From: Octopus sinensis
Taxonomy: Eukaryota
Assembly: GCF_006345805.1 (NCBI RefSeq)
Contig: NC_043000.1
Span: 16,740,001-16,804,000, forward strand
Length of the DNA: 64,000 nt
Direction of reading: 5' to 3'
Positions 1 through 64,000 of the stretch are shown here, in pieces. Both the position numbers and the translations under genes were made by a program. Every line of letters begins with the position of its first letter. The first letter of the stretch is position 1. Below the pieces are notes generated by a model. The model ran no database searches, was not told where the DNA came from, and saw nothing but the letters and a program-made list of their open reading frames with translations.

Positions 1-187
1 CGTGGAACAAGCTGCCAGACGAGATGGTGAAGATGCCGACGACCGCTTTGTTTAAAGTCTCCCTTGACCTCAAGTGGCCTGAACTCTTTACATGAACACC
101 AGCCTGTACTTAACTCCATGTTCCCCTACATGGCCTTGCTTTTTGCTTTTGAGCCAAAAAATTAACTAACTAACTAACTAACTAACT
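1..187 (+). mobile_element. CR1-clade LINE 3' end with (TAAC)n tail
   Basis: Encodes WNKLPDEMVKMPTT...LDLKWPELFT*; homologous to the 52.6-53.0 kb copy; tail at 162-187. Confidence 0.85.
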
Positions 188-1675
188 GTCACCATCCTTA
201 ATGTCCAGTAACTGTCACATCTCACATGTGAATAAACTGCCTTCATCTTCTCCACATATGAATTAACTGCATATATAAAATATATTTGCCAACTAAATGT
301 GGTGGTCCTATAGAGGATGGTGCTACTGTTGTTTTTAGCCCCAGAAAGACATCTTCCCTAGCTGTCTGAAACATCATGTATCATTTTATCTATTTTATAA
401 ATGTAATATTCACTTCCCAGACATTTGTACATTAATGCATATGCTTTATACGCACTTTTGACAAGTTGTGGTGCACCTGAGCACTGTATACAATAATTTC
501 ATTATTATTATTATTATATTATAATATTTTTTCTAGTTGCAGTTGCAATCAAACAACAAAGGTCACAAGGTCAATTAGACCCAAAACATATATAATAGAA
601 ATAAGTATTATGAAGAGATATGAAATATTTGTCAAACGAAAATTGAGAATGTCACAAAAAAAAAAACAAACAAAAAAAAACCCCTCCACTTAAATTGGCT
701 GATTAACAGCCAAAAAACAACAGGCCACATGTTTTCTTTTAATGACTGGCATATTTTCCTTCCAAAACATTGACCGTGAAACTTATCAGTTTGCAATTTC
801 ATGATGATTAGAAAAATAATCTTAAATATCTTTTAATAATAAAATCCTTAATGAGTAAAACTTAACCATTTTGATACCACTCCACTTGTACCAGGCCTTA
901 AGTTTTATGATACAAAATTGTCAAGTTTTAAAAGTGTTTCTATTAAAATTGAAGCTTTCCAACATTTTTTATAAGAACATTTCATGTTCTAAATACCAGC
1001 TAATTAATGAAAAAGTTATTTATTTTATTTTATTAAGATCTCCAAATTCTTGAATATTTTCCAGTTTGAAATGCAAAAACTGTGTTTTTCATCAGAAATA
1101 TGCTAACAAAAAGGTTAATACTGTTCTCAAAATATTTTCACAGAAATATCTGTATAGTTTTGGTCTAAATGACTCTAAAACTTCTCTTGTTTAATTGCAA
1201 CCTCAACTGAGCATTAAAAATATAGCAATTTTATTTCAACAAGCACATTATACATTTATGAGCTCATAACTAAAAAAAGAAAGAAAGAAAAAAGACTCTT
1301 ATAAAAATAATTTTTTATCAATCAGACATGGCACTTAACTCCTTGTCTTTTATTTAGTTTAGGTATGAACATCTCAAGGATTATTGTTGCTTAGTTATAA
1401 AAGTATGCAGTCTGAGTTACAAAATGTCACAGTCACCTCAATGTGGAGACCTGGAATGTATGACCTTTAAGTAATCTGAGAATAACAACACAAATGGTAA
1501 CAGTAAGGTGGATCAGTGGTTAAAGTACCAGGCTACTAGTGCATTAATCCTGGGCTCAAATCTGTTACAAGTGTTTTGTCTTTCTGGGCACTTAACTCAG
1601 CTGTAGTCAGAAATAGGTACCTGGTTATTGGCAGGTGGTGATGGAGGAAACAATGCTATTTGTGATAGATTGTCG

Positions 1676-1897
1676 TCATGTAAAGAGTTCAGGCCACTTG
1701 AGGTCAAGGGAGACTTAAAACAAAGCGGTCGTTGGCATCTTCACCATCTCGTCTGGCAGCTTGTTCCACGAATCCGCAACCCGGATGGAGAAAGATCCTC
1801 TCCTTTGATTGAAATGAAATCGTCGCAGGTAGAGATTTTCGGAATGACCCCGCAGCCGACGCTCTGGTGCAGGAGTGAAGAACAGATCTTTCAAGAG
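1676..1897 (-). mobile_element. CR1-clade LINE ORF2 C-terminal fragment
   Basis: FFTPAPERRLRGHSENLYLRRFHFNQRRGSFSIRVADSWNKLP, the RGH...RV...WNxLP CR1 motif. Confidence 0.85.
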
Positions 1898-2255
1898 AAT
1901 GTGTCCCACCTGCTTGCTCTATGCAGTTCCAACTGTCATGGTATCAGGTTTATTTGAGGATATTAGCTTCCACAGAGAAATGTCTCACCCACAGGAAGAT
2001 TTCTTTCCTACTCGTTTGCTTCCCACTGTAAAACTGGCATTAAGCACTGAGCCTTTAAAACCATTTAGTAAGCATCTGTATATTTGATATCATATTTACA
2101 GACATGAAGTGAGCTGCAAACCAAAGCTGATAGGGTGTTGAATAATTCAAATCCTGGAAATGACACAACATTGAGCATGTGGCCAAAGCACAATTTTTGA
2201 AACAGATCAGTCCATTTAACTGCTTGTAAGATACTCCAGGATGGGAACATATGTT

Positions 2256-2487
2256 TATTTCTTTATTGCCCACAAGGGGCTAAATATAGAGGGGACAAAC
2301 AAGGACAGACAAAGGGATTAAGTCGATTATATCGACCCCAGTGTGTAACTGGTCCTAATTTTATTGACCCCGAAGTATGAAAGGCAAAGTCGACCTCAGC
2401 GGAATTTGAACTCAGAATGTAGCGGCAGATGGAATACCGCTAAGCATTTCGCCCGGCATGCTAACGTTTCTGCCAGTTTGCCGCCTT
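2256..2487 (-). mobile_element. tRNA-derived SINE family A, full copy; other copies at 3360-3700, 6150-6312, 13610-14030 and 21837-21957
   Basis: Head ggcggc(g)agctggcagaaacgttagc...gagttcaaattccgc, core gaggtcgactttgcctttcatcc, tail gtgggcaataaagaaata; ggaacatat repeated in both flanks. Confidence 0.8.
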
Positions 2488-3733
2488 TGGAACATATATT
2501 ACTTGTAAGCAGAAGTACTGTATAATCAACAAGTGTTTTATCAAGTCACAATGTTAGACTCAGTTTGTCCTGTAGGTAAAGTCACCAGCTGTTTGACTTA
2601 TCCCAAGATACAGTAGATGAAGACCTGAAGTGCTTCATGATGTTCCTATGACCCAGAGTGCAAGGTTACACTCCACACACAGGTAGTAAATACTCAGTCC
2701 AACAGACTTACAACCAGACCTTTAGTGTTACTGTTTTCCTTCCTCTATATTTTATTTCTACTCAGACTGCTGTTTGTGGACAATGTTATGGTGCAGTGGA
2801 GGTTGTCCTAAATACGGAGCTAGGAACTGGTTGGAGAAATTTCCTTTTCCGTATAGATACAGTAATGAGGATATATAGAGTGGTTTGTCTGTTGCCAACT
2901 TGTTACCGATATAGACATCATCAAGTGAAACGCTAAGGCATGGTGATAATAATGATGATGCTGGTCAATCATCATTGACATCTTCATCATATCACAATTA
3001 AATTAAGGCTTCATGCTTTGTTTATGAAACAGCAGAATACTTAGTTTTTCTTTGAAAATCCATTCTTAACAGACTAACCAATAATCTTAACAGACCAATC
3101 AATAATATTTAAAAATTGTAACAACACACATGAAATACAGTTTAACAACGCATACAACACATCAAGATAATATTGATTTCTAACATAGGCACAAGCCTCA
3201 ATTCTTTTTCTTTTTTTGGTGGGGTAGGGTGAGTATTGTGAATTAAGATCAACAACAGATGTTTATTTATTAATCCTGGGACATAGGCTTGGAAACAGGG
3301 GGTGCAGGGGTGTGTGCTTGCACTCCCTAAAATTTTGTGGGGCGCAATGAAAATGCTTTGAACATCCCAAGTTAGACTGGGGTTTGCACCCTCTAAGCAA
3401 ATTTTGTTCCAGTGCTTATGCCCAGAAGGATGAAAGGCAAGGTTGACCTTGGTGGGATGTGAACTTAGAACATAAAGTGGTGCATATTCAGGCATTTAAT
3501 CCACTCCGGCAATTAAAATAATATTGGTTTCAAATTTTAGCACAAGGCCAACAACTTTGGGGGAGGAGGTAAGTCGATTATATTGCTCCCAGTGCTCAAC
3601 TGGTACTTATTTTATCGACCCCTGTAAGGTAAAGTAACCTCGGCAGGATTTGAACTCAGAATGTAAAAGATGGACGAAATGCTGCTCTGCATGCTTAACA
3701 ATAAAATAAGAAAAACTTGAAAGAAGGACTTAC

Positions 3734-3958
3734 CCAAGAAATTTGACTCCAACAGGCCCCATCTCGAGAATGCGGCTAGCAAGTGCCTCACCTTCATTGA
3801 GGGGAGGCGGATGGCTTAATTTTTCTCTTTTAATCAGCTTGCAGGTTACTCTTGTGGGCATGTATGCTTTCCGAGGTGGAATGATGATACGTACTCCGGA
3901 GTGACGGCTACCCCGCATGGCCCCACCGCGTGCATCCACCATAAAACTGACCAGGAAA
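3734..3958 (-). CDS. Ank2: Ankyrin first ZU5 (spectrin-binding) exon ([30 protein letters not shown]...[21 protein letters not shown]), 225 nt, phase 2 to 2
   Basis: Hallmark [16 protein letters not shown] motif; acceptor ccacag|T, donor GG|GTAAGT. The next exon (PVIxExPHF) was not found in 1-3733, so the gene continues beyond the window. Confidence 0.97.
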
Positions 3959-4184
3959 CTGTGGACGGTGATGGTCATTTTTAGTTAAACAGTGAGGAAA
4001 CAGAACAAACAAAATATATGTGTGTGTGTGTGTGTGTATGGGTATATACACCTATGGATGAATATGTACTGCTAGGTATGGGTGTGTACTTCTCTAACCC
4101 TCAAACAGTATGTGCGTGAGAGAGAGAGAATGCAAGCAGTGGTGTACTGCTCCGAAAGACGAAAGAAAGCAGGAAAGAGGTTAC

Positions 4185-4226
4185 TGAAAGTTTCGAAAAG
4201 TTATACAGTCTGGTTCCATTCGGTTC
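4185..4226 (-). CDS. Candidate 42-nt cassette microexon (NRMEPDCITFRNF), phase 2 to 2
   Basis: ggtttttattcacag|G...CA|GTAACC; in frame between exon G and ZU5; contains an ATG and CpGs. Confidence 0.5.
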
Positions 4227-4813
4227 CTGTGAATAAAAACCTCCAATAAAACATGTAAAGAAAGGTTTTTCCACCACCAAGAAGATTATCGCCTTAGGAC
4301 TTTCATCAGCTATTTCAAGTAACACAGCAAATCCCAGTAAAAGAGTGAGTGAGAGGATGTGTGAATGAAAGAGAGAGAGAGAGAAGAGAAGAGGAAGCAT
4401 GTGTGTGTGTGTGTGTGTGTGTGTGTTTGAGGTGGGTGGGCTGTCTGCTGCTACTACACACAGTATAATACACCACCACCACCACCACAACCACTACCAT
4501 CATTAATACAGTGCATTTAGATTAGACTGCCTTTACTCCTCAACCTTCTCCTCCAGCCCTCCATCCCCCCCCCACATCACACTACCTTACCAACAACCCA
4601 GCAGACAGACCTGCGGCAGCCGCCCGCCCCCCCCGGTGGCGGTGGCGGTGAGATGTGAGGGTGGTGGTAGAGAGAGAGAGAGAGAGGGAGAGGGAGAGAG
4701 AGGGGAACCACCAAACCAACCACTCCTTTTTAACATGATGCCATTCTCAAGTTCTGGAGTAGAGATGAATCAATTGAAGTAACATTCTCTGAATTATTCC
4801 AGTATATATATAT

Positions 4814-4875
<62 letters not shown>

Positions 4876-5388
4876 TGTGTGTGTGTGTGTGTGTGTATTA
4901 TTGTATAGATGTCAAAGTTGGTTTGTGTTGGTGGTGGTAGATGCCCCAGGGTTGGCTAACATAAGGAAACTTTTCAACACATTGCTACTTCTGTTACTTA
5001 TTTTACATGCCACCCTTATAATAAATACCCTGCTAGAATTTTTATTATATAGAAGATCAGTAGGAGTAGTAGTAGTAGTATAAATAGCTGTAAGACTGCT
5101 ACTCTGATACAAAGTTTTCTAATCTTTTCCTCTTATTACTTCTTTGGAAGTCTCTTTTTCTGTACTCAATAAGGGTAGCAGGAATTTCTCCCCGCCCCCT
5201 AGGGCAGTGACTGTAGTAGGAGTCTCTCCCCCTAGAGCAGTAGCTGTAGTAGTAGGTTACCATGGAAAGCAGTGGCTGTCATAGTAGCAGTCTCTCCACA
5301 ATAGTAGCAGTCTTTCTATTACAGCAACAGCTGTAGTCTACCCACTGTAATAGTAGCTTTAATAGTCTATAGAGTACAGATAAAGTAG

Positions 5389-5772
5389 TGGAGGCGCAAT
5401 GGCCCAGTGGTTAGGGCAGCGGACTTGCGGTCATAGGATCGCGGTTTCGATTCCCAGGCTGGGCGTTGTGAGTGTTTATTGAGCGAAAACACCTAAAGCT
5501 CCACGAGGCTCCGGCAGGGGATGGTGGTGATCCCTGCTGTACTCTTTCACCACAACTTTCTCTCACTCTTACTTCCTGTTTCTGTTGTACCTTGTATTTC
5601 AAAGGGCCGGCCTTGTCACTCTCTGTGTCACGCTGAATATATCCCTGAGAACTGCGTTAAGGGTACACGTGTCTGTGGAGTGCTCAGCCACTTACACGTT
5701 AATATCACGAGCAAGCTGTTCCGTTGATTCAGATCAACCAGAACCCTTGTCGTCATAACTGACGGAGTGCTT
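5389..5772 (+). mobile_element. tRNA-derived SINE family C; related subtypes at 14244-14527 and 16859-17160
   Basis: ggaggcgcaatggcccagtggttagggcagcggac...ggtttcgattccc carries A-box and B-box motifs. Possibly one of the described octopus OK/OR tRNA-SINE families (not verified). Confidence 0.8.
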
Positions 5773-7568
5773 CCAATCCAACAGATAAAGTTACCTAAAG
5801 TTTGTTTCAAGCCTCCAGGTTCATAATGCTGGGGTTTATTTGGGATACTGAGAGTATGAGGCCACATCCTCTAAATGGGATGCCAAACCAATGCAGGGTT
5901 AAAATTCCAGCCTACCACTGGTTCTCATTTTTCAGTCAAGCGGACTGGAGCTACATGAAAAGAAACGCCCTGCTCAAGGACGCGATGCTGCCCAGCCTGG
6001 AAATTGAACTCCTGGCCATACAATCGCGAGTCCAACACTTTCACCACTAGGTCATGCGACTTTGCATTTAGCCTTCATTTTATACCATGACTTTAATAGT
6101 TATTCTCTACTCCATGTAAATATTTACTAATTTAAATACATATATATATATTTCTTTATTGCCCACAAGGGGCTAAACATAGAGGGGACAAACAAGGTCA
6201 GACAAAGGGATTAAGTCGATTACATCGACCCCAGTGCGAAACTGGTACTTTATCGATCCCCGAAAGGATGAAAGGCAAAGTCGACCTCGGTGGAATTTGA
6301 ACTCAGAACGTAACATATAAGGCTGGTATATAAGCAATGCACTTATAAGTATATATATCCATACTGCACAAATAATAGTATTATCTCCACTTCAGCATTA
6401 GCTGTAATAAGTACTATCATTTCTATAGCATTAGCCGGAACAGTTTGCACACACTACAGCTGTGGCTTTAAAAGGTTTCTGTTATAACAGTATAGGTAGC
6501 AGTGGTCTCTGGTATAGCAATAGTTGATAATACAGAGTAGAAGAGTTGGTAAGGGAAAGACAAGAAGAGGAAATGGCAATTCACACACAAATCAGAAGTG
6601 TGTGTGTGTGTGCTTGTGTGTGGTGGTAATGGTAGAGGTAGTAGTAGTGGTGGTGGTAATGGTAGAGGTAGTAGTAGTGGTGGTGGTTGCGGCAGTTGGT
6701 GTTTATGTAGGTAAGATTACACAGGTACTAGTGTGTTCCTGGGTGTTCATATAATGGCACACACACACAGAGTTACTTGTGTATGTATGTAACAAGATTA
6801 CCTACCATCAGTGTGTTTGTATGTGTGTGTGTGTGCAATTGTTTGTGTGTGTGTGCATGTATGTGAAAGAGAGAGGGAGAGAGAATATGAGAAGTGGAGG
6901 TTGTCATTTTTAGGTTGAATAATTCATTAATATAACTAAAACTAAACACCCCACGCCCCTCCTCCAAATCTGGGTCAACACTTTGGAGTGGGTGGAGGGG
7001 GAGGGGCATGCCGGTACTGGAACAAGAGAAACTATTCCTACCATAACAAATCCAACAGGGCAAATCAACCGGTGATTAAAAATGGCCCCATTCCCCACTT
7101 CAAGAGCATGGGGGTGGGTTAGTAGCAGAGGAGGAGGAAGAAGGTAACAGAGTCAGGATGTCAGTGGCAACAGGTGTGGATGGAGGTCTGCTGACATCCC
7201 CAATCCCAGAGGAGTGAAGGGTGGGGGGGGGTAAAGAAGGAAGGAAAGAAAAAAAATCAAGGAACAAAATCAACTTTAGATAGGGACAAATCACTCCTCA
7301 CACTCCCTCTCTGACCCCTAATTTGAGAGAGGGACCAGGGTGGGGGGAAGTCGTCAGTGTGAAGGGGAATCTGAGGTGAACAGTTCTGGGACAGTAAAAG
7401 TTACTTGCTTGATAGATTGGGGCAGGGCAAGAAGGCCCAGTTACAGCGCCCCCAACCCAATCCAATCCAATCCAACCTCACCCCTATGTCACTACAGCTA
7501 CATGGATATCAAGATGGGTCTGGGTGAAGTAGAGAGAGAGATAGCATTGCTGTACTTGAGAATTCTAC

Positions 7569-7595
7569 CTTGGCAGCAGTGGAGCTATGTGGTGG
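7569..7595 (-). CDS. Candidate 27-nt microexon (HHIAPLLP), phase 2 to 2
   Basis: (CT)n...cctcttcacag|C...AG|GTAGAA; frame-preserving. Confidence 0.35.
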
Positions 7596-7616
7596 CTGTG
7601 AAGAGGTGTGTGTGTG

Positions 7617-7679
<63 letters not shown>

Positions 7680-7763
7680 GTAAAAGTCAACCATTCTAAG
7701 CTGCCACACCACATAAGGGGGAAGGTGTGTTGCGCCTGATGAAAACTGACAATAGAAGGTTAC

Positions 7764-7787
7764 CCCCCTAGTAGTGGTGATGGTTCC
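7764..7787 (-). CDS. Candidate 24-nt microexon (EPSPLLG), phase 2 to 2
   Basis: tctattgatttcctag|G...GG|GTAACC; frame-preserving. Confidence 0.4.
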
Positions 7788-8320
7788 CTAGGAAATCAAT
7801 AGAGTAGACTAGGGAAAAATATAGAATATCAGGGAAGAGTAACTGAAGTATTGTTTACTATTGTTATATATTACATACATACATACACACATACTAATAT
7901 AAAGAATCAAAATGACAGTGTTTATATACACATTTATATATATATACGCAGAGAAATCACAAATAGTTATATATTCCCACCCATTGCCAACCTTTCATAT
8001 CTCAAACCACCATGAATGACTATACAAACTTAATTAAGTATTTGGTGTCTGTAATTTATTTAATGAATTTCAGTAGAGTGGAAATTTAATGAGTGTCAGT
8101 TTGAAAAAGGCAATTAAATTATATTGGCATACCCCCACACACACATACAAATTAAGTGAAAAGAGTATCATAATTATTAAGTACAAACATACAAGCATAT
8201 AGTAGAATGGTATTTATAAATATATGACGTCACATAGATACATAAACATTTATAAATGTATATTTCTCACTGTATAAGAATGAGATTATAAACAAAGCAC
8301 ATTATAATAAAACTATATTT

Positions 8321-8719
8321 CTCTTTCACTTATTTCAGTCATTTGACTGCGGCCATGCTGGAGCACCGCCTTTAATCGAGCAAATCGACCCCAGGACTTA
8401 TTCTTTTGTAAGCCCAGTACTTAGTCTATCGGTCTCTTTTGCTGAACTGCTAAGTAACGGGGACATAAACACACCAGCATCGGTTGTCAAGCAATGCTAG
8501 GGGGACAAACACAGACACACAAACACACACACGCATACTCATATATACATATATACGACAGGCTTCTTTCAGTTTCCATCTACCAAATCCACTCACAAGG
8601 CTTTGGTCGGCCCGAGGCTATAGTAGAAGCCACTTGCCCAAGGTGCCACGCAGTGGGACTGAACCCGGAACCATGTGGTTGGTAAACAAGCTACTTACCA
8701 CACAGCCACTCCTGTGCCT
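8321..8719 (-). mobile_element. tRNA-derived SINE family B, full copy
   Basis: Head ggcacaggagtggctgtgtggtaag...ggttccgggttcagtccc (A/B-box-like), internal (TA)(TG) tract, tail ggtgctccagcatggccgcagtcaaatgactgaaa. Confidence 0.8.
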
Positions 8720-9473
8720 ACATAATGCACATATACAGATGTATACATACATATTGTACATATATGTGTGAGCACATATCATAGATGTGTGTGTACATTA
8801 ATATATATTTACTTATTATTCTTATACAAGAATGTTGTTGACAGTAACTTTGAAGTTTCAGCCAGCTGAGCCATCATTGGACTGGTCAAATCATCAAAGT
8901 AACTGTCAATAACATTCTTGTGTAAGGATAATAAATCTGTACTCTTACAAGAGTATAGAGTAACCCACCAAATTAGTAACAAATTGTTTTTATTATAACT
9001 GAGCATAAAAACAAACATTTATATATATGTGTGTGTGAAATAAGAGTTTGATTCAGTTCCACATGGCTTCAAGTTTAGTGGGTGCCTATTGTATGTCCCA
9101 TCTCCGAGGATTTAAGGAGCTGAAACAAACTGTTATTTAACACATGTACTCCAAGCAAATCTGTTGAGTGCTGCTTTCTTTTGTTCATATATACAGGGTG
9201 CGATGGGTAAATTGTTGCCACTTTACATTTTTAATTTCGTGCATGTGCATTGTTTGTTTTTGATTTTATTGACTACACAGTATAGTAGAGTCAGTTGGGC
9301 ACCGTCTGTGACAAAAACAGCACCATTGTGCAATTCACTCTGCCAGAAATTTGGAAACGACATGCTGTACTGCTTGGCATTCACACCAGGGTCGAGTTGC
9401 TCGACTAAAGGTGGTGCTCCAGCATGGCCGCAGTCAAATGACTGAAACAAGTAAAAGAGTAAAGAGTATATAT

Positions 9474-9504
<31 letters not shown>

Positions 9505-9879
9505 CACACATACATATATATATATGGGGAAAAAGAGTTTAAAATATGAATAATGTTAATACTAGACTATAAAAATGTGTTGTAATATTAAAATTCTCTT
9601 CTCGCAGCACACTAAAATCATTCGTAATTTGATGCTCTGTTGAATTGAAATCACAAGTCAAAGGGTTGACTTGGAGCTAGACAACAACAATTAGATTCTT
9701 AGAATTATACAATGTGCATAATGCTATCATAAAGATGACTACTGTTCTCTCATTGGGTTCCATGCCTATAGAAGCAAAATAATTATTTGTTAAGAATCCC
9801 AGGAGGATCATTTATTACCTCTACTGACAACAAAGAGCTTTTTTCTCTTGCAATGAAGAGCAAATTATATAATGCTTGT

Positions 9880-10235
9880 GTACAAAGTGTGATGTTACAT
9901 GGACATTGAATCTGGAGCATGTGTGAAAGTTGGAAAGAAATGGTGCAAGCATGCTGGATGTGCACGAGAGAAAACTGTGCCAGTATGGACATGTTATGTA
10001 TATGATGGATGGTGGGTAAAGAAAAAAAATAATAAATGCCAAGTGATTCAAGTGGATGGAACTTGCAGAAGAGGAAAACCAAGGTAGACATGGGAAGAAC
10101 TGATGAAAACTTAACTCAAGAGTTTGAACCTCATAAAGGAGATGACAAACAATGATCACAAGTTGTAAGACACTCTGATGGGGAACACCTGTCCAACCCA
10201 TGCTAGCATGGAAAAAAATGAATGTAAAAGTGATG
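9880..10235 (+). mobile_element. RTE-clade LINE 3' fragment (decayed)
   Basis: Encodes GTCRRGKPR*TWEELMK...LNL..EMT, an RTE C-terminal motif; ends catgctagcatggaaa...gatga. Confidence 0.65.
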
Positions 10236-13200
10236 AGTATTCTTTACTTTATTGAAACCAATTGCAAATTATTGTATCTATTTTGATACTTTATTGAAGT
10301 GAGCTTTACCAGGGAGCTGAACAACCCCCAGTTTTCCAAAAGAACACTGTTTAATAATGACATGTGTGCACCCAGTACACTCAGTAAAGTGGCTGGTGAA
10401 TGAATGGAGTGTGTTAGATAAACACAAACTATGCAATCTGTAATATCTAGAGCAGTTGACCTGCTAAAAATAGCAGCCAAATCTAAAAAAAGATTAGATA
10501 AAGCAGTCATGGATACCCTCCAAAAAGACAGAAAGGTTACAACTGATATGCCTTTGATCTACTATCTGCTCTGTCATGTGACAGTTATAAATGAGCATCA
10601 CCATCATACAAATGGGGCCATTCATTTCCTATCTGCTAGGAAAATATGTCTGGTCATAGGGAAATATTATCTTAGAAACAAGATGAAGTGTGGGTGACAG
10701 GAAGAGCATGTCAGCTGTAGAAAATCTGCTTCAATGAATTGTCTGACCATGCTAGCATGGAAAATAGGCATTAAAATAATGACGAATCCCTAGACATACA
10801 CACATGTAGGGTGTAACTTCAAGGATACATAACACGAGTTTCTAGACACTTAAGATTACATATATCTTTAGTAACTCAGACAGAAATATTCAATGTGATT
10901 TCAAGAAAATACACACAAAACCTAGAACAGTATATTTCTGCTGAAATACAGGAATGAAACCATTCCCCCATCTCCTTATCCAGTGAACATTTGCATAGTG
11001 AGGTAAGCAGATATATGATAGTTCCCAACTGTAAACATTCCTATTGTACATCCTGATAATGTAGTATATAGGGCTTGCTTTAAAGGTCAAAACATACTCT
11101 ATTCAGTTAAATAGCTATATATCTTGGTAAAAGAGAATTTGACAATAACATTTAAAGACACCTCTTGACCCACTGTTGTGCTGCCTCTCTCATCATGTTA
11201 TATATAGTTTGAGAGCACTTTAGCTTTTCATGACCAGAATACTTACAACAACAGTATCAAATTAATAACATGGTGGAGAATTTCCTTCTTACTCCTTAGT
11301 TACCGAGCCCAACCGTAGTAGCCCAATATATTTAATTTAGCATGATGATTTATTTAAATGTATCTCTGAATTAATTTGATATTATTATTAACTTAATCCG
11401 ACAATATCCAGTGTTTTTAGTACTTAATGCCCAACTGAAAAATTAGGAAAACAAACTATAGAGTATAAACTGCTGAATGGCTCTTTAAGGGACAGAGAAA
11501 GATTTGAAAGAGGAAAATAGCAACAGAATTTCAAGGTCAGAAATGAACTTAGCAACAACCACAAATACTAAAAACTAAATCTGTTATTAACAATGAAACC
11601 AGAAGCCAGGTTATTTGGATCCACCTAAGCCACGTTCTTAGCAATAATACCTGTAATTTTTCTCCCTTTTCATTAAGCTTTCTAAGGTACAATAAGAGTT
11701 TTCAAGCAGAATATGAAAACCTGGTGAGTGAGGGGTGTAGCGAGGCTCAAGCAAACCTCTAACTATAGATTAGTAAACATTTCAAACAATTTACTCTGTG
11801 GAATTTGTGAATTCCCCTTCCTACTGCTTTAAGCACCAAGACAAAAATAGTTTCATTGACACACCAGAATTCTTCAGCAGGTGAGTTGCAGCTTCAGTGC
11901 AATGATATAGCACCGGCAGACACCCCCACACATAAACACAGGTTTTATAATGTAGCAAAAGGCAAGACTACTATTCTAGTTACGCTTGCCAAATGCTATT
12001 GAAACAACAACTTGAATTAAAAACTAAATTTCAGGATTCTCAACACAACATTAATGAAAACTAATCATACATACTTTACCAAATTTGGAAGACAGTTTAC
12101 AAGCAATGTCTTTGTATGACTCTTAGGGAAGAAGAGATGTTAAAAAATGCCGGTGGGTTTACATGACCTTGATTTGTGACAAGACTAGGAATGATATCAA
12201 TATTTCTCTCAATCTAACCTTTTCAATACAACAGACAAGATAGCCTCCAACAAACTCCCTGATAAGGGCCACAAATAATCCTTAGGATGAGACACCCTAA
12301 AATTAAGGCAAAGATGACCCAGTAATTTGGTTTTTATATTTCAGAAATTTAAAATAAAAATTATAAATATGCTGCATCATTTCCATATATGTTGGAGAGA
12401 GAGCATCAAATTTAGACATTTGTATGAGGTCTGAAAAAGAAGCAAAGCTTCCAGCTAATTTCACCGAAACATACAAAATGAAGTGTCTTGCTTCATAAAA
12501 CCCTAATTGAGAAATAGTGACCTCTCAATGTTTCATGTAACTTCTCATGTAAATGTCAAAATTTGTACTTCAGTTGAGAAGAACAGTTGTTGAATCTTTT
12601 GAAATACCAAACATAATAATAGTATTAATTTTAAGCTCCCCCCCAGATAATCTTGGACTGAAATTCCAAGATCTCATTGTAAGGTATCTATCTCACCACG
12701 GAATAATAAGCAAACTATGTTGTCAAGAGAAAAACTGATGAACTAACGCCAACCAAGATTCTTTGGTGAAGTTGATTCAAGAGAGATAAGATGAACATAA
12801 ATAGTACAGCCAATCTACAGAAAGCACACAAGAATTTTGGTTTTCCTGCCATTTTCTACTTTCTTTCATAAAGAAAAAAGTAAAGAAAAAAAAAAGAAAA
12901 ACAAAACAAAAACAAACCTATTTATACTTGAGATTAAGTGAATTATTTAGAACTATCCAAAGAACATTTTGGAACAAAGAAACAGTTCTTTGGTGTCAGA
13001 GAACAAATTAAAAAACAAAAAAAGAACAAAGCACACACAAAAAAAAGAAACACAAATGAATAAAAAAACAAAGGTTTAGAACCATTCTAGATATGGTCGT
13101 ACATGAATGAAGTCATTTGTAGATAGACTTTAGGTTTGTCTGAGATAACATGTTTTGAGAGAGAGAGAGAAGAAAACAAGGTGTGTTTTGTGTTGCAATG

Positions 13201-13368
13201 ATGTAATGATGAACAAACTAAGGTTGAACATTTAAAACAATAAAAGGCTGCAAAATGTGAGACAATGTCTGAAAATAACATAATTATATATATAGAGCAC
13301 AGGCTACAAACACAGACTGCAGGAATATGGGGAGTAAGAAGCACACGTGAAAGGGGTCAATATTTTAC

Positions 13369-13401
13369 TGGTCGCTTTGATGTGAGCAGGATGGCACACA
13401 G
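13369..13401 (-). CDS. Candidate 33-nt microexon (CVPSCSHQSD), phase 2 to 2
   Basis: tttgttgttgcttctctccag|C...CA|GTAAAA; frame-preserving. Confidence 0.4.
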
Positions 13402-13441
13402 CTGGAGAGAAGCAACAACAAAGCTGCATTATATATATATA

Positions 13442-13490
<49 letters not shown>

Positions 13491-14835
13491 ATGTGCAATC
13501 ACACACTGCTACTACTACTATTACTACTAAAATCACACAACTACTACATATACTACTGGAGGAGTTAAGAAGGAAGAAGACATTTTAATATTTCAAAGAA
13601 CAGTTTCTTATTTAGCTACAAGGCCAACAATTTTGAGGGCAGGCTTAGTTGTCCACAATGATCTCAGTATCTACTGGCACTCTATTTTATTGATCCCAGA
13701 GAGATGAATGACAAAGTGACCTTCATGGTGGTTTAGAACTCAGAATGTAGATAACTAGAACAAAAACCACAGGGCAAATTTGGTCCATTGCTCTAATGGT
13801 TCTGTCAGACAGGGGATTAGCTAAGTCCTTAGTGTTGGGGATTGAAAAAAAAAAAATCTTGTGGCATATATTTCAGGCTTTTTAAAAAATTCTGAATTCA
13901 AATCTTGCCAAGATCAACTTTTCCTTTCATTCCTCCAGGATTGATAAAATAAAATACCAGTCCACTCAAGTTCAATGTAATTGGCCAAACCCTTCTTCAC
14001 CCCCACCCAATTGTTGGCTTGTGCCTAAAGTAGAAAATATCTCAAAGCATTAAGTGTATCCTGAAGAGCATCACACAGGCACCTCTTAACTCTTCCCATG
14101 GCATAGACACTGAAACATGCCTGTGCACCACAAACACGTATTTTGCCAAGTAAAAATCTGAATACACGGTAAGTGAACCTTAAATCACAAGCATTCTCTA
14201 AAACACCAACGCACGAATCAACTGCACCTTTATTTATCTTATGATCGTGAGGTTGTGAGCTCGAATCCCGGACCGGGCTGCGTGTTGTGTTCTTGAGCAA
14301 GGCACTTTATTTCACGTTGCTCCAGTTCACTCAGCTGTAGAAATGAGTTGCCAAGCTGTATCGGCCGTTGTCTTTCCCTTGGATAACACTGGTGATGTGG
14401 AGAGGGAAGGCTGGTATGCATGGGCGACTGCTGGTCTTCCATAAACAACCTCGCCCGGACTTGTGTCTAGGAGGGTAACTTTCTAGGTGCAATCCCATTG
14501 TCTGTGTCGTGACCGAAGGGGGTCTCCGATAGACACCTGTCCTATGTATTCACCTTATATAACCATCTCAACTGCAGAAAGCAGTTTTCTTTTTTGTACC
14601 AATCTACTTTTTGTTGAGGTATGTTAAGTTTGAAACTATTTTTCAATGAGATGTATCAAGTTTATTGAGGCAACATAACTTGCAGAAAAAATACCAATTC
14701 TATTTTTTGGTAGATTTTTAACATCATTATTGGAACATCTATGAAATTTAATTACAGTTACAGGGTTAATTTCTAGTGTTGAAGACTTTGTACAAATCCT
14801 CCTTTCCCAGAACTACATACTTCTGGATCATACCT

Positions 14836-14868
<33 letters not shown>

Positions 14869-16276
14869 ATGTGAAGGGGCAGGGCCTAGTGGTTACAGTG
14901 TTGCACCCACAATCTAGTGATCATGAGTTCGATTCCTAGACCAGGTGAGCAAAACACTTCATTTCACATTGCTCCAGTCCACTTGACTGTAAATAAGTAA
15001 ACTTGCAATGGAATAGCCTTCTGATCAAAGGGGAAAGTCAGCTTGCTTACCTACCCAGCAGGGTGGCATCATTTGAAAACTAAAACAATGCAAAGTGCAT
15101 TGTGATCAGTGATGTATAACTACATCTCATAGTCTGGTTGATATCATGATGATACTGTGACATGCATATATATTTGTAAATTTGAGCAAATGCTTTTACT
15201 TTATTCAGTTATTCTGAATTTCCTAGTCTTGGACAGCATTACCAGGTTATGTGTATTAACCTCTTCTGTGTAAGACCATCAAATAACTAGGATGTTGAAA
15301 CACACACAGAGCAAAATTCATTGATATAAATGTCCTACAACTCAAATGGCTGTTGGAGGCTTTACTGAAGTTTAAATGCTTTTAGATTCTATTAAATTAT
15401 TAGATTCTATTCTTGACAGCTTAACTTACTGGCCCGGTCAGTCAGACCCATTTTGAAGCTGATTCATTTGGAGTGTTAGCCTTTCTTGGTAAGTTGCAAT
15501 TGCTTTCAGTTCTTCATCACAGAAGCAATACCTTCCCAAATGTATGCTATAATGGTAGCATAGATAAAAACTTCTAGAGGGCATCAACAGGACAAAACCA
15601 ACGGAGTCAGTAGGTTCTATAACTAATTCAAAAATATTATTTCTACTCTAAAGACAGGCCTTTTTACAAGAGAAAAGAGAACAAACGTGTTATTAAATTC
15701 TGTAAAATATAATGAATAATTGCCATACAATTATATATATAGTCTTCTGGAGATTGAATTAGTCTCTTTTTATACTAATATATGAGGCCAGTAAATTGTC
15801 TGAGTTATCTTAAAGGATGTTTATTGGCTATAGGTGAAATCATAAATCCAAAACAGAATAGTTCCAACTGGAAGCTGAAACTACCAATTGACTGTCTAAT
15901 TGTTCTTTCAAATCAAATTACTCTAAGTAAAACTGACTTGCGAAAAGCTTTTACAACCAGTCTACAACATTTGCAGTGCAACATTCAAAGTATCCCTTTT
16001 TGAACCAGTGTTTCAGTGCAGATGAGATAAATAGATAAGAGGCAAACCTTCCATAGATAGAACATTAGTTTCTTACTAATGAACCTCTCCCAGAGAAACC
16101 TTAGTAACCTATTCCTTGTAGTGAAGTGAATTAAAGTTATGTAGAATGATGTGTCAGCAAAACAACCATCTACAACAGTATTATAATGTGTTAGTTACCT
16201 ACAACTACTTCCAGTGACCCATATACAACACCACTGACACCAAACATGCAATCAGCCTTTGCTTCCTTTCGCTCAC

Positions 16277-16312
16277 ACAATGTTATTTATTATGGCAGCT
16301 ACTTGTAGCAGG
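16277..16312 (-). CDS. Candidate 36-nt microexon (LLQVAAIINNI), phase 2 to 2
   Basis: ttttgatgcacgcttgcag|C...GT|GTGAGC; TGCATG at 16245-16250 downstream. Confidence 0.45.
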
Positions 16313-17285
16313 CTGCAAGCGTGCATCAAAACATGTAAACATTATCAGGAAGGAAGGTTGAGCAATAAAAACAAACAACATGGAAAAACTTTAATTAAGT
16401 TAAGGACAAACACAGAGAAAATAAAGATGTATAAGAAGGTGAAAGTTAGTTTAAGAGTTACCTTTTCCATTTTAGTTTGCTATGGTTGAAAAAACAGAAG
16501 ATCAACTTCAGAAACAGGGTTAAAATAAATTTCAGGAGAGTGGGATGGGAGATCAGAAAATTGGTGCAGAATTCAGGGTGAAAAGGTTACAGGGGTGTCA
16601 AACATTGTCAAAATAGGGTTAATTACTTAAATGAATACACTAAATTATACCGAAAAATATACTGAAATATTTTGATCAAATTTTCTTAATTTTTATTTGA
16701 TGCATATTGTGTATGTGTGCATGTGAGTGTTAGTGTGCAGCTGGCATTAGTTTGGGTGATTCCTGTGAGTGTACTCACATGTTTGTGTTTTACCTGTACC
16801 TAACTTCTGAAAGACTCCATACGATTTCAGGTATGTATGGGTAAAAATATTAAATTAGTGGAGGCACATGGCCTAGTGGTTAGAGCAGCGGACTCGCGGT
16901 CGAGGGATCATGGTTCGAATCTCAGACTGGGCAATCTGTGTGTTTATGAGCGAAACACCTAAGCTCCACGCGGCTCCAGCAGAAGGTAACGGTGAACTTC
17001 TGCTGACTCTTTTGCCACAACTTTCTCTCACTCTTTCCTCCTGCATCTTGCAGCTCACCTGTGACGGACCGGTGTCCCATCCAGGTGGGGAACCTATACG
17101 CCAAGGAAACCGGGAAACCGGCCCTTATGAGCCAGGCATGGCTAGAGAAGGAACAAACAATATTAGATTAAATGCTGTGATAATGGGAAAACCCCCATTT
17201 TAATTCCTACTAACGACTTTTTACTTTTGGTTACTGAGCAACTTTTCACAGCTACCTCTTCAAAGAGTTTCAAGCTTGTTGATTA

Positions 17286-17319
<34 letters not shown>

Positions 17320-18103
17320 GATGATGATGGGTACTGTGGTTTGATATGAATTTGCTGGTGAACCATATCCATACCCAAATTATGATTGTCAATTGAAACC
17401 ATATTCAGTTGGTTTCTAATACACTTAAAAAAAGGCATGAATGTTACAACCTTCCATTTTATTTCATATATGTATATAAAACTTGAGAAAATATGCCTTT
17501 TTTTTTTTTATTAAACTTTATGTTCTCACATTAATTAGCTTGTGTTGTGACACTGAAGATTCTACACAACAAGACGTCATGTAGAACAAATGAAAGTGCC
17601 CAGTACAATCCACAGAATAAACAACACCTGTGTAATTAATTTGGCAGTGTTAATTCTGAAACCGGATTTTCAAATGTAAGAGTTTATTTAGTAACACTTC
17701 AACTGCACCAAAATCAACAACTACAGGCTATTAATTGTAACAACAGCGGTAAAACAGACATTCAAACCAAAACTGTCAAAAATGCAAGAGAATAACAGCC
17801 AATAGCAAATGCTGGCAGATTTAACAGCATTTTAAGAGTTCATCAGGTTATTGGCACAAGAAGAAAAGCAGATTTAGGTATTGAGTTAATAACACAAAAA
17901 ATACACAAGGGTTTGATGAAAGAAAATGGAAAACCCTGTCACAAAAATCATGGTTGCTACAGCAATGAAAATTTAGTTAAAAGTTCTGCATTCTTAAGCA
18001 TTGTTTAATGAAATTCAAGGCAAAACTTTGTTTGTGTGTATGTGTGAGTGAGTGAGTTTTTTTTTTTTTTTTCTTTTCAGAAGTAGGAAGTCTGTAAACT
18101 AAC

Positions 18104-18279
18104 CCTGAGTAAGTTGGGGTGCGGTCAACAGCCACGTTATCGGGGTCAAAACTTGTGTTGAAGGAAGAGCCACTGTACGAACTATAACGAGAACTCTCCA
18201 TTGTGTTGTTCAGATAACGGTTGTCAGGATGACTAGCATATGTATGACTAATAATCTGGTGTTCAAGGTAGTCTTGTTG
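18104..18279 (-). CDS. Ank2: Ankyrin linker exon G (QQDYLEHQ...SFDPDNVAVDRTPTYSG), 176 nt, phase 0 to 2
   Basis: Acceptor ttctttattccttgcag|CAA, donor GG|GTTAGT. DNVAV...P.YSG matches the conserved pre-ZU5 DNVAL...PIHSG segment and joins the ZU5 exon in frame. Confidence 0.92.
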
Positions 18280-21066
18280 CTGCAAGGAATAAAGAAATGG
18301 AAGCTGTTGAAAGCAATGTCAATGATGCCACAGAAACGCTGTAGCAGAATACAATGGCAAATAGTTCCATCTAAAGAGGATACAGTCATGACAATTTTGC
18401 ACCAAAGCATTTATTTAAAAGTGAAGAATTTACAGCAACAATGGCATAGAACAATTATTTCTTTAAAAGATCTCATTATACAGAATCATTGAGAGAGATT
18501 TTAAGAAACATGTTAACAAATGAAGAAAAATTAGGCAACGTTTAAATCCATTTGAAGCTATTAAAAGGCAGTTTAGTGAAATTAATTTACCAATTATTTA
18601 TGTGAGTCAGAAGAAGACTTATTAAATGTATGATTTATGAAGTAAAATGAATCATTCTTGTTCAAGATTAAATTAGATAATAATAAGTTTAAACTTAACA
18701 CACACTTCAAAAAAAAAAAAAAAGAATTAAAAAAAAATAAATAAACACAAGCAAAAGGAAAAAAAAATAAACCCCTGAAAAATAGTACAAGAATGAGAAG
18801 TGGATTTATTTAAAAATATTTTTATGATGAAAAAAGAAGAAAAAAAAAACTAAGACATTCATAAAAAAGACAGGAAAAATAATTTAAATATCACAAGTTA
18901 AAGATTATTATGAAATAAAAAAAAAAAGGGGAAATCATTTGAACGAAGAGAAGAAAAAAGGGTTGAATTCAATGTATAACAGTACAGTACTATTTATGTT
19001 GGATACTGTATAGTAGTGTATATCTCCACTATTGTCCTACAGTAGTATTATGTATGTTCTAATAGAATGTAATACTAGCAGGGCAGGGGCCTTCAACCAC
19101 TGGGCTGTGCAGAAAAAATTATAAAGTTTTATTCCTATTTTATTTTTACCATCATAATCTGCAGGGTGTTTTTGGACTATATATGTAATTATTAAATAAT
19201 ATATCACACCCTTTATTGTGTTTTGATGTGTGTGGTCCCCTGGTCTGTGGAAAAAACTGTCTTGTATGATACTGGTGCATGGTGCAAAAATGGCTAGGGA
19301 TCACAGCAGTGGAGGAACTGTAAATATATACTTCTGGATTTTAACATTACTGTATAGTATTGTACTTTTACGCCTTATATCTACACAGTACTATAAAATA
19401 CTATATCCTAACAATGCTTATATAACACTACTATTTGTATTGTATTGTATTGTATTATATTATATAAAACCCAACATATATGGTACTATACATGGTTAAC
19501 ACTAGTACACATTTAGTATGTTAGTAATTAATATAAGTTTAGATTAGAAATACTACAAAGATTAAAAATGCAACAACATAATATAAGAATACAACAGGAT
19601 CGTTGTCACGGAAGTCTGTATGAAAGGATTTATATTTAAATATATAAATGAAAATGTTTGAAAGAGAGAGAGAGATAGAGAGAGAGAAAGAGAAAGAGAG
19701 AGAGAGAGACTTCTCTGTTGATTGAGGAAAAATTGTTAGAATAAAATGGTAGAGCAAAACTGGAGAAAGATTAAGAAAAACTAAATGAAATTAAGTTTGG
19801 TTTGGTTTCAGCATTTCTTGTTAACTATATTGAAAAAGAAATCTTCCATCATATTAGTTTACTGAAGGAATGAGTTCGCAACGCTTTTGCAGATGGGAGG
19901 GGAGAAAACACACACACACACACACATACGCACACACAATTTCCTGAAATACTGGTTTCAGACAAGAAGGATAGAGCGAGATATTTTTGGTGAGGGAATT
20001 GTCCATGAAATTGATTCCGGTTAGACTGATATTTAATTTCAGTGACCCCCACCACAAAGATGTATTAAGTAAGGGATATAATGTCTTGTCTCTTACACTC
20101 AGAAACTATAATAAACAAACGTATTTCTTTCCCTATTTCTCTGTCCTACTAGAAGGGATTTCTGCAGGGTCGGCAATATATTTCAAAATAAGACAATAGA
20201 TAGATAAATAAATAAATAAATATGAACAAATGTAGGGTGGGGGTGGGGGAAATCCAGAGTGTGAGGAAATACTTTTAATAGTAGCACTACAACCCTTTCA
20301 ACAAGAAAATATGACAGGCATGTTGGTTTCTCTTAAAAGAGTATCATTTATTTACATGTGACAAACAGATATGTGTCTTAGTAAGGTACAAACACACACA
20401 TATGTGTTACTGTAAATAATCCAAGGGCTTATTTAAAGCAAAACCTGTTAATTAAACACTTTAGCAGGTCTGGTGCAAATCTGCCACAAAGAAAGTGGAT
20501 CCAAATAGTCTACGGTATTTACTCATAGTTGATTATCTTTATTCACAGTGACATCTTTACTCATGATTAATCACCAACTATAAGAGGTTTCCTCTCATAT
20601 CTGACAAAACATTACAACAAAGAAAACAGAACAGTTAGTATTTGAATTTGAAAATATAGAACTGAACTGTGATCTTAAGCTAAAATTGAACTCATATCAG
20701 CAGCTTTCTGGATTTACTACAATTTAAAAAATTTTTTACTAAATTTTTTCAAATTTTTAGAAATTAAATTTTAACTCAGGATTTGAACATCCACAGAAAA
20801 GATCATCCACTCTGCTCAATAATTGACCAAACTAATTTAAAGGATATTTTGACTTTAAGGGAAGAGTAGGGGACTCAACTAAAGGTTTAGTTAAAGACAA
20901 TTCAAAAAGCACAATGATCCATAGAGTTGGAGTTGTGTCTTGATTTTGGCAACTATCACAGAAAATGTGATTTTTTTTTCAGATAGCTACCCAAGGAACT
21001 GAGGCAATATGCAGTCCACAGTGGGTAACTTTCTCTGAAAACATTGGCACTTCTTCTGGATAATAC

Positions 21067-21171
21067 CTGAGAAACTGAAACAGTGTACTGGGTAATTCTC
21101 CTAGAAAATGCAGGTGCCTGTCTTGGACAGTTACCTGAGAAACTGAAGTGATGTAGAATTAAGTGTCCAAC
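21067..21171 (-). CDS. Candidate 105-nt cassette exon (VGHLILHHFSFSGNCPRQAPAFSRRITQYTVSVSQ), phase 0 to 0
   Basis: cctcatttcattgtgtctttcag|GTT...CAG|GTATTA; open frame fits the F-G intron phase. Confidence 0.35.
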
Positions 21172-22178
21172 CTGAAAGACACAATGAAATGAGGGTTAGG
21201 GAGGGTAATAGCAGGGGGTTGTATGAACTCAGAAATCCCAAATTGGTAGTAGCTCATCTGACACCATTCATCGCTTGGCTACATGCTGATATCAATAGAA
21301 ACATATGGAAGAACTAGAGCTACAAGAAGACAAGGGACAGGATGTTAAGAAAGAGAGCAGGGAAGAAAAGGCGGAGGAGGAGGAGGGAGGGCAGAAACTA
21401 CAAGATGGCAAAGATGTCACATGAAATAGAAGACAGAAAAAACAATCCCAAGAGTTAAGCACATGTCACAAAATGCAGCAGCTCTAAGTCAAATTCAAAA
21501 TGCTACATGCTATTTCATAACCGATTTGCATGCAGCCAGCAGCAGCAACAGCAGCAGCTGTTCTTGTAACAGTTGTACAATCTGGTAGTTTGCACCACTT
21601 CCAACAAGGATAAAGTTAGAATACAGAATTGGTTAGAGAGATTAACTGGTTGGAGTTGGGTAGGTTTCTATGTGTGAGTATATAAACAAGTGTGTGAATT
21701 TGTGTGTATATACATATGAGTATATTCCTGTACGAATGTGTGAGAACGTTCATGTATATGAATAGGAATGTGTGTATGGGTGTGCTTGTATGCATGTCTT
21801 TGAAGGTTTAAGTATGTATATATAAGTATATATGTACTTTCGGGGTCGATAAATTAAGTACCAGTTACGCACTGGGGTCGATATAATTGACTTAAACCCT
21901 TTGTCTGTCCTTGTTTGTCATCTCTGTGTTTAGCCCCCCAGTGGGCAATAAAGAAATATATATATATATAAGTATATAAGTACTATGTACGTATACCATA
22001 TACACACTGTGTGTGTGTGCATGTGTCTGCATGTACCATATATACACTGTGCATCAGTGCAAATATGATACAAGTGAGTTGCAAGTATTTTATTCACAAG
22101 TTAGTTGTGGTTTCTTCTGGAGCACAAGATGTGAAGATGTTCTGCTATTTGAGCAAAGCAGGGTCTTGTAAGAATATT

Positions 22179-22735
22179 CTTTTCTACTCTAGGCACAAGG
22201 CCCGAAATTTGGGGTGGGGTTGGGGGGCAGTCGATTAGATCGATCCCAGTATGCAACTGGTACTTAATTTATCAACCCCAAAAGGATGAAAGGCAAAGTC
22301 GACCTTGGTGGAATTTTAACTCAGACAGACAAAATACCACCAAGCATTTCGTCTGGTGTGCTAACATTTCTTATTTCTTTACTGCCCACAAGGGGCTAAA
22401 CACAGAGGGGACAAACAAGGACAGACAAACAGATTAAGTCGATTATATCGACCCAAGTGCGTAACTGGTACTTATTTAATCGACCCCGAAAGGATGAAAG
22501 GCAAAGTCGACCTCAGCGGAATTTGAACTCAGAACGTAGCGACAGATGAATTACCGCTAACGTTTCTGCCAGCTTGCCTTAAAATTTTTTTTTCTTTCCG
22601 CTTACAGCACCTAGGTTTCCCAAGCGGTCACCCATCTAAGTACTAACTAGGCTTGATGTTGCTTAACTTCGGTGATCGGATGAGAACCGGTGCTTTCGTG
22701 ATATGGCCGTAAGCTAATGTTTCTGCCAGCTCACT
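22179..22735 (-). mobile_element. Nested composite: older family A SINE interrupted by a 5S-SINE chimeric insert
   Basis: Outer 16-bp direct repeat gtcttgtaagaatatt (22163-22178 and 22736-22751); inner 12-bp repeat gctaaYRtttct (22360-22371 and 22713-22724). Confidence 0.75.
22600..22714 (-). pseudogene. 5S rRNA retropseudogene, near full length
   Basis: Reverse complement GCTTACGGCCATATCACGAAAGCACCGGTTCTCATCCGATCACCGAAGTTAAGCAACATCAAGCCTAGTTAGTACTTAGATGGGTGACCGCTTGGGAAACCTAGGTGCTGTAAGC matches metazoan 5S, with a small deletion and transition decay. Followed by an A-rich linker rather than a T-run terminator. Confidence 0.93.
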
Positions 22736-23134
22736 GTCTTGTAAGAATATTACCAACTGTGATACTGTTTGTAGTGTGTATATAATAGTCCCTTCAGGGA
22801 TAAAAATTTCCATGTGTATGTGCATGTAATGTTATGCACATGTGATATGCATGTGCTATGGAAGTGAATGTGGTATATGTATGTACTGTGTATGTGAAGA
22901 TGTGTGTTTAGAATGAGTGTAGAGTTAAATATAGATAAGGATATGCATGTATAATTCCATATATACAAACCACAAAATAAAACCAGAAAAAAAATCCCCC
23001 AATAACACAAGCAAAAGGTAAAAAAAAAAAATCCCTAAAAAAAAACCTTCAGAAAATCAAGCAAAAACTAGAACACAGGCACACCTACCCACACACAACC
23101 ACACAGAGATCAAGTTTGGAAGGAGCGTGAATAC

Positions 23135-23341
23135 CTTGGGTATAGAATCGTCTGGTAGAAATCTGAAGTCACTTCCAGTGTCGGTGGCAATGCTACCGGT
23201 CAACTCTCCTTGATAGACCACGGCTTCAGTGCGCGGTGCCACTGATTGACTGATCATGGTGTCGCGATACACCGGGCCAGCCTCTCGGCCATAGCGAAAT
23301 GATTCCCGGGCATATATGTCTTCAGCAAAGTAATCTCCTTT
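23135..23341 (-). CDS. Ank2: Ankyrin linker exon F (KGDYFAEDIYARESFRYGREAGPVYRDTM...FLPDDSIPK), 207 nt, phase 0 to 0
   Basis: Acceptor ttaccag|AAA, donor AAG|GTATTC; 69 open codons, CpG-rich. Confidence 0.85.
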
Positions 23342-23689
23342 CTGGTAATTAATTAATTAATTGACAGGGGGAATTGCAGCCAGTGATCATTTATAGATTT
23401 CATTATCATTTACAAACATATTTATACATAGCGCAGTTTTTTTTTTTTATATACAGAAATGACCAAACAAACAAACAAATAAAAAAGGAAGAAACAACAA
23501 TAACAAACAGAAGTAGAAAGCAATGCAAGCAAATGTAGGAGCTAAAATGAGAGGAAAATAAAAGTAAGAAAGAAAAGACTCAGTTTGGAAATTAATTTTT
23601 TGTGTGTGGATTCTGATGGAAATATGTCTGTATCTACTCTTGCTGTATAAATCTGAAGATTATCTTTGAAAAATTATATTTTGCATAAT

Positions 23690-23945
23690 TTACCTAAATA
23701 CTTCGTTTTTGGATTTGGTTTGCAAGATTCTTTACATGAGTTTGTGTGTTGAAGCATATTCTGTTGTGTCTGGGGAGAGTCATTTTCTTTTTGTGCCTTA
23801 TAATGTAACACACTCACCGGTAAAATAGTCTTGACTTTTGAAAAGGTTGCAAGATGCAACGAAAATTTTAGGAAAATAAAAATAAGAAATAAGTGGAAAT
23901 TTTACCGGTGAGTGTGTTACATTATAAGGCACAAAAAGAAAATTA
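23690..23945. mobile_element. Penelope-like element end with inverted duplication; small related fragment at about 40515-40563
   Basis: Perfect 45-bp inverted repeat 23782-23826 / 23899-23943 around a hammerhead-like stem. Family assignment is inference. Confidence 0.4.
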
Positions 23946-24673
23946 CCTAAATACATTTTATCTATTTGAATTTGTTTAAATGCCTGTCTAAGCTGGAGGA
24001 GAATCTATAAGCTCACTAGTCTGTCTTAGCTGGAGAATTCTGTTAAAGACTACAGCCAAATTTTGTTGTGCAGTTCAGAACTGCAGAAAACCCTCAATCA
24101 TAATTAGATAGTTAAAAAAAAAAAAAATCTTGTTCAGAACTTAGCCTTTGAATTAACTTGACCTTAACATTAAGTTCAAAGGAAAAGAAAATCAACAGAA
24201 TTTGGTTCAAATTCAGCAATGAATATTTCATTAGGTTAAAGTTCAGAGCTGAAGTTTGGATTAGGAAAAATTTTGTTCCATATTAGAAAAAGTTTATATC
24301 AAGTTTCAGTAAATACCTAGTGCCAACTTTGGCCCAAATCTTATTATGAGTCGAAACCAAATCTATGCCAAACTCATATCAGACTTTAAATAAAAACCTG
24401 ATTCAATTAGAGATAAAAATGTGATTGAATGAAATAATTCAAAGTCTATGAGGATATTTTCTTCCAACATGACAATGACATTAGCTAAAAAGTGCCAAGA
24501 TATTCTTAGAAAACTCTAAGGTAGTTATCAAAGAAACAACCATTCATCTTCAAATTATCATTTGATGGTCTGAAAAATATGTTCTGAACAACTATAGAAA
24601 GTGTTTCTACACTCAGCTGGCCCTTAACCACTAGTGATAACTTAAAGTTATGTGTATTTTTAATTAGGTTTAC

Positions 24674-24742
24674 AAGCAAGGTTTGAACATTTGAGTATGG
24701 AGGTAACTGTACAGTATGATCGTGGCTACCATATCTCTGCTC
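24674..24742 (-). CDS. Candidate 69-nt cassette exon (EQRYGSHDHTVQLPPYSNVQTLL), phase 0 to 0
   Basis: ttattttgggtttag|GAG...CTT|GTAAAC; composition resembles the other linker exons; splice sites only moderate. Confidence 0.35.
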
Positions 24743-25299
24743 CTAAACCCAAAATAAGCTTTTACTTTTTCTTCCTTTCAGGAAATGGTAGTAGTGGTGT
24801 TTGTAGTGGTTGTGTAGTGATTGGATTAGTGGCTGTTTCTCTCTATCAAAAGAATCTGAAATTTACCTAAATATTACGGAAGAAATTAAGACATCAGCAA
24901 ACAAAATACTAGTGGCACCAGTTGGAGTCACATCTGGATATGACTAAACAGGTCAGATTTATGAAATCTATCTTTAATGTGAAAGTGGGTTGCAGAAACA
25001 TACAATTAGCAACTAGATGACCATTTCATAATATCATATATATATATATATATACAGGTATGTATGTATATGTATCCTATGATCGTTTAAAAGATTATAA
25101 GAGCTGTGTACAAGTCTGAGCAGGTGGGAAAGGCAACTGGTTGACATTCATGCAGTGTTCCCTACCCTCTTCTCCACAATGCAGGTGTAGTCCAATGTAG
25201 AACATTATAACTTGGTATCAGCAACATCAAATGTGCTGCCTGAACTGTGAATAGTATTATACCACTCAAACGATTATAGCTCTGAATTTCATTTTAAGA

Positions 25300-25685
25300 A
25301 TTTACTTTTGGAACTCATGGAAGAGGAAGACCCAAGAAGACATGGAACAAAGTACTGAAGAATGACCTCAGGACACTGAACCTTTTGGAAGAGATGACAA
25401 AAGACCAAGATATCTGGCATCTTCCTGTACTCAAGAAGACCCATCCACTGCAGCAGAAGCATTAAGGCTGCTCCCATTAATGAAGGGGATTGGCTTGCAA
25501 GAGTCCTGTGTGGTGCCATGTAAAAAGCACCAAGCACACACTGTAAAGAAGTTGGCATTAGGAAGGGCATCCAGCTGTAGAAACCAGGCCAAATCAGACA
25601 GGAACCTGGTACAGCTCTCCAACTCTCTGGTCAAACTGTCCAACTCATGCCAGCATAGAAAATGAATGTTAAAGGATGATGATGT
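25300..25685 (+). mobile_element. RTE-clade LINE C-terminal fragment plus RTE-type retroposon tail
   Basis: GRGRPKKTWNKVLKNDLRTLNLLEEMTKD..W, then ttggcattaggaagggcatccagctgtagaaac...gatgat. Confidence 0.7.
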
Positions 25686-26199
25686 AAATGGCTAAGTACT
25701 TTTGTCTTACTTGTCTCTCTTCTTCCATCATACTTATGTCCAAAACCTTAATCCTCACACTAATCTCTATATTAGCTCCATCTAAGAACGTAAATCCTAA
25801 GAATTTATTTCCCTGCTCATATCTTTCCCTATAGGTGTTGATTATAGGGATTCAAGAACATTAATGGCAGATATCTCGCCACTCTAGAAAAGTCTACAAG
25901 AGCCAGGCACATTGCTTCTTCCTTCAGACCCATCAAGTGAAAATAAGTCAGAAGTTGACCAAAATTTTTTTACAGCTTTCCTTGCAACAAAATTCCTTAA
26001 CAATTTATTGTTTTGTTTTTTTTTTGCTTTCTTTTTTGAAATCTTTTTTTTCTTACTTTTCTCCTCCACCAAATGAAAATATAACAAATAAACACCGACA
26101 TTTGCTTTATTTGAGGAACATTCATTGCAAAGTTGCAAAAGATACGAGAAGATAAAAACAGAATATTGCAAAACATAACAAATAAAATAAAATAATTAA

Positions 26200-26237
<38 letters not shown>

Positions 26238-26254
26238 TGATAAAAAAAAATACT

Positions 26255-27318
26255 TTCTACTACAAGCACAAGGCCTGAAATTTGGGGGATTGGTCTTGTC
26301 AGTTACATTGGCCCCAGTACGTGACTGGTACTTATATTATTGGCCTTGGAAGGATGAAAGGCAAAGTCAACCCAAATGAGATTTGAACTTATAATGTTGA
26401 GGGATATAACTAAACACTGCAAAAGTATATTTTTGCCAACTGCCCTTCAGAGTTTGTAGAATCCTTCACTGCTAATTATGATAATGACAATTTCTGACAG
26501 TGGCAAAAGGCCAGCAATTTTGGGGGAGGAAACAGTTGATTAGATCAACCCCAGTATGCAACTGGTAAACACAGAATATAAAAACAGACAAAATACCGCT
26601 AAGCATTTCGGCCGGTGTGCTAACATTTCTGCCAGCTTGCTGCCTTATATAATCTTTTCTACTCTAGGCACAAGACCCGAAATTTTTGGGGAGGGGACTA
26701 GCCAACTACATCGACCCCAGTGTTTCACTGGTATTTATTTTATTGACCCAGGAAGGATGAAAGCAATGTTGACCTGGGTGGAATTTGAACTCAGAATGTA
26801 AAGATGGACAAAATGCTGTTATGCATTTTGTCAAACCTGGTAACAATTCTGCCAGGTTGTCACCCTAATAATAATAATAATAATAATAAATAATAATAAT
26901 AATATTTCTAATTTTGGCATTTGAAGGGCGGGGGAAGTCAATTACATCAATCCCAGTACATGACTGGTACTTTTCTTATTGGCTTGGAAAGGATGAAAGG
27001 TAAAATCAACCTCAGCAGGAATTAAGCTCAGAACATAAAGAACTGGAAGAAATGTCACTAAACATTTTACCTGTGCCTGACACGTTAACGATTGTGCCAG
27101 CTCAGTTTGGTTTGAAAGTCTGGCACAAAACCAGCAATTTTTAAGGAAGGGTGTAGTCGATGACATTGATCCCAGTACTAGACTGGTATTTATTCTATCG
27201 ACTCTGAAAAGATGAAAGGCAAAGTCAACCTTGGTGGTGTTTGAACTTGGAACGTAAAGAGCTGGAGGAAATGCTGCCAAGCATTTTGCCTGTTGTGCTA
27301 ATGATTCTGCCAACTCAC
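26255..27318 (-). mobile_element. Cluster of about 5 decayed family A SINE copies
   Basis: Repeated aggatgaaaggcaaagtc(a/g)acc...tttgaactcagaa cores in the same orientation. Confidence 0.75.
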
Positions 27319-27321
27319 TAG

Positions 27322-27363
27322 TTTGATAATAATAATAATATAATAATAATAATAATGATAATA

Positions 27364-27401
<38 letters not shown>

Positions 27402-27524
27402 GTAATAATAATAATAAGTAATAATAATAATGATAATAATAATAATAATGATAATAATAATAGTAATATAATAATAATATAATAATAATAATATAATAAT
27501 AATGATATAATGATAATAATAATG

Positions 27525-27560
<36 letters not shown>

Positions 27561-27673
27561 TAGTAATAATAATAATAATAATAATAGTAATAATAATAAT
27601 AATAATAGTAATAATAATAATAATAATAATAATGATAATAATGATAATAATAATGATAATAATGATAATAATG

Positions 27674-27713
<40 letters not shown>

Positions 27714-27800
27714 CAGCAATAACAAAAATACAGAACATTTTCTCAATTCCTGAAAACAAGGCAATAATAAAGATAATAATAACAACAACAATAACAAAAA
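27322..27800. repeat. Long imperfect (AAT)n microsatellite
   Basis: Direct reading; explains the poly-I/L/Y ORFs at 27298-27826. Confidence 0.97.
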
Positions 27801-28647
27801 ATACAGATAATTTTCTCAATTTCTGAAAACATGTTATCTGTATGTGTTATTGTTGTTGTTGCTTCAGCTCAGCTTCATTTAAAAGAAGAAAGTTCAAGTC
27901 AAGAGAAAATTTTAACATGTCTGAATCAATTAAAGCAGTAATAAAAGGCATTAAAAGCTATTTAAAGCAATCTTTTTAGAAATGAATGCACTTCAATGAA
28001 CTTATATACATTGTACAATTATTTCATCACATACACGCAATCCGTGCTTAATCGTTGCATATACAATAGCTATTGAATTCGTTGATAGTTCTGTCGACAG
28101 CAAAAGGACTAAGAGATAGTTTAATACAAGAGACTATTTAATACAAGAGGCAGAGGAACAGATCTCGAGAAATTTATAGGCAGGTATTAATCAACAACAA
28201 ATGAAAAAGAAATAAAAATCCAGTCAAAAGAATAAATAGTTAGTAAAAGGTAACAAAAATATAATAAGTAGTTTAGTATAGGTATTGAAGGATTATAGGT
28301 AGTTTAGTATGAGTATAAGGAGATTACAAGTAGTTTAGTAAAGGAGGTATCAAACTGCTAATGGTGGTTTAGTAGAGATTAATAAAAACAAAATTGAGGA
28401 CTTTGATAGATTGAGAAAACAGGCAATTTAATCCAGATATTTAAAAAAAGTATTTAAAAAATTAGTGTAGACATTAAAAGGAATATTGGTAGCTTTGGGT
28501 AGCTTAAGTCTTCAAAGGATTATGAACTCTTTTGTAGACAATACGAATATAAAAGCTGTTTAATAAGCACCAGGAGATTCTAAATTATTTTATTAGATGT
28601 TAGTAGTGAGGAGACAGCCATAGGCACCAGGGGAAAACAATATTATG

Positions 28648-28702
<55 letters not shown>

Positions 28703-28776
28703 GAAACAAAAAAAATTATGTTGTCCAGTAAACACTCCAGATAACTATAAGCAGCTTCTTAGATATTGGAAAACTA

Positions 28777-29162
28777 ATAGGAGCACTCCGTCGGTTGCGA
28801 CGATGAGGGTCCCAGCTGATACGATCAACGGAACAGCTTGCTCGTGGTATTAACGTGCAAGTGGCTGAGCACTCCACAGACACGTGTACCTTAACGTAGT
28901 TCTCGAGGAGATTCAGCGTGACACACAGAATGTGACAAGGCCGGCCCTTTGAAATACAGGTACAAGAGAAACAGGAAGAAAGAGTGAGAGAAAGTTGTGG
29001 TGAAAGAGTACAGCAGGGTTCACCACCACCCCCTGCTGGAGCCTCGTGGAGCTTTAGGTGTTTTCGCTCAATAAACACTCACAACGCCCGGTCTGGGAAT
29101 CGAAACCGCGATCCTATGACCGCGAGTCCGCTGCCCTAACCACTGGGCCATTGCGCCTCCAC
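28777..29162 (-). mobile_element. SINE family C, full copy, with very long flanking duplication
   Basis: Homologous to 5389-5772; flanks 28697-28776 and 29187-29267 are near-identical. Confidence 0.85.
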
Positions 29163-29929
29163 ATATATATATATATATATATATATAAAAATGAAACAAA
29201 AAAAATCATGTTGTCCAGTAAACACTCCAGGTAAACTATAAGCAGCTTCTTAGATATTGGAAAACTAGAAGTTGTCTAAAAGACATCAGGAATCTATAAG
29301 CATCTTCGATAGATACAAGAAAACTGTAAGTAATCTTAAGAGAGGAGAAAAGTCTGAAGAGAAGGATAATAGAGAAAGAGAGAGAAATTATGAGTTACAT
29401 TGACACAGACAGACAGTAAAGAAGAGTTAAATCTCAAAAAAGACCATAGGAAAGAGTTCGCATGCTGTGTATGTGTGTTTAACAGCAGCAAAGAGGAAAG
29501 AATCATGTCAAAATGCTTCTGAGCAACAATTTGACCTTTTACTACAGAGGAGAGAATGAAAGACACATACACACACTCACAAGACCACAAACTCACATAA
29601 TAGATAGTAGAAAAAGAGGCAAACATACATACTGACATATGTATATGCACACATACACACATGCACCCACTGACAAAGTTATTGTCAATTGTTTTATATG
29701 TATGTATAAATTGGATTCAGTTTTGTTCCCCCGCCTTTAAATACCACCGATACCGGGTATTTAGATTGGTGGTAAGATAGGGAAGGAAGGATGGCTTCAC
29801 ACTAGACAAAATAATTAGTATGAAAATCTATACATCCATCCGTACACACACATGTATATATAATTACACAAGTAAATGTAATTTATACATGCACATATAA
29901 GCATCACAGATATACTAGTCAATCAGTTG

Positions 29930-29970
<41 letters not shown>

Positions 29971-31549
29971 ATCTGTTTATTACTGCACACGCACAGAAGC
30001 AAACAAAGAACCAAAGCAATAGGTTAGTGTTAGTGACTATTCCTCTACTGATGTGTATGTGAGTACATACATATCAAACCTGTATACATATCCATACCAG
30101 AAGGTTTATGTAGTAAAAGAATGGAAGAAGTATAAAACACAACCAAACACCCATATTTCTTCTTCAACTTTTATGTTAAATCTTTAGTAACAATCCCATA
30201 TAAAAAAAAGGTGACAGAACAGCAATGTAGAAAATTTAAAGCAAGATGGCAGAAACCCAAGAGAGAGAGAGAGTGAAAAGAGCAAAAAGCAACTTCAGGA
30301 CAGAAGAGTGCTCCTAAATGACTTTCTCGGACATGTTGTAAATTATATCTCTTCCATTTGAGACTTGGATTTGCTTTCACTTCTGACAAAGGTTGGAATG
30401 TTATGACTCTTCCCCCACACCACTGAATTTGAAACTTCACATCTAAACAAGAAATTAATATTGCTAGAGATGAAGTGACAGAAATACAAGAGCATAGTGT
30501 TTTCACTCACACTGCTTTTTATTCTAAGTTTTATAAAATACATACCTAGTCATGTGTTGGGGGTCAATGCAATCAACTTAAATTCCTCCCACACAATTTT
30601 ATAGTCTTGTGACAGTAAAAAAAAACATTGCTATCATCATCACAAAACTAAGACTGAGTAAATAAATATATAAGCTTAAGATTTTCTGACAAACTATTGA
30701 ACAATTTAGAATTCATGACCTATTTTCTGGTCTGTAGCCATGAACAGCAGAGATTCACCACTAGAAATGGCACTCAGCTGTGTTCAGTCTTTCTTAGCTT
30801 TTAGGAGATGCTTGGGCTGACCTTTCAGACCACCGTTTTTGTGCATAAAGAAGAAAGGGCCAATCTCTTTGAGAATACATACATATATGATGATGATATA
30901 TTACACACATTTCTTGTTATCTGCTATGATTTGGTTATTCTTTCAAGAATTTATCATGGCTCAGTCTTTAGTGTGAAAGAAGGATCAGGAGACTCCTTCT
31001 TCAAGAGTTAAAGAATCTAGACAGAAACAATTTCATTATTGTGCCAACACAAGTATTGGCAACCTTTATCTGGTTGCATAGATTTTAGTCCCCCATAATC
31101 AATACACCCTTAATTTAAATTTTGTTATATACATATATAATGAATTAGCCTTGAATTAAATTCCAAAATACTCATAATATAAGAGTATTTTTTCACAAAT
31201 GTTCATTCTTGTCAAACTAATTACCCAGTGATAAAACATATTTACCTATCATGATCTTCCATTTTCTTTTTAATGATTGTAGAGTGTGGTACTTGCTAAT
31301 TTTAGCAAATTGAGTGAGTACAACTGCCACTGAAGTACCTAGAATAATTTTCCCCTGGGTTGAGATTCAGTAAATCTGGAGCAAAAGATTTATGCATTGC
31401 ACCTGGTCATTTGAGTGATTAGCTATGCACAATAGGAACTGACCCACTGACGATGATAATCATTTACAACAAGTTCGAGAAAAAGAGAAAAGCCTATTTG
31501 AAGCAATATCTACAGATGATTACCCTCTGTTCAACCCAATTAAGTTTAC

Positions 31550-31819
31550 CTGTAAAGATGACGAATCTATGTCATCAACATAGCTCAGATTTTCATCATC
31601 AATGTAGCTGCCCAAAGAAGTAGGAGGTCGTGAGGACACGTTCCTCGCGTATGCCAGTTCGGCTTGTTGTGGGTATGGAGAATGTCTACCCAGAATGGAT
31701 TCTCTATCGAAAGCAGAATCTTTATCACATGTTGACAAACGGTCCCTTTCGAGGGATGGGGATAGTTGGTCTAGGGTTGAGAATCCATTAGCAATGACAC
31801 TGTCGTGACCCTGCTGGTG
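31550..31819 (-). CDS. Ank2: Ankyrin linker exon E (HQQGHDSVIANGFSTLDQLSPSLERD...YVDDIDSSSLQ), 261-270 nt, phase 0 to 0
   Basis: Tandem in-frame acceptors give exon starts at 31819, 31813 or 31810; donor CAG|GTAAAC; GC/CpG-rich open frame. Confidence 0.85.
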
Positions 31820-32300
31820 CTGGTGGGGTGAGAATAAAACTGGTTTCATGCTTTATCATGACGGAGTTAAAAGGAGAACAACATCATTATTAACAACAAC
31901 AATTAGCAATGACAACAAAGTGTTAGTAGCAAAGATGGAATTAAATGAAGGTGAATTTTAGATTTCTCAAGTGAAGTTTTGGGTTATTACAATTTAATTT
32001 GAACATTGCATAGTTAAAACTACAGAACTGAATCTAACAACAGTGATCTTGACAACCATTTCTGGAGAGTTAATCCTGGGTATTTTTATTGGCCTTTGAC
32101 ACACACTCATTGATTGATACTTAATGTTTGAAGTATGTTGTTATTTACAGCAATCTTAATACACCTTATGTTGCATATCTGATATACTGTATTAAAAGCA
32201 ACTTTTAACACATCCTTTACTGGATAATGGCCTTTATTACACACATGTGAGTGAGAACACTGAGATATTTTTGGTATCTAACATAAGTCAGATACTGCGA

Positions 32301-32640
32301 GCGCTGCTTCTGATTGGTCAATCCATGGTGATGACCCGAGGTCATGGTGACAGCGCTGCTTCTGATTGGTCAATCCATGGTGATGACTTGAGGTCACGGT
32401 GACGGCACTACTTTTGTCATTCATAAGTTACAACTAAACGTGAAGAATTTAGTTATTGGGTTAATAAAATATGGTCGTTTATTCGTGTGTAATAAATAAA
32501 ATACCAAACTCATTCCCTATGGATACCGTATTTATTACAACTCGTGGCTTGTAAACGTATCTAACTCACTTTCGCTCGTTAGATACGTTTACAAGCCACT
32601 CGTTGTAATAAATATGGTATCCATAGGGAACTCATTTGGT
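32301..32640. mobile_element. Unclassified CpG-rich element: 2 x 52-bp tandem plus long terminal hairpin
   Basis: Units 32301-32352 and 32353-32404; hairpin 32513-32630. Confidence 0.55.
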
Positions 32641-33654
32641 TTGACATAAGACAGGACCTTGTTTTGTATCCTCAGGTCAACCTTTGATCAAGCAACTCTA
32701 TGACCTGCTGGTCTCTTTATATATCAGAAACTACACTGTCCAATGTGTTCTTCCTCTTAAGATGGCACAGTGTCATTTCAAGGAGAATTGACAACTACTT
32801 CCAGCAAAATGAATGATCTGGTGAGGATTTCTTCATTCGCTTATCAATGACCTTGATGTATCCAACGCCAAGTACTGACTAGTTTACTAAGTTTAGTGAG
32901 GTTGACTTTTACATTTACACCAGTGTCAAATGTTCAGGTAGAAGTCAGCATTCCACAAATATTATCCCATCAATTAAAATTTAAATAAATCAGAATTATC
33001 AAAAGTACAGGCTGCAAGACTAGCCCAAGAGGCATCCACCCCTTACATCATTACCTCAGCAATAATCACACACCCCACCTATCTATCTAATCCTTATCTC
33101 TCCTAAAAGATTTCTTTCCTTGACCAGATATTGAGTTAACCAGTCTATATCTTTCCCCGTAAAGTTTCTCATCAATTTCAAACTTCAGCAACTATATATA
33201 CACTCAGTAAAGTTCATATAGTCTTCTATTCAAAAGGTACATCTACATCATGCATGGGCAACCTTTTTCAAGAAGCAGACAGCATGAGATATGGCTCTCA
33301 TCATCAAGCAGGCTGCACTAGTAAAAAAAAAAATTTAAGGTAATTTTTTTGTAGAAGGTGCCATTCAGAAAGTCTTGCCTATAACTGTTAGAATTTTGTT
33401 GATAGTTTATACAGCAGCTGCAGTTATAGGACTGAAGCATGATATTTATGACTTCTACTTAACATGACTGTCACTAACTAAATGTTTGAGATTAACTCAA
33501 ATACAGTTTATTGGATGCACAAAGATTCACTCTGGACACAGAGTATCCTGCAGAACCAGACTTATGAAGTGTTAAGATTGCATTAGATTAAATGCAGCAG
33601 TGTAGATATGTAGCACCTTGTTTGCTGTTTAATTATTTAACATTTAAACTGGTT

Positions 33655-33970
33655 AGATCTGAATCCATGACCTGTAATCAATTGTTCAGTTGTCCAAGTA
33701 CTTTAACACCATACGTTATTAAAGCAGTAAAATGACACAGTTGAATAACAACATACAGGTAAAAATAGCCATGTAGATACGCTAACATCTCATACTTTTG
33801 CAGATTAAATCTACCTAGTGTTTTGTAATTGTTTAGATTAGTCCTGGGAAAACTGAGGCCCACAGGACTTTCTAATGAAAAATTACCTTGAATTGTCTTT
33901 TAATAGTGCAGCTTGTCTGATGGTGAGCTAAGTCTCAAGCAGCCTACACGTTTTAGATACCACCGTTTGT
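33655..33970. repeat. 316-bp direct repeat, copy 1 (copy 2 at 37382-37689)
   Basis: Near-identical apart from scattered substitutions and one 8-bp indel. Confidence 0.92.
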
Positions 33971-35053
33971 AATATTCTACCTGCTTCATGTTCAAACCAG
34001 CCAGATCAGGCCTCTTACACTTACTCTACAGTGTTATTCTAAAAATACGCAGTCACATCACTGAAATCTTCAAGCTACAAGATAATGCATAATTATTTCA
34101 AAAATTTTGTGGAAAGTAGACATTACATTTAACAGTAATTTGAATGCTTAAGGGGTTAGGCCATTTCTTTTATGTAACAGAGAGAAGGAAATGAACCCTA
34201 TTAAATCAAGATAGTTTAGATGTCATAGGATTAATCACAGGAAGTTGGCAACCAAGCACAGATCAGATTGAAGAGGTGTCTTAAGCCATAGGTGTGACCA
34301 CAGGATTTAAATAGAGTGTAAATATTAATTTGATTGTAAATCATATCAACACAAAGCCATGGAAATACAATCACTGCATAAATTATGAAAGTTCATGAGA
34401 CTTATTTATTAATCACCTTTTATACCAATTATCTAAGTAATTACTAATATCACTGCAATTAGAGCAAGTCTTCTAAACATGTCATTTATTTTATCAATAC
34501 AATCAGATCAAATTCCATAAAACTTCCAGTAAGGATCATTACTGAGAGCTAACTAGAATTAAGATACTTTCTTTTTTATATGCTTATGATTGTATTGATA
34601 TTGAAATATATTCTTCAAACAATTATAGATTTAAAAATTGATTTGTCCTCTTAAATAAATTTCCTTCGTATTTCCAATATGAAACCAAGTAATACAAACC
34701 CATGCCGGAGGTACGTAAAAAGCACCTTTCGAGTGTTGAGCCTCATAGAGGCAATGATAAACGACTGAGGCCTTTGCCAATATGCTGTGCTTGAGTAGAA
34801 GACCCATCAAGCTGAGTGAAACTGTAGTTGTGGCACATGCTGGTGTCATGCAACTGGCACCTGTGCCAGTGGAATCTAAAAGCATCCATTACACTCTTGG
34901 AGTGGTTGGCGTTAGGAAAGGCATCCAGCTGTAGAAACCATGCCGGATCAGAATATAGTCTGGTGCAGCCCCTCAGCTTACCAGCCCTGGTCAAACCGTC
35001 CAATCCATGCCTACAGGACAACAGACGTTAAATGATGATGATATATATATATA

Positions 35054-35481
35054 TCTCTATATAAACGGCAGTTTGTCTGTCTGTGTGTCTGTCAGGTTGT
35101 ACCCTCACCCTGACCACGGCTTTCAACCGATTCTGATGAAACTTGACACACACATAGCCCAATGTCATAATTCAAAACTAACGCAGTGAAAATTTTGAAA
35201 AGTTCCCCCAATTCTGAAAAAAATCAATAAATTTGACATGGGGTCGAGAATCTAAGCTTTTTATATGCAACACATTTTCTGTCCAGGGGACACAACTCGA
35301 CCATTTTATCACCCAAAGGGACAGCTAGGAACATCGTATACACAGAAGTATTCGAGTGAAGAGAAGACATTGCAACCTACACATGCGCCTTCGTTCCCTA
35401 GAGGGAAAGGACTAGATTGGGATTAGTCGTTGCCTACTAGGGGCTCTTACATACCCGGGCAACGTCGGACTATGCTGCTAG
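35054..35481 (+). mobile_element. Non-autonomous Helitron
   Basis: 5' TC start (tctctatataaac...gtctgtctgtg), 3' GC-rich hairpin ccgggcaacgtcgg and CTAG end, inserted between A and T. Confidence 0.7.
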
Positions 35482-36347
35482 TATATATATATATGCACAC
35501 AGAAGTTTGGTGATGAGGATTTAGCTGTTCAATCAGCTAGATTACTTTCTCATTGAATAAGCTTGCATGTGGCTGAGTATTCCAGACAAGTACCCACAAA
35601 AGAACAAGTTTAATGCAGTTTGTGATGAGGTCATACTTTGGACACAATGCATCTGATGGACTTCAATACAATTTTCATCTACTTAACTCACAACGTAAGG
35701 GCCAACCCAATGCTTTTCAAAATGATACTTGCCCAAGATACCACACAGTGAGATAGAACCCAGTACCTCACAGTTATGAAATATATATATAACAGATTTC
35801 TAAGGATGCTTTTGGTTCTTCATTGCACCAATTTTGCAATGAAACAAAGCAAAACAATTTCAGTTTCATATAATGACAGAAAACAATTTAATACTGTACA
35901 AATCTATTTTAATCTTTCCATGTAATCTGATATATATATTCTATAAAGAGGTTTCTTCTAGTCTGATAAGATGGAATAGATTTCTTTAAATGGTTTCACA
36001 TGGCTTAAAAACAGAGTTTTTATAATGAGTATAATGTTAAAAGGATATCAGCTTGCCCCACTTTTGTTAGAAGAATACCCTACGATGATAAAGTTATTAA
36101 GATGGTGTCAAAGTTGAAATTATGATAGAGGAATATTGCTGCTAACCCAGGAGTAGGCTTTGAAACTTTGTGTCAGTATAATTACAGATTTACATGATTA
36201 AAACATTTACATATCAAAATACATGCTTGGAAAGAAGAATTTTAATTAGTTGATTAGCAATGTGATGTGATGTGATAGGTCCGGCTCTTTCAAATAAATA
36301 AAAGATGTTAATGAATTAATTAGTCCAGGAGATAAGTTAAAATTTAC

Positions 36348-36497
36348 CTTTTCTTGAGGTGATAACACATCTCCACTGTAGTATATCATCTCTGCTTCGT
36401 AGTCGGGACCCTTTTCCAGGTACTTGGGGTATGCCAGGCCAGGGCTAATGTCACGAGTGCGAGCTTCCTGAGAAGTCGCTCGAACTTTACGCAAGTC
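36348..36497 (-). CDS. Ank2: Ankyrin linker exon D (DLRKVRATSQEARTRDISPGLAYPKYLEKGPDYEAEMIYYSGDVLSPQEK), 150 nt, phase 0 to 0
   Basis: Acceptor ctgtcctgcattag|GAC, donor AAG|GTAAAT; CpG-rich open frame in an AT-rich intron; phase fits its neighbours. Confidence 0.85.
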
Positions 36498-37381
36498 CTA
36501 ATGCAGGACAGAAGCAACAAAGGGCAGACACTTAAAACATCATTATCATGCGGGGGGGCAGGGACATCGATGTGGTGGTAAGCACATAGATGCAAGATAT
36601 GGCATAGAAACATATATTTATAAAAAAAAAACTAAAAAAAAAAAAAACTAAACAAAAAAAATTTTAATGAAACTAAAATATAGGTGTAGTAAATATCAAT
36701 AGCAACTACAACAATGATGATGACAACATCAAAACACAACATCGATAATCTCTCTACTTACCAATAAGAGTACCAAAATAGTAAAGATCTAAACTAGGAA
36801 CTGAAAATCACTGCAATACTTTACTAGGAGTATATCAATTTACAGTGTTTACTGAATGATTTTGATTTAGAGAATTAGTTATTTGAAGAGGTGAGGAATA
36901 GATGAAAGAAATAAAAACTGGCAACATAGTACTGTGACATCCTAATTAAAGGAAAACAGTTTATTTTTCGGATATCTCTGAATGAAAAGCAGTCCTGGAT
37001 CTTAAGAACTTGTGCTATTCACCAATAGGACACATCATATATCTAGATTATTATACAGTACAGGGTAAAATATAGCTAGACTTCATTGTAGTGGATGTGA
37101 AATTTATCCATTCTAGCACATTCTCTATAGTCTACCCTCTCAGTGTGACATTATAAAAACATATTTTAGTTAATTTATATACTTCTTCCTCTATCAGAAT
37201 GGATGAGACTGGTTATATCATTCTGAACATTTGACAAATGTTGGAGCAAGGAGTGTCATTTTTATTGCTAATCAGTTAAGAATGAAGTATGGTGCCTACT
37301 TAACATGTTGGGGAAAAAACTAAAGTAAGCAGAGAAATGCACTTTGTTATCGGAACAAAACAATGAGTTTTGGATTTAGTA

Positions 37382-37689
37382 AGATCTGAATCCATGACCT
37401 GTAATCAGTTGTCCAAATACTTTAACACCATACATTATTAAAGCAGTAAAATGACACAGTTGAATAACAACATACAGGTAAAAATAGCCATGTAGATAAG
37501 CTAACATCTCATACTTTTGCAGATTAAATCTACCTAGTGTTTTGTAATTGTTTAGATTAGTCCTGGGAAAACTGAGGCCCACAGGACTTTCTAATGAAAA
37601 ATTACCTTGAATTTTTTTTTAATAGTGCAGCTTGTCTGATGGTGAGCTAAGTCTCAAGCAGCCTACATGGTTTAGATACCACCGTTTGT
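37382..37689. repeat. 308-bp direct repeat, copy 2
   Basis: Matches 33655-33970. Confidence 0.92.
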
Positions 37690-38401
37690 CAGGCTGTGGA
37701 GACTTTTACCTATGATAAAAGACCCCACATTGCAGCTAGAGGTTAAACTCTGCTTAAAACATAACACTAATCTTATGAGATCAGATGGCTTGTAGAGGCA
37801 TCTATCACCATGACATTATTAGAATAAAATCTGCATCACCTATGTTATTTTTCTTTTCTTGCCATGGTGAAGAACAAATTTAAAATTTTTAAGAGCAATT
37901 TAAAATTTGCCATATTTAAAATTTAAATTTTTATTAAATATGGCAAATTTTCACCTCCTTTTCAATTCTCAAACTGGCCCTGTTTCTATGAGAAACACTG
38001 CATTAGGGCACAATATATTAGGACAATGCTTGAAAGATGTACTGAAAGCATGATTTCCAGTTCCTTTGTGACACGAGTAATAAGTGATTGTGTGTGAGAT
38101 AACTAAAGTAAACTGGAAAAAAAAATTGTTTACATTGATAACAACATTTACTAAGAATTCTATATGCATACAAAGTAAATGGTACAAGATCTCTCAGTCA
38201 GTTTAATATATGCAGGTGTGTGTATGTCAAGTGGGTGACATGAGGAGGGGCATCTAGCCATAAAAACCATGCAATACCCTCACCCCAGAAAAGTATGAAC
38301 AAAAATGTAGTACCCTGTCCTGTCTAGAAGAGCAATAATGACCTGTTCAACCCATGCTAGCATGGAAAGCAAAGGTAAAATGATATACATTATACATGCA
38401 T

Positions 38402-38435
<34 letters not shown>

Positions 38436-38710
38436 TTTAGTTTCAGCTCACAAGCTGTGGCCATGCTGGGGCACCGCCATTTGGTGTTGCTACATGATTT
38501 TACTTCATGAATGCTTTTTAGCATTTTATATATATATATATATATATATACCAATTATATACGTTTTTATTATTTTTTGCAATTTACTTAATCATTGGTA
38601 TTTTATTGTTATTTTAATTTTAATATTCCTATTATATGTAATTTTCTAGATGGTGTAATTTATTGTTCTTTTGAATTGATAAAAGGTGTTTTTTTCTAAT
38701 TTTATATATA

Positions 38711-38765
<55 letters not shown>

Positions 38766-38853
38766 TGTGTGAAATTTGATTTAGTATTTCTAAATTGAAT
38801 TTTTTCCCTGTAAGTTAGGATTAATATTCCCTCAAATAATTATTATATATATA

Positions 38854-38886
<33 letters not shown>

Positions 38887-40127
38887 CATACATTCTTGTC
38901 TATGATTGGATTGTGGTCATGCTGGAGTACCACCTTCCAGGGAATAATCATTTACATCCATTGCATTGAATCCAGTACTTGTAGACTGACATTCATTTCT
39001 ATTGACCATGGGAGGCTGAATGTACAAAACAGAACTGGGTAGGATTTGCAGCGGGAATGGAAAGTCATAGCATATGACAATGTAGTTTGTTCAACACTTC
39101 ACTGATTGTGTAACCCACAACTCATAATTCTGAAACATTACAGCTATGTGTATACACACACACACACACACACACATTTTAAGGGTTAGTTTTTAAAGTA
39201 GATTCATCTATTTTCATGTAAAATGCCAAAATGAAGGCATTTAGAATACAAGAAACTATTTCAAAATATATGGTGCTTCCAAGTGCCCCAGCATGGCCAC
39301 AGCTCGTGAGCTGAAACTAGAATCAATCAATCAATCAATACACTCATATATGTATATAAATATGCACACACACTGTGTATGCTTGTATGGGTACATAAAC
39401 ATGTAAATTAAAAAATATATACATCCTCTGTGTGCATATATATAGATACATCTACCTCAATAAATTCTACAAAACTTGCCTGAGCAGTTTGGTTTTCTGT
39501 ACTTTCCATAGAAGATCCTGGAACGCTTTGCTAGTATGATCCAGAGGAAAGCATAGCATGTAATAAAACTAACATTATGAACAGTTCCGTTGGTCTGAAA
39601 GGAGTGCTAAATAGTGACACATTCTAAAATTACTATGATAAAACCTGAACTTTACACCAACAATCTGAGTCCTTATCTACCATAGTAAGCATTTGCTTTC
39701 CAAACCACACTAATTTTAAGCTGAATTCTTATCAATATAATCTTATCAAGCTGTTCCTATCATCAACTCTCTTCACCTATGTCTAAGGGTGCCTGGAAAA
39801 GCTTTGAGCACATTTCTTCCTGCTCTGGTATGCACACATGTTAAACAGTATGTTGTGCTTATCTCATCAAAAGTATCCATCTCTGTTCCACACTAAGGGA
39901 AAGCATAGAAAGCATGATTTCAGTCATTGGACTGTAGTTATGTTGAGTTTTAACACTAAATGTGGTTGGCTTCAGGTCAGCTCTGATGGAACAGCCATGT
40001 GATCAAAGATGTTCTAGACATGACTATCTCATCATTTATGAAACACAGTCCATAGATACTACATTCTCTAATGTGTTTTTCTGCAGAAAGAAGGGTGTGA
40101 TTTGATGTAAATTTGGCTGCTATTTCT

Positions 40128-40362
40128 TATTTCTTTACTGCCCACAAGGGGCCACAGATAGAGGGGACAAACAAGGACAGACAAACGGATTAAGTCGATT
40201 ATATCGACCCCAGTACGTAACTGGTACTTATTTAATTGATCCCGAAAGGAGGAAAGGCAAAGTCGACCTCGGCGGAATTTGAACTCAGAATGTAGCGGCA
40301 GACGAAGTACCACTAAGCATTTCGCCCAGCATGCTAACATTTCTGCCAGCTTGGCGCCTTAT
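40128..40362 (-). mobile_element. Family A SINE with 16-bp TSD
   Basis: tttggctgctatttct at 40112-40127 and 40363-40378. Confidence 0.85.
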
Positions 40363-40699
40363 TTTGGCTGCTATTTCTAGCAGTTTGAGCAGCCATGTAT
40401 AGACAATTTAGTTCAGTAGATCTATGTCACTCCTGACTGAGTAAACTTAGTATCAAAGGCAATCAATCTGTGGCCATTCCTTCTTTATAAGATTATGTAC
40501 CAATACATCATCTAATGTTCTGTTGTGTCTGGGGAGAGTCATTCTCTTTTGGTGCCTTATAATGTGCTTTTCCCTTTTTTTTAAATAGTCAGGCATGATT
40601 TCAGAGAGATTTGACAACTATTTCTAGCAGATGGACTCACAGTATAGAGACCTTCTCATTGATTAACCAAATGATAAATCACTGATTAGTTAGCTGGTT

Positions 40700-40862
40700 T
40701 AATAATAGCTAGTTAATAATAACCAGTTAATAATAGCTAGTTAATAATAACCAGTTAATAGCTAGTTAATAATAACCAGTTAATAATAGCTAGTTAATAA
40801 TAATCAGTTAATAATAGCTAGTTAATAATAACCAGTTAATAATAGCTAGTTAATAATAGTTG
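40700..40862. repeat. Minisatellite, about 28-bp unit (taataatagctagttaataataaccagt), about 6 copies
   Basis: Alternating 14-bp subunits. Confidence 0.9.
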
Positions 40863-41073
40863 GTTAATAAAGATGTAAAATTGAACCAGTATGTATATGT
40901 TTTTTTCGCTTGCCATTTACTTATTTCATGTTAGTTTTTTTGATGCTCCGTGTAAGAACTTAACGGGGCCATGTGGCTAGCTTGACTGACTGAGAGTTTC
41001 AACTGAAGAGATAACAATAAGGGACTACAGCACTGATCAAGCATGCAGAAAGTGCGAGTGCCAGGGCAATTAC

Positions 41074-41138
41074 CTTGTCAAAAGAGAGATCAAGGGGTGA
41101 AGTAATGTCACCCTTTTCAATGGAGATGGTATCTTCAC
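41074..41138 (-). CDS. Ank2: Ankyrin linker exon C (GEDTISIEKGDITSPLDLSFDK), 65 nt, phase 1 to 0
   Basis: Acceptor tttctcttgtctcgttttgcag|GT and donor AAG|GTAATT. Continues SEDE-G-EDT, like the vertebrate EEGDDT/GEDA junction. Confidence 0.85.
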
Positions 41139-41300
41139 CTGCAAAACGAGACAAGAGAAATACATTTAGGGGAAAATAGACTTGATATTGCATTTGTTCT
41201 TCCTTAAAAAAAAAAAAAAAATGAAAAATGAAGACATGATTAGTAACAATATAACAGAGACTGCAGCATTATTCTGTAGAAATCAAGGAGAGCATATGTG

Positions 41301-41342
<42 letters not shown>

Positions 41343-41626
41343 GAGAGTGAGATTATAAATTGATTGCGATGATTTTCATGTGTGTTAAAAATATTAAATA
41401 TTTAATGATAGGTTTGTTGTAATCAATTCATCCGTGAACAAAAAAAAAAAAAGAAAAAACATAATAAAATAACAAACCTGCTGAGTGGAATTTCATAAAA
41501 GTTCCACTGGTCCATATTAGTGTTGGTGTATTTTGCTTACCCGGGCAAATTATATTTTAACCATCAAAATAAGTTTCCCTAACAAATTTAAAATTTTTCA
41601 CTCTTGAATTGGTGTTTACAAAATCT

Positions 41627-41941
41627 TATCTCACAAGTATGTGCACCCCTAAAAAATTTCTGTAAAATTGCAATTACTCTGATAATATCAAAGGAAATCA
41701 AATAAAATTTATACTGAATAAAATATATTATACATGCAAATATTATACAAATTTGTAACATAAGACAATAAACATTTTCAAAAAAATGAACAAAATATCA
41801 ATTTTCAAACGCTACAAAAGTATGTATCATGTATAATATATTTTATCCAGTATAAATTTTTTTGATTTCCTTCAATATTATCAGAGTAATAGCAATTTTA
41901 CTGAAATTTTTTAGGGGTGTACATACTTCTGTGAGATACTG
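41627..41941. mobile_element. Tc1-like MITE with about 110-bp inverted arms
   Basis: tatctcacaagtatgtgcacccctaaaaaattt... versus ...ttttttaggggtgtacatacttctgtgagatactg. Confidence 0.75.
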
Positions 41942-41993
41942 CATACATGCATACACACATATATATATATTACACACACACACAGTTTTTATA

Positions 41994-42031
<38 letters not shown>

Positions 42032-42040
42032 TATATATAT

Positions 42041-42397
42041 CAAACCTGGGCATCAAATCGTTAATTAACGATTTAAATTACAAGTTAACTTTAGAAATCA
42101 TTATCGGACTAATTTAACTTCTGTTAACTCAAGTCAATTTCAGTTAACTTCTGTTAGCTTCAATTTAATTGAAGTAAATGGATTTTAAAGTTTTGGCACT
42201 TTTAAAAGGCGTTTTTAGGTGATTTTAGAGCAAAAACCGATGTTTTTTTTTTGTAATAAAAATTCATGTTAATGGTTTATCGATAACTTCCGTTGCATTT
42301 TTAAAGAATTAACTGATTGACGGTTATTGAAGTTAACTTTTTGGTTAATGGATTAACGATTAATAAAGTTAACTTCTTGATTAATGGTGCCCACCTT

Positions 42398-42399
<2 letters not shown>
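42041..42399. mobile_element. Non-autonomous DNA element, hAT-like TIRs, within a (TA)n tract
   Basis: Ends caaacctgggcatc / ggtgcccacctttg; internal ttaac-rich subterminal repeats. Confidence 0.5.
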
Positions 42400-42447
<48 letters not shown>

Positions 42448-42663
42448 GTATATATGTATATATATATATATTTTAAAAACTTAGTGATTTTATATACATA
42501 TGTATATAAATAAAACTTAGTGTTTTTATACACATAAAAACAATGAATAATGAAGGAATGAAGGACTCAATATAAGTGTAGAGTCTTACATGTAATATTA
42601 TATAGAGTAACTTTCAAATTTTGCCTTTGTCAAGTCTATCTTGACTTATTCAAATTTTATGTG

Positions 42664-42715
<52 letters not shown>

Positions 42716-44779
42716 CCGGTTTACCATACATATGACAAGAATGTGTGAACATATGTGTATGAGAATGATTTCCAATTGTCTTTTGGTTTGGATATGCTTT
42801 GAATAAACCATTTAGATTTTTAGAGATATCTACTTTAGCTATTTCAGATTTTGGAGATTTCGAATATTGAGATTTCCATTTATAAACTAAAGACAGAGGT
42901 TATTGCAATATAGAATTTAAATGATCAATCTTGAACAACTAACTACAATTCTCTCATTAATTAAGGTATACGTCTAATTACTAATGTCAGCTAATCCACT
43001 TTATATTTTCATGTTAGTTTGTTTCTTTAATTGTTTTGGGCTTTTCCAAATCAAATAATGTTTTGTCATATGCATTTGACAGGTCTACAAATTTAGACTT
43101 TTGAAATCATTTATAATGCAGGTTGTTGCAGTTGCTTTTTAACCCCAGGTCAGTTTAGGTGAAACAGATCTATCCTGAAAGGGATTTCTGTGATGATTTA
43201 TTATCTCTTGTCTTTTCAGACATAGTTTATCTAAAACTACCTTATTCAATATATTTTAAAACTTTTTTTTGTAAGATGACAGGGTGTGACATGAACGAGA
43301 ACTGACTGTCATTTCTAGCATGCTGAATGATCACAGAGCCTTCTTTAAGTGTAGGTTCATTTTACAGTTGGATCACCTTTCTGCTTAACTAATCAGACAA
43401 CTTTGAAGTGAAACAAGAAACTTACAGAACATGCTTCTTATTCAGATCATCACAGCAAGCCTTGTTTACAGGAGGCCTTGCTTGTTGTATTCTAGCCTCC
43501 TCTAAACCAAAATAAACCACAGGATGCTTTTGTGCGGTTAGCTGCACTGAACTTGAACATGAGTAAAAGATTATGAGAAGTAGGAGGAAGAAACTGTGAT
43601 GAAGAAACTATTTTCCTTTGCTCATTAAGGAAAGTAGAGTTACAAACAAGATTTTTTAAAAATCATGATCTTATATTATTTGTTGAATATCTCAACAACC
43701 AGGCAGCCATTCCAATTCAAATATCAGCATCATCATCAGTAGTCCTTTCTCTTTAACTGTTCCACATTTATGATACTAATGGTTTGGATAAGTGATTAAG
43801 ATTATATAAGAACAGGCCAATAAATGGACAGGAATCTAATATACAATCACAATATTAGTTGTCTTGGATGATCTACCAAGAGGTTTGCTGTTTGGTTGAT
43901 GCAATATTGGAAATGTACCAAATTCTTCAAGTCCCATAGCCAATAAGTTGGTCTTATATATGTCTAAGTGTTAGGACAGAAACATTTCCGTAAAGTACTA
44001 GGGAACACAAATGGTACAAAATGAAACAGAATACATATATATCATCTTGCAATAAAAACAGTCTCTGAGCTGTAACTATAGAAACACCACAACATAACCA
44101 GAGAGGCTGGATCTTCAGTTTCCCTTATGCCACATTTAATGGAATGTTAATGCAAAAAACTCAACTGTCTCAACCAGAAACAATGGTATGAGGAATTAGT
44201 GAAATGGCTCATATGAAGGGAGTTGAAACTGCATCACAAACACAGTTTTCATAAAATGCACCGTTGCACTGAGTACTAAGCAGATACTCAGTTATATACT
44301 TAAAGATGAGAGTAAACAAGTTCAGCTAAGCTTGGTCAACTTTGTCAAACAATATTTATTCTAAACATAAAGATCGATATCTGTAGCTATGGAAACACAA
44401 GAGTACAGGACACTAGCTATGTGAGAGGTGATGGTGGCTTCAATCTGGACTGATAACTAGACTGTAGAGGTTGCACTCATATTCTACTTCTCTCTGTCTC
44501 TGATCATCTTAAACCATATACAGCAGATATTCAATAATGAAAGTGAAACTTGTTAGATAATCCAGTTGCATGAGAATAAATGTGCCTGTGAAAGTCACAC
44601 AACATATGTATGTATATTTAACCTATGCCTGTATATCATTCATACGTTATACCACAGAGTTACAGAAATAACATAACCTTCTTGAAATAAAGGGATTAAC
44701 AAAAAAAAAATATATAGCAAGCCAGCTAAAATAGCCATTACTATTTCAACTACTACTATTACTACTATTGGTGCCAGAG

Positions 44780-45420
44780 GTTGGCAGAATCATCTTTACG
44801 TTCTGAGTTCAATTCCTGCTGAGGCCAGTTTTAGCTTTCATCTCTTTGAGATCAATAAAATAAAGTACAAGTACTAGTGTCATTTTAATCAACTTAGCAC
44901 CATCTCAAAGATTTTGGGTCTTGTGCCAATGCTAAAAACAACCACCAGTACCACTACTAGGGTGGTGGATTAGTAGACTTGTTAGACTGTCAAAGAAAAT
45001 GCTTTGCGAGCTGGCAGAAATGTTAACATGTCAGGCGAAATGCTTAGCGGTATTTCGCCTGCCACTATGTTCTGAGTTCAAATTCCACCGAGGTCGACTT
45101 TGCCTTTCATCCTTCTGGGATCGATTAAATAAGTACCAGTTACGCATTGGAGTTGATATAATCGACTTAATCTGTTTGTCTGTCCTTGTCTGTCCCCTCT
45201 GTGTGTAGCCCCTTGTGGGCAGTAAAGAAATAAGAAAATGCCTTTTCAGTACTTGTTCCAGCTCTTTACATTCTGAGTTGAGTTTCCACTGAGGTCGACT
45301 TTGCCTTTTATCCCTCCAGTGGGGTCGATAAAGTAATATTCCGTTCTAGAACTGGGATTCATTTAACTGACTAAACCTACTACACCTGAAAACCGATGGC
45401 TCTTAGTCCAAATTAGAAAC
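44780..45420 (+). mobile_element. Family A SINE cluster (best copy about 45008-45236)
   Basis: gcgagctggcagaaatgttaac...gaggtcgactttgcctttcatcc...gtgggcagtaaagaaata. Confidence 0.8.
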
Positions 45421-46697
45421 TACTACTACTACTACTACTACCACTGGCACCACCACCACCAAAACCTTTTCATTAGCACTAGGTTTCATGAGTATCCATG
45501 AAACTTGTTTATACAGAATAAAACATCTTAGACATATGACACTGTAACTGATCCTGTTTCCAAAAGTCCTACATGCCTGACAATATATTTTGTTACTTTT
45601 TATATATTTTGTTACTTTTTCTTTTGTTTTCTTTCTAACCTACAACTCTAAAATTGCCAAACTCTGAAATAGGTTTATGAAATTAAATCAAATTAAAAAG
45701 TATGATAACAAATAAATTGAAATCAGAATTAAAAAAAACCAAAAAAACCAACCAAAAGAACAAACCAGAAATTGAATGAAATGATGGCAATGGATCTGTA
45801 TGAATGATGACGATGATGGTGATAATTATATTGATGATGATGATGATTTATGGATAACGGATAATGCAAAGCAAACCAAGCAAAAATAATTCGATGTTGC
45901 TGTGTGTGAAACGATGCTGTTTTGGCTGAAAAAAATCGGAATGCAGGAGGGCTGAGGAATAACAATGGTAAAGAGCTGGAAGAGGAGAGGATAAAACGGT
46001 GGAGACAGTCATCATATCTACTCCATTCTCTTTCTTTCTTTCACTCTTTGGCATGCACTACTTGCTACCACTATCATACTGTCACCTCACAACAACTACT
46101 ACTACCTATACTTTAATAAAATAGCGTCTATTAGAGATGCAAATTACCTACTATCACTACCACCAACTGACTCTTTTCATTTTACCTAAGCCACCCTCAC
46201 TGTTGCTCAACTCTTTCACCACAGAAATCAAATATATCCACTTAAAATTTCATTAGTCAACTGCAAAAAGCAGTTTTATTTACCAATCTACCTTTTGTTG
46301 AGGAATGTCATGTTTGAAACTATTTTTTTGGCTCACAGAAAATACCAATTCTATTTTTTTGGAAATAGGTGCAGGTGTGGCAGTATGGTAAAAAGCTTGT
46401 TTCCTAACCACATGGTTGCGGGTTCAGCCTCATTGAGTGGCACCTTGAGCAAGTGTCTTCTATTATAGTCTCGGGCCAACCAAAGCCTTGTAAGTGGATT
46501 TGGTAGACGGAAACTTAATGAAGCCCATCGTATATATATCATCATCATTGGAGTGGTTGGTGTTAGGAAGGGCATCCAGCTGTAGAAACTCTGCCAGATC
46601 AGATTGGAGTCTGGTGCAGCCATCTGATTCGCCAGACCTCAAGTCAAATCGGCCAACCCATGCTAGCATGGAAAGCGGACGTTAAACGATGATGATG

Positions 46698-46730
<33 letters not shown>

Positions 46731-46737
46731 TATATAT

Positions 46738-46785
<48 letters not shown>

Positions 46786-46788
<3 letters not shown>

Positions 46789-47671
46789 GGTGTGGTGAAT
46801 AAACTGTTGTCTAAATTATGCAAAAATGAAAATAACACTGACATTTAATTTTAACATATTTTTACCAAAATTGCATAAAAATATCTTGAAATACTAAAGA
46901 GTAAATTTATTCAATAAAATTGCCATTAGCTTCAACCATGGCTTCCAGACGACTTCAGAATCTCCTGCAACTCTTCTGGGCAGTCTCCTTGTTTAAGTTG
47001 GTGAATGTGACCATAATCCTTGCCTTCCGTTCATCTTTGGTGTTACAAGGAGTTTTGTTGGTATCTTGCTCAACTGCACCCCACACATAATAATCAAGGG
47101 GGTTGCAGTCTGGGGAGTTAGGTGGTCAGATGTTAGGGGTGATGTGATTGCAGAAATTGTCTGACAGCCATGACTGGGTTTTCTGCTAATGTGGCATGGT
47201 GCAGAGTCCTGTTGCCAAACATAGGTTCTTCCAGCAGCCACCCTCTTAACCTAGGGCAGCATTACCTCCACCAGGCAGTTGATGTAGACCTCTGTGTTGA
47301 GTCTGAGGCCATGTGGGAAGGTGAATGGAGGCATAACATTGCCATCACTAGTGATCACTTCAAACACCATGATGTTGACTAGATGTTTGATTTTTATTAC
47401 TCTCAGTACATGTCTTCAGACTGCACTGTCCTCAGATTGACACCCAAACACTCTGAAATGTTCGTATTGGAGCTTCTGGCACAAATGCCAGGTAGTACTG
47501 CATGTCGTTTTAAAATTTCTGGTGGAGCGAATTGCAGCATTGTGTTGTTTTCCTCACAGACGGTGCCCAACTGACCCTACTATACTGTGTAGTCAACAAA
47601 ATAAAAAACAAACAATGCGCATGCGCGAAATTAAAAGTATCAAATGGTAACAATTTACTCATCACATCCTG
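46786..47671 (-). mobile_element. Internally deleted Tc1/mariner (DD37D, maT-like) element; a terminal fragment of the same family at 9194-9385
   Basis: TA-flanked TIRs cagggtgtggtgaataaactgttg / caggatgtgatgagtaaattgtta; decayed transposase WQQDSAPCH...PPNSPDCNPLDYYVWG with stops and a frameshift. Confidence 0.88.
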
Positions 47672-48541
47672 TATATATGTATATATTTGTGTGTGTTTGT
47701 CCACTCATCACCGCTTGACAACTGGTGTTCGTGTGTTTATGTCCCTACAACTTAGTGGTTCAGTAAAAGAGACTGATATAATAAGTACTAGGCTTAAGAA
47801 AGTAGACCTGGGGTTGATTTGTTCGACTAAAACCATTCAAGGTGGTGCTCCAGCATGGCCACAGTCAAAAATGACTGAAATAAGTAAAATAATATTTAAT
47901 ATCATTACTGGAATAACCACGAAGTTTAATTTTGAGGTTAAGGGTTAATATGTGTATCTATCAGCTAATAAAACTTCTATGTGGTTACTTGAACTACTAG
48001 TATAGCAACCAAATCTCCTCACCATCTTGAATAAAGACTACATTGAATAGGTTGTCCTGGATATACATACAAAAAAGACATATTGGTCAATGATGAAGCA
48101 GACCTTTGGTTATAGGCCTACTCAATGAAAGCTGACCTGGGGCTAAACAACAACAGTGAAAAACAGATGGCCAAGTTTGATAAAGAATCAAACATCAAAC
48201 CAAAAGATATTAGCTTAGTCCATCTACCTGTAAGTAGGTACCACAGCATGGTGTAGTGCACTATACTGAGTTCATGACCAAGATACTTAACTGTCAATGG
48301 CTCAGTCTACATAGCTGTAAGCAGGTGCCACAATGTGATTATAATTTACTGAATTTAGTCCGTGACTTAAATCTCAACAGCCCAATGGTCTACCGAGCTA
48401 TAATTAGGTACTATAATGTGTTATAGTTAGTTCAAGACCTTTAACACTCAACAGCCTAGTTTACCTGGTTGTAAATAAGTGCTATGGGTATAAAAAGTAC
48501 TGGACACAGTGGTAGCATTGTGAAACAGACAGGTGATTAGC

Positions 48542-49009
48542 GAGCTGGCAGAAGCGTTAGCACGCTGGGCGAAATGCTTTTCCGTATTTCGTCTGTCGGT
48601 GACGAGCTGGCAGAAACGTTAGCACGCCGGGCAAAATGCGTAGCCGTATTTCGTCTGCTGTTACGTTCTGAGTTCAAATTCCGCCGAGGTCGACTTTGCC
48701 TTTCATCCTTTTGGGGTTGATAAATTAAGCACCAGTTACGCACTGGGGTCGATGTAATCGAATTAATCCGTTTGTCTGTCCTTGTTTGTACCCTGTGTTT
48801 AGCTCCTTGTGGGTAGTAAAGAAATAGGTATTTCGTCTGTCGTTACGTTTTGAGTTCAAATTCTGCCGAGGTCGACTTTGCCTTTCATCCTTTCGGGGTC
48901 GATAAATTAAGTACCAGTTACGCACTGGGGTTGTTGTAATCGACTTAATACCTATGTCTGTCCTTGTTTGTCCCCTCTGTGTTTAGCCCCTTGTGGGTAA
49001 TAAAGAAAT
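48542..49009 (+). mobile_element. Tandem family A SINE unit (extra head plus two bodies) with 11-bp TSD
   Basis: aggtgattagc at 48531-48541 and 49010-49020 flanks the whole multimer. Confidence 0.8.
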
Positions 49010-50957
49010 AGGTGATTAGCTAATTTGTAAGGCTATGTTCAGATCTTGTAGCCATGAATAGAAAGTCTGTTGGATCTCACTGGTACCGTCTATATGTCTA
49101 AAAATTACCATGACAATAAACGATCATGGTTTCTAGATTCCCAATCTCGGTGTTATAAGGCACTTTGCTAATAATTTCATTTTCCCATCTGTTTAAGCCT
49201 CCCTTCTCACCAATCCCGAGAAAACCTTTACATGGTTGCTCTATGTTCTAGAAATAGCCACCATCTCCTTTGCAAATTCCCCTTTTAATACAAAGAAGGA
49301 TGGACACATTGAATAATGTAGTCCTAGATATACCATACCTGGATAAAAGACAGGGTGATCATGGTTGAAATGGCTCATCGTATTTCTGCTGGTTCAAGAT
49401 TGACCTTGGGTCAATCAACATCACAATCAACTATACATCATATTATGTGTGTGTGTGTTATACACCCACACTTGAAACCACTCTGCAGTAACTTGATCAG
49501 CTAAAAATAGTTAAGTTTTCCTAATATCATACCCCATCAAGGAAGGATGATACAGGACACACCATTCCTGAAAGCCAGACAACATGGTCACAGCTGGAAA
49601 ATACTTGACCCCAAGTCTGCTGCATCACGGCTAACCCTGGGACTATACAACAACTTCTGCCAACCCTTACATCACAACAGAGCTAGCTATCCGCCCCTCT
49701 AATTGAACTACCAAATCATTTCCAAATTCATATATTCATATATCGCGGAGTGGTTGGCGTTAGGAAGGGCATCCAGCTGTAGAAACACTGCCAGATCAGA
49801 CTGGAGCCTGGTGCAGCCCCTGGCTTCCCAGACCCCGGTCGAACCGTCCAACCCGTGCTAGCGCGGGAAACGGATGTTAAACGATGATGATGATGATACC
49901 CATCCAGCATCTGCCTATCCCGTTATCTCGCTTTGCGTTTCATCAAGGCTCCCTATATCATCTGCACAATTCATATATATATAGATATATATATATCTTT
50001 CTCACACACTCAGTAGTTAGTGCATTCTCAGCAATCTGAACAACAATAACAACAACAATAATAATATAAAGCTTGCTGGACAGAAGGCCATGGCTGGCTG
50101 ATAGGAAGCAGTGTAGGGGTAATTATAAACCAGTGGAAAAGATGTTAGACATTCTCGCTATTCCACTGTCGTGGAAGAGGGGGGGATACACACATGTCTT
50201 CTACCATGCGGCTTTGTCATGACCATTCATCTTTTCATCTCCTTAAGGTTGTCCGAGTCTGGTGATAATGAAAAGGATGAAGATGGCGATGACAAAGGTG
50301 AAAGAAAGAAAAAAGTATGCTGAAAAGCTTTTTCCAAGCACATTTACACAGAAGGAAAGAAAAAAAGAGAAAGAAACAGATAGAGAGGAAGAGAGAGATT
50401 AAAAAGCAGGATTCACTTATTTTGATCATTTCGCCAGAAAATACCATTCCCTTGTTTATTTTCATTTTATTTTATTTTATTTTAATTTAATTTTATTTTT
50501 TCCTCCAAGAGATCATGGTAAAAAAAAAAAAAAAAAAAAAATCGACTTGACAAAACCGAAATAAAAAAATGAAAATAAAAAAAATAATAATTAAATAACT
50601 AAACAGAACAACAAATAAACATATCAGGGTGAGGGTGAGGGTGAGGATAGGGGTAAGGTCAGAGAATGGAGAATTGAAAAATGCTAAAAGAAAATAAAAA
50701 GGAAAAAAAAACATGATTGAAACATTCTCGAATGATGATGGAAAGAGAATGAGAAAAAATAATTTGATGCTGGAGTGAGGAAGGAAAGAAAGTTTTGATT
50801 GAAACGATTTCATTCCTGGTGTGCAACCAACTGTGCAATACCAGTGCAGAACCAGTGCACGGAACTGGTGTCAAAGAACAGCAACAGGATGGCAGGCGCA
50901 AGACTGGGTCATGCCAATAACACTCTTCGGTGATGCTTATTTGATACTTTGCAGATT

Positions 50958-51290
50958 GTGTGTGTGTGTGTGTGTGTGTGTGAAAGCGAGAGAGAGGAGA
51001 AAGAGAAAGGAGGAGAGAGAGAGAGCTGTGTTTGTTGTATGTGTTACATGTGTGTGTGTATGTGTGTGTGTGTGAGTGAAAGCAAGAGAGAAGAGAAAGA
51101 GGAAGGAGAAGGAGAAGGAGAGAGAGAGAGAGAGAGAGAGAGCTGTGTTTGTTGTATGTGTTACATGTGTGTGTGTGTGTTGTGTGTGTGAGTGAAAGCA
51201 AGAGAGAAGAGAAAGAGGAAGGAGAAGGAGAGAGAGAGAGAGCTGTGTTTGTTGTATGTGTTACATGTGTGTGTGTGTGTGTGTGTATGT
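50958..51290. repeat. Compound (GT)n/(GA)n microsatellite block repeated three times
   Basis: gtgaaagc(a/g)agagag...gagagctgtgtttgttgtatgtgttacatgtgtg occurs three times. Confidence 0.85.
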
Positions 51291-51942
51291 TTATGTGCTT
51301 TATGAGTGTGTTGTGTACGTGTACTTTATGTAAGTGCTGCATTTGTGTGTGATGCGTGTGAGTGTGTTGTGTGTGAGCTCCATGTATGTGATGCATGTAT
51401 AATGTACAATATTTTGTGTACTTTATGCATGTGCCATGTGTGTGTTTTGTGTGTGTGAGTATGAATGTATTGTGAATATTTAGTGTGTGTGTGTGTGTGT
51501 GTGTGTTTTGTATGGGCTGTATGTGATTTCATGAATGTGTTTTGAATACCTCCAGAGTTTTATCAAAAGAAATGGTTCAGAAAAAAAAAAAGAGTAAAAA
51601 ATAATACAAACAAAAAAAACAAACATGACCCCCTTCCCAACATCATATGAGCAAAAAAAGATAAATAAGAATAAATGAACTCCCTAACTCTAGAGATCAG
51701 AGAATTTCTGTAAAATCAGAAAATATCACAGCTTTGATGTAGAACAGTAGATAGATGTGAACTCTTAAAAAATAATGGTTTCTAGTCCCCAGGGAATGTC
51801 TTCAAAATAAAAGTCAGGAAGATTTGTGAAAAATAATTGATCTACAATATTGGTAGGATATATATCAATTTGGAAAAAAGTCCCTAAAAAACAAAACAAA
51901 ACAAAAAAAAAAAAAACATTCTTTCTCCCCAGAATGAATAAC

Positions 51943-52162
51943 TGGCAGAAACGTTAGCACGCCGGGCGAAATGCGTAGCCGTATTTCGTCTGCCGTTACG
52001 TTCTGAGTTCAAATTCCGCCGAGGTCGACTTTGCCTTTCATCCTCTCGGGGTCGATAAATAAAGTATCAGTTTCGCACTGGGTCGATGTAATCGACTTAA
52101 TCCCTTTGTCTGCCCTTGTTTGTCCCCTCTATGTTTAGCCCCTTGAGGGCAGTAAAGAAATA
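51943..52162 (+). mobile_element. Family A SINE, low divergence
   Basis: Many CpGs retained; complete core and tail. Confidence 0.85.
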
Positions 52163-52595
52163 TATATTAGACTATTGTGCTTGTGTGTGTGTGTGTGTGT
52201 GCATCCCTATCATTTAATGTAGGGCTTCCTTGCTACCATGGGCTGGATGGGCTGATAGGGTTCAATGTACCAGAGGACTGAATTGACCCCCAGTGTCTGT
52301 TCTGGCATGGTTTTTATGGATGGATGCCCTTTCTAATGCCAACCACTTCACAGAGGGTACAGGGTGCTTGCTTTGTGGTGCTGGCACTAGTGAGATTGTT
52401 AAGTATCTTGCAAGACAAAGAAAAGACCCTTGATCGAATGAGATGACTTGATGGTGAGAGGTTGAATTATGAGAGATGGACAGGCACAAGTTTCTTGCCA
52501 TACAGGAAATACATGGCTATTCCATGGAGATATGTGGCTATTCTGTGTACGCATGTGTATGCAATAATAATAGTGTAATTCTAATCTTAGGTCAT

Positions 52596-53040
52596 GTTAG
52601 TTAGTTAATTTTGGCTCAAAAGCAAATAGCAAGGCCATGTAGGGGGACATGGAGTTAAGTACAGGGTGGTGTTCATGTAAAGAGTTCAGGCCACTTGAGG
52701 TCAAGGGAGATTTTGAACCGAGCGGTCGTCGGCATCTTCACCATCTCGTCTGGCAGCTTGTTCCACGGATCTGCAACCCGGACGGAGAAAGCTCCTCTCC
52801 TTCGATTGAGATGGAATCGTCGCAGGTAGAGCTTTTCGGAATGACCCCGCAGCCGACGCTCTGGAGCAGGAGTGAAGAACAGCTCTTTCGAGAGGTTACA
52901 CTTTCCGCTTATGATGTTGTGAGCGAGAATGAGATCACCACGGCGGCGGCGGCGTTTTTCTAGAGAATAAAGGTCGAGCGTCCTCAGCCTTTCTTCATAA
53001 GACAAATTTTTGAGACCATGAACCATGCGGGTAGCCATGT
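52596..53040 (-). mobile_element. 5'-truncated CR1-clade LINE (ORF2 C-terminus, 3' UTR, TAAC tail)
   Basis: ORF 52673-53038 reads LSYEERLRTLDLYSLEKRR...GDLI...RGHSEKL...RVADPWNKLP, typical of CR1. Confidence 0.9.
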
Positions 53041-54078
53041 ATATATCAACAGGGTAAATATGCCATCTGACATTACACGGACATAAACTTCCACTGTCAC
53101 CGCCATCAGTTTCAGTCTTGCATAGTTAAAACAAAGTTTGGCCAAAAGAAGAAAGAAAAACATGATGTATTTCGGAATGGTCATTTTGCCAGTTTAGCCA
53201 ATAAAAACACACGCACTATATATTTGGTGTTACTTTGCTTCAGCATTATTTATTTTTTACATTAATCTTAATCTTATTTTGGCCAGAGTTCTTTTGTCAC
53301 ACTTCTGTGACCTCATCAGTGGTCCTTTGCTTTCTTCTTTCTTATTTGTGTGTCTCTCCTTACTAACGGTCAGCCATTTTGTATTTTGTATTCCTATCGT
53401 ATGTGTCTTCATTTGCGTATACGTATACCTCTATGTGTGTCTATGTTTAGTTATACATGTGGATGTAGATTTTGATAAATTTTAGCTTTGAATAAATTAA
53501 GACATAACATACGATGAAAAATATTTGGAAGTTGGAGGTCACTCTTTTTCTCCATACTGAAATTTCTGCACCATATTTATACATATTTTCAGTAAAAATG
53601 TGCTGTTTGTAGGAGAGATTTTTCTCCAAAACTGATGAACTATGTTTCAGTAGCATTCATTATGGCAATGCAGTGGCTTTTAGAACTGTATTAAAGCACC
53701 TATCAGCAAATGTTATAAGTACTGTATCTTGTTGATAGATTCATTACAACAGCTAACATTTACAGTTCAAAATTCCTGGAAGTCTTTAATTATTTCATTT
53801 AACACTTAAGTTACATTTGAAGGAATTTACAAATTTGGTTAACCCTGCCAAGTCATGTTCCTGCTACAGTGGGAATAGCTTAAATGTCATCTCTGCTGGA
53901 TTCCTACTAAAGCAGACATGAACAACACACGTAGAAAAAGAAGACAAAATACTAAAAAAAACAGACAACTGATCACATTGCAGCCTTGTAGTTAAGTGTG
54001 TTTATGACTTGTTAATGGTGTCCCCCATAGATGTTGTTTACTTTTGTTTTTAATAATAATAATAATATAATAATAATA

Positions 54079-54486
54079 GGCGCAGGAGTGGCTGTGTGGT
54101 AAGTAGCTTGCTAACCAACCACATGGTTCCGGGTTCAGTCTCACTGCGTGGCATCTTGGGCAAGTGTCTTCTGCTATAGTCCCGGGCCAATCAATGCCTT
54201 GTGAGTGGATTTGGTAGACGGAAACTGAAAGAAGCCTGTCGTATATATGTATATATATGTATGTGTGTGTGTTTGTGCGTCTGTGTTTGTCCCCCTAGCA
54301 TTGCTTGACAACCGATGCTGGTGTGTTTACGTCCCCGTCACTTAGCGGTTCGGCAAAAGAGACCGATAGAATAAGTACTGGGCTTACAAAAGAATAAGTC
54401 CCGGGGTCGAGTTGCTCGACTAAAGGCGGTGCTCCAGCATGGCTGCAGTCAAATGACTGAAACAAGTAAAAGAGTAAAGAGAGAGA
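54079..54486 (+). mobile_element. SINE family B, full copy; partial copies at 9386-9465, 46369-46530, 47690-47890, 55690-56041 and 58140-58520
   Basis: Same head, core and tail as 8321-8719. Confidence 0.85.
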
Positions 54487-54828
54487 ATAATAAAAATAAA
54501 AAAACAAAACAAAAAAAAACCCCCAACTCTGCAATGAAATGAAAGTGTGATGAGCCCAGCACTTCATCTTGTAAACGAGCAAGGCCTAGACGCTTTGCAG
54601 TTGAGGGAATTATTTATGATATTTATTCTTTGGACAAAGAGTTTACACTTAAGCCGGCAATGAGAGTGATTCAGACAATCAAAAAATTGCTGAAAGTGAT
54701 GCGGAAAGTAGTGATTTGGGTGAACAAATACAGTAGTTGTGAGAGAGGCATATTACAGTTATTTCCCTGAATTTTTTTTTTTTTGTCATTCTGTCTATTA
54801 GTTTTGTCTGTAATTGTTACTCTTGAGC

Positions 54829-55124
54829 GGCAATCTTACGGTTCTAGTATACTTTACGTCAACTGACCACGTGTATTTGTTTATATATGATCGTTGATTT
54901 CCGTAAAAAACTTTTATTTTTTTACATTTATTTTTTAAATATGGGCTTGGGGTTAGGGTTAGTGTCCTAACCGTAACCCTAACCCAAAGATCCCATTTCC
55001 CCCAACCCCATATGTAAAAAAATAAATGTAAAAAAATAAAAGTTTTTTACGGAAATCGACGATCATATATAAACAAATACACATGGTCAGTTGACGTAAA
55101 GTATACTAGAACCGTAAGATTGCC
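54829..55124. mobile_element. Foldback MITE with 9-bp TSD (Merlin- or Mutator-like)
   Basis: TSD ctcttgagc at 54820-54828 and 55125-55133; about 117-bp inverted arms starting GGCAATCTTACGG; centre contains ttaggg/taaccc. Confidence 0.85.
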
Positions 55125-55789
55125 CTCTTGAGCTGTATATGCAACTATTTATTTCTTTTTTTGTTCATGAGCCCCAGTGGAAGGTAAAGTTATACACAGA
55201 GGCCCAGGTCTGAGAGGGTTAATGGATTATTCAGTCAGCTTCCCTATTTAGTCACAGCATAACAGACTGAAGATCAAAAGAAAGGATTTCAACAGAAACC
55301 CCCCTTTTTTTCGATTACTCTAACACACATACTAGCCCTTCCTTGCTAGGCAGATGAATTTTTTTTCTCCATCCATTCAAAGGAAGTTTCTAGGCTGTAA
55401 TAACACAATTTGAAACAGACCCCCTAATAAAAATAACCTAAGACATATGCTTAGTCTTGGGGGTCATCTAGAGTTTACTTGATTACTCTATTTTAACGCT
55501 CAGTCAAAGTACACTGGGGGTACCCAACAACAATAACCACAGCACTGATATTACTTACAGTGGACATTCCAATATTATAAACTGCCGAAATAAGGATAGT
55601 GACAACTGCATAACCATTGTAAAATATTGATACTTTTACAAGCCAGTAAGAGAGCTTCTATTGTTGTAGTTACTCAATTAAAGTGGCCCCCACTGCATGG
55701 CACCTTGGGCAAGTCTCTTATAGCCTTGGGCCGACCAAAGCCTTGTGAGTGGATTTGGTAGACGGAAACTGAAAGAAGTCCGTCGTATG

Positions 55790-55827
<38 letters not shown>

Positions 55828-57529
55828 TGTGTGTGTTTGTGTGTCTGTGTTTGTCCCCCTAGCATTGCTTGACAACCGATGCTGGTGTGTTTATGTCCCC
55901 GTTACTTAGCAGTTCGGCAAAAGAGACCAATAGAATAAGTACTGGGCTTACAAAAGAATAAGTCCCGGGGTCGAGTTACTCGATTAAAGGCGGTGCTCCA
56001 GCATGGCCGCAGTCATATGACTGAAACAAGTAAAAGAGTAAACTACTTTTAATTAATTCCCAACCATTTTTCAACTAGAGACACCATAAAGTAATGGTTT
56101 GTTGCCAACTTAATGTGGCAGTCCCAGGAAAGGGGAAAATGCTACTGCATTTTTTTAATCCCTTTCCTGGGACTGCCACATTAAGTTGGCAACAAACCAT
56201 CACTTCATCGTGCTGCTGCTGTATAAATCTCTCTCAGAGATTCAGAAATGTAATATTTCTAACGGAGACACTATGTTTTACTTTATATTTTAGGACAACA
56301 TGCTCCACAATAGCAAAGAAATGATCAAAGAAAGAAACAGTGATCAAATGCATCTATTTCCTTCTCAACCCAAAATATCCCTTTTTCTTGTGACATAATC
56401 TTGATGAAAGTCTAAAGGGAACTTCTCAAATGAATGAAGGAACTTGTGTCATGATCTGCTAAAAATGGCAACAAGATCTCTTTCAAATCATATTCTACTG
56501 ATTTAAAAAAAGGAAGATGGAATGGTCACAGTTGGAATGCCCTTTGACTATAAGTCTACTGATCTGGGGAGACAACCCTGTTATATATATATTTGTAACC
56601 TTACATATGCTGATCAAGACTATCAGTAGCCCACTTACTCTTCTGACTGTTTTTAGTTACTAACAAAATCCCTTATATGATTAGTTATCCCTGTACTGTT
56701 AATCCTTTTGATGATGACCCACCCAAGACTGCTCCTGGTTCTAAGATACAAACTCTCTGTTTAATGTCAATTAAAACCTTCCTTCAAAATTTCATGTAAA
56801 TTTATTTTCTAAACACCAGCTCAATAGATATTTGACCAAAGTCTTTATTATTTTCAAAGTAAATTGAAAACAAAGGCTGTATATTTCAACAGAAATATGA
56901 TAACAAAAGGGTTAAGTTTACTTATGCAGGGCTGACCAGAGTTTCCAAAGATTTACTAAAATGATAACTGTGTTGGAAACCCAAAAAAGAAAAAAAAAAA
57001 ACTAGTGAGCTTATTCCATTAAAAATTCTTGCATTAATTTTTTTTTCCCCACAAAAGCTGTATACAATTAGGTAAGTTTGAGATTTCTAATTCCTATAAA
57101 TTCCTCACACCAATAATTTCACACACACACACAGACACCTTTCAAGCTATTTCTATGCTCTGAATGGCAACAGAGGAGCAAAAGAGTTTAGCTAACAGTG
57201 AAGTAGGTTAGAGATCATATCTTTCTCATAACGCTACGAAAGTGAATAGTACATAGGACCTGCAGAATGTATTAAAATAATATCTCTGTTACTGGCATTG
57301 ATAAAGTATCTAGAAACCTACAAGGTATAATAATGATTCAAAAGGTAGCTTTGACTTTAGGCATCTGCAACATTTCATATATATATTTCAGGTTCATTAA
57401 CTTAAGATTGTCTAAATTGTTTTCACTGCAAAACATTACTATTTATATTTGGGAAAAAGCAGTGAGCTAGCGGAATAGTTAGCATGTTGGCCAAAATGCT
57501 TAGTGGCATTTTGTTTGTACCGACTGGCC

Positions 57530-57886
57530 TCTGTGCCGGTGGCACGTAGAAGGCACCATCTGATCATGGCCGTTGCCAGCCTCGTCTGGACTCCATGCCG
57601 GTGGCACGTAAAACGCACCATCCGATCGTGGCCGTTACCAGCCTCGCCTGGCCTCTGTGCTGGTGGCACGTGAGAAGCACCATCCGATCGTGGCCGTTTG
57701 CCAGCCTCATCTGGCACGTAAAAAGCACCCACTACACTCTCGGAGTGGTTGGCGTTAGGAAGGGCATCCAGCTGTAGAAACATTGCCAAATCAGACTGGG
57801 CCTGGTGCAGCCTTCTGGCTTCCCAGAGCCCAGTTGAACCGTCCAACCCATGCTAGCATGGAAAGCGGATGCTAAACGATGATGAT
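57530..57886 (+). mobile_element. RTE-tail retroposon with internal tandem repeat (~60-65 bp units); family also at 34700-35040, 38230-38385, 46545-46700, 49743-49897 (+) and 52230-52500 (-)
   Basis: Shared ggagtggttggcgttaggaagggcatccagctgtagaaac...catgctagcatggaaagcgg...(GAT)n end; repeated ggcctctgtgccggtggcacgt...caccatccgatc units. Confidence 0.75.
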
Positions 57887-59079
57887 ACATACTTTATTAA
57901 AAAAGCAGCAGAAATATCACAAAAACTGTTACTCAGATTTTCATTTTCCTGTTCGTTGGACAGTTTTGTTCTAAAGGAAACTGTCCGACGAATGGGAACA
58001 TGAAACTCTGAGTAAAAGTTTTTGTGATATTTCTGCTGCTTTGTAACAAAGCATATTACTCTACCTCTGGTATTTGAGTACTATTTTTTCCTTCTTGTTT
58101 TGCATTTATGTGGTTACTCTGGTGTGTGTGTGTATTTATATAGGTGCAGATGTGGCTCTGTAGTAAACAGTTTGCTTCCTAGTCACATACTTCTGGGTTC
58201 AGTTGCATTGCATGGCACCTTGGGCAATTGTCTTCTTTTATAACCTCAGGTCAACTAAAGCCTTGAGAGTGGTTTTGGCAGATGGAAACTAAAAGAAACC
58301 CATTGTGTGTTTGTTCCTAACCACTGCTCAACAACCAGTGTTGGTTTGCATACATCCCCATAACTTAGCAGTTTGGCAAAAGGGACTGATAGAATAAGTG
58401 TCATACTTTAAAAAATTAGCACTGGTAGGGGTGGGAGTGGGGGAATTCTTTTAACAAAAACCCTTCAAGGCAATGTCCCTGCATGGCTTCATTGCAACGA
58501 ATGAAGCAAGTAAAATATAAAGAATATAAGTCAACAACCCTGAGACAAATTCAATGCCACATTTCACCTAGATTTTGTTTAATGGCTGAATTATTCGGGT
58601 TATCCCCTCCGAGAAACAATTTCAGTTACAAAAAACCAATAAGAAATAATGCAGAAAATGAGGAAAAAAAATAATACAAAGTAATACTATCCACCCAAAT
58701 TTGGGTTATTGAACTTATTGTCATAAATATATTTATGTTAGTTTATAACATTAAGAGACTGAGCTGGCTGCAAATGGTTCAAGATTTTATGTTAGCTTAA
58801 AAAATAAATGTTTAGCTTATAGTAGTGTATAGCTATAAAAGGGGCTGTTGCCTGCCCAAAGCTAGTTAGATAGGCTGTATTTTTGTAGAGGCAGCAATTA
58901 ACTTCTTATATAGGCAATAAGCACACTTGCGCACTGCAGTTAATAGACACAACAAGCCTGTTGCAGAATGTACTATTTCTTTGGAAAACGGTAATTGTTT
59001 AAGGGTGGGCATGCATATGAAAACGGGTCAACTTGCATGTTGAAGCCAAAATAACAAAAACAAATGATGATGATAATAA

Positions 59080-59114
<35 letters not shown>

Positions 59115-59208
59115 ATGATTGAAGGAAAAATAAGTGAAATGGTGATCATTTTCATGCAGGTAGCTGTTGAGATCCATGCGGAGGCAGACCAGGTATACAA
59201 GCACTTAC

Positions 59209-59304
59209 GCATTTGGAGAGTTTGTCCTTCGTAATAAGGCAAATAGACATGTTGCTCTGACAAGGGCTTTCCAAACACAGGTGATTGAGGCATGAGATCG
59301 TCCC
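59209..59304 (-). CDS. Ank2: Ankyrin linker exon B (GDDLMPQSPVFGKPLSEQHVYLPYYEGQTLQM), 96 nt, phase 1 to 1; probably a cassette or internal first exon
   Basis: Acceptor ctgccttag|GG, strong donor C|GTAAGT, length divisible by 3, open frame matching exon A phase, TGCATG motifs downstream. Confidence 0.72.
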
Positions 59305-59523
59305 CTAAGGCAGCATTAAAGAGAAACATCTGAGGTGGTACAATACTAAACTGTAGGGGGTGCAACGAGCGTCGGTTAAGGGCTGTGTGTAGGGGGCTGA
59401 CAAGAGATATGCTGCAAACTGAGAGGGTTACCGTCTCATGACTAAAAGGCAATTGTTTCCCTTGCCAGCTGAGCAAGACAAGTGAACAGGGATGTAGACT
59501 CCACCCTGCTACCATTAGCGATA

Positions 59524-59715
59524 CAGTTCCAGTTTAGCCAGAGGTGACCATGAGTCAGTTCCAGTTTAGCCAGAGGTGACCATGAGTCAGTTCCAGTTTA
59601 GCCAGAGGTGACCATGAGTCAGTTCCAGTTTAGCCAGAGGTGACCAAGAGTCAGTTCCAGTTTAGCCAGAGGTGACCAAGAGTCAGTTCCAGTTTAGCCA
59701 GAGGTGACCATGAGA
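59524..59715. repeat. Minisatellite, 6 x 32 bp (cagttccagtttagccagaggtgacca(t/a)gagt)
   Basis: Units start at 59524, 59556, 59588, 59620, 59652 and 59684. Confidence 0.97.
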
Positions 59716-62557
59716 GTGCATGTTCTATGCAATCTAGACTAGACACCTAAGTATAATAGAAGCTATTCTTTCTACATAAGCACTACAGATACGTTGAAAC
59801 TATTTTAGCAATCTATAAGCACGGGGAACATATACGATAAAATTAAGGGTTAATTTGTTCCCAAATGGAAATAAGTATTTCCTACATCCTTCAGGAAATA
59901 AACTAAGTGAGTTTGAATGGCATTTAAAGGGGTATTGGATTTTAAGAAAATTAATAATAACTAGAATTTAACAGAGATTAGTTAAATTATGGTTGTATTA
60001 TTTTTTTTAATTTTTAAGAGAAGGATGAGATGGAAGGAAGTAGCTCAGTTTTATATTAGTAAAATCTGTAGTATTTTAGTGAACTCTAATTTGTTATTCA
60101 GGGATACAGAAGATCAATCAGAGAGAAATTTAGATCCAGCACCAGTTAGGCATTTAGCCAAATAGTTCAAGAAATTTAGGAAGAGGTGTGTGTTAAAAGA
60201 GGAGAGTGTATATGGATGTATACACTGCATGAACCATGATGTGTTTGTGATATTTACCAACAATGGTCACAAACTGAGGAATATATATATATAGTTTTGA
60301 TGTCTTCTCTTAACCATGTGAAAATTTAATAAAAAAAAAAATAAGAAAAGAAATCTTGAAATGACAAATGAATTAGCTGCATTAACACAAGACATCAATG
60401 TTGAACCTAAAATCAAACATTTTCTCATTAGTTTTATACATGTAAAAAAAAAGGTAAACAAAAACACCTGTAAATAGACATAATATTAAAATAGTTGAGT
60501 TTTATGTTATCAGATGTACAGTTTGTTGTTGTTATATTTACTGATCAAATTATTAACTTGCCATATTTTATTTCTGAGTTTCTGTCTATGTCATTCCAAA
60601 CAGTATAGCATAAGGTATGCGATTGAAGCTTTATTTGTAGGCAGTTAAAATACTAGAAATAGCAGTTAAATCTATTTAAAATTACAGCCCACTGTCTTAA
60701 AAAAAAAAGGTAAAAAAGGCCCTAGATATACTGGCTGAAGTAATAAAAGGCAGAATGGTCACCACTGAATGCCCTTGTTCATAGGCCAACTTATTAAAGG
60801 ATGGCCAGAGACAACAAGCTTTCAATGATATAGAACATGTTTGAAAATGATACAGCTACCAGTTAGTTCCACCAGTCAGTTTACAGCCAAGAACTCCTGC
60901 AAAATCAAGTACGATTCAGCAAAGTGTCTTGGAGACCATTTAAACTATCTAAACTTCACCAAAGTCACCCATATCTGACTTATCCATTCAACCTGCCAGG
61001 GTTGATGAAATAAGTTCAAGTACAAAGGTTGATTCAATTGGCTACTTTCACTTTCTCTCTCCAAATATGGGATCTTGGGCTTGAAGACCTCAGTGATATA
61101 GCACATACTGGAAGAGTGTTTAGAGGCGATAGAGCTATCAGTCAGTACCACTGATCAGCTCACAGCCAAAGTGTCCTGATCTTCAATAAAGTTGCCTTCA
61201 TGGACAGTTGTTGACAGGACACATGAGAAGTTAAAAACAAGGTTTACTTTATGACTCAGTAATGTGCATATATCCATTTGATTTACATAAATTTGTCATT
61301 TGAACAAATCTATGTTCATATAAATGAAGTAAAAGCTAAACTTAGCCCTGCTTCTGTTTCACATTCAACACATTGTCAGTCGACTAGAAAAAGTTCTCAA
61401 ACAATTTGTAGTTGTCACGGTGGGACAAAAAAATAGCAGGACCAAGAGAGAGGAGAATGACATTGAAAAAACATCCAGCCTTTAGTCAATAGAGTAGGCA
61501 AAACTGAAAACTACTGAATGTGGAAGAATTTTTCTTCTAATCTAATCAAACGCAGTACAAATGACCTTTGCAGGACTAATAGATTGGTGATAGAAAGGGA
61601 AGTGGAGACTGATTGTAGGGGCTACTATCAACTACTACAATCTTTGTAAAAAGCTCAAATGGAAGTGAGTGGTTCACAGATGAATCTTCAAGCAAATAGG
61701 TCAGATTTCAAAGGAGTTACTCAGGGGATTGGGCCCAAGCTTTCACAAAAGAACTAACTACTTCCACCCATACACCTTAACTATCATTGTAACATTACAT
61801 AAGGGAAAGTGCAGCAGGAAGTTGAGCATCAACACACCGAGCCATCCTCTGACTAGGTGCCTGGTATCAATACCTGCAGCAGAATGCACTTTAGCAAACA
61901 GTGCCCTTGAGCAACATGGTGAGGTTTAACTGAGAACCCATGGGTGATGAACTGAATTCACATTAGACCAATCACCCAAGGGCTCTGGTTAAGAAGAAAT
62001 TTGTTTGGAATTTTAAGGTTACTAAAATGCTTTATCTTGGAGTTATTTTAAAAAAAATCTATTTTCAAGTTTCTGACATTGTAGAAGGTTTACACAACAA
62101 CAATAAATACACATGAAAATTATTAAAAAAAAAAAAGAAGAAAATATGTAAATACAAAATTTGATATCTCCATTTATATTCTCATATTTTTACTATGTCT
62201 GTACCTTTTTTTTTATATATCTTGAAAGAAAAAAAAAATGAAAATATTGAGAGAATAACTGAAGAATTAATTTAAATATTGAACATTTATAGCATGTAGA
62301 CTAAGGAGGATAAAAAAATACGATAATTCTAATTTGAACATGATATAATTAACTGAATACTTAATGGAATAGCTTAATAGTCACAAACTATTCTTAGGAA
62401 CATTCTAAATCACAAACCATTCACAGAAACAAGCTAACAGTCACAAGACATTCACAGTAACCAATCACAGAAAATCTCAATTTGGCAATATAATTGTTCT
62501 TCAAGAAGTTATGCACTGGCCCCAAATCTCCCACAGAGGAGCTCAGTGATGGCTTAC

Positions 62558-62560
62558 CAT
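62558..62560 (-). CDS. Candidate 3-nt microexon (ATG; adds one Asp in phase 1)
   Basis: Branch-like gTAAC, a 19-nt T run, first downstream AG (tttgaaag), ATG, then a strong GTAAGC donor. Confidence 0.35.
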
Positions 62561-62741
62561 CTTTCAAATAATGGTGACAAAAAAAAAAAAAAAAAAATAA
62601 AGGTTACTATCCACAAGACTGTTTAGCAATCCTTTTCACAACAACAACACAAACAACCTAACAATTATAAATATATACATATATGTATTATGCATACATA
62701 TTTAATAAACATCCAACAGAATATATACATATATATATATA

Positions 62742-63355
62742 CTAGCTTAAAAGTTGCACTCTGTGCAGACTTTTACACCAACTCCTACAGAGGGCGAATT
62801 CAGCCTGCTGCCCTAAACTAAAGGGAGCCAAATAACATGACTAGTGTATGTCTATAATGACTATATGCCCTGGTGGTGTGTGATCAGTGGTTAAGGACAG
62901 ATGAGAATTAATTCTGTAATGCAATCATTCTATTGTTCCAGTACCAAGTTGAATTCCAACTGTTGGCCAATTTGTCCCAAAGTTCTTATCTCGACATAAA
63001 ATTAAATGAAGTAAATGTCATTCATCTCACCCCTGATCTCTGATGTCGTCTGACAAACGCCAACCAAGATGGCATGAATCAGCCAAGCTTTACCGGTTAG
63101 AAATAGTAACCCAAATGCTTTTAAATCAGAGCCCAATGCTGGATGTTCAAGAACCAGCTGAAGGGCAGATTTTCAACTGTGGGATCATCCTGGTTCCAAA
63201 AAAGTATAACATGTCTATGTAGAGCAAATATAGGCTGAGATACAGGAGTCCCAGACAGACAGACAGACGGACGGACGGACGAATGGACAGACAGACAGAC
63301 GAACAGACGGAGAGACGGCCGGCCGGCCAGGCAGAAATTGCTCTTATTATTATAG
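62742..63355 (-). mobile_element. Decayed non-autonomous Helitron
   Basis: 5' ctataataataagag...(GTCT/GTCC)n; 3' hairpin tgcacagagtgca followed by CTAGT. Confidence 0.5.
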
Positions 63356-63394
63356 GTGTAAATATATAGGAAAGACAAGCTGTGTTTAACATAC

Positions 63395-63566
63395 CTTCAT
63401 CTTCCGAGTCTGACAACATTGTCTCAGTCATGGTTTCTGGGGCAACTACTTTATACTTGTCTTCAATCGCAGGTAGTGTTTCCGTCACCTCGGTCAGATT
63501 TTTCAGCGTATCAACCACCGAAATATAGCCCAAACGCTGTGCAATTGATAGTGCTGTTTGGCCAGT
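63395..63566 (-). CDS. Ank2: Ankyrin exon A: last ANK repeat and start of linker (TGQTALSIAQRLGYISVVDTLKNLTEVTETLPAIEDKYKVVAPETMTETMLSDSEDE-G), phase 0 to 1
   Basis: Acceptor ttttcag|ACT and donor G|GTATGT; 172 nt. The xGxTALxIAxRLGYISVVDTL...PETMTE motif is the end of ANK repeat 24 in canonical ankyrins. The symbol is used loosely: this is an invertebrate co-orthologue of ANK1/2/3. Confidence 0.96.
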
Positions 63567-64000
63567 CTGAAAACATGGGTTAACGTTTCAAATGAATTAA
63601 AGGGGTGGAAAAAAAACAAAAAAGCAAGCAAATAAAATTTAAAAAAAACTGCAATAAAAACTTCTATTAATTAAATAAATTTTTGGGTGTACTTTGGTGA
63701 TATGTGTTCAGCAATAAAAAAAATCATGTGCATGTGTATGCATGGGTGTGTAACTGAAGGTATGAATGTGTGTGTCTGTGAGACAATGGTTGTATATAAC
63801 ACCAAGTCAAGTGAGAGCTGTAAATGTAGCAATGTAATAAAAATAAATGGAGGGATATGAAGACAAGGGTGGAGGGGGGAAAGCAAGACGAGAAAGGCAG
63901 AGAGAGAGAGAGAGAAGGGGAGTAGAGTGGACAAGAAGAGTGGAGTAGACACGAAAAGACTGGAGAAGGTGACAGAAGTGTTGAGTGGATGAGAGGGGAG

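What the first reader, a model, noticed from the sequence alone, without database searches (positions are those of the whole stretch)
3958..18104. Array of five frame-preserving microexon candidates at the entrance to the spectrin-binding ZU5 domain
This 14-kb phase-2 intron holds five AG...GT units with pyrimidine tracts, lengths 36, 33, 24, 27 and 42 nt. All are multiples of 3 and stop-free in the frame that links YSG to FLVSF. From recall, human ANK2 has an alternative 12-aa insert (RASPCLERDNSS) at exactly this junction. A combinatorial or mutually exclusive microexon bank here could tune spectrin binding by cell type. Some candidates will be chance matches, but five in the required phase, some with UGC or TGCATG signals, is suggestive.
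Basis: partly seen in the sequence, partly recalled or inferred. Interest (0 to 1): 0.72.

Follow-up and report, generated by a model that had tools for sequence, protein, structure and literature searches.

The report
One conserved ankyrin microexon, not five

Summary
The gene is on the minus strand. The phase-2 intron, 14,145 nt at 18103..3959, is as described. It lies between an exon ending ...DNVAVDRTPTYS-GG and the 225-nt first ZU5 exon.

The five AG...GT units are not more than chance. The intron holds 604 frame-preserving, stop-free units of 3-60 nt. It holds 250 of 21-45 nt, against 228 +/- 17 in shuffles. None of 21 nt or more has a counterpart in seven orthologous intron pieces.

It is an 18-nt exon at 16479..16462 (-): ag|CAAACTAAAATGGAAAAG|gt. 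It inserts KLKWKS between ...YSG and FLVSF. The same unit sits in this intron in five other unnamed mollusc-like loci. Exon plus splice sites are 84% identical between loci and the flanks 28-30%. The changes are synonymous or fall on residue 1 or 3.

The hexapeptide also appears in intron-less relatives ([KR][LF]xW[KR]T). One spliced ankyrin mRNA contig carries it as PMKWKS.

Vertebrate AnkG and AnkB insert a 33-nt mini-exon at exactly this junction, and it weakens spectrin binding. By analogy the 18-nt exon probably tunes ZU5-spectrin binding. Alternative use and the direction of the effect are untested.

The parts
18104..18279 (-). Upstream coding exon ('G'), 176 nt. It ends ...DPDNVAVDRTPTYS + GG (phase 2), with donor CAGG|gttagt. 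Its last ~15 codons are the conserved 'extension' that forms strand beta0 in front of ZU5-N in vertebrate ankyrins.
   Evidence: sequence and frame; orthologous ORFs P0121, P0122, P0124 and P0125 end ...DNV..D[RK][TS]P.YSG; it aligns to AnkB DNVALSSSPIHSG; role of the extension.
3959..18103 (-). Phase-2 intron, 14,145 nt, GT...AG. About 16% of it is repeated elsewhere in the window, and it has several microsatellites.
   Evidence: No Rfam family above threshold and no tRNA.
16462..16479 (-). Conserved 18-nt microexon CAAACTAAAATGGAAAAG. When spliced in, the protein reads ...TYS-G-K-L-K-W-K-S-FLVSF, a net insertion of KLKWKS.
   Evidence: best combined splice score of all 604 in-frame units; the same unit is in this intron in L004, L002, L013, L014 and L017; 4-9e-5 expected per intron for the five loci tested; 84% identity for exon plus splice sites against 28-30% for flanks; the same hexapeptide occurs in intron-less or spliced relatives.
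16480..16507 (-). 3' splice region of the microexon: ...gttgatcttctgttttttcaaccatag. It has 16 of 20 pyrimidines. Only one AG (at -28) lies within 148 nt upstream.
16456..16461 (-). 5' splice site of the microexon, AAG|gtaact. Reading through gives an immediate stop (AGG TAA).
   Evidence: The 11-mer TGGAAAAGGTA is the only non-low-complexity 11-mer shared by the window intron and at least 3 other species.
16245..16250 (-). TGCATG, an Rbfox-type motif, 212 nt downstream of the microexon. This is a weak lead only.
   Evidence: GCATG lies within 300 nt downstream in 3 of the 5 loci examined (window +213, L014 +82, L004 +85). My estimate of the chance of this is about 0.04, uncorrected.
3734..3958 (-). 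First ZU5 exon, 225 nt: T + [12 protein letters not shown]...VGVKFLG, donor gtaagt. It has the same length and phase as mouse Ank3 exon 31.
   Evidence: Pfam ZU5, E = 1.9e-21. (mouse exon table).
3974..3978 (-). ATGAC, branch-point-like, 16-20 nt upstream of the ZU5 acceptor, which has a poor pyrimidine tract. Conserved in 6 of 8 loci.
   Evidence: alignment A6; ORFs starting MT[IV]....
16277..16312 (-). Probable reader candidate, 36 nt (GLLQVAAIINNIV). It has TGC motifs upstream and TGCATG downstream. Chance unit.
   Evidence: scores 1.2 / 0.5. No counterpart in any orthologous intron.
13369..13401 (-). Probable reader candidate, 33 nt (GCVPSCSHQSDH), just downstream of a (TA)n microsatellite. 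Chance unit.
7764..7787 (-). Probable reader candidate, 24 nt (GEPSPLLGG). Chance unit.
7569..7595 (-). Probable reader candidate, 27 nt (GHHIAPLLPS). Its 'pyrimidine tract' is the (GA)n microsatellite 7620-7676 read on the minus strand. Chance unit.
4185..4226 (-). Probable reader candidate, 42 nt (GNRMEPDCITFRNFH). The alternative is 15532..15573. Chance unit.

Best explanation
The intron between the 'extension' exon and the first ZU5 exon of this ankyrin gene contains a single genuine cassette microexon of 18 nt (window 16479..16462, minus strand). It does not contain a bank of five.

When the microexon is spliced in, it keeps the frame. It inserts six residues, K-L-K-W-K-S, between ...TPTYSG and FLVSF. 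In vertebrate ankyrins, ...TPTYSG corresponds to the segment that folds as strand beta0 onto ZU5-N. FLVSF is strand beta1, which contacts beta-spectrin.

Shown here:
- The unit exists with canonical AG/GT.
- It is the only conserved island of the intron across six unnamed, mollusc-like loci.
- Its substitution pattern is that of coding sequence.
- The same hexapeptide, x-[LFM]-x-W-[KR]-[ST], is encoded at the same place in intron-less relatives and in one spliced mRNA contig.

Inferred:
- It is alternatively spliced, most likely enriched in neurons (about 0.6).
- Lengthening the beta0-beta1 connection changes how the extension clamps ZU5-N, and so changes the affinity for beta-spectrin. This follows the vertebrate 33-nt Ank3 exon 34 / Ank2 mini-exon at the identical junction, which weakens binding. 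An effect on spectrin binding has a probability of about 0.5. The direction of the effect is open.

The alternating pattern K-L-K-W-K fits an amphipathic beta-strand with a Leu/Trp face and a Lys face.
For: Anatomy.

Chance level of the five units.

The 18-nt unit has the best combined splice score of 604 in-frame units. It is the only in-frame unit among the 10 that score at least 2 on both sites.

Orthologous units in the same intron:
- L004 CAAGCTTAAATGGAAAAG (KLKWK)
- L014 CAAACTAAAATGGAAAAG (KLKWK, identical in nucleotides to the window)
- L013 CAAACTTGTGTGGAAAAG (KLVWK)
- L002 CAAGCTCCATTGGAAGAG (KLHWK)
- L017 CCAACTGAAGTGGAAAAG (QLKWK)
. All changes are synonymous or fall on residue 1 or 3.

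Statistics:
- For the five loci tested, the expected number per intron is 4-9e-5, and 0-1 of 2000 shuffles give a match.
- Exon plus splice sites are 84% identical and the flanks 28-30%.
- The exon donor carries the only shared non-trivial 11-mer.
- No other unit is shared between any two species.

Same hexapeptide at the same junction in other proteins:
- P0010 and P0033 KLKWKT, P0062 RLKWKT, P0071 RLKWRT, P0082 RFKWKT, P0123 KLGWRS.
- L018 RLQWKT.
- The spliced mRNA contig L019 reads ...VHSG-PMKWKS-FLVSF and continues across the KFLG|P exon boundary.

Vertebrate parallel:
- PDB AnkB and AnkG sequences align with a 6-residue gap exactly opposite KLKWKS.
- The junction between extension and ZU5-N is the insertion site of the AnkG/AnkB mini-exon. 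The extension raises spectrin affinity 10- to 20-fold, and the insert lowers binding.
- Mouse Ank3 has the same 225-nt phase-2 ZU5 exon, preceded by a 33-nt neural exon.
Against: - There are no RNA data for this organism, so inclusion and alternative use here are not shown.
- The closest relative found (ENA ERZ21867824, loci L003 and L001) shows no such unit in the 3.9 kb after exon G or the 9.6 kb before ZU5. The two contigs do not overlap, so a gap remains.
- Two compact relatives (L012, L015/L016) have short introns here and no microexon.
- In several relatives the hexapeptide is fixed inside a larger exon. That shows the insert-bearing form is a working ankyrin, and it argues against a simple 'off switch' for spectrin binding.
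- Regulatory motifs are weak. UGC lies within 60 nt upstream in only 2 of the 5 loci examined, and not in the window. GCATG lies downstream in 3 of those 5.
- There is no sequence similarity to the vertebrate 11-aa insert (...QYDSR), so homology with it is not shown.
- The structure prediction of an insert-bearing relative failed (pLDDT 47).
- The organisms behind all related loci are unnamed.
Confidence: 0.8

Rival explanations
1. One reading: five frame-preserving microexons (36, 33, 24, 27, 42 nt) form a combinatorial or mutually exclusive bank that tunes spectrin binding by cell type.
For: Units of these lengths with AG/GT and an open frame exist. One, the 36-nt unit at 16312..16277, has TGC motifs upstream and TGCATG downstream. 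The junction is a proven splice-insertion site in vertebrates.
Against: The counts are at or below chance. None of these units has a counterpart in the other intron pieces compared, and no second unit is shared between any two species. Their splice scores are mediocre. Two owe their 'pyrimidine tract' or position to microsatellites. Their lengths and sequences are unrelated, unlike known mutually exclusive arrays.
Confidence: 0.03
2. The 18-nt exon is real but constitutive in this lineage. It is always included, so there is no splicing switch and the hexapeptide is simply part of the protein.
For: In several relatives the hexapeptide is fixed inside a larger exon or ORF (P0010, P0062, P0071, L018). 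The one spliced mRNA contig found carries it (L019). Its splice sites are reasonably good.
Against: Skipping keeps the frame and restores the junction ...SG|FLVSF, which vertebrates, a rotifer, a beetle and compact relatives use as their only form. The vertebrate exon at the same site is a regulated cassette.
Confidence: 0.3
3. The hexapeptide does not weaken spectrin binding. Instead it adds a basic-aromatic patch (three Lys, one Trp) next to strand beta1. That patch could strengthen electrostatic contact with spectrin, or bind another partner or the membrane.
For: K-L-K-W-K alternates polar and hydrophobic residues, as in an amphipathic strand (from the sequence). Trp, the hydrophobic residue at position 2 and the basic residue at position 5 are the conserved positions in all loci and proteins except P0041 (PMWRER). 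The vertebrate insert is polar and acidic and is unrelated in sequence. Fixed inclusion in some lineages shows that the insert-bearing form works.
Against: There are no binding data. The only experimental precedent at this junction is loss of binding. No usable model was obtained.
Confidence: 0.3
4. The 18-nt island is a conserved non-coding element or a chance match, not an exon.
For: No transcript data exist for this species.
Against: AG and GT lie at exactly the same boundaries in six loci. Changes are synonymous or confined to residue 1 or 3. The flanks are at random identity. The same peptide is in frame in intron-less genes and in a spliced mRNA. The expected number is 4-9e-5 per intron.
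Confidence: 0.01

Closest known systems
Vertebrate Ank3 exon 34 (exon 30 in the numbering of Yamankurt et al. 2015) and the equivalent Ank2 mini-exon: a 33-nt, 11-aa cassette regulated by Rbfox/Elavl3 and by neuronal activity
   Same: It inserts at the identical point and in the same phase: between the conserved extension (...SG) and F of FLVSF, directly before the 225-nt first ZU5 exon. It is a frame-preserving cassette in the same intron of the same gene family.
   Different: It is 33 nt against 18 nt here. Its peptide ends ...QYDSR and has no similarity to KLKWKS. Its regulation and its effect on spectrin binding are shown in mouse and untested here. Common descent is neither shown nor excluded.
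Invertebrate ankyrins with the hexapeptide fixed in the reading frame (unnamed contigs P0010, P0033, P0062, P0071, P0082, L018)
   Same: They carry the same motif, [KR]-[LF]-x-W-[KR]-T, immediately before FLVSF and after a DN[VI]...RP... extension.
   Different: In these it lies inside one uninterrupted ORF, so it is not a separate exon. Their ZU5 sequence type (TCRYLR...) differs from the window's (TCKLIK...). The organisms are unnamed. The closest named sequences are arthropod, but those named ones (Tenebrio, Orchesella, Hyalella) either show the direct junction or start at FLVSF.
Ank3 microexon E35a (27 nt, between UPA and the death domain)
   Same: It is a deeply conserved, frame-preserving microexon in an ankyrin gene that changes a protein-interaction surface.
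   Different: It sits in a different place in the protein and has different partners (the InsP3R / Na,K-ATPase complex). Its conservation has been described only within vertebrates.
Neuronal microexons dependent on the eMIC domain of Srrm234 / SRRM4
   Same: The exon is very short, frame-preserving and lies in a neuronal cytoskeletal scaffold gene. The window has a fairly long AG-poor stretch upstream, and a conserved branch-point-like motif sits in the downstream intron.
   Different: The hallmark UGC close to the 3' splice site is absent in the window and present in only 2 of the 5 loci examined. Neural specificity could not be tested.

Membership tests
Ankyrin gene, junction between linker and ZU5-N | ZU5 domain that starts FLVSF.VDARGG | tested here: met
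   Pfam PF00791, E = 1.9e-21, profile positions 1-70 of 97. PDB AnkG, AnkB and AnkR match with E = 1e-29 to 1e-33.
Ankyrin gene, junction between linker and ZU5-N | Conserved ~15-residue extension (DNV...P..SG) directly before ZU5-N, with a phase-2 intron at the junction and a 225-nt first ZU5 exon | tested here: met
   DNVAVDRTPTYSG aligns to AnkB DNVALSSSPIHSG. Phase 2. Exon 3958..3734 is 225 nt, as is mouse Ank3 exon 31. The end of ANK repeat 24 is at 63563..63393.
Cassette microexon | At most ~30 nt, a multiple of 3, open in the frame of the flanking exons, with canonical AG...GT | tested here: met
   18 nt, ag|...|gt, reads G-KLKWK-S in frame.
Cassette microexon | Exon conserved between species while the surrounding intron is not, with a coding-type substitution pattern | tested here: met
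   Six loci. Identity is 84% for the exon against 28-30% for flanks across the five loci measured. Changes are synonymous or fall on residue 1 or 3.
Cassette microexon | Present in mature mRNA | tested here: inconclusive
   Not testable for this species. A spliced ankyrin mRNA contig from a related unnamed animal (L019) carries PMKWKS at the junction. The transcript-derived P0123 carries KLGWRS.
Cassette microexon | Both included and skipped forms exist in the same organism | not testable with these tools
   No RNA-seq or isoform sets were available. The direct-junction and insert-bearing proteins found come from different genes or species.
Vertebrate Ank3 exon 34 / Ank2 mini-exon | Insertion exactly between the extension (beta0) and ZU5-N beta1 | tested here: met
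   The 6-residue gap lies between ...SG and FLVSF in alignments to 6m3q and 6m3p. The insertion site is described.
Vertebrate Ank3 exon 34 / Ank2 mini-exon | Sequence homology of the exon (33 nt, peptide ending ...QYDSR) | tested here: not met
   18 nt against 33 nt, and KLKWKS against ...QYDSR. There is no similarity.
Vertebrate Ank3 exon 34 / Ank2 mini-exon | Inclusion lowers beta-spectrin binding; regulated by Rbfox/Elavl or neuronal activity | not testable with these tools
   There is only a weak motif lead: GCATG within 300 nt downstream in 3 of the 5 loci examined.
eMIC (Srrm234)-dependent neuronal microexon | UGC close to the 3' splice site, a long AG exclusion zone, a long UC-rich tract, and a strong downstream branch point | tested here: inconclusive
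   The nearest UGC in the window is at -89. UGC lies within 60 nt in L004 and L002 only. The window has one AG within 148 nt upstream. ATGAC is conserved before the ZU5 acceptor.
   Counts are at chance. No second shared unit was found in any pair of species. The five lengths and peptides are unrelated.

The most novel reading that the evidence does not exclude
The junction between the beta0 extension and ZU5-N may have been a splice-controlled switch of ankyrin-spectrin coupling since before molluscs and arthropods diverged. Under this reading, the 18-nt x-L-x-W-K exon is the old form. It was kept as a separate, probably neuronal, cassette in molluscs. It became fixed into a larger exon in intron-poor lineages, or in one of two paralogues. 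In vertebrates it was replaced, or independently re-invented, by the 33-nt exon at the same site.
Probability: 0.25. Interest if true: 0.6.

Novelty: new member of a known kind. Interest (0 to 1): 0.42.

Why it matters
In mammals, a mini-exon at exactly this junction decides how tightly ankyrin-G holds beta-IV spectrin. Through that it affects assembly and plasticity of the axon initial segment.

Here a different, shorter exon sits at the same point. It is conserved at the nucleotide level between animals whose introns no longer align. It is mirrored as a fixed hexapeptide in other invertebrate ankyrins. Together these suggest that this spot is a long-standing or repeatedly used control point of the membrane skeleton.

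It gives a precise and easily tested target in a cephalopod-like nervous system: an 18-nt size difference by RT-PCR and a six-residue difference in a binding assay. It also shows that counting in-phase AG...GT units in a long intron has no predictive value without comparison between species.

The exon may already be present in public gene models. I could not check that. My literature searches found no description of it.

Tried and rejected
- I scored splice sites with generic position weight matrices written from memory. This has limited power: the real ZU5 acceptor scores -1.5. I used it only for ranking.
- Blastn of the whole intron against the orthologous loci aligned only the exons. I therefore compared candidate units at the peptide level and by shared k-mers.
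- I searched the closest relative (L001/L003) for the microexon with progressively looser patterns and found nothing. The two contigs do not overlap.
- The third homologue search, with a junction profile, returned mostly ZU5-exon ORFs and no named insert-bearing protein.
- The listing of cluster members gave no organism names for the insert-bearing clusters.
- AlphaFold2 on an insert-bearing relative (P0152, 43-row alignment) gave pLDDT 47, so I drew no structural conclusion. I did not use the second job.
- Rfam and tRNA scans of the intron found nothing above threshold.
- Literature searches for 'KLKWK' and 'RASPCLERDNSS' returned nothing relevant.
- The first metagenome pattern scan found nothing. 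The looser second scan found L018 and L019.
- The organism of the window could not be named: the only exact match is an unnamed Logan contig.

Full report
**1. What is at the coordinates**

The gene lies on the minus strand. An exon at 18279..18104 reads ...SSFNTSFDPDNVAVDRTPTYS and ends with GG of a glycine codon, followed by gttagt. At 3958 an exon begins, ccacag|T TTC CTG GTC AGT TTT ATG GTG GAT GCA. It reads [12 protein letters not shown]...VGVKFLG up to 3734, followed by gtaagt.

This second exon matches Pfam ZU5 from profile position 1, with E = 1.9e-21. It also matches the solved ankyrin-G, -B and -R structures with E = 1e-29 to 1e-33. It is 225 nt and phase 2, the same as mouse Ank3 exon 31.

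Further upstream, the end of ANK repeat 24 is at 63563..63393. The window thus covers about 60 kb of the linker region of an ankyrin gene. I could not name the organism: the only exact match is an unnamed Logan contig.

**2. The five units**

The intron has 2,828 AG...GT pairs of 3-60 nt. Of these, 604 are multiples of three and stop-free in the linking frame. That includes 26, 31, 32, 35 and 21 units at the five stated lengths.

| Units of 21-45 nt | Observed | Shuffles | Antisense strand |
|---|---|---|---|
| All in-frame, stop-free | 250 | 228 +/- 17 | 384 |
| At least 12 of 20 pyrimidines upstream | 63 | 84 +/- 9 | 59 |
| At least 14 of 20 pyrimidines upstream | 28 | 24 +/- 6 | 21 |

Well-scoring units are no more often in frame than all units: 8 of 35 against 21%.

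- 16312..16277 (36 nt)
- 13401..13369 (33 nt)
- 7787..7764 (24 nt)
- 7595..7569 (27 nt)
- 4226..4185 (42 nt)

The 27-nt unit takes its 'pyrimidine tract' from a (GA)n microsatellite. The 33-nt unit sits next to a (TA)n array.

**3. What stands out instead**

Among all 604 in-frame units, the best combined splice score belongs to an 18-nt unit at 16479..16462...gatcttctgttttttcaaccatag|CAAACTAAAATGGAAAAG|gtaactct.

The first protein search had already returned relatives that read KLKWKT, RLKWKT, RLKWRT or RFKWKT directly before FLVSF. Others had the direct junction.

**4. Comparison between species**

I fetched genomic loci through ORFs of the two flanking exons. The introns do not align at all; only the exons do. 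The same 18-nt unit, with AG and GT at the same boundaries and in the same phase, lies in this intron in five other loci:

| Locus | Source | Sequence | Peptide | Position |
|---|---|---|---|---|
| L004 | Logan SRR26493809 | CAAGCTTAAATGGAAAAG | KLKWK | in a complete 4.4-kb intron |
| L014 | JGI 3300022205 | CAAACTAAAATGGAAAAG | KLKWK | identical in nucleotides to the window |
| L013 | ENA ERZ26859072 | CAAACTTGTGTGGAAAAG | KLVWK | |
| L002 | ENA ERZ25069580 | CAAGCTCCATTGGAAGAG | KLHWK | |
| L017 | JGI 3300027398 | CCAACTGAAGTGGAAAAG | QLKWK | |

Every difference is synonymous or falls on residue 1 or 3. Across the window and the first four of these loci, exon plus splice sites are 84% identical on average and the 60-nt flanks 28-30% (alignments A1 and A5). 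For those same five loci the expected number of AG-x-K-L-x-W-K-xx-GT per intron is 4-9e-5, and 0 or 1 of 2000 shuffles produce one.

The only non-trivial 11-mer shared by the window intron and at least three other species is TGGAAAAGGTA, at this exon's donor. No window unit of 21 nt or more has a same-length counterpart of at least 60% identity in any other intron piece. No unit other than x-L-x-W-K is shared between any two species.

**5. Limits of the comparison**

- The nearest relative (ENA ERZ21867824; ZU5 exon 99% identical in protein and 84% in DNA) shows no such unit in the 3.9 kb after exon G (L003) or the 9.6 kb before ZU5 (L001). The two contigs do not overlap, so part of that intron is missing.
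- L010/L011 do not reach exon G within 10 kb.
- L012 and L015/L016 are compact genes with a short intron here and no microexon.
- All related loci are unnamed. I call them mollusc-like only because they share the exon-G motif SYSGSSFNT.FDPDNV and the ZU5 type VTCKL.

**6. Evidence of use in mRNA**

A pattern scan of JGI contigs found L019, a 6.4-kb contig with these features:
- a 5' untranslated region and a start codon;
- the ANK repeats, with one frameshift near position 2600;
- an uninterrupted 1,281-codon frame through ZU5-ZU5-UPA-DD.

L019 crosses the KFLG|P boundary, where every genomic locus has an intron, so it is a spliced transcript. It reads ...[35 protein letters not shown]. The transcript-derived P0123 reads ...VAIG-KLGWRS-FLVSF. 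L018 and the P0010, P0062 and P0071 groups carry the hexapeptide inside long uninterrupted ORFs.

The motif is x-[LFM]-x-W-[KR]-[ST]; one transcript-derived protein, P0041, reads PMWRER and does not fit it. A rotifer fragment, a beetle protein and vertebrate ankyrins have the direct junction.

**7. What is known about this junction**

- Li et al. (bioRxiv 10.1101/2020.03.04.976142) showed that the 15 residues before ZU5-N form an extra strand, beta0. It pairs with beta1, places two hydrophobic residues in the ZU5 core, and raises beta-spectrin affinity more than 10- to 20-fold.
- The same paper states that the junction of extension and ZU5-N is exactly where a mini-exon of 11 residues is spliced into AnkG and AnkB under Rbfox or Elavl3 control. 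That insert lowers binding to beta2- and beta4-spectrin.
- The exon is Ank3 exon 34, 33 nt. It is embryonic and activity-induced. Forced inclusion weakens the AnkG-beta-IV spectrin interaction and spreads the axon initial segment.
- It is the 'exon 30' of Yamankurt et al., which is found in neural ESTs.
- Its 3' end...CAGTATGACTCAAG|GTTTC, gives ...QYDSR-F and has no similarity to KLKWKS.

The alignment of the window peptide to AnkB (6m3q) puts a 6-residue gap exactly between ...HSG and FLVSF.

**8. Mechanism**

Shown: there is a conserved, frame-preserving 18-nt exon at the junction between beta0 and beta1.

Inferred:
- It is a regulated cassette, about 0.6. Skipping restores the junction used by many animals, and exons this short are usually regulated.
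- It affects spectrin binding, about 0.5. Six extra residues lengthen the tight beta0-beta1 turn and change how the extension clamps ZU5-N, and so change spectrin affinity.

The direction is uncertain. The vertebrate precedent is weakening. But the peptide is an alternating K-L-K-W-K pattern, typical of an amphipathic strand with a Lys face, and it lies next to the strand that touches spectrin. It is also fixed in some lineages, so it cannot simply abolish function.

Regulatory motifs are weak. In the five loci examined, GCATG lies within 300 nt downstream in 3, and UGC close to the 3' splice site in 2 and not in the window. The structure prediction gave no usable model (pLDDT 47).

**9. Verdict**

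The intron and its phase are right, and in-phase units exist but at chance level.
The junction is indeed a microexon site, but there is one exon, not five, and it is not one of those listed.
- What is there is a new member of a known kind: a cassette at the ankyrin extension|ZU5-N junction.
- My searches found no description of it. I could not check public gene models, which may already include it.

Noticed in passing
window 3974..3978 (-); L001, L004, L010, L013, L014 at the same distance: ATGAC lies 16-20 nt upstream of the ZU5 acceptor and is conserved in 6 of 8 loci. Those acceptors have a poor pyrimidine tract. L002 and L012 have an ordinary pyrimidine tract instead. It is probably a fixed branch point and may matter for how the upstream microexon is handled.
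   Followed up: partly
L019 (JGI Ga0170475_109650401) 599..6405: This is a near full-length spliced ankyrin mRNA from an unnamed animal, with one frameshift near 2560-2677. It carries PMKWKS at the junction. It is useful as a reference for exon mapping.
   Followed up: partly
window 5381-5771, 16851-17043, 28716-29139: These are copies of one interspersed repeat family. They carry similar short ORFs such as MFIERKHLKLHEAPAG... About 16% of the intron is repeated elsewhere in the window.
   Followed up: no
window 7620-7676 and 13430-13490: (GA)n and (TA)n microsatellites. On the minus strand the first gives a long false pyrimidine tract in front of two candidate units (7595..7569 and 7519..7502).
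   Followed up: yes
window 63393..63563 (-) and 31520..31849 (-): The first is the end of ANK repeat 24 (GQTALSIAQRLGYISVVDTLK...SDSEDEG). The second is a Ser-rich open frame that may be a linker exon. The linker region of this gene spans about 60 kb, so other small exons could be hidden in it.
   Followed up: partly
window 27298-27819: A long low-complexity AT-rich array that reads as poly-Ile, poly-Leu or poly-Tyr ORFs, in the intron upstream of exon G.
   Followed up: no
L012 (ERZ24986310) and L015/L016 (ERZ21784934): These are compact ankyrin genes. Their extension exons (...SDNVMHEKRQIGSSG and ...YDPDNVALSRQPIFQG) lie only about 0.15-1 kb from ZU5 and have no microexon. This is either lineage loss or a second paralogue.
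   Followed up: partly
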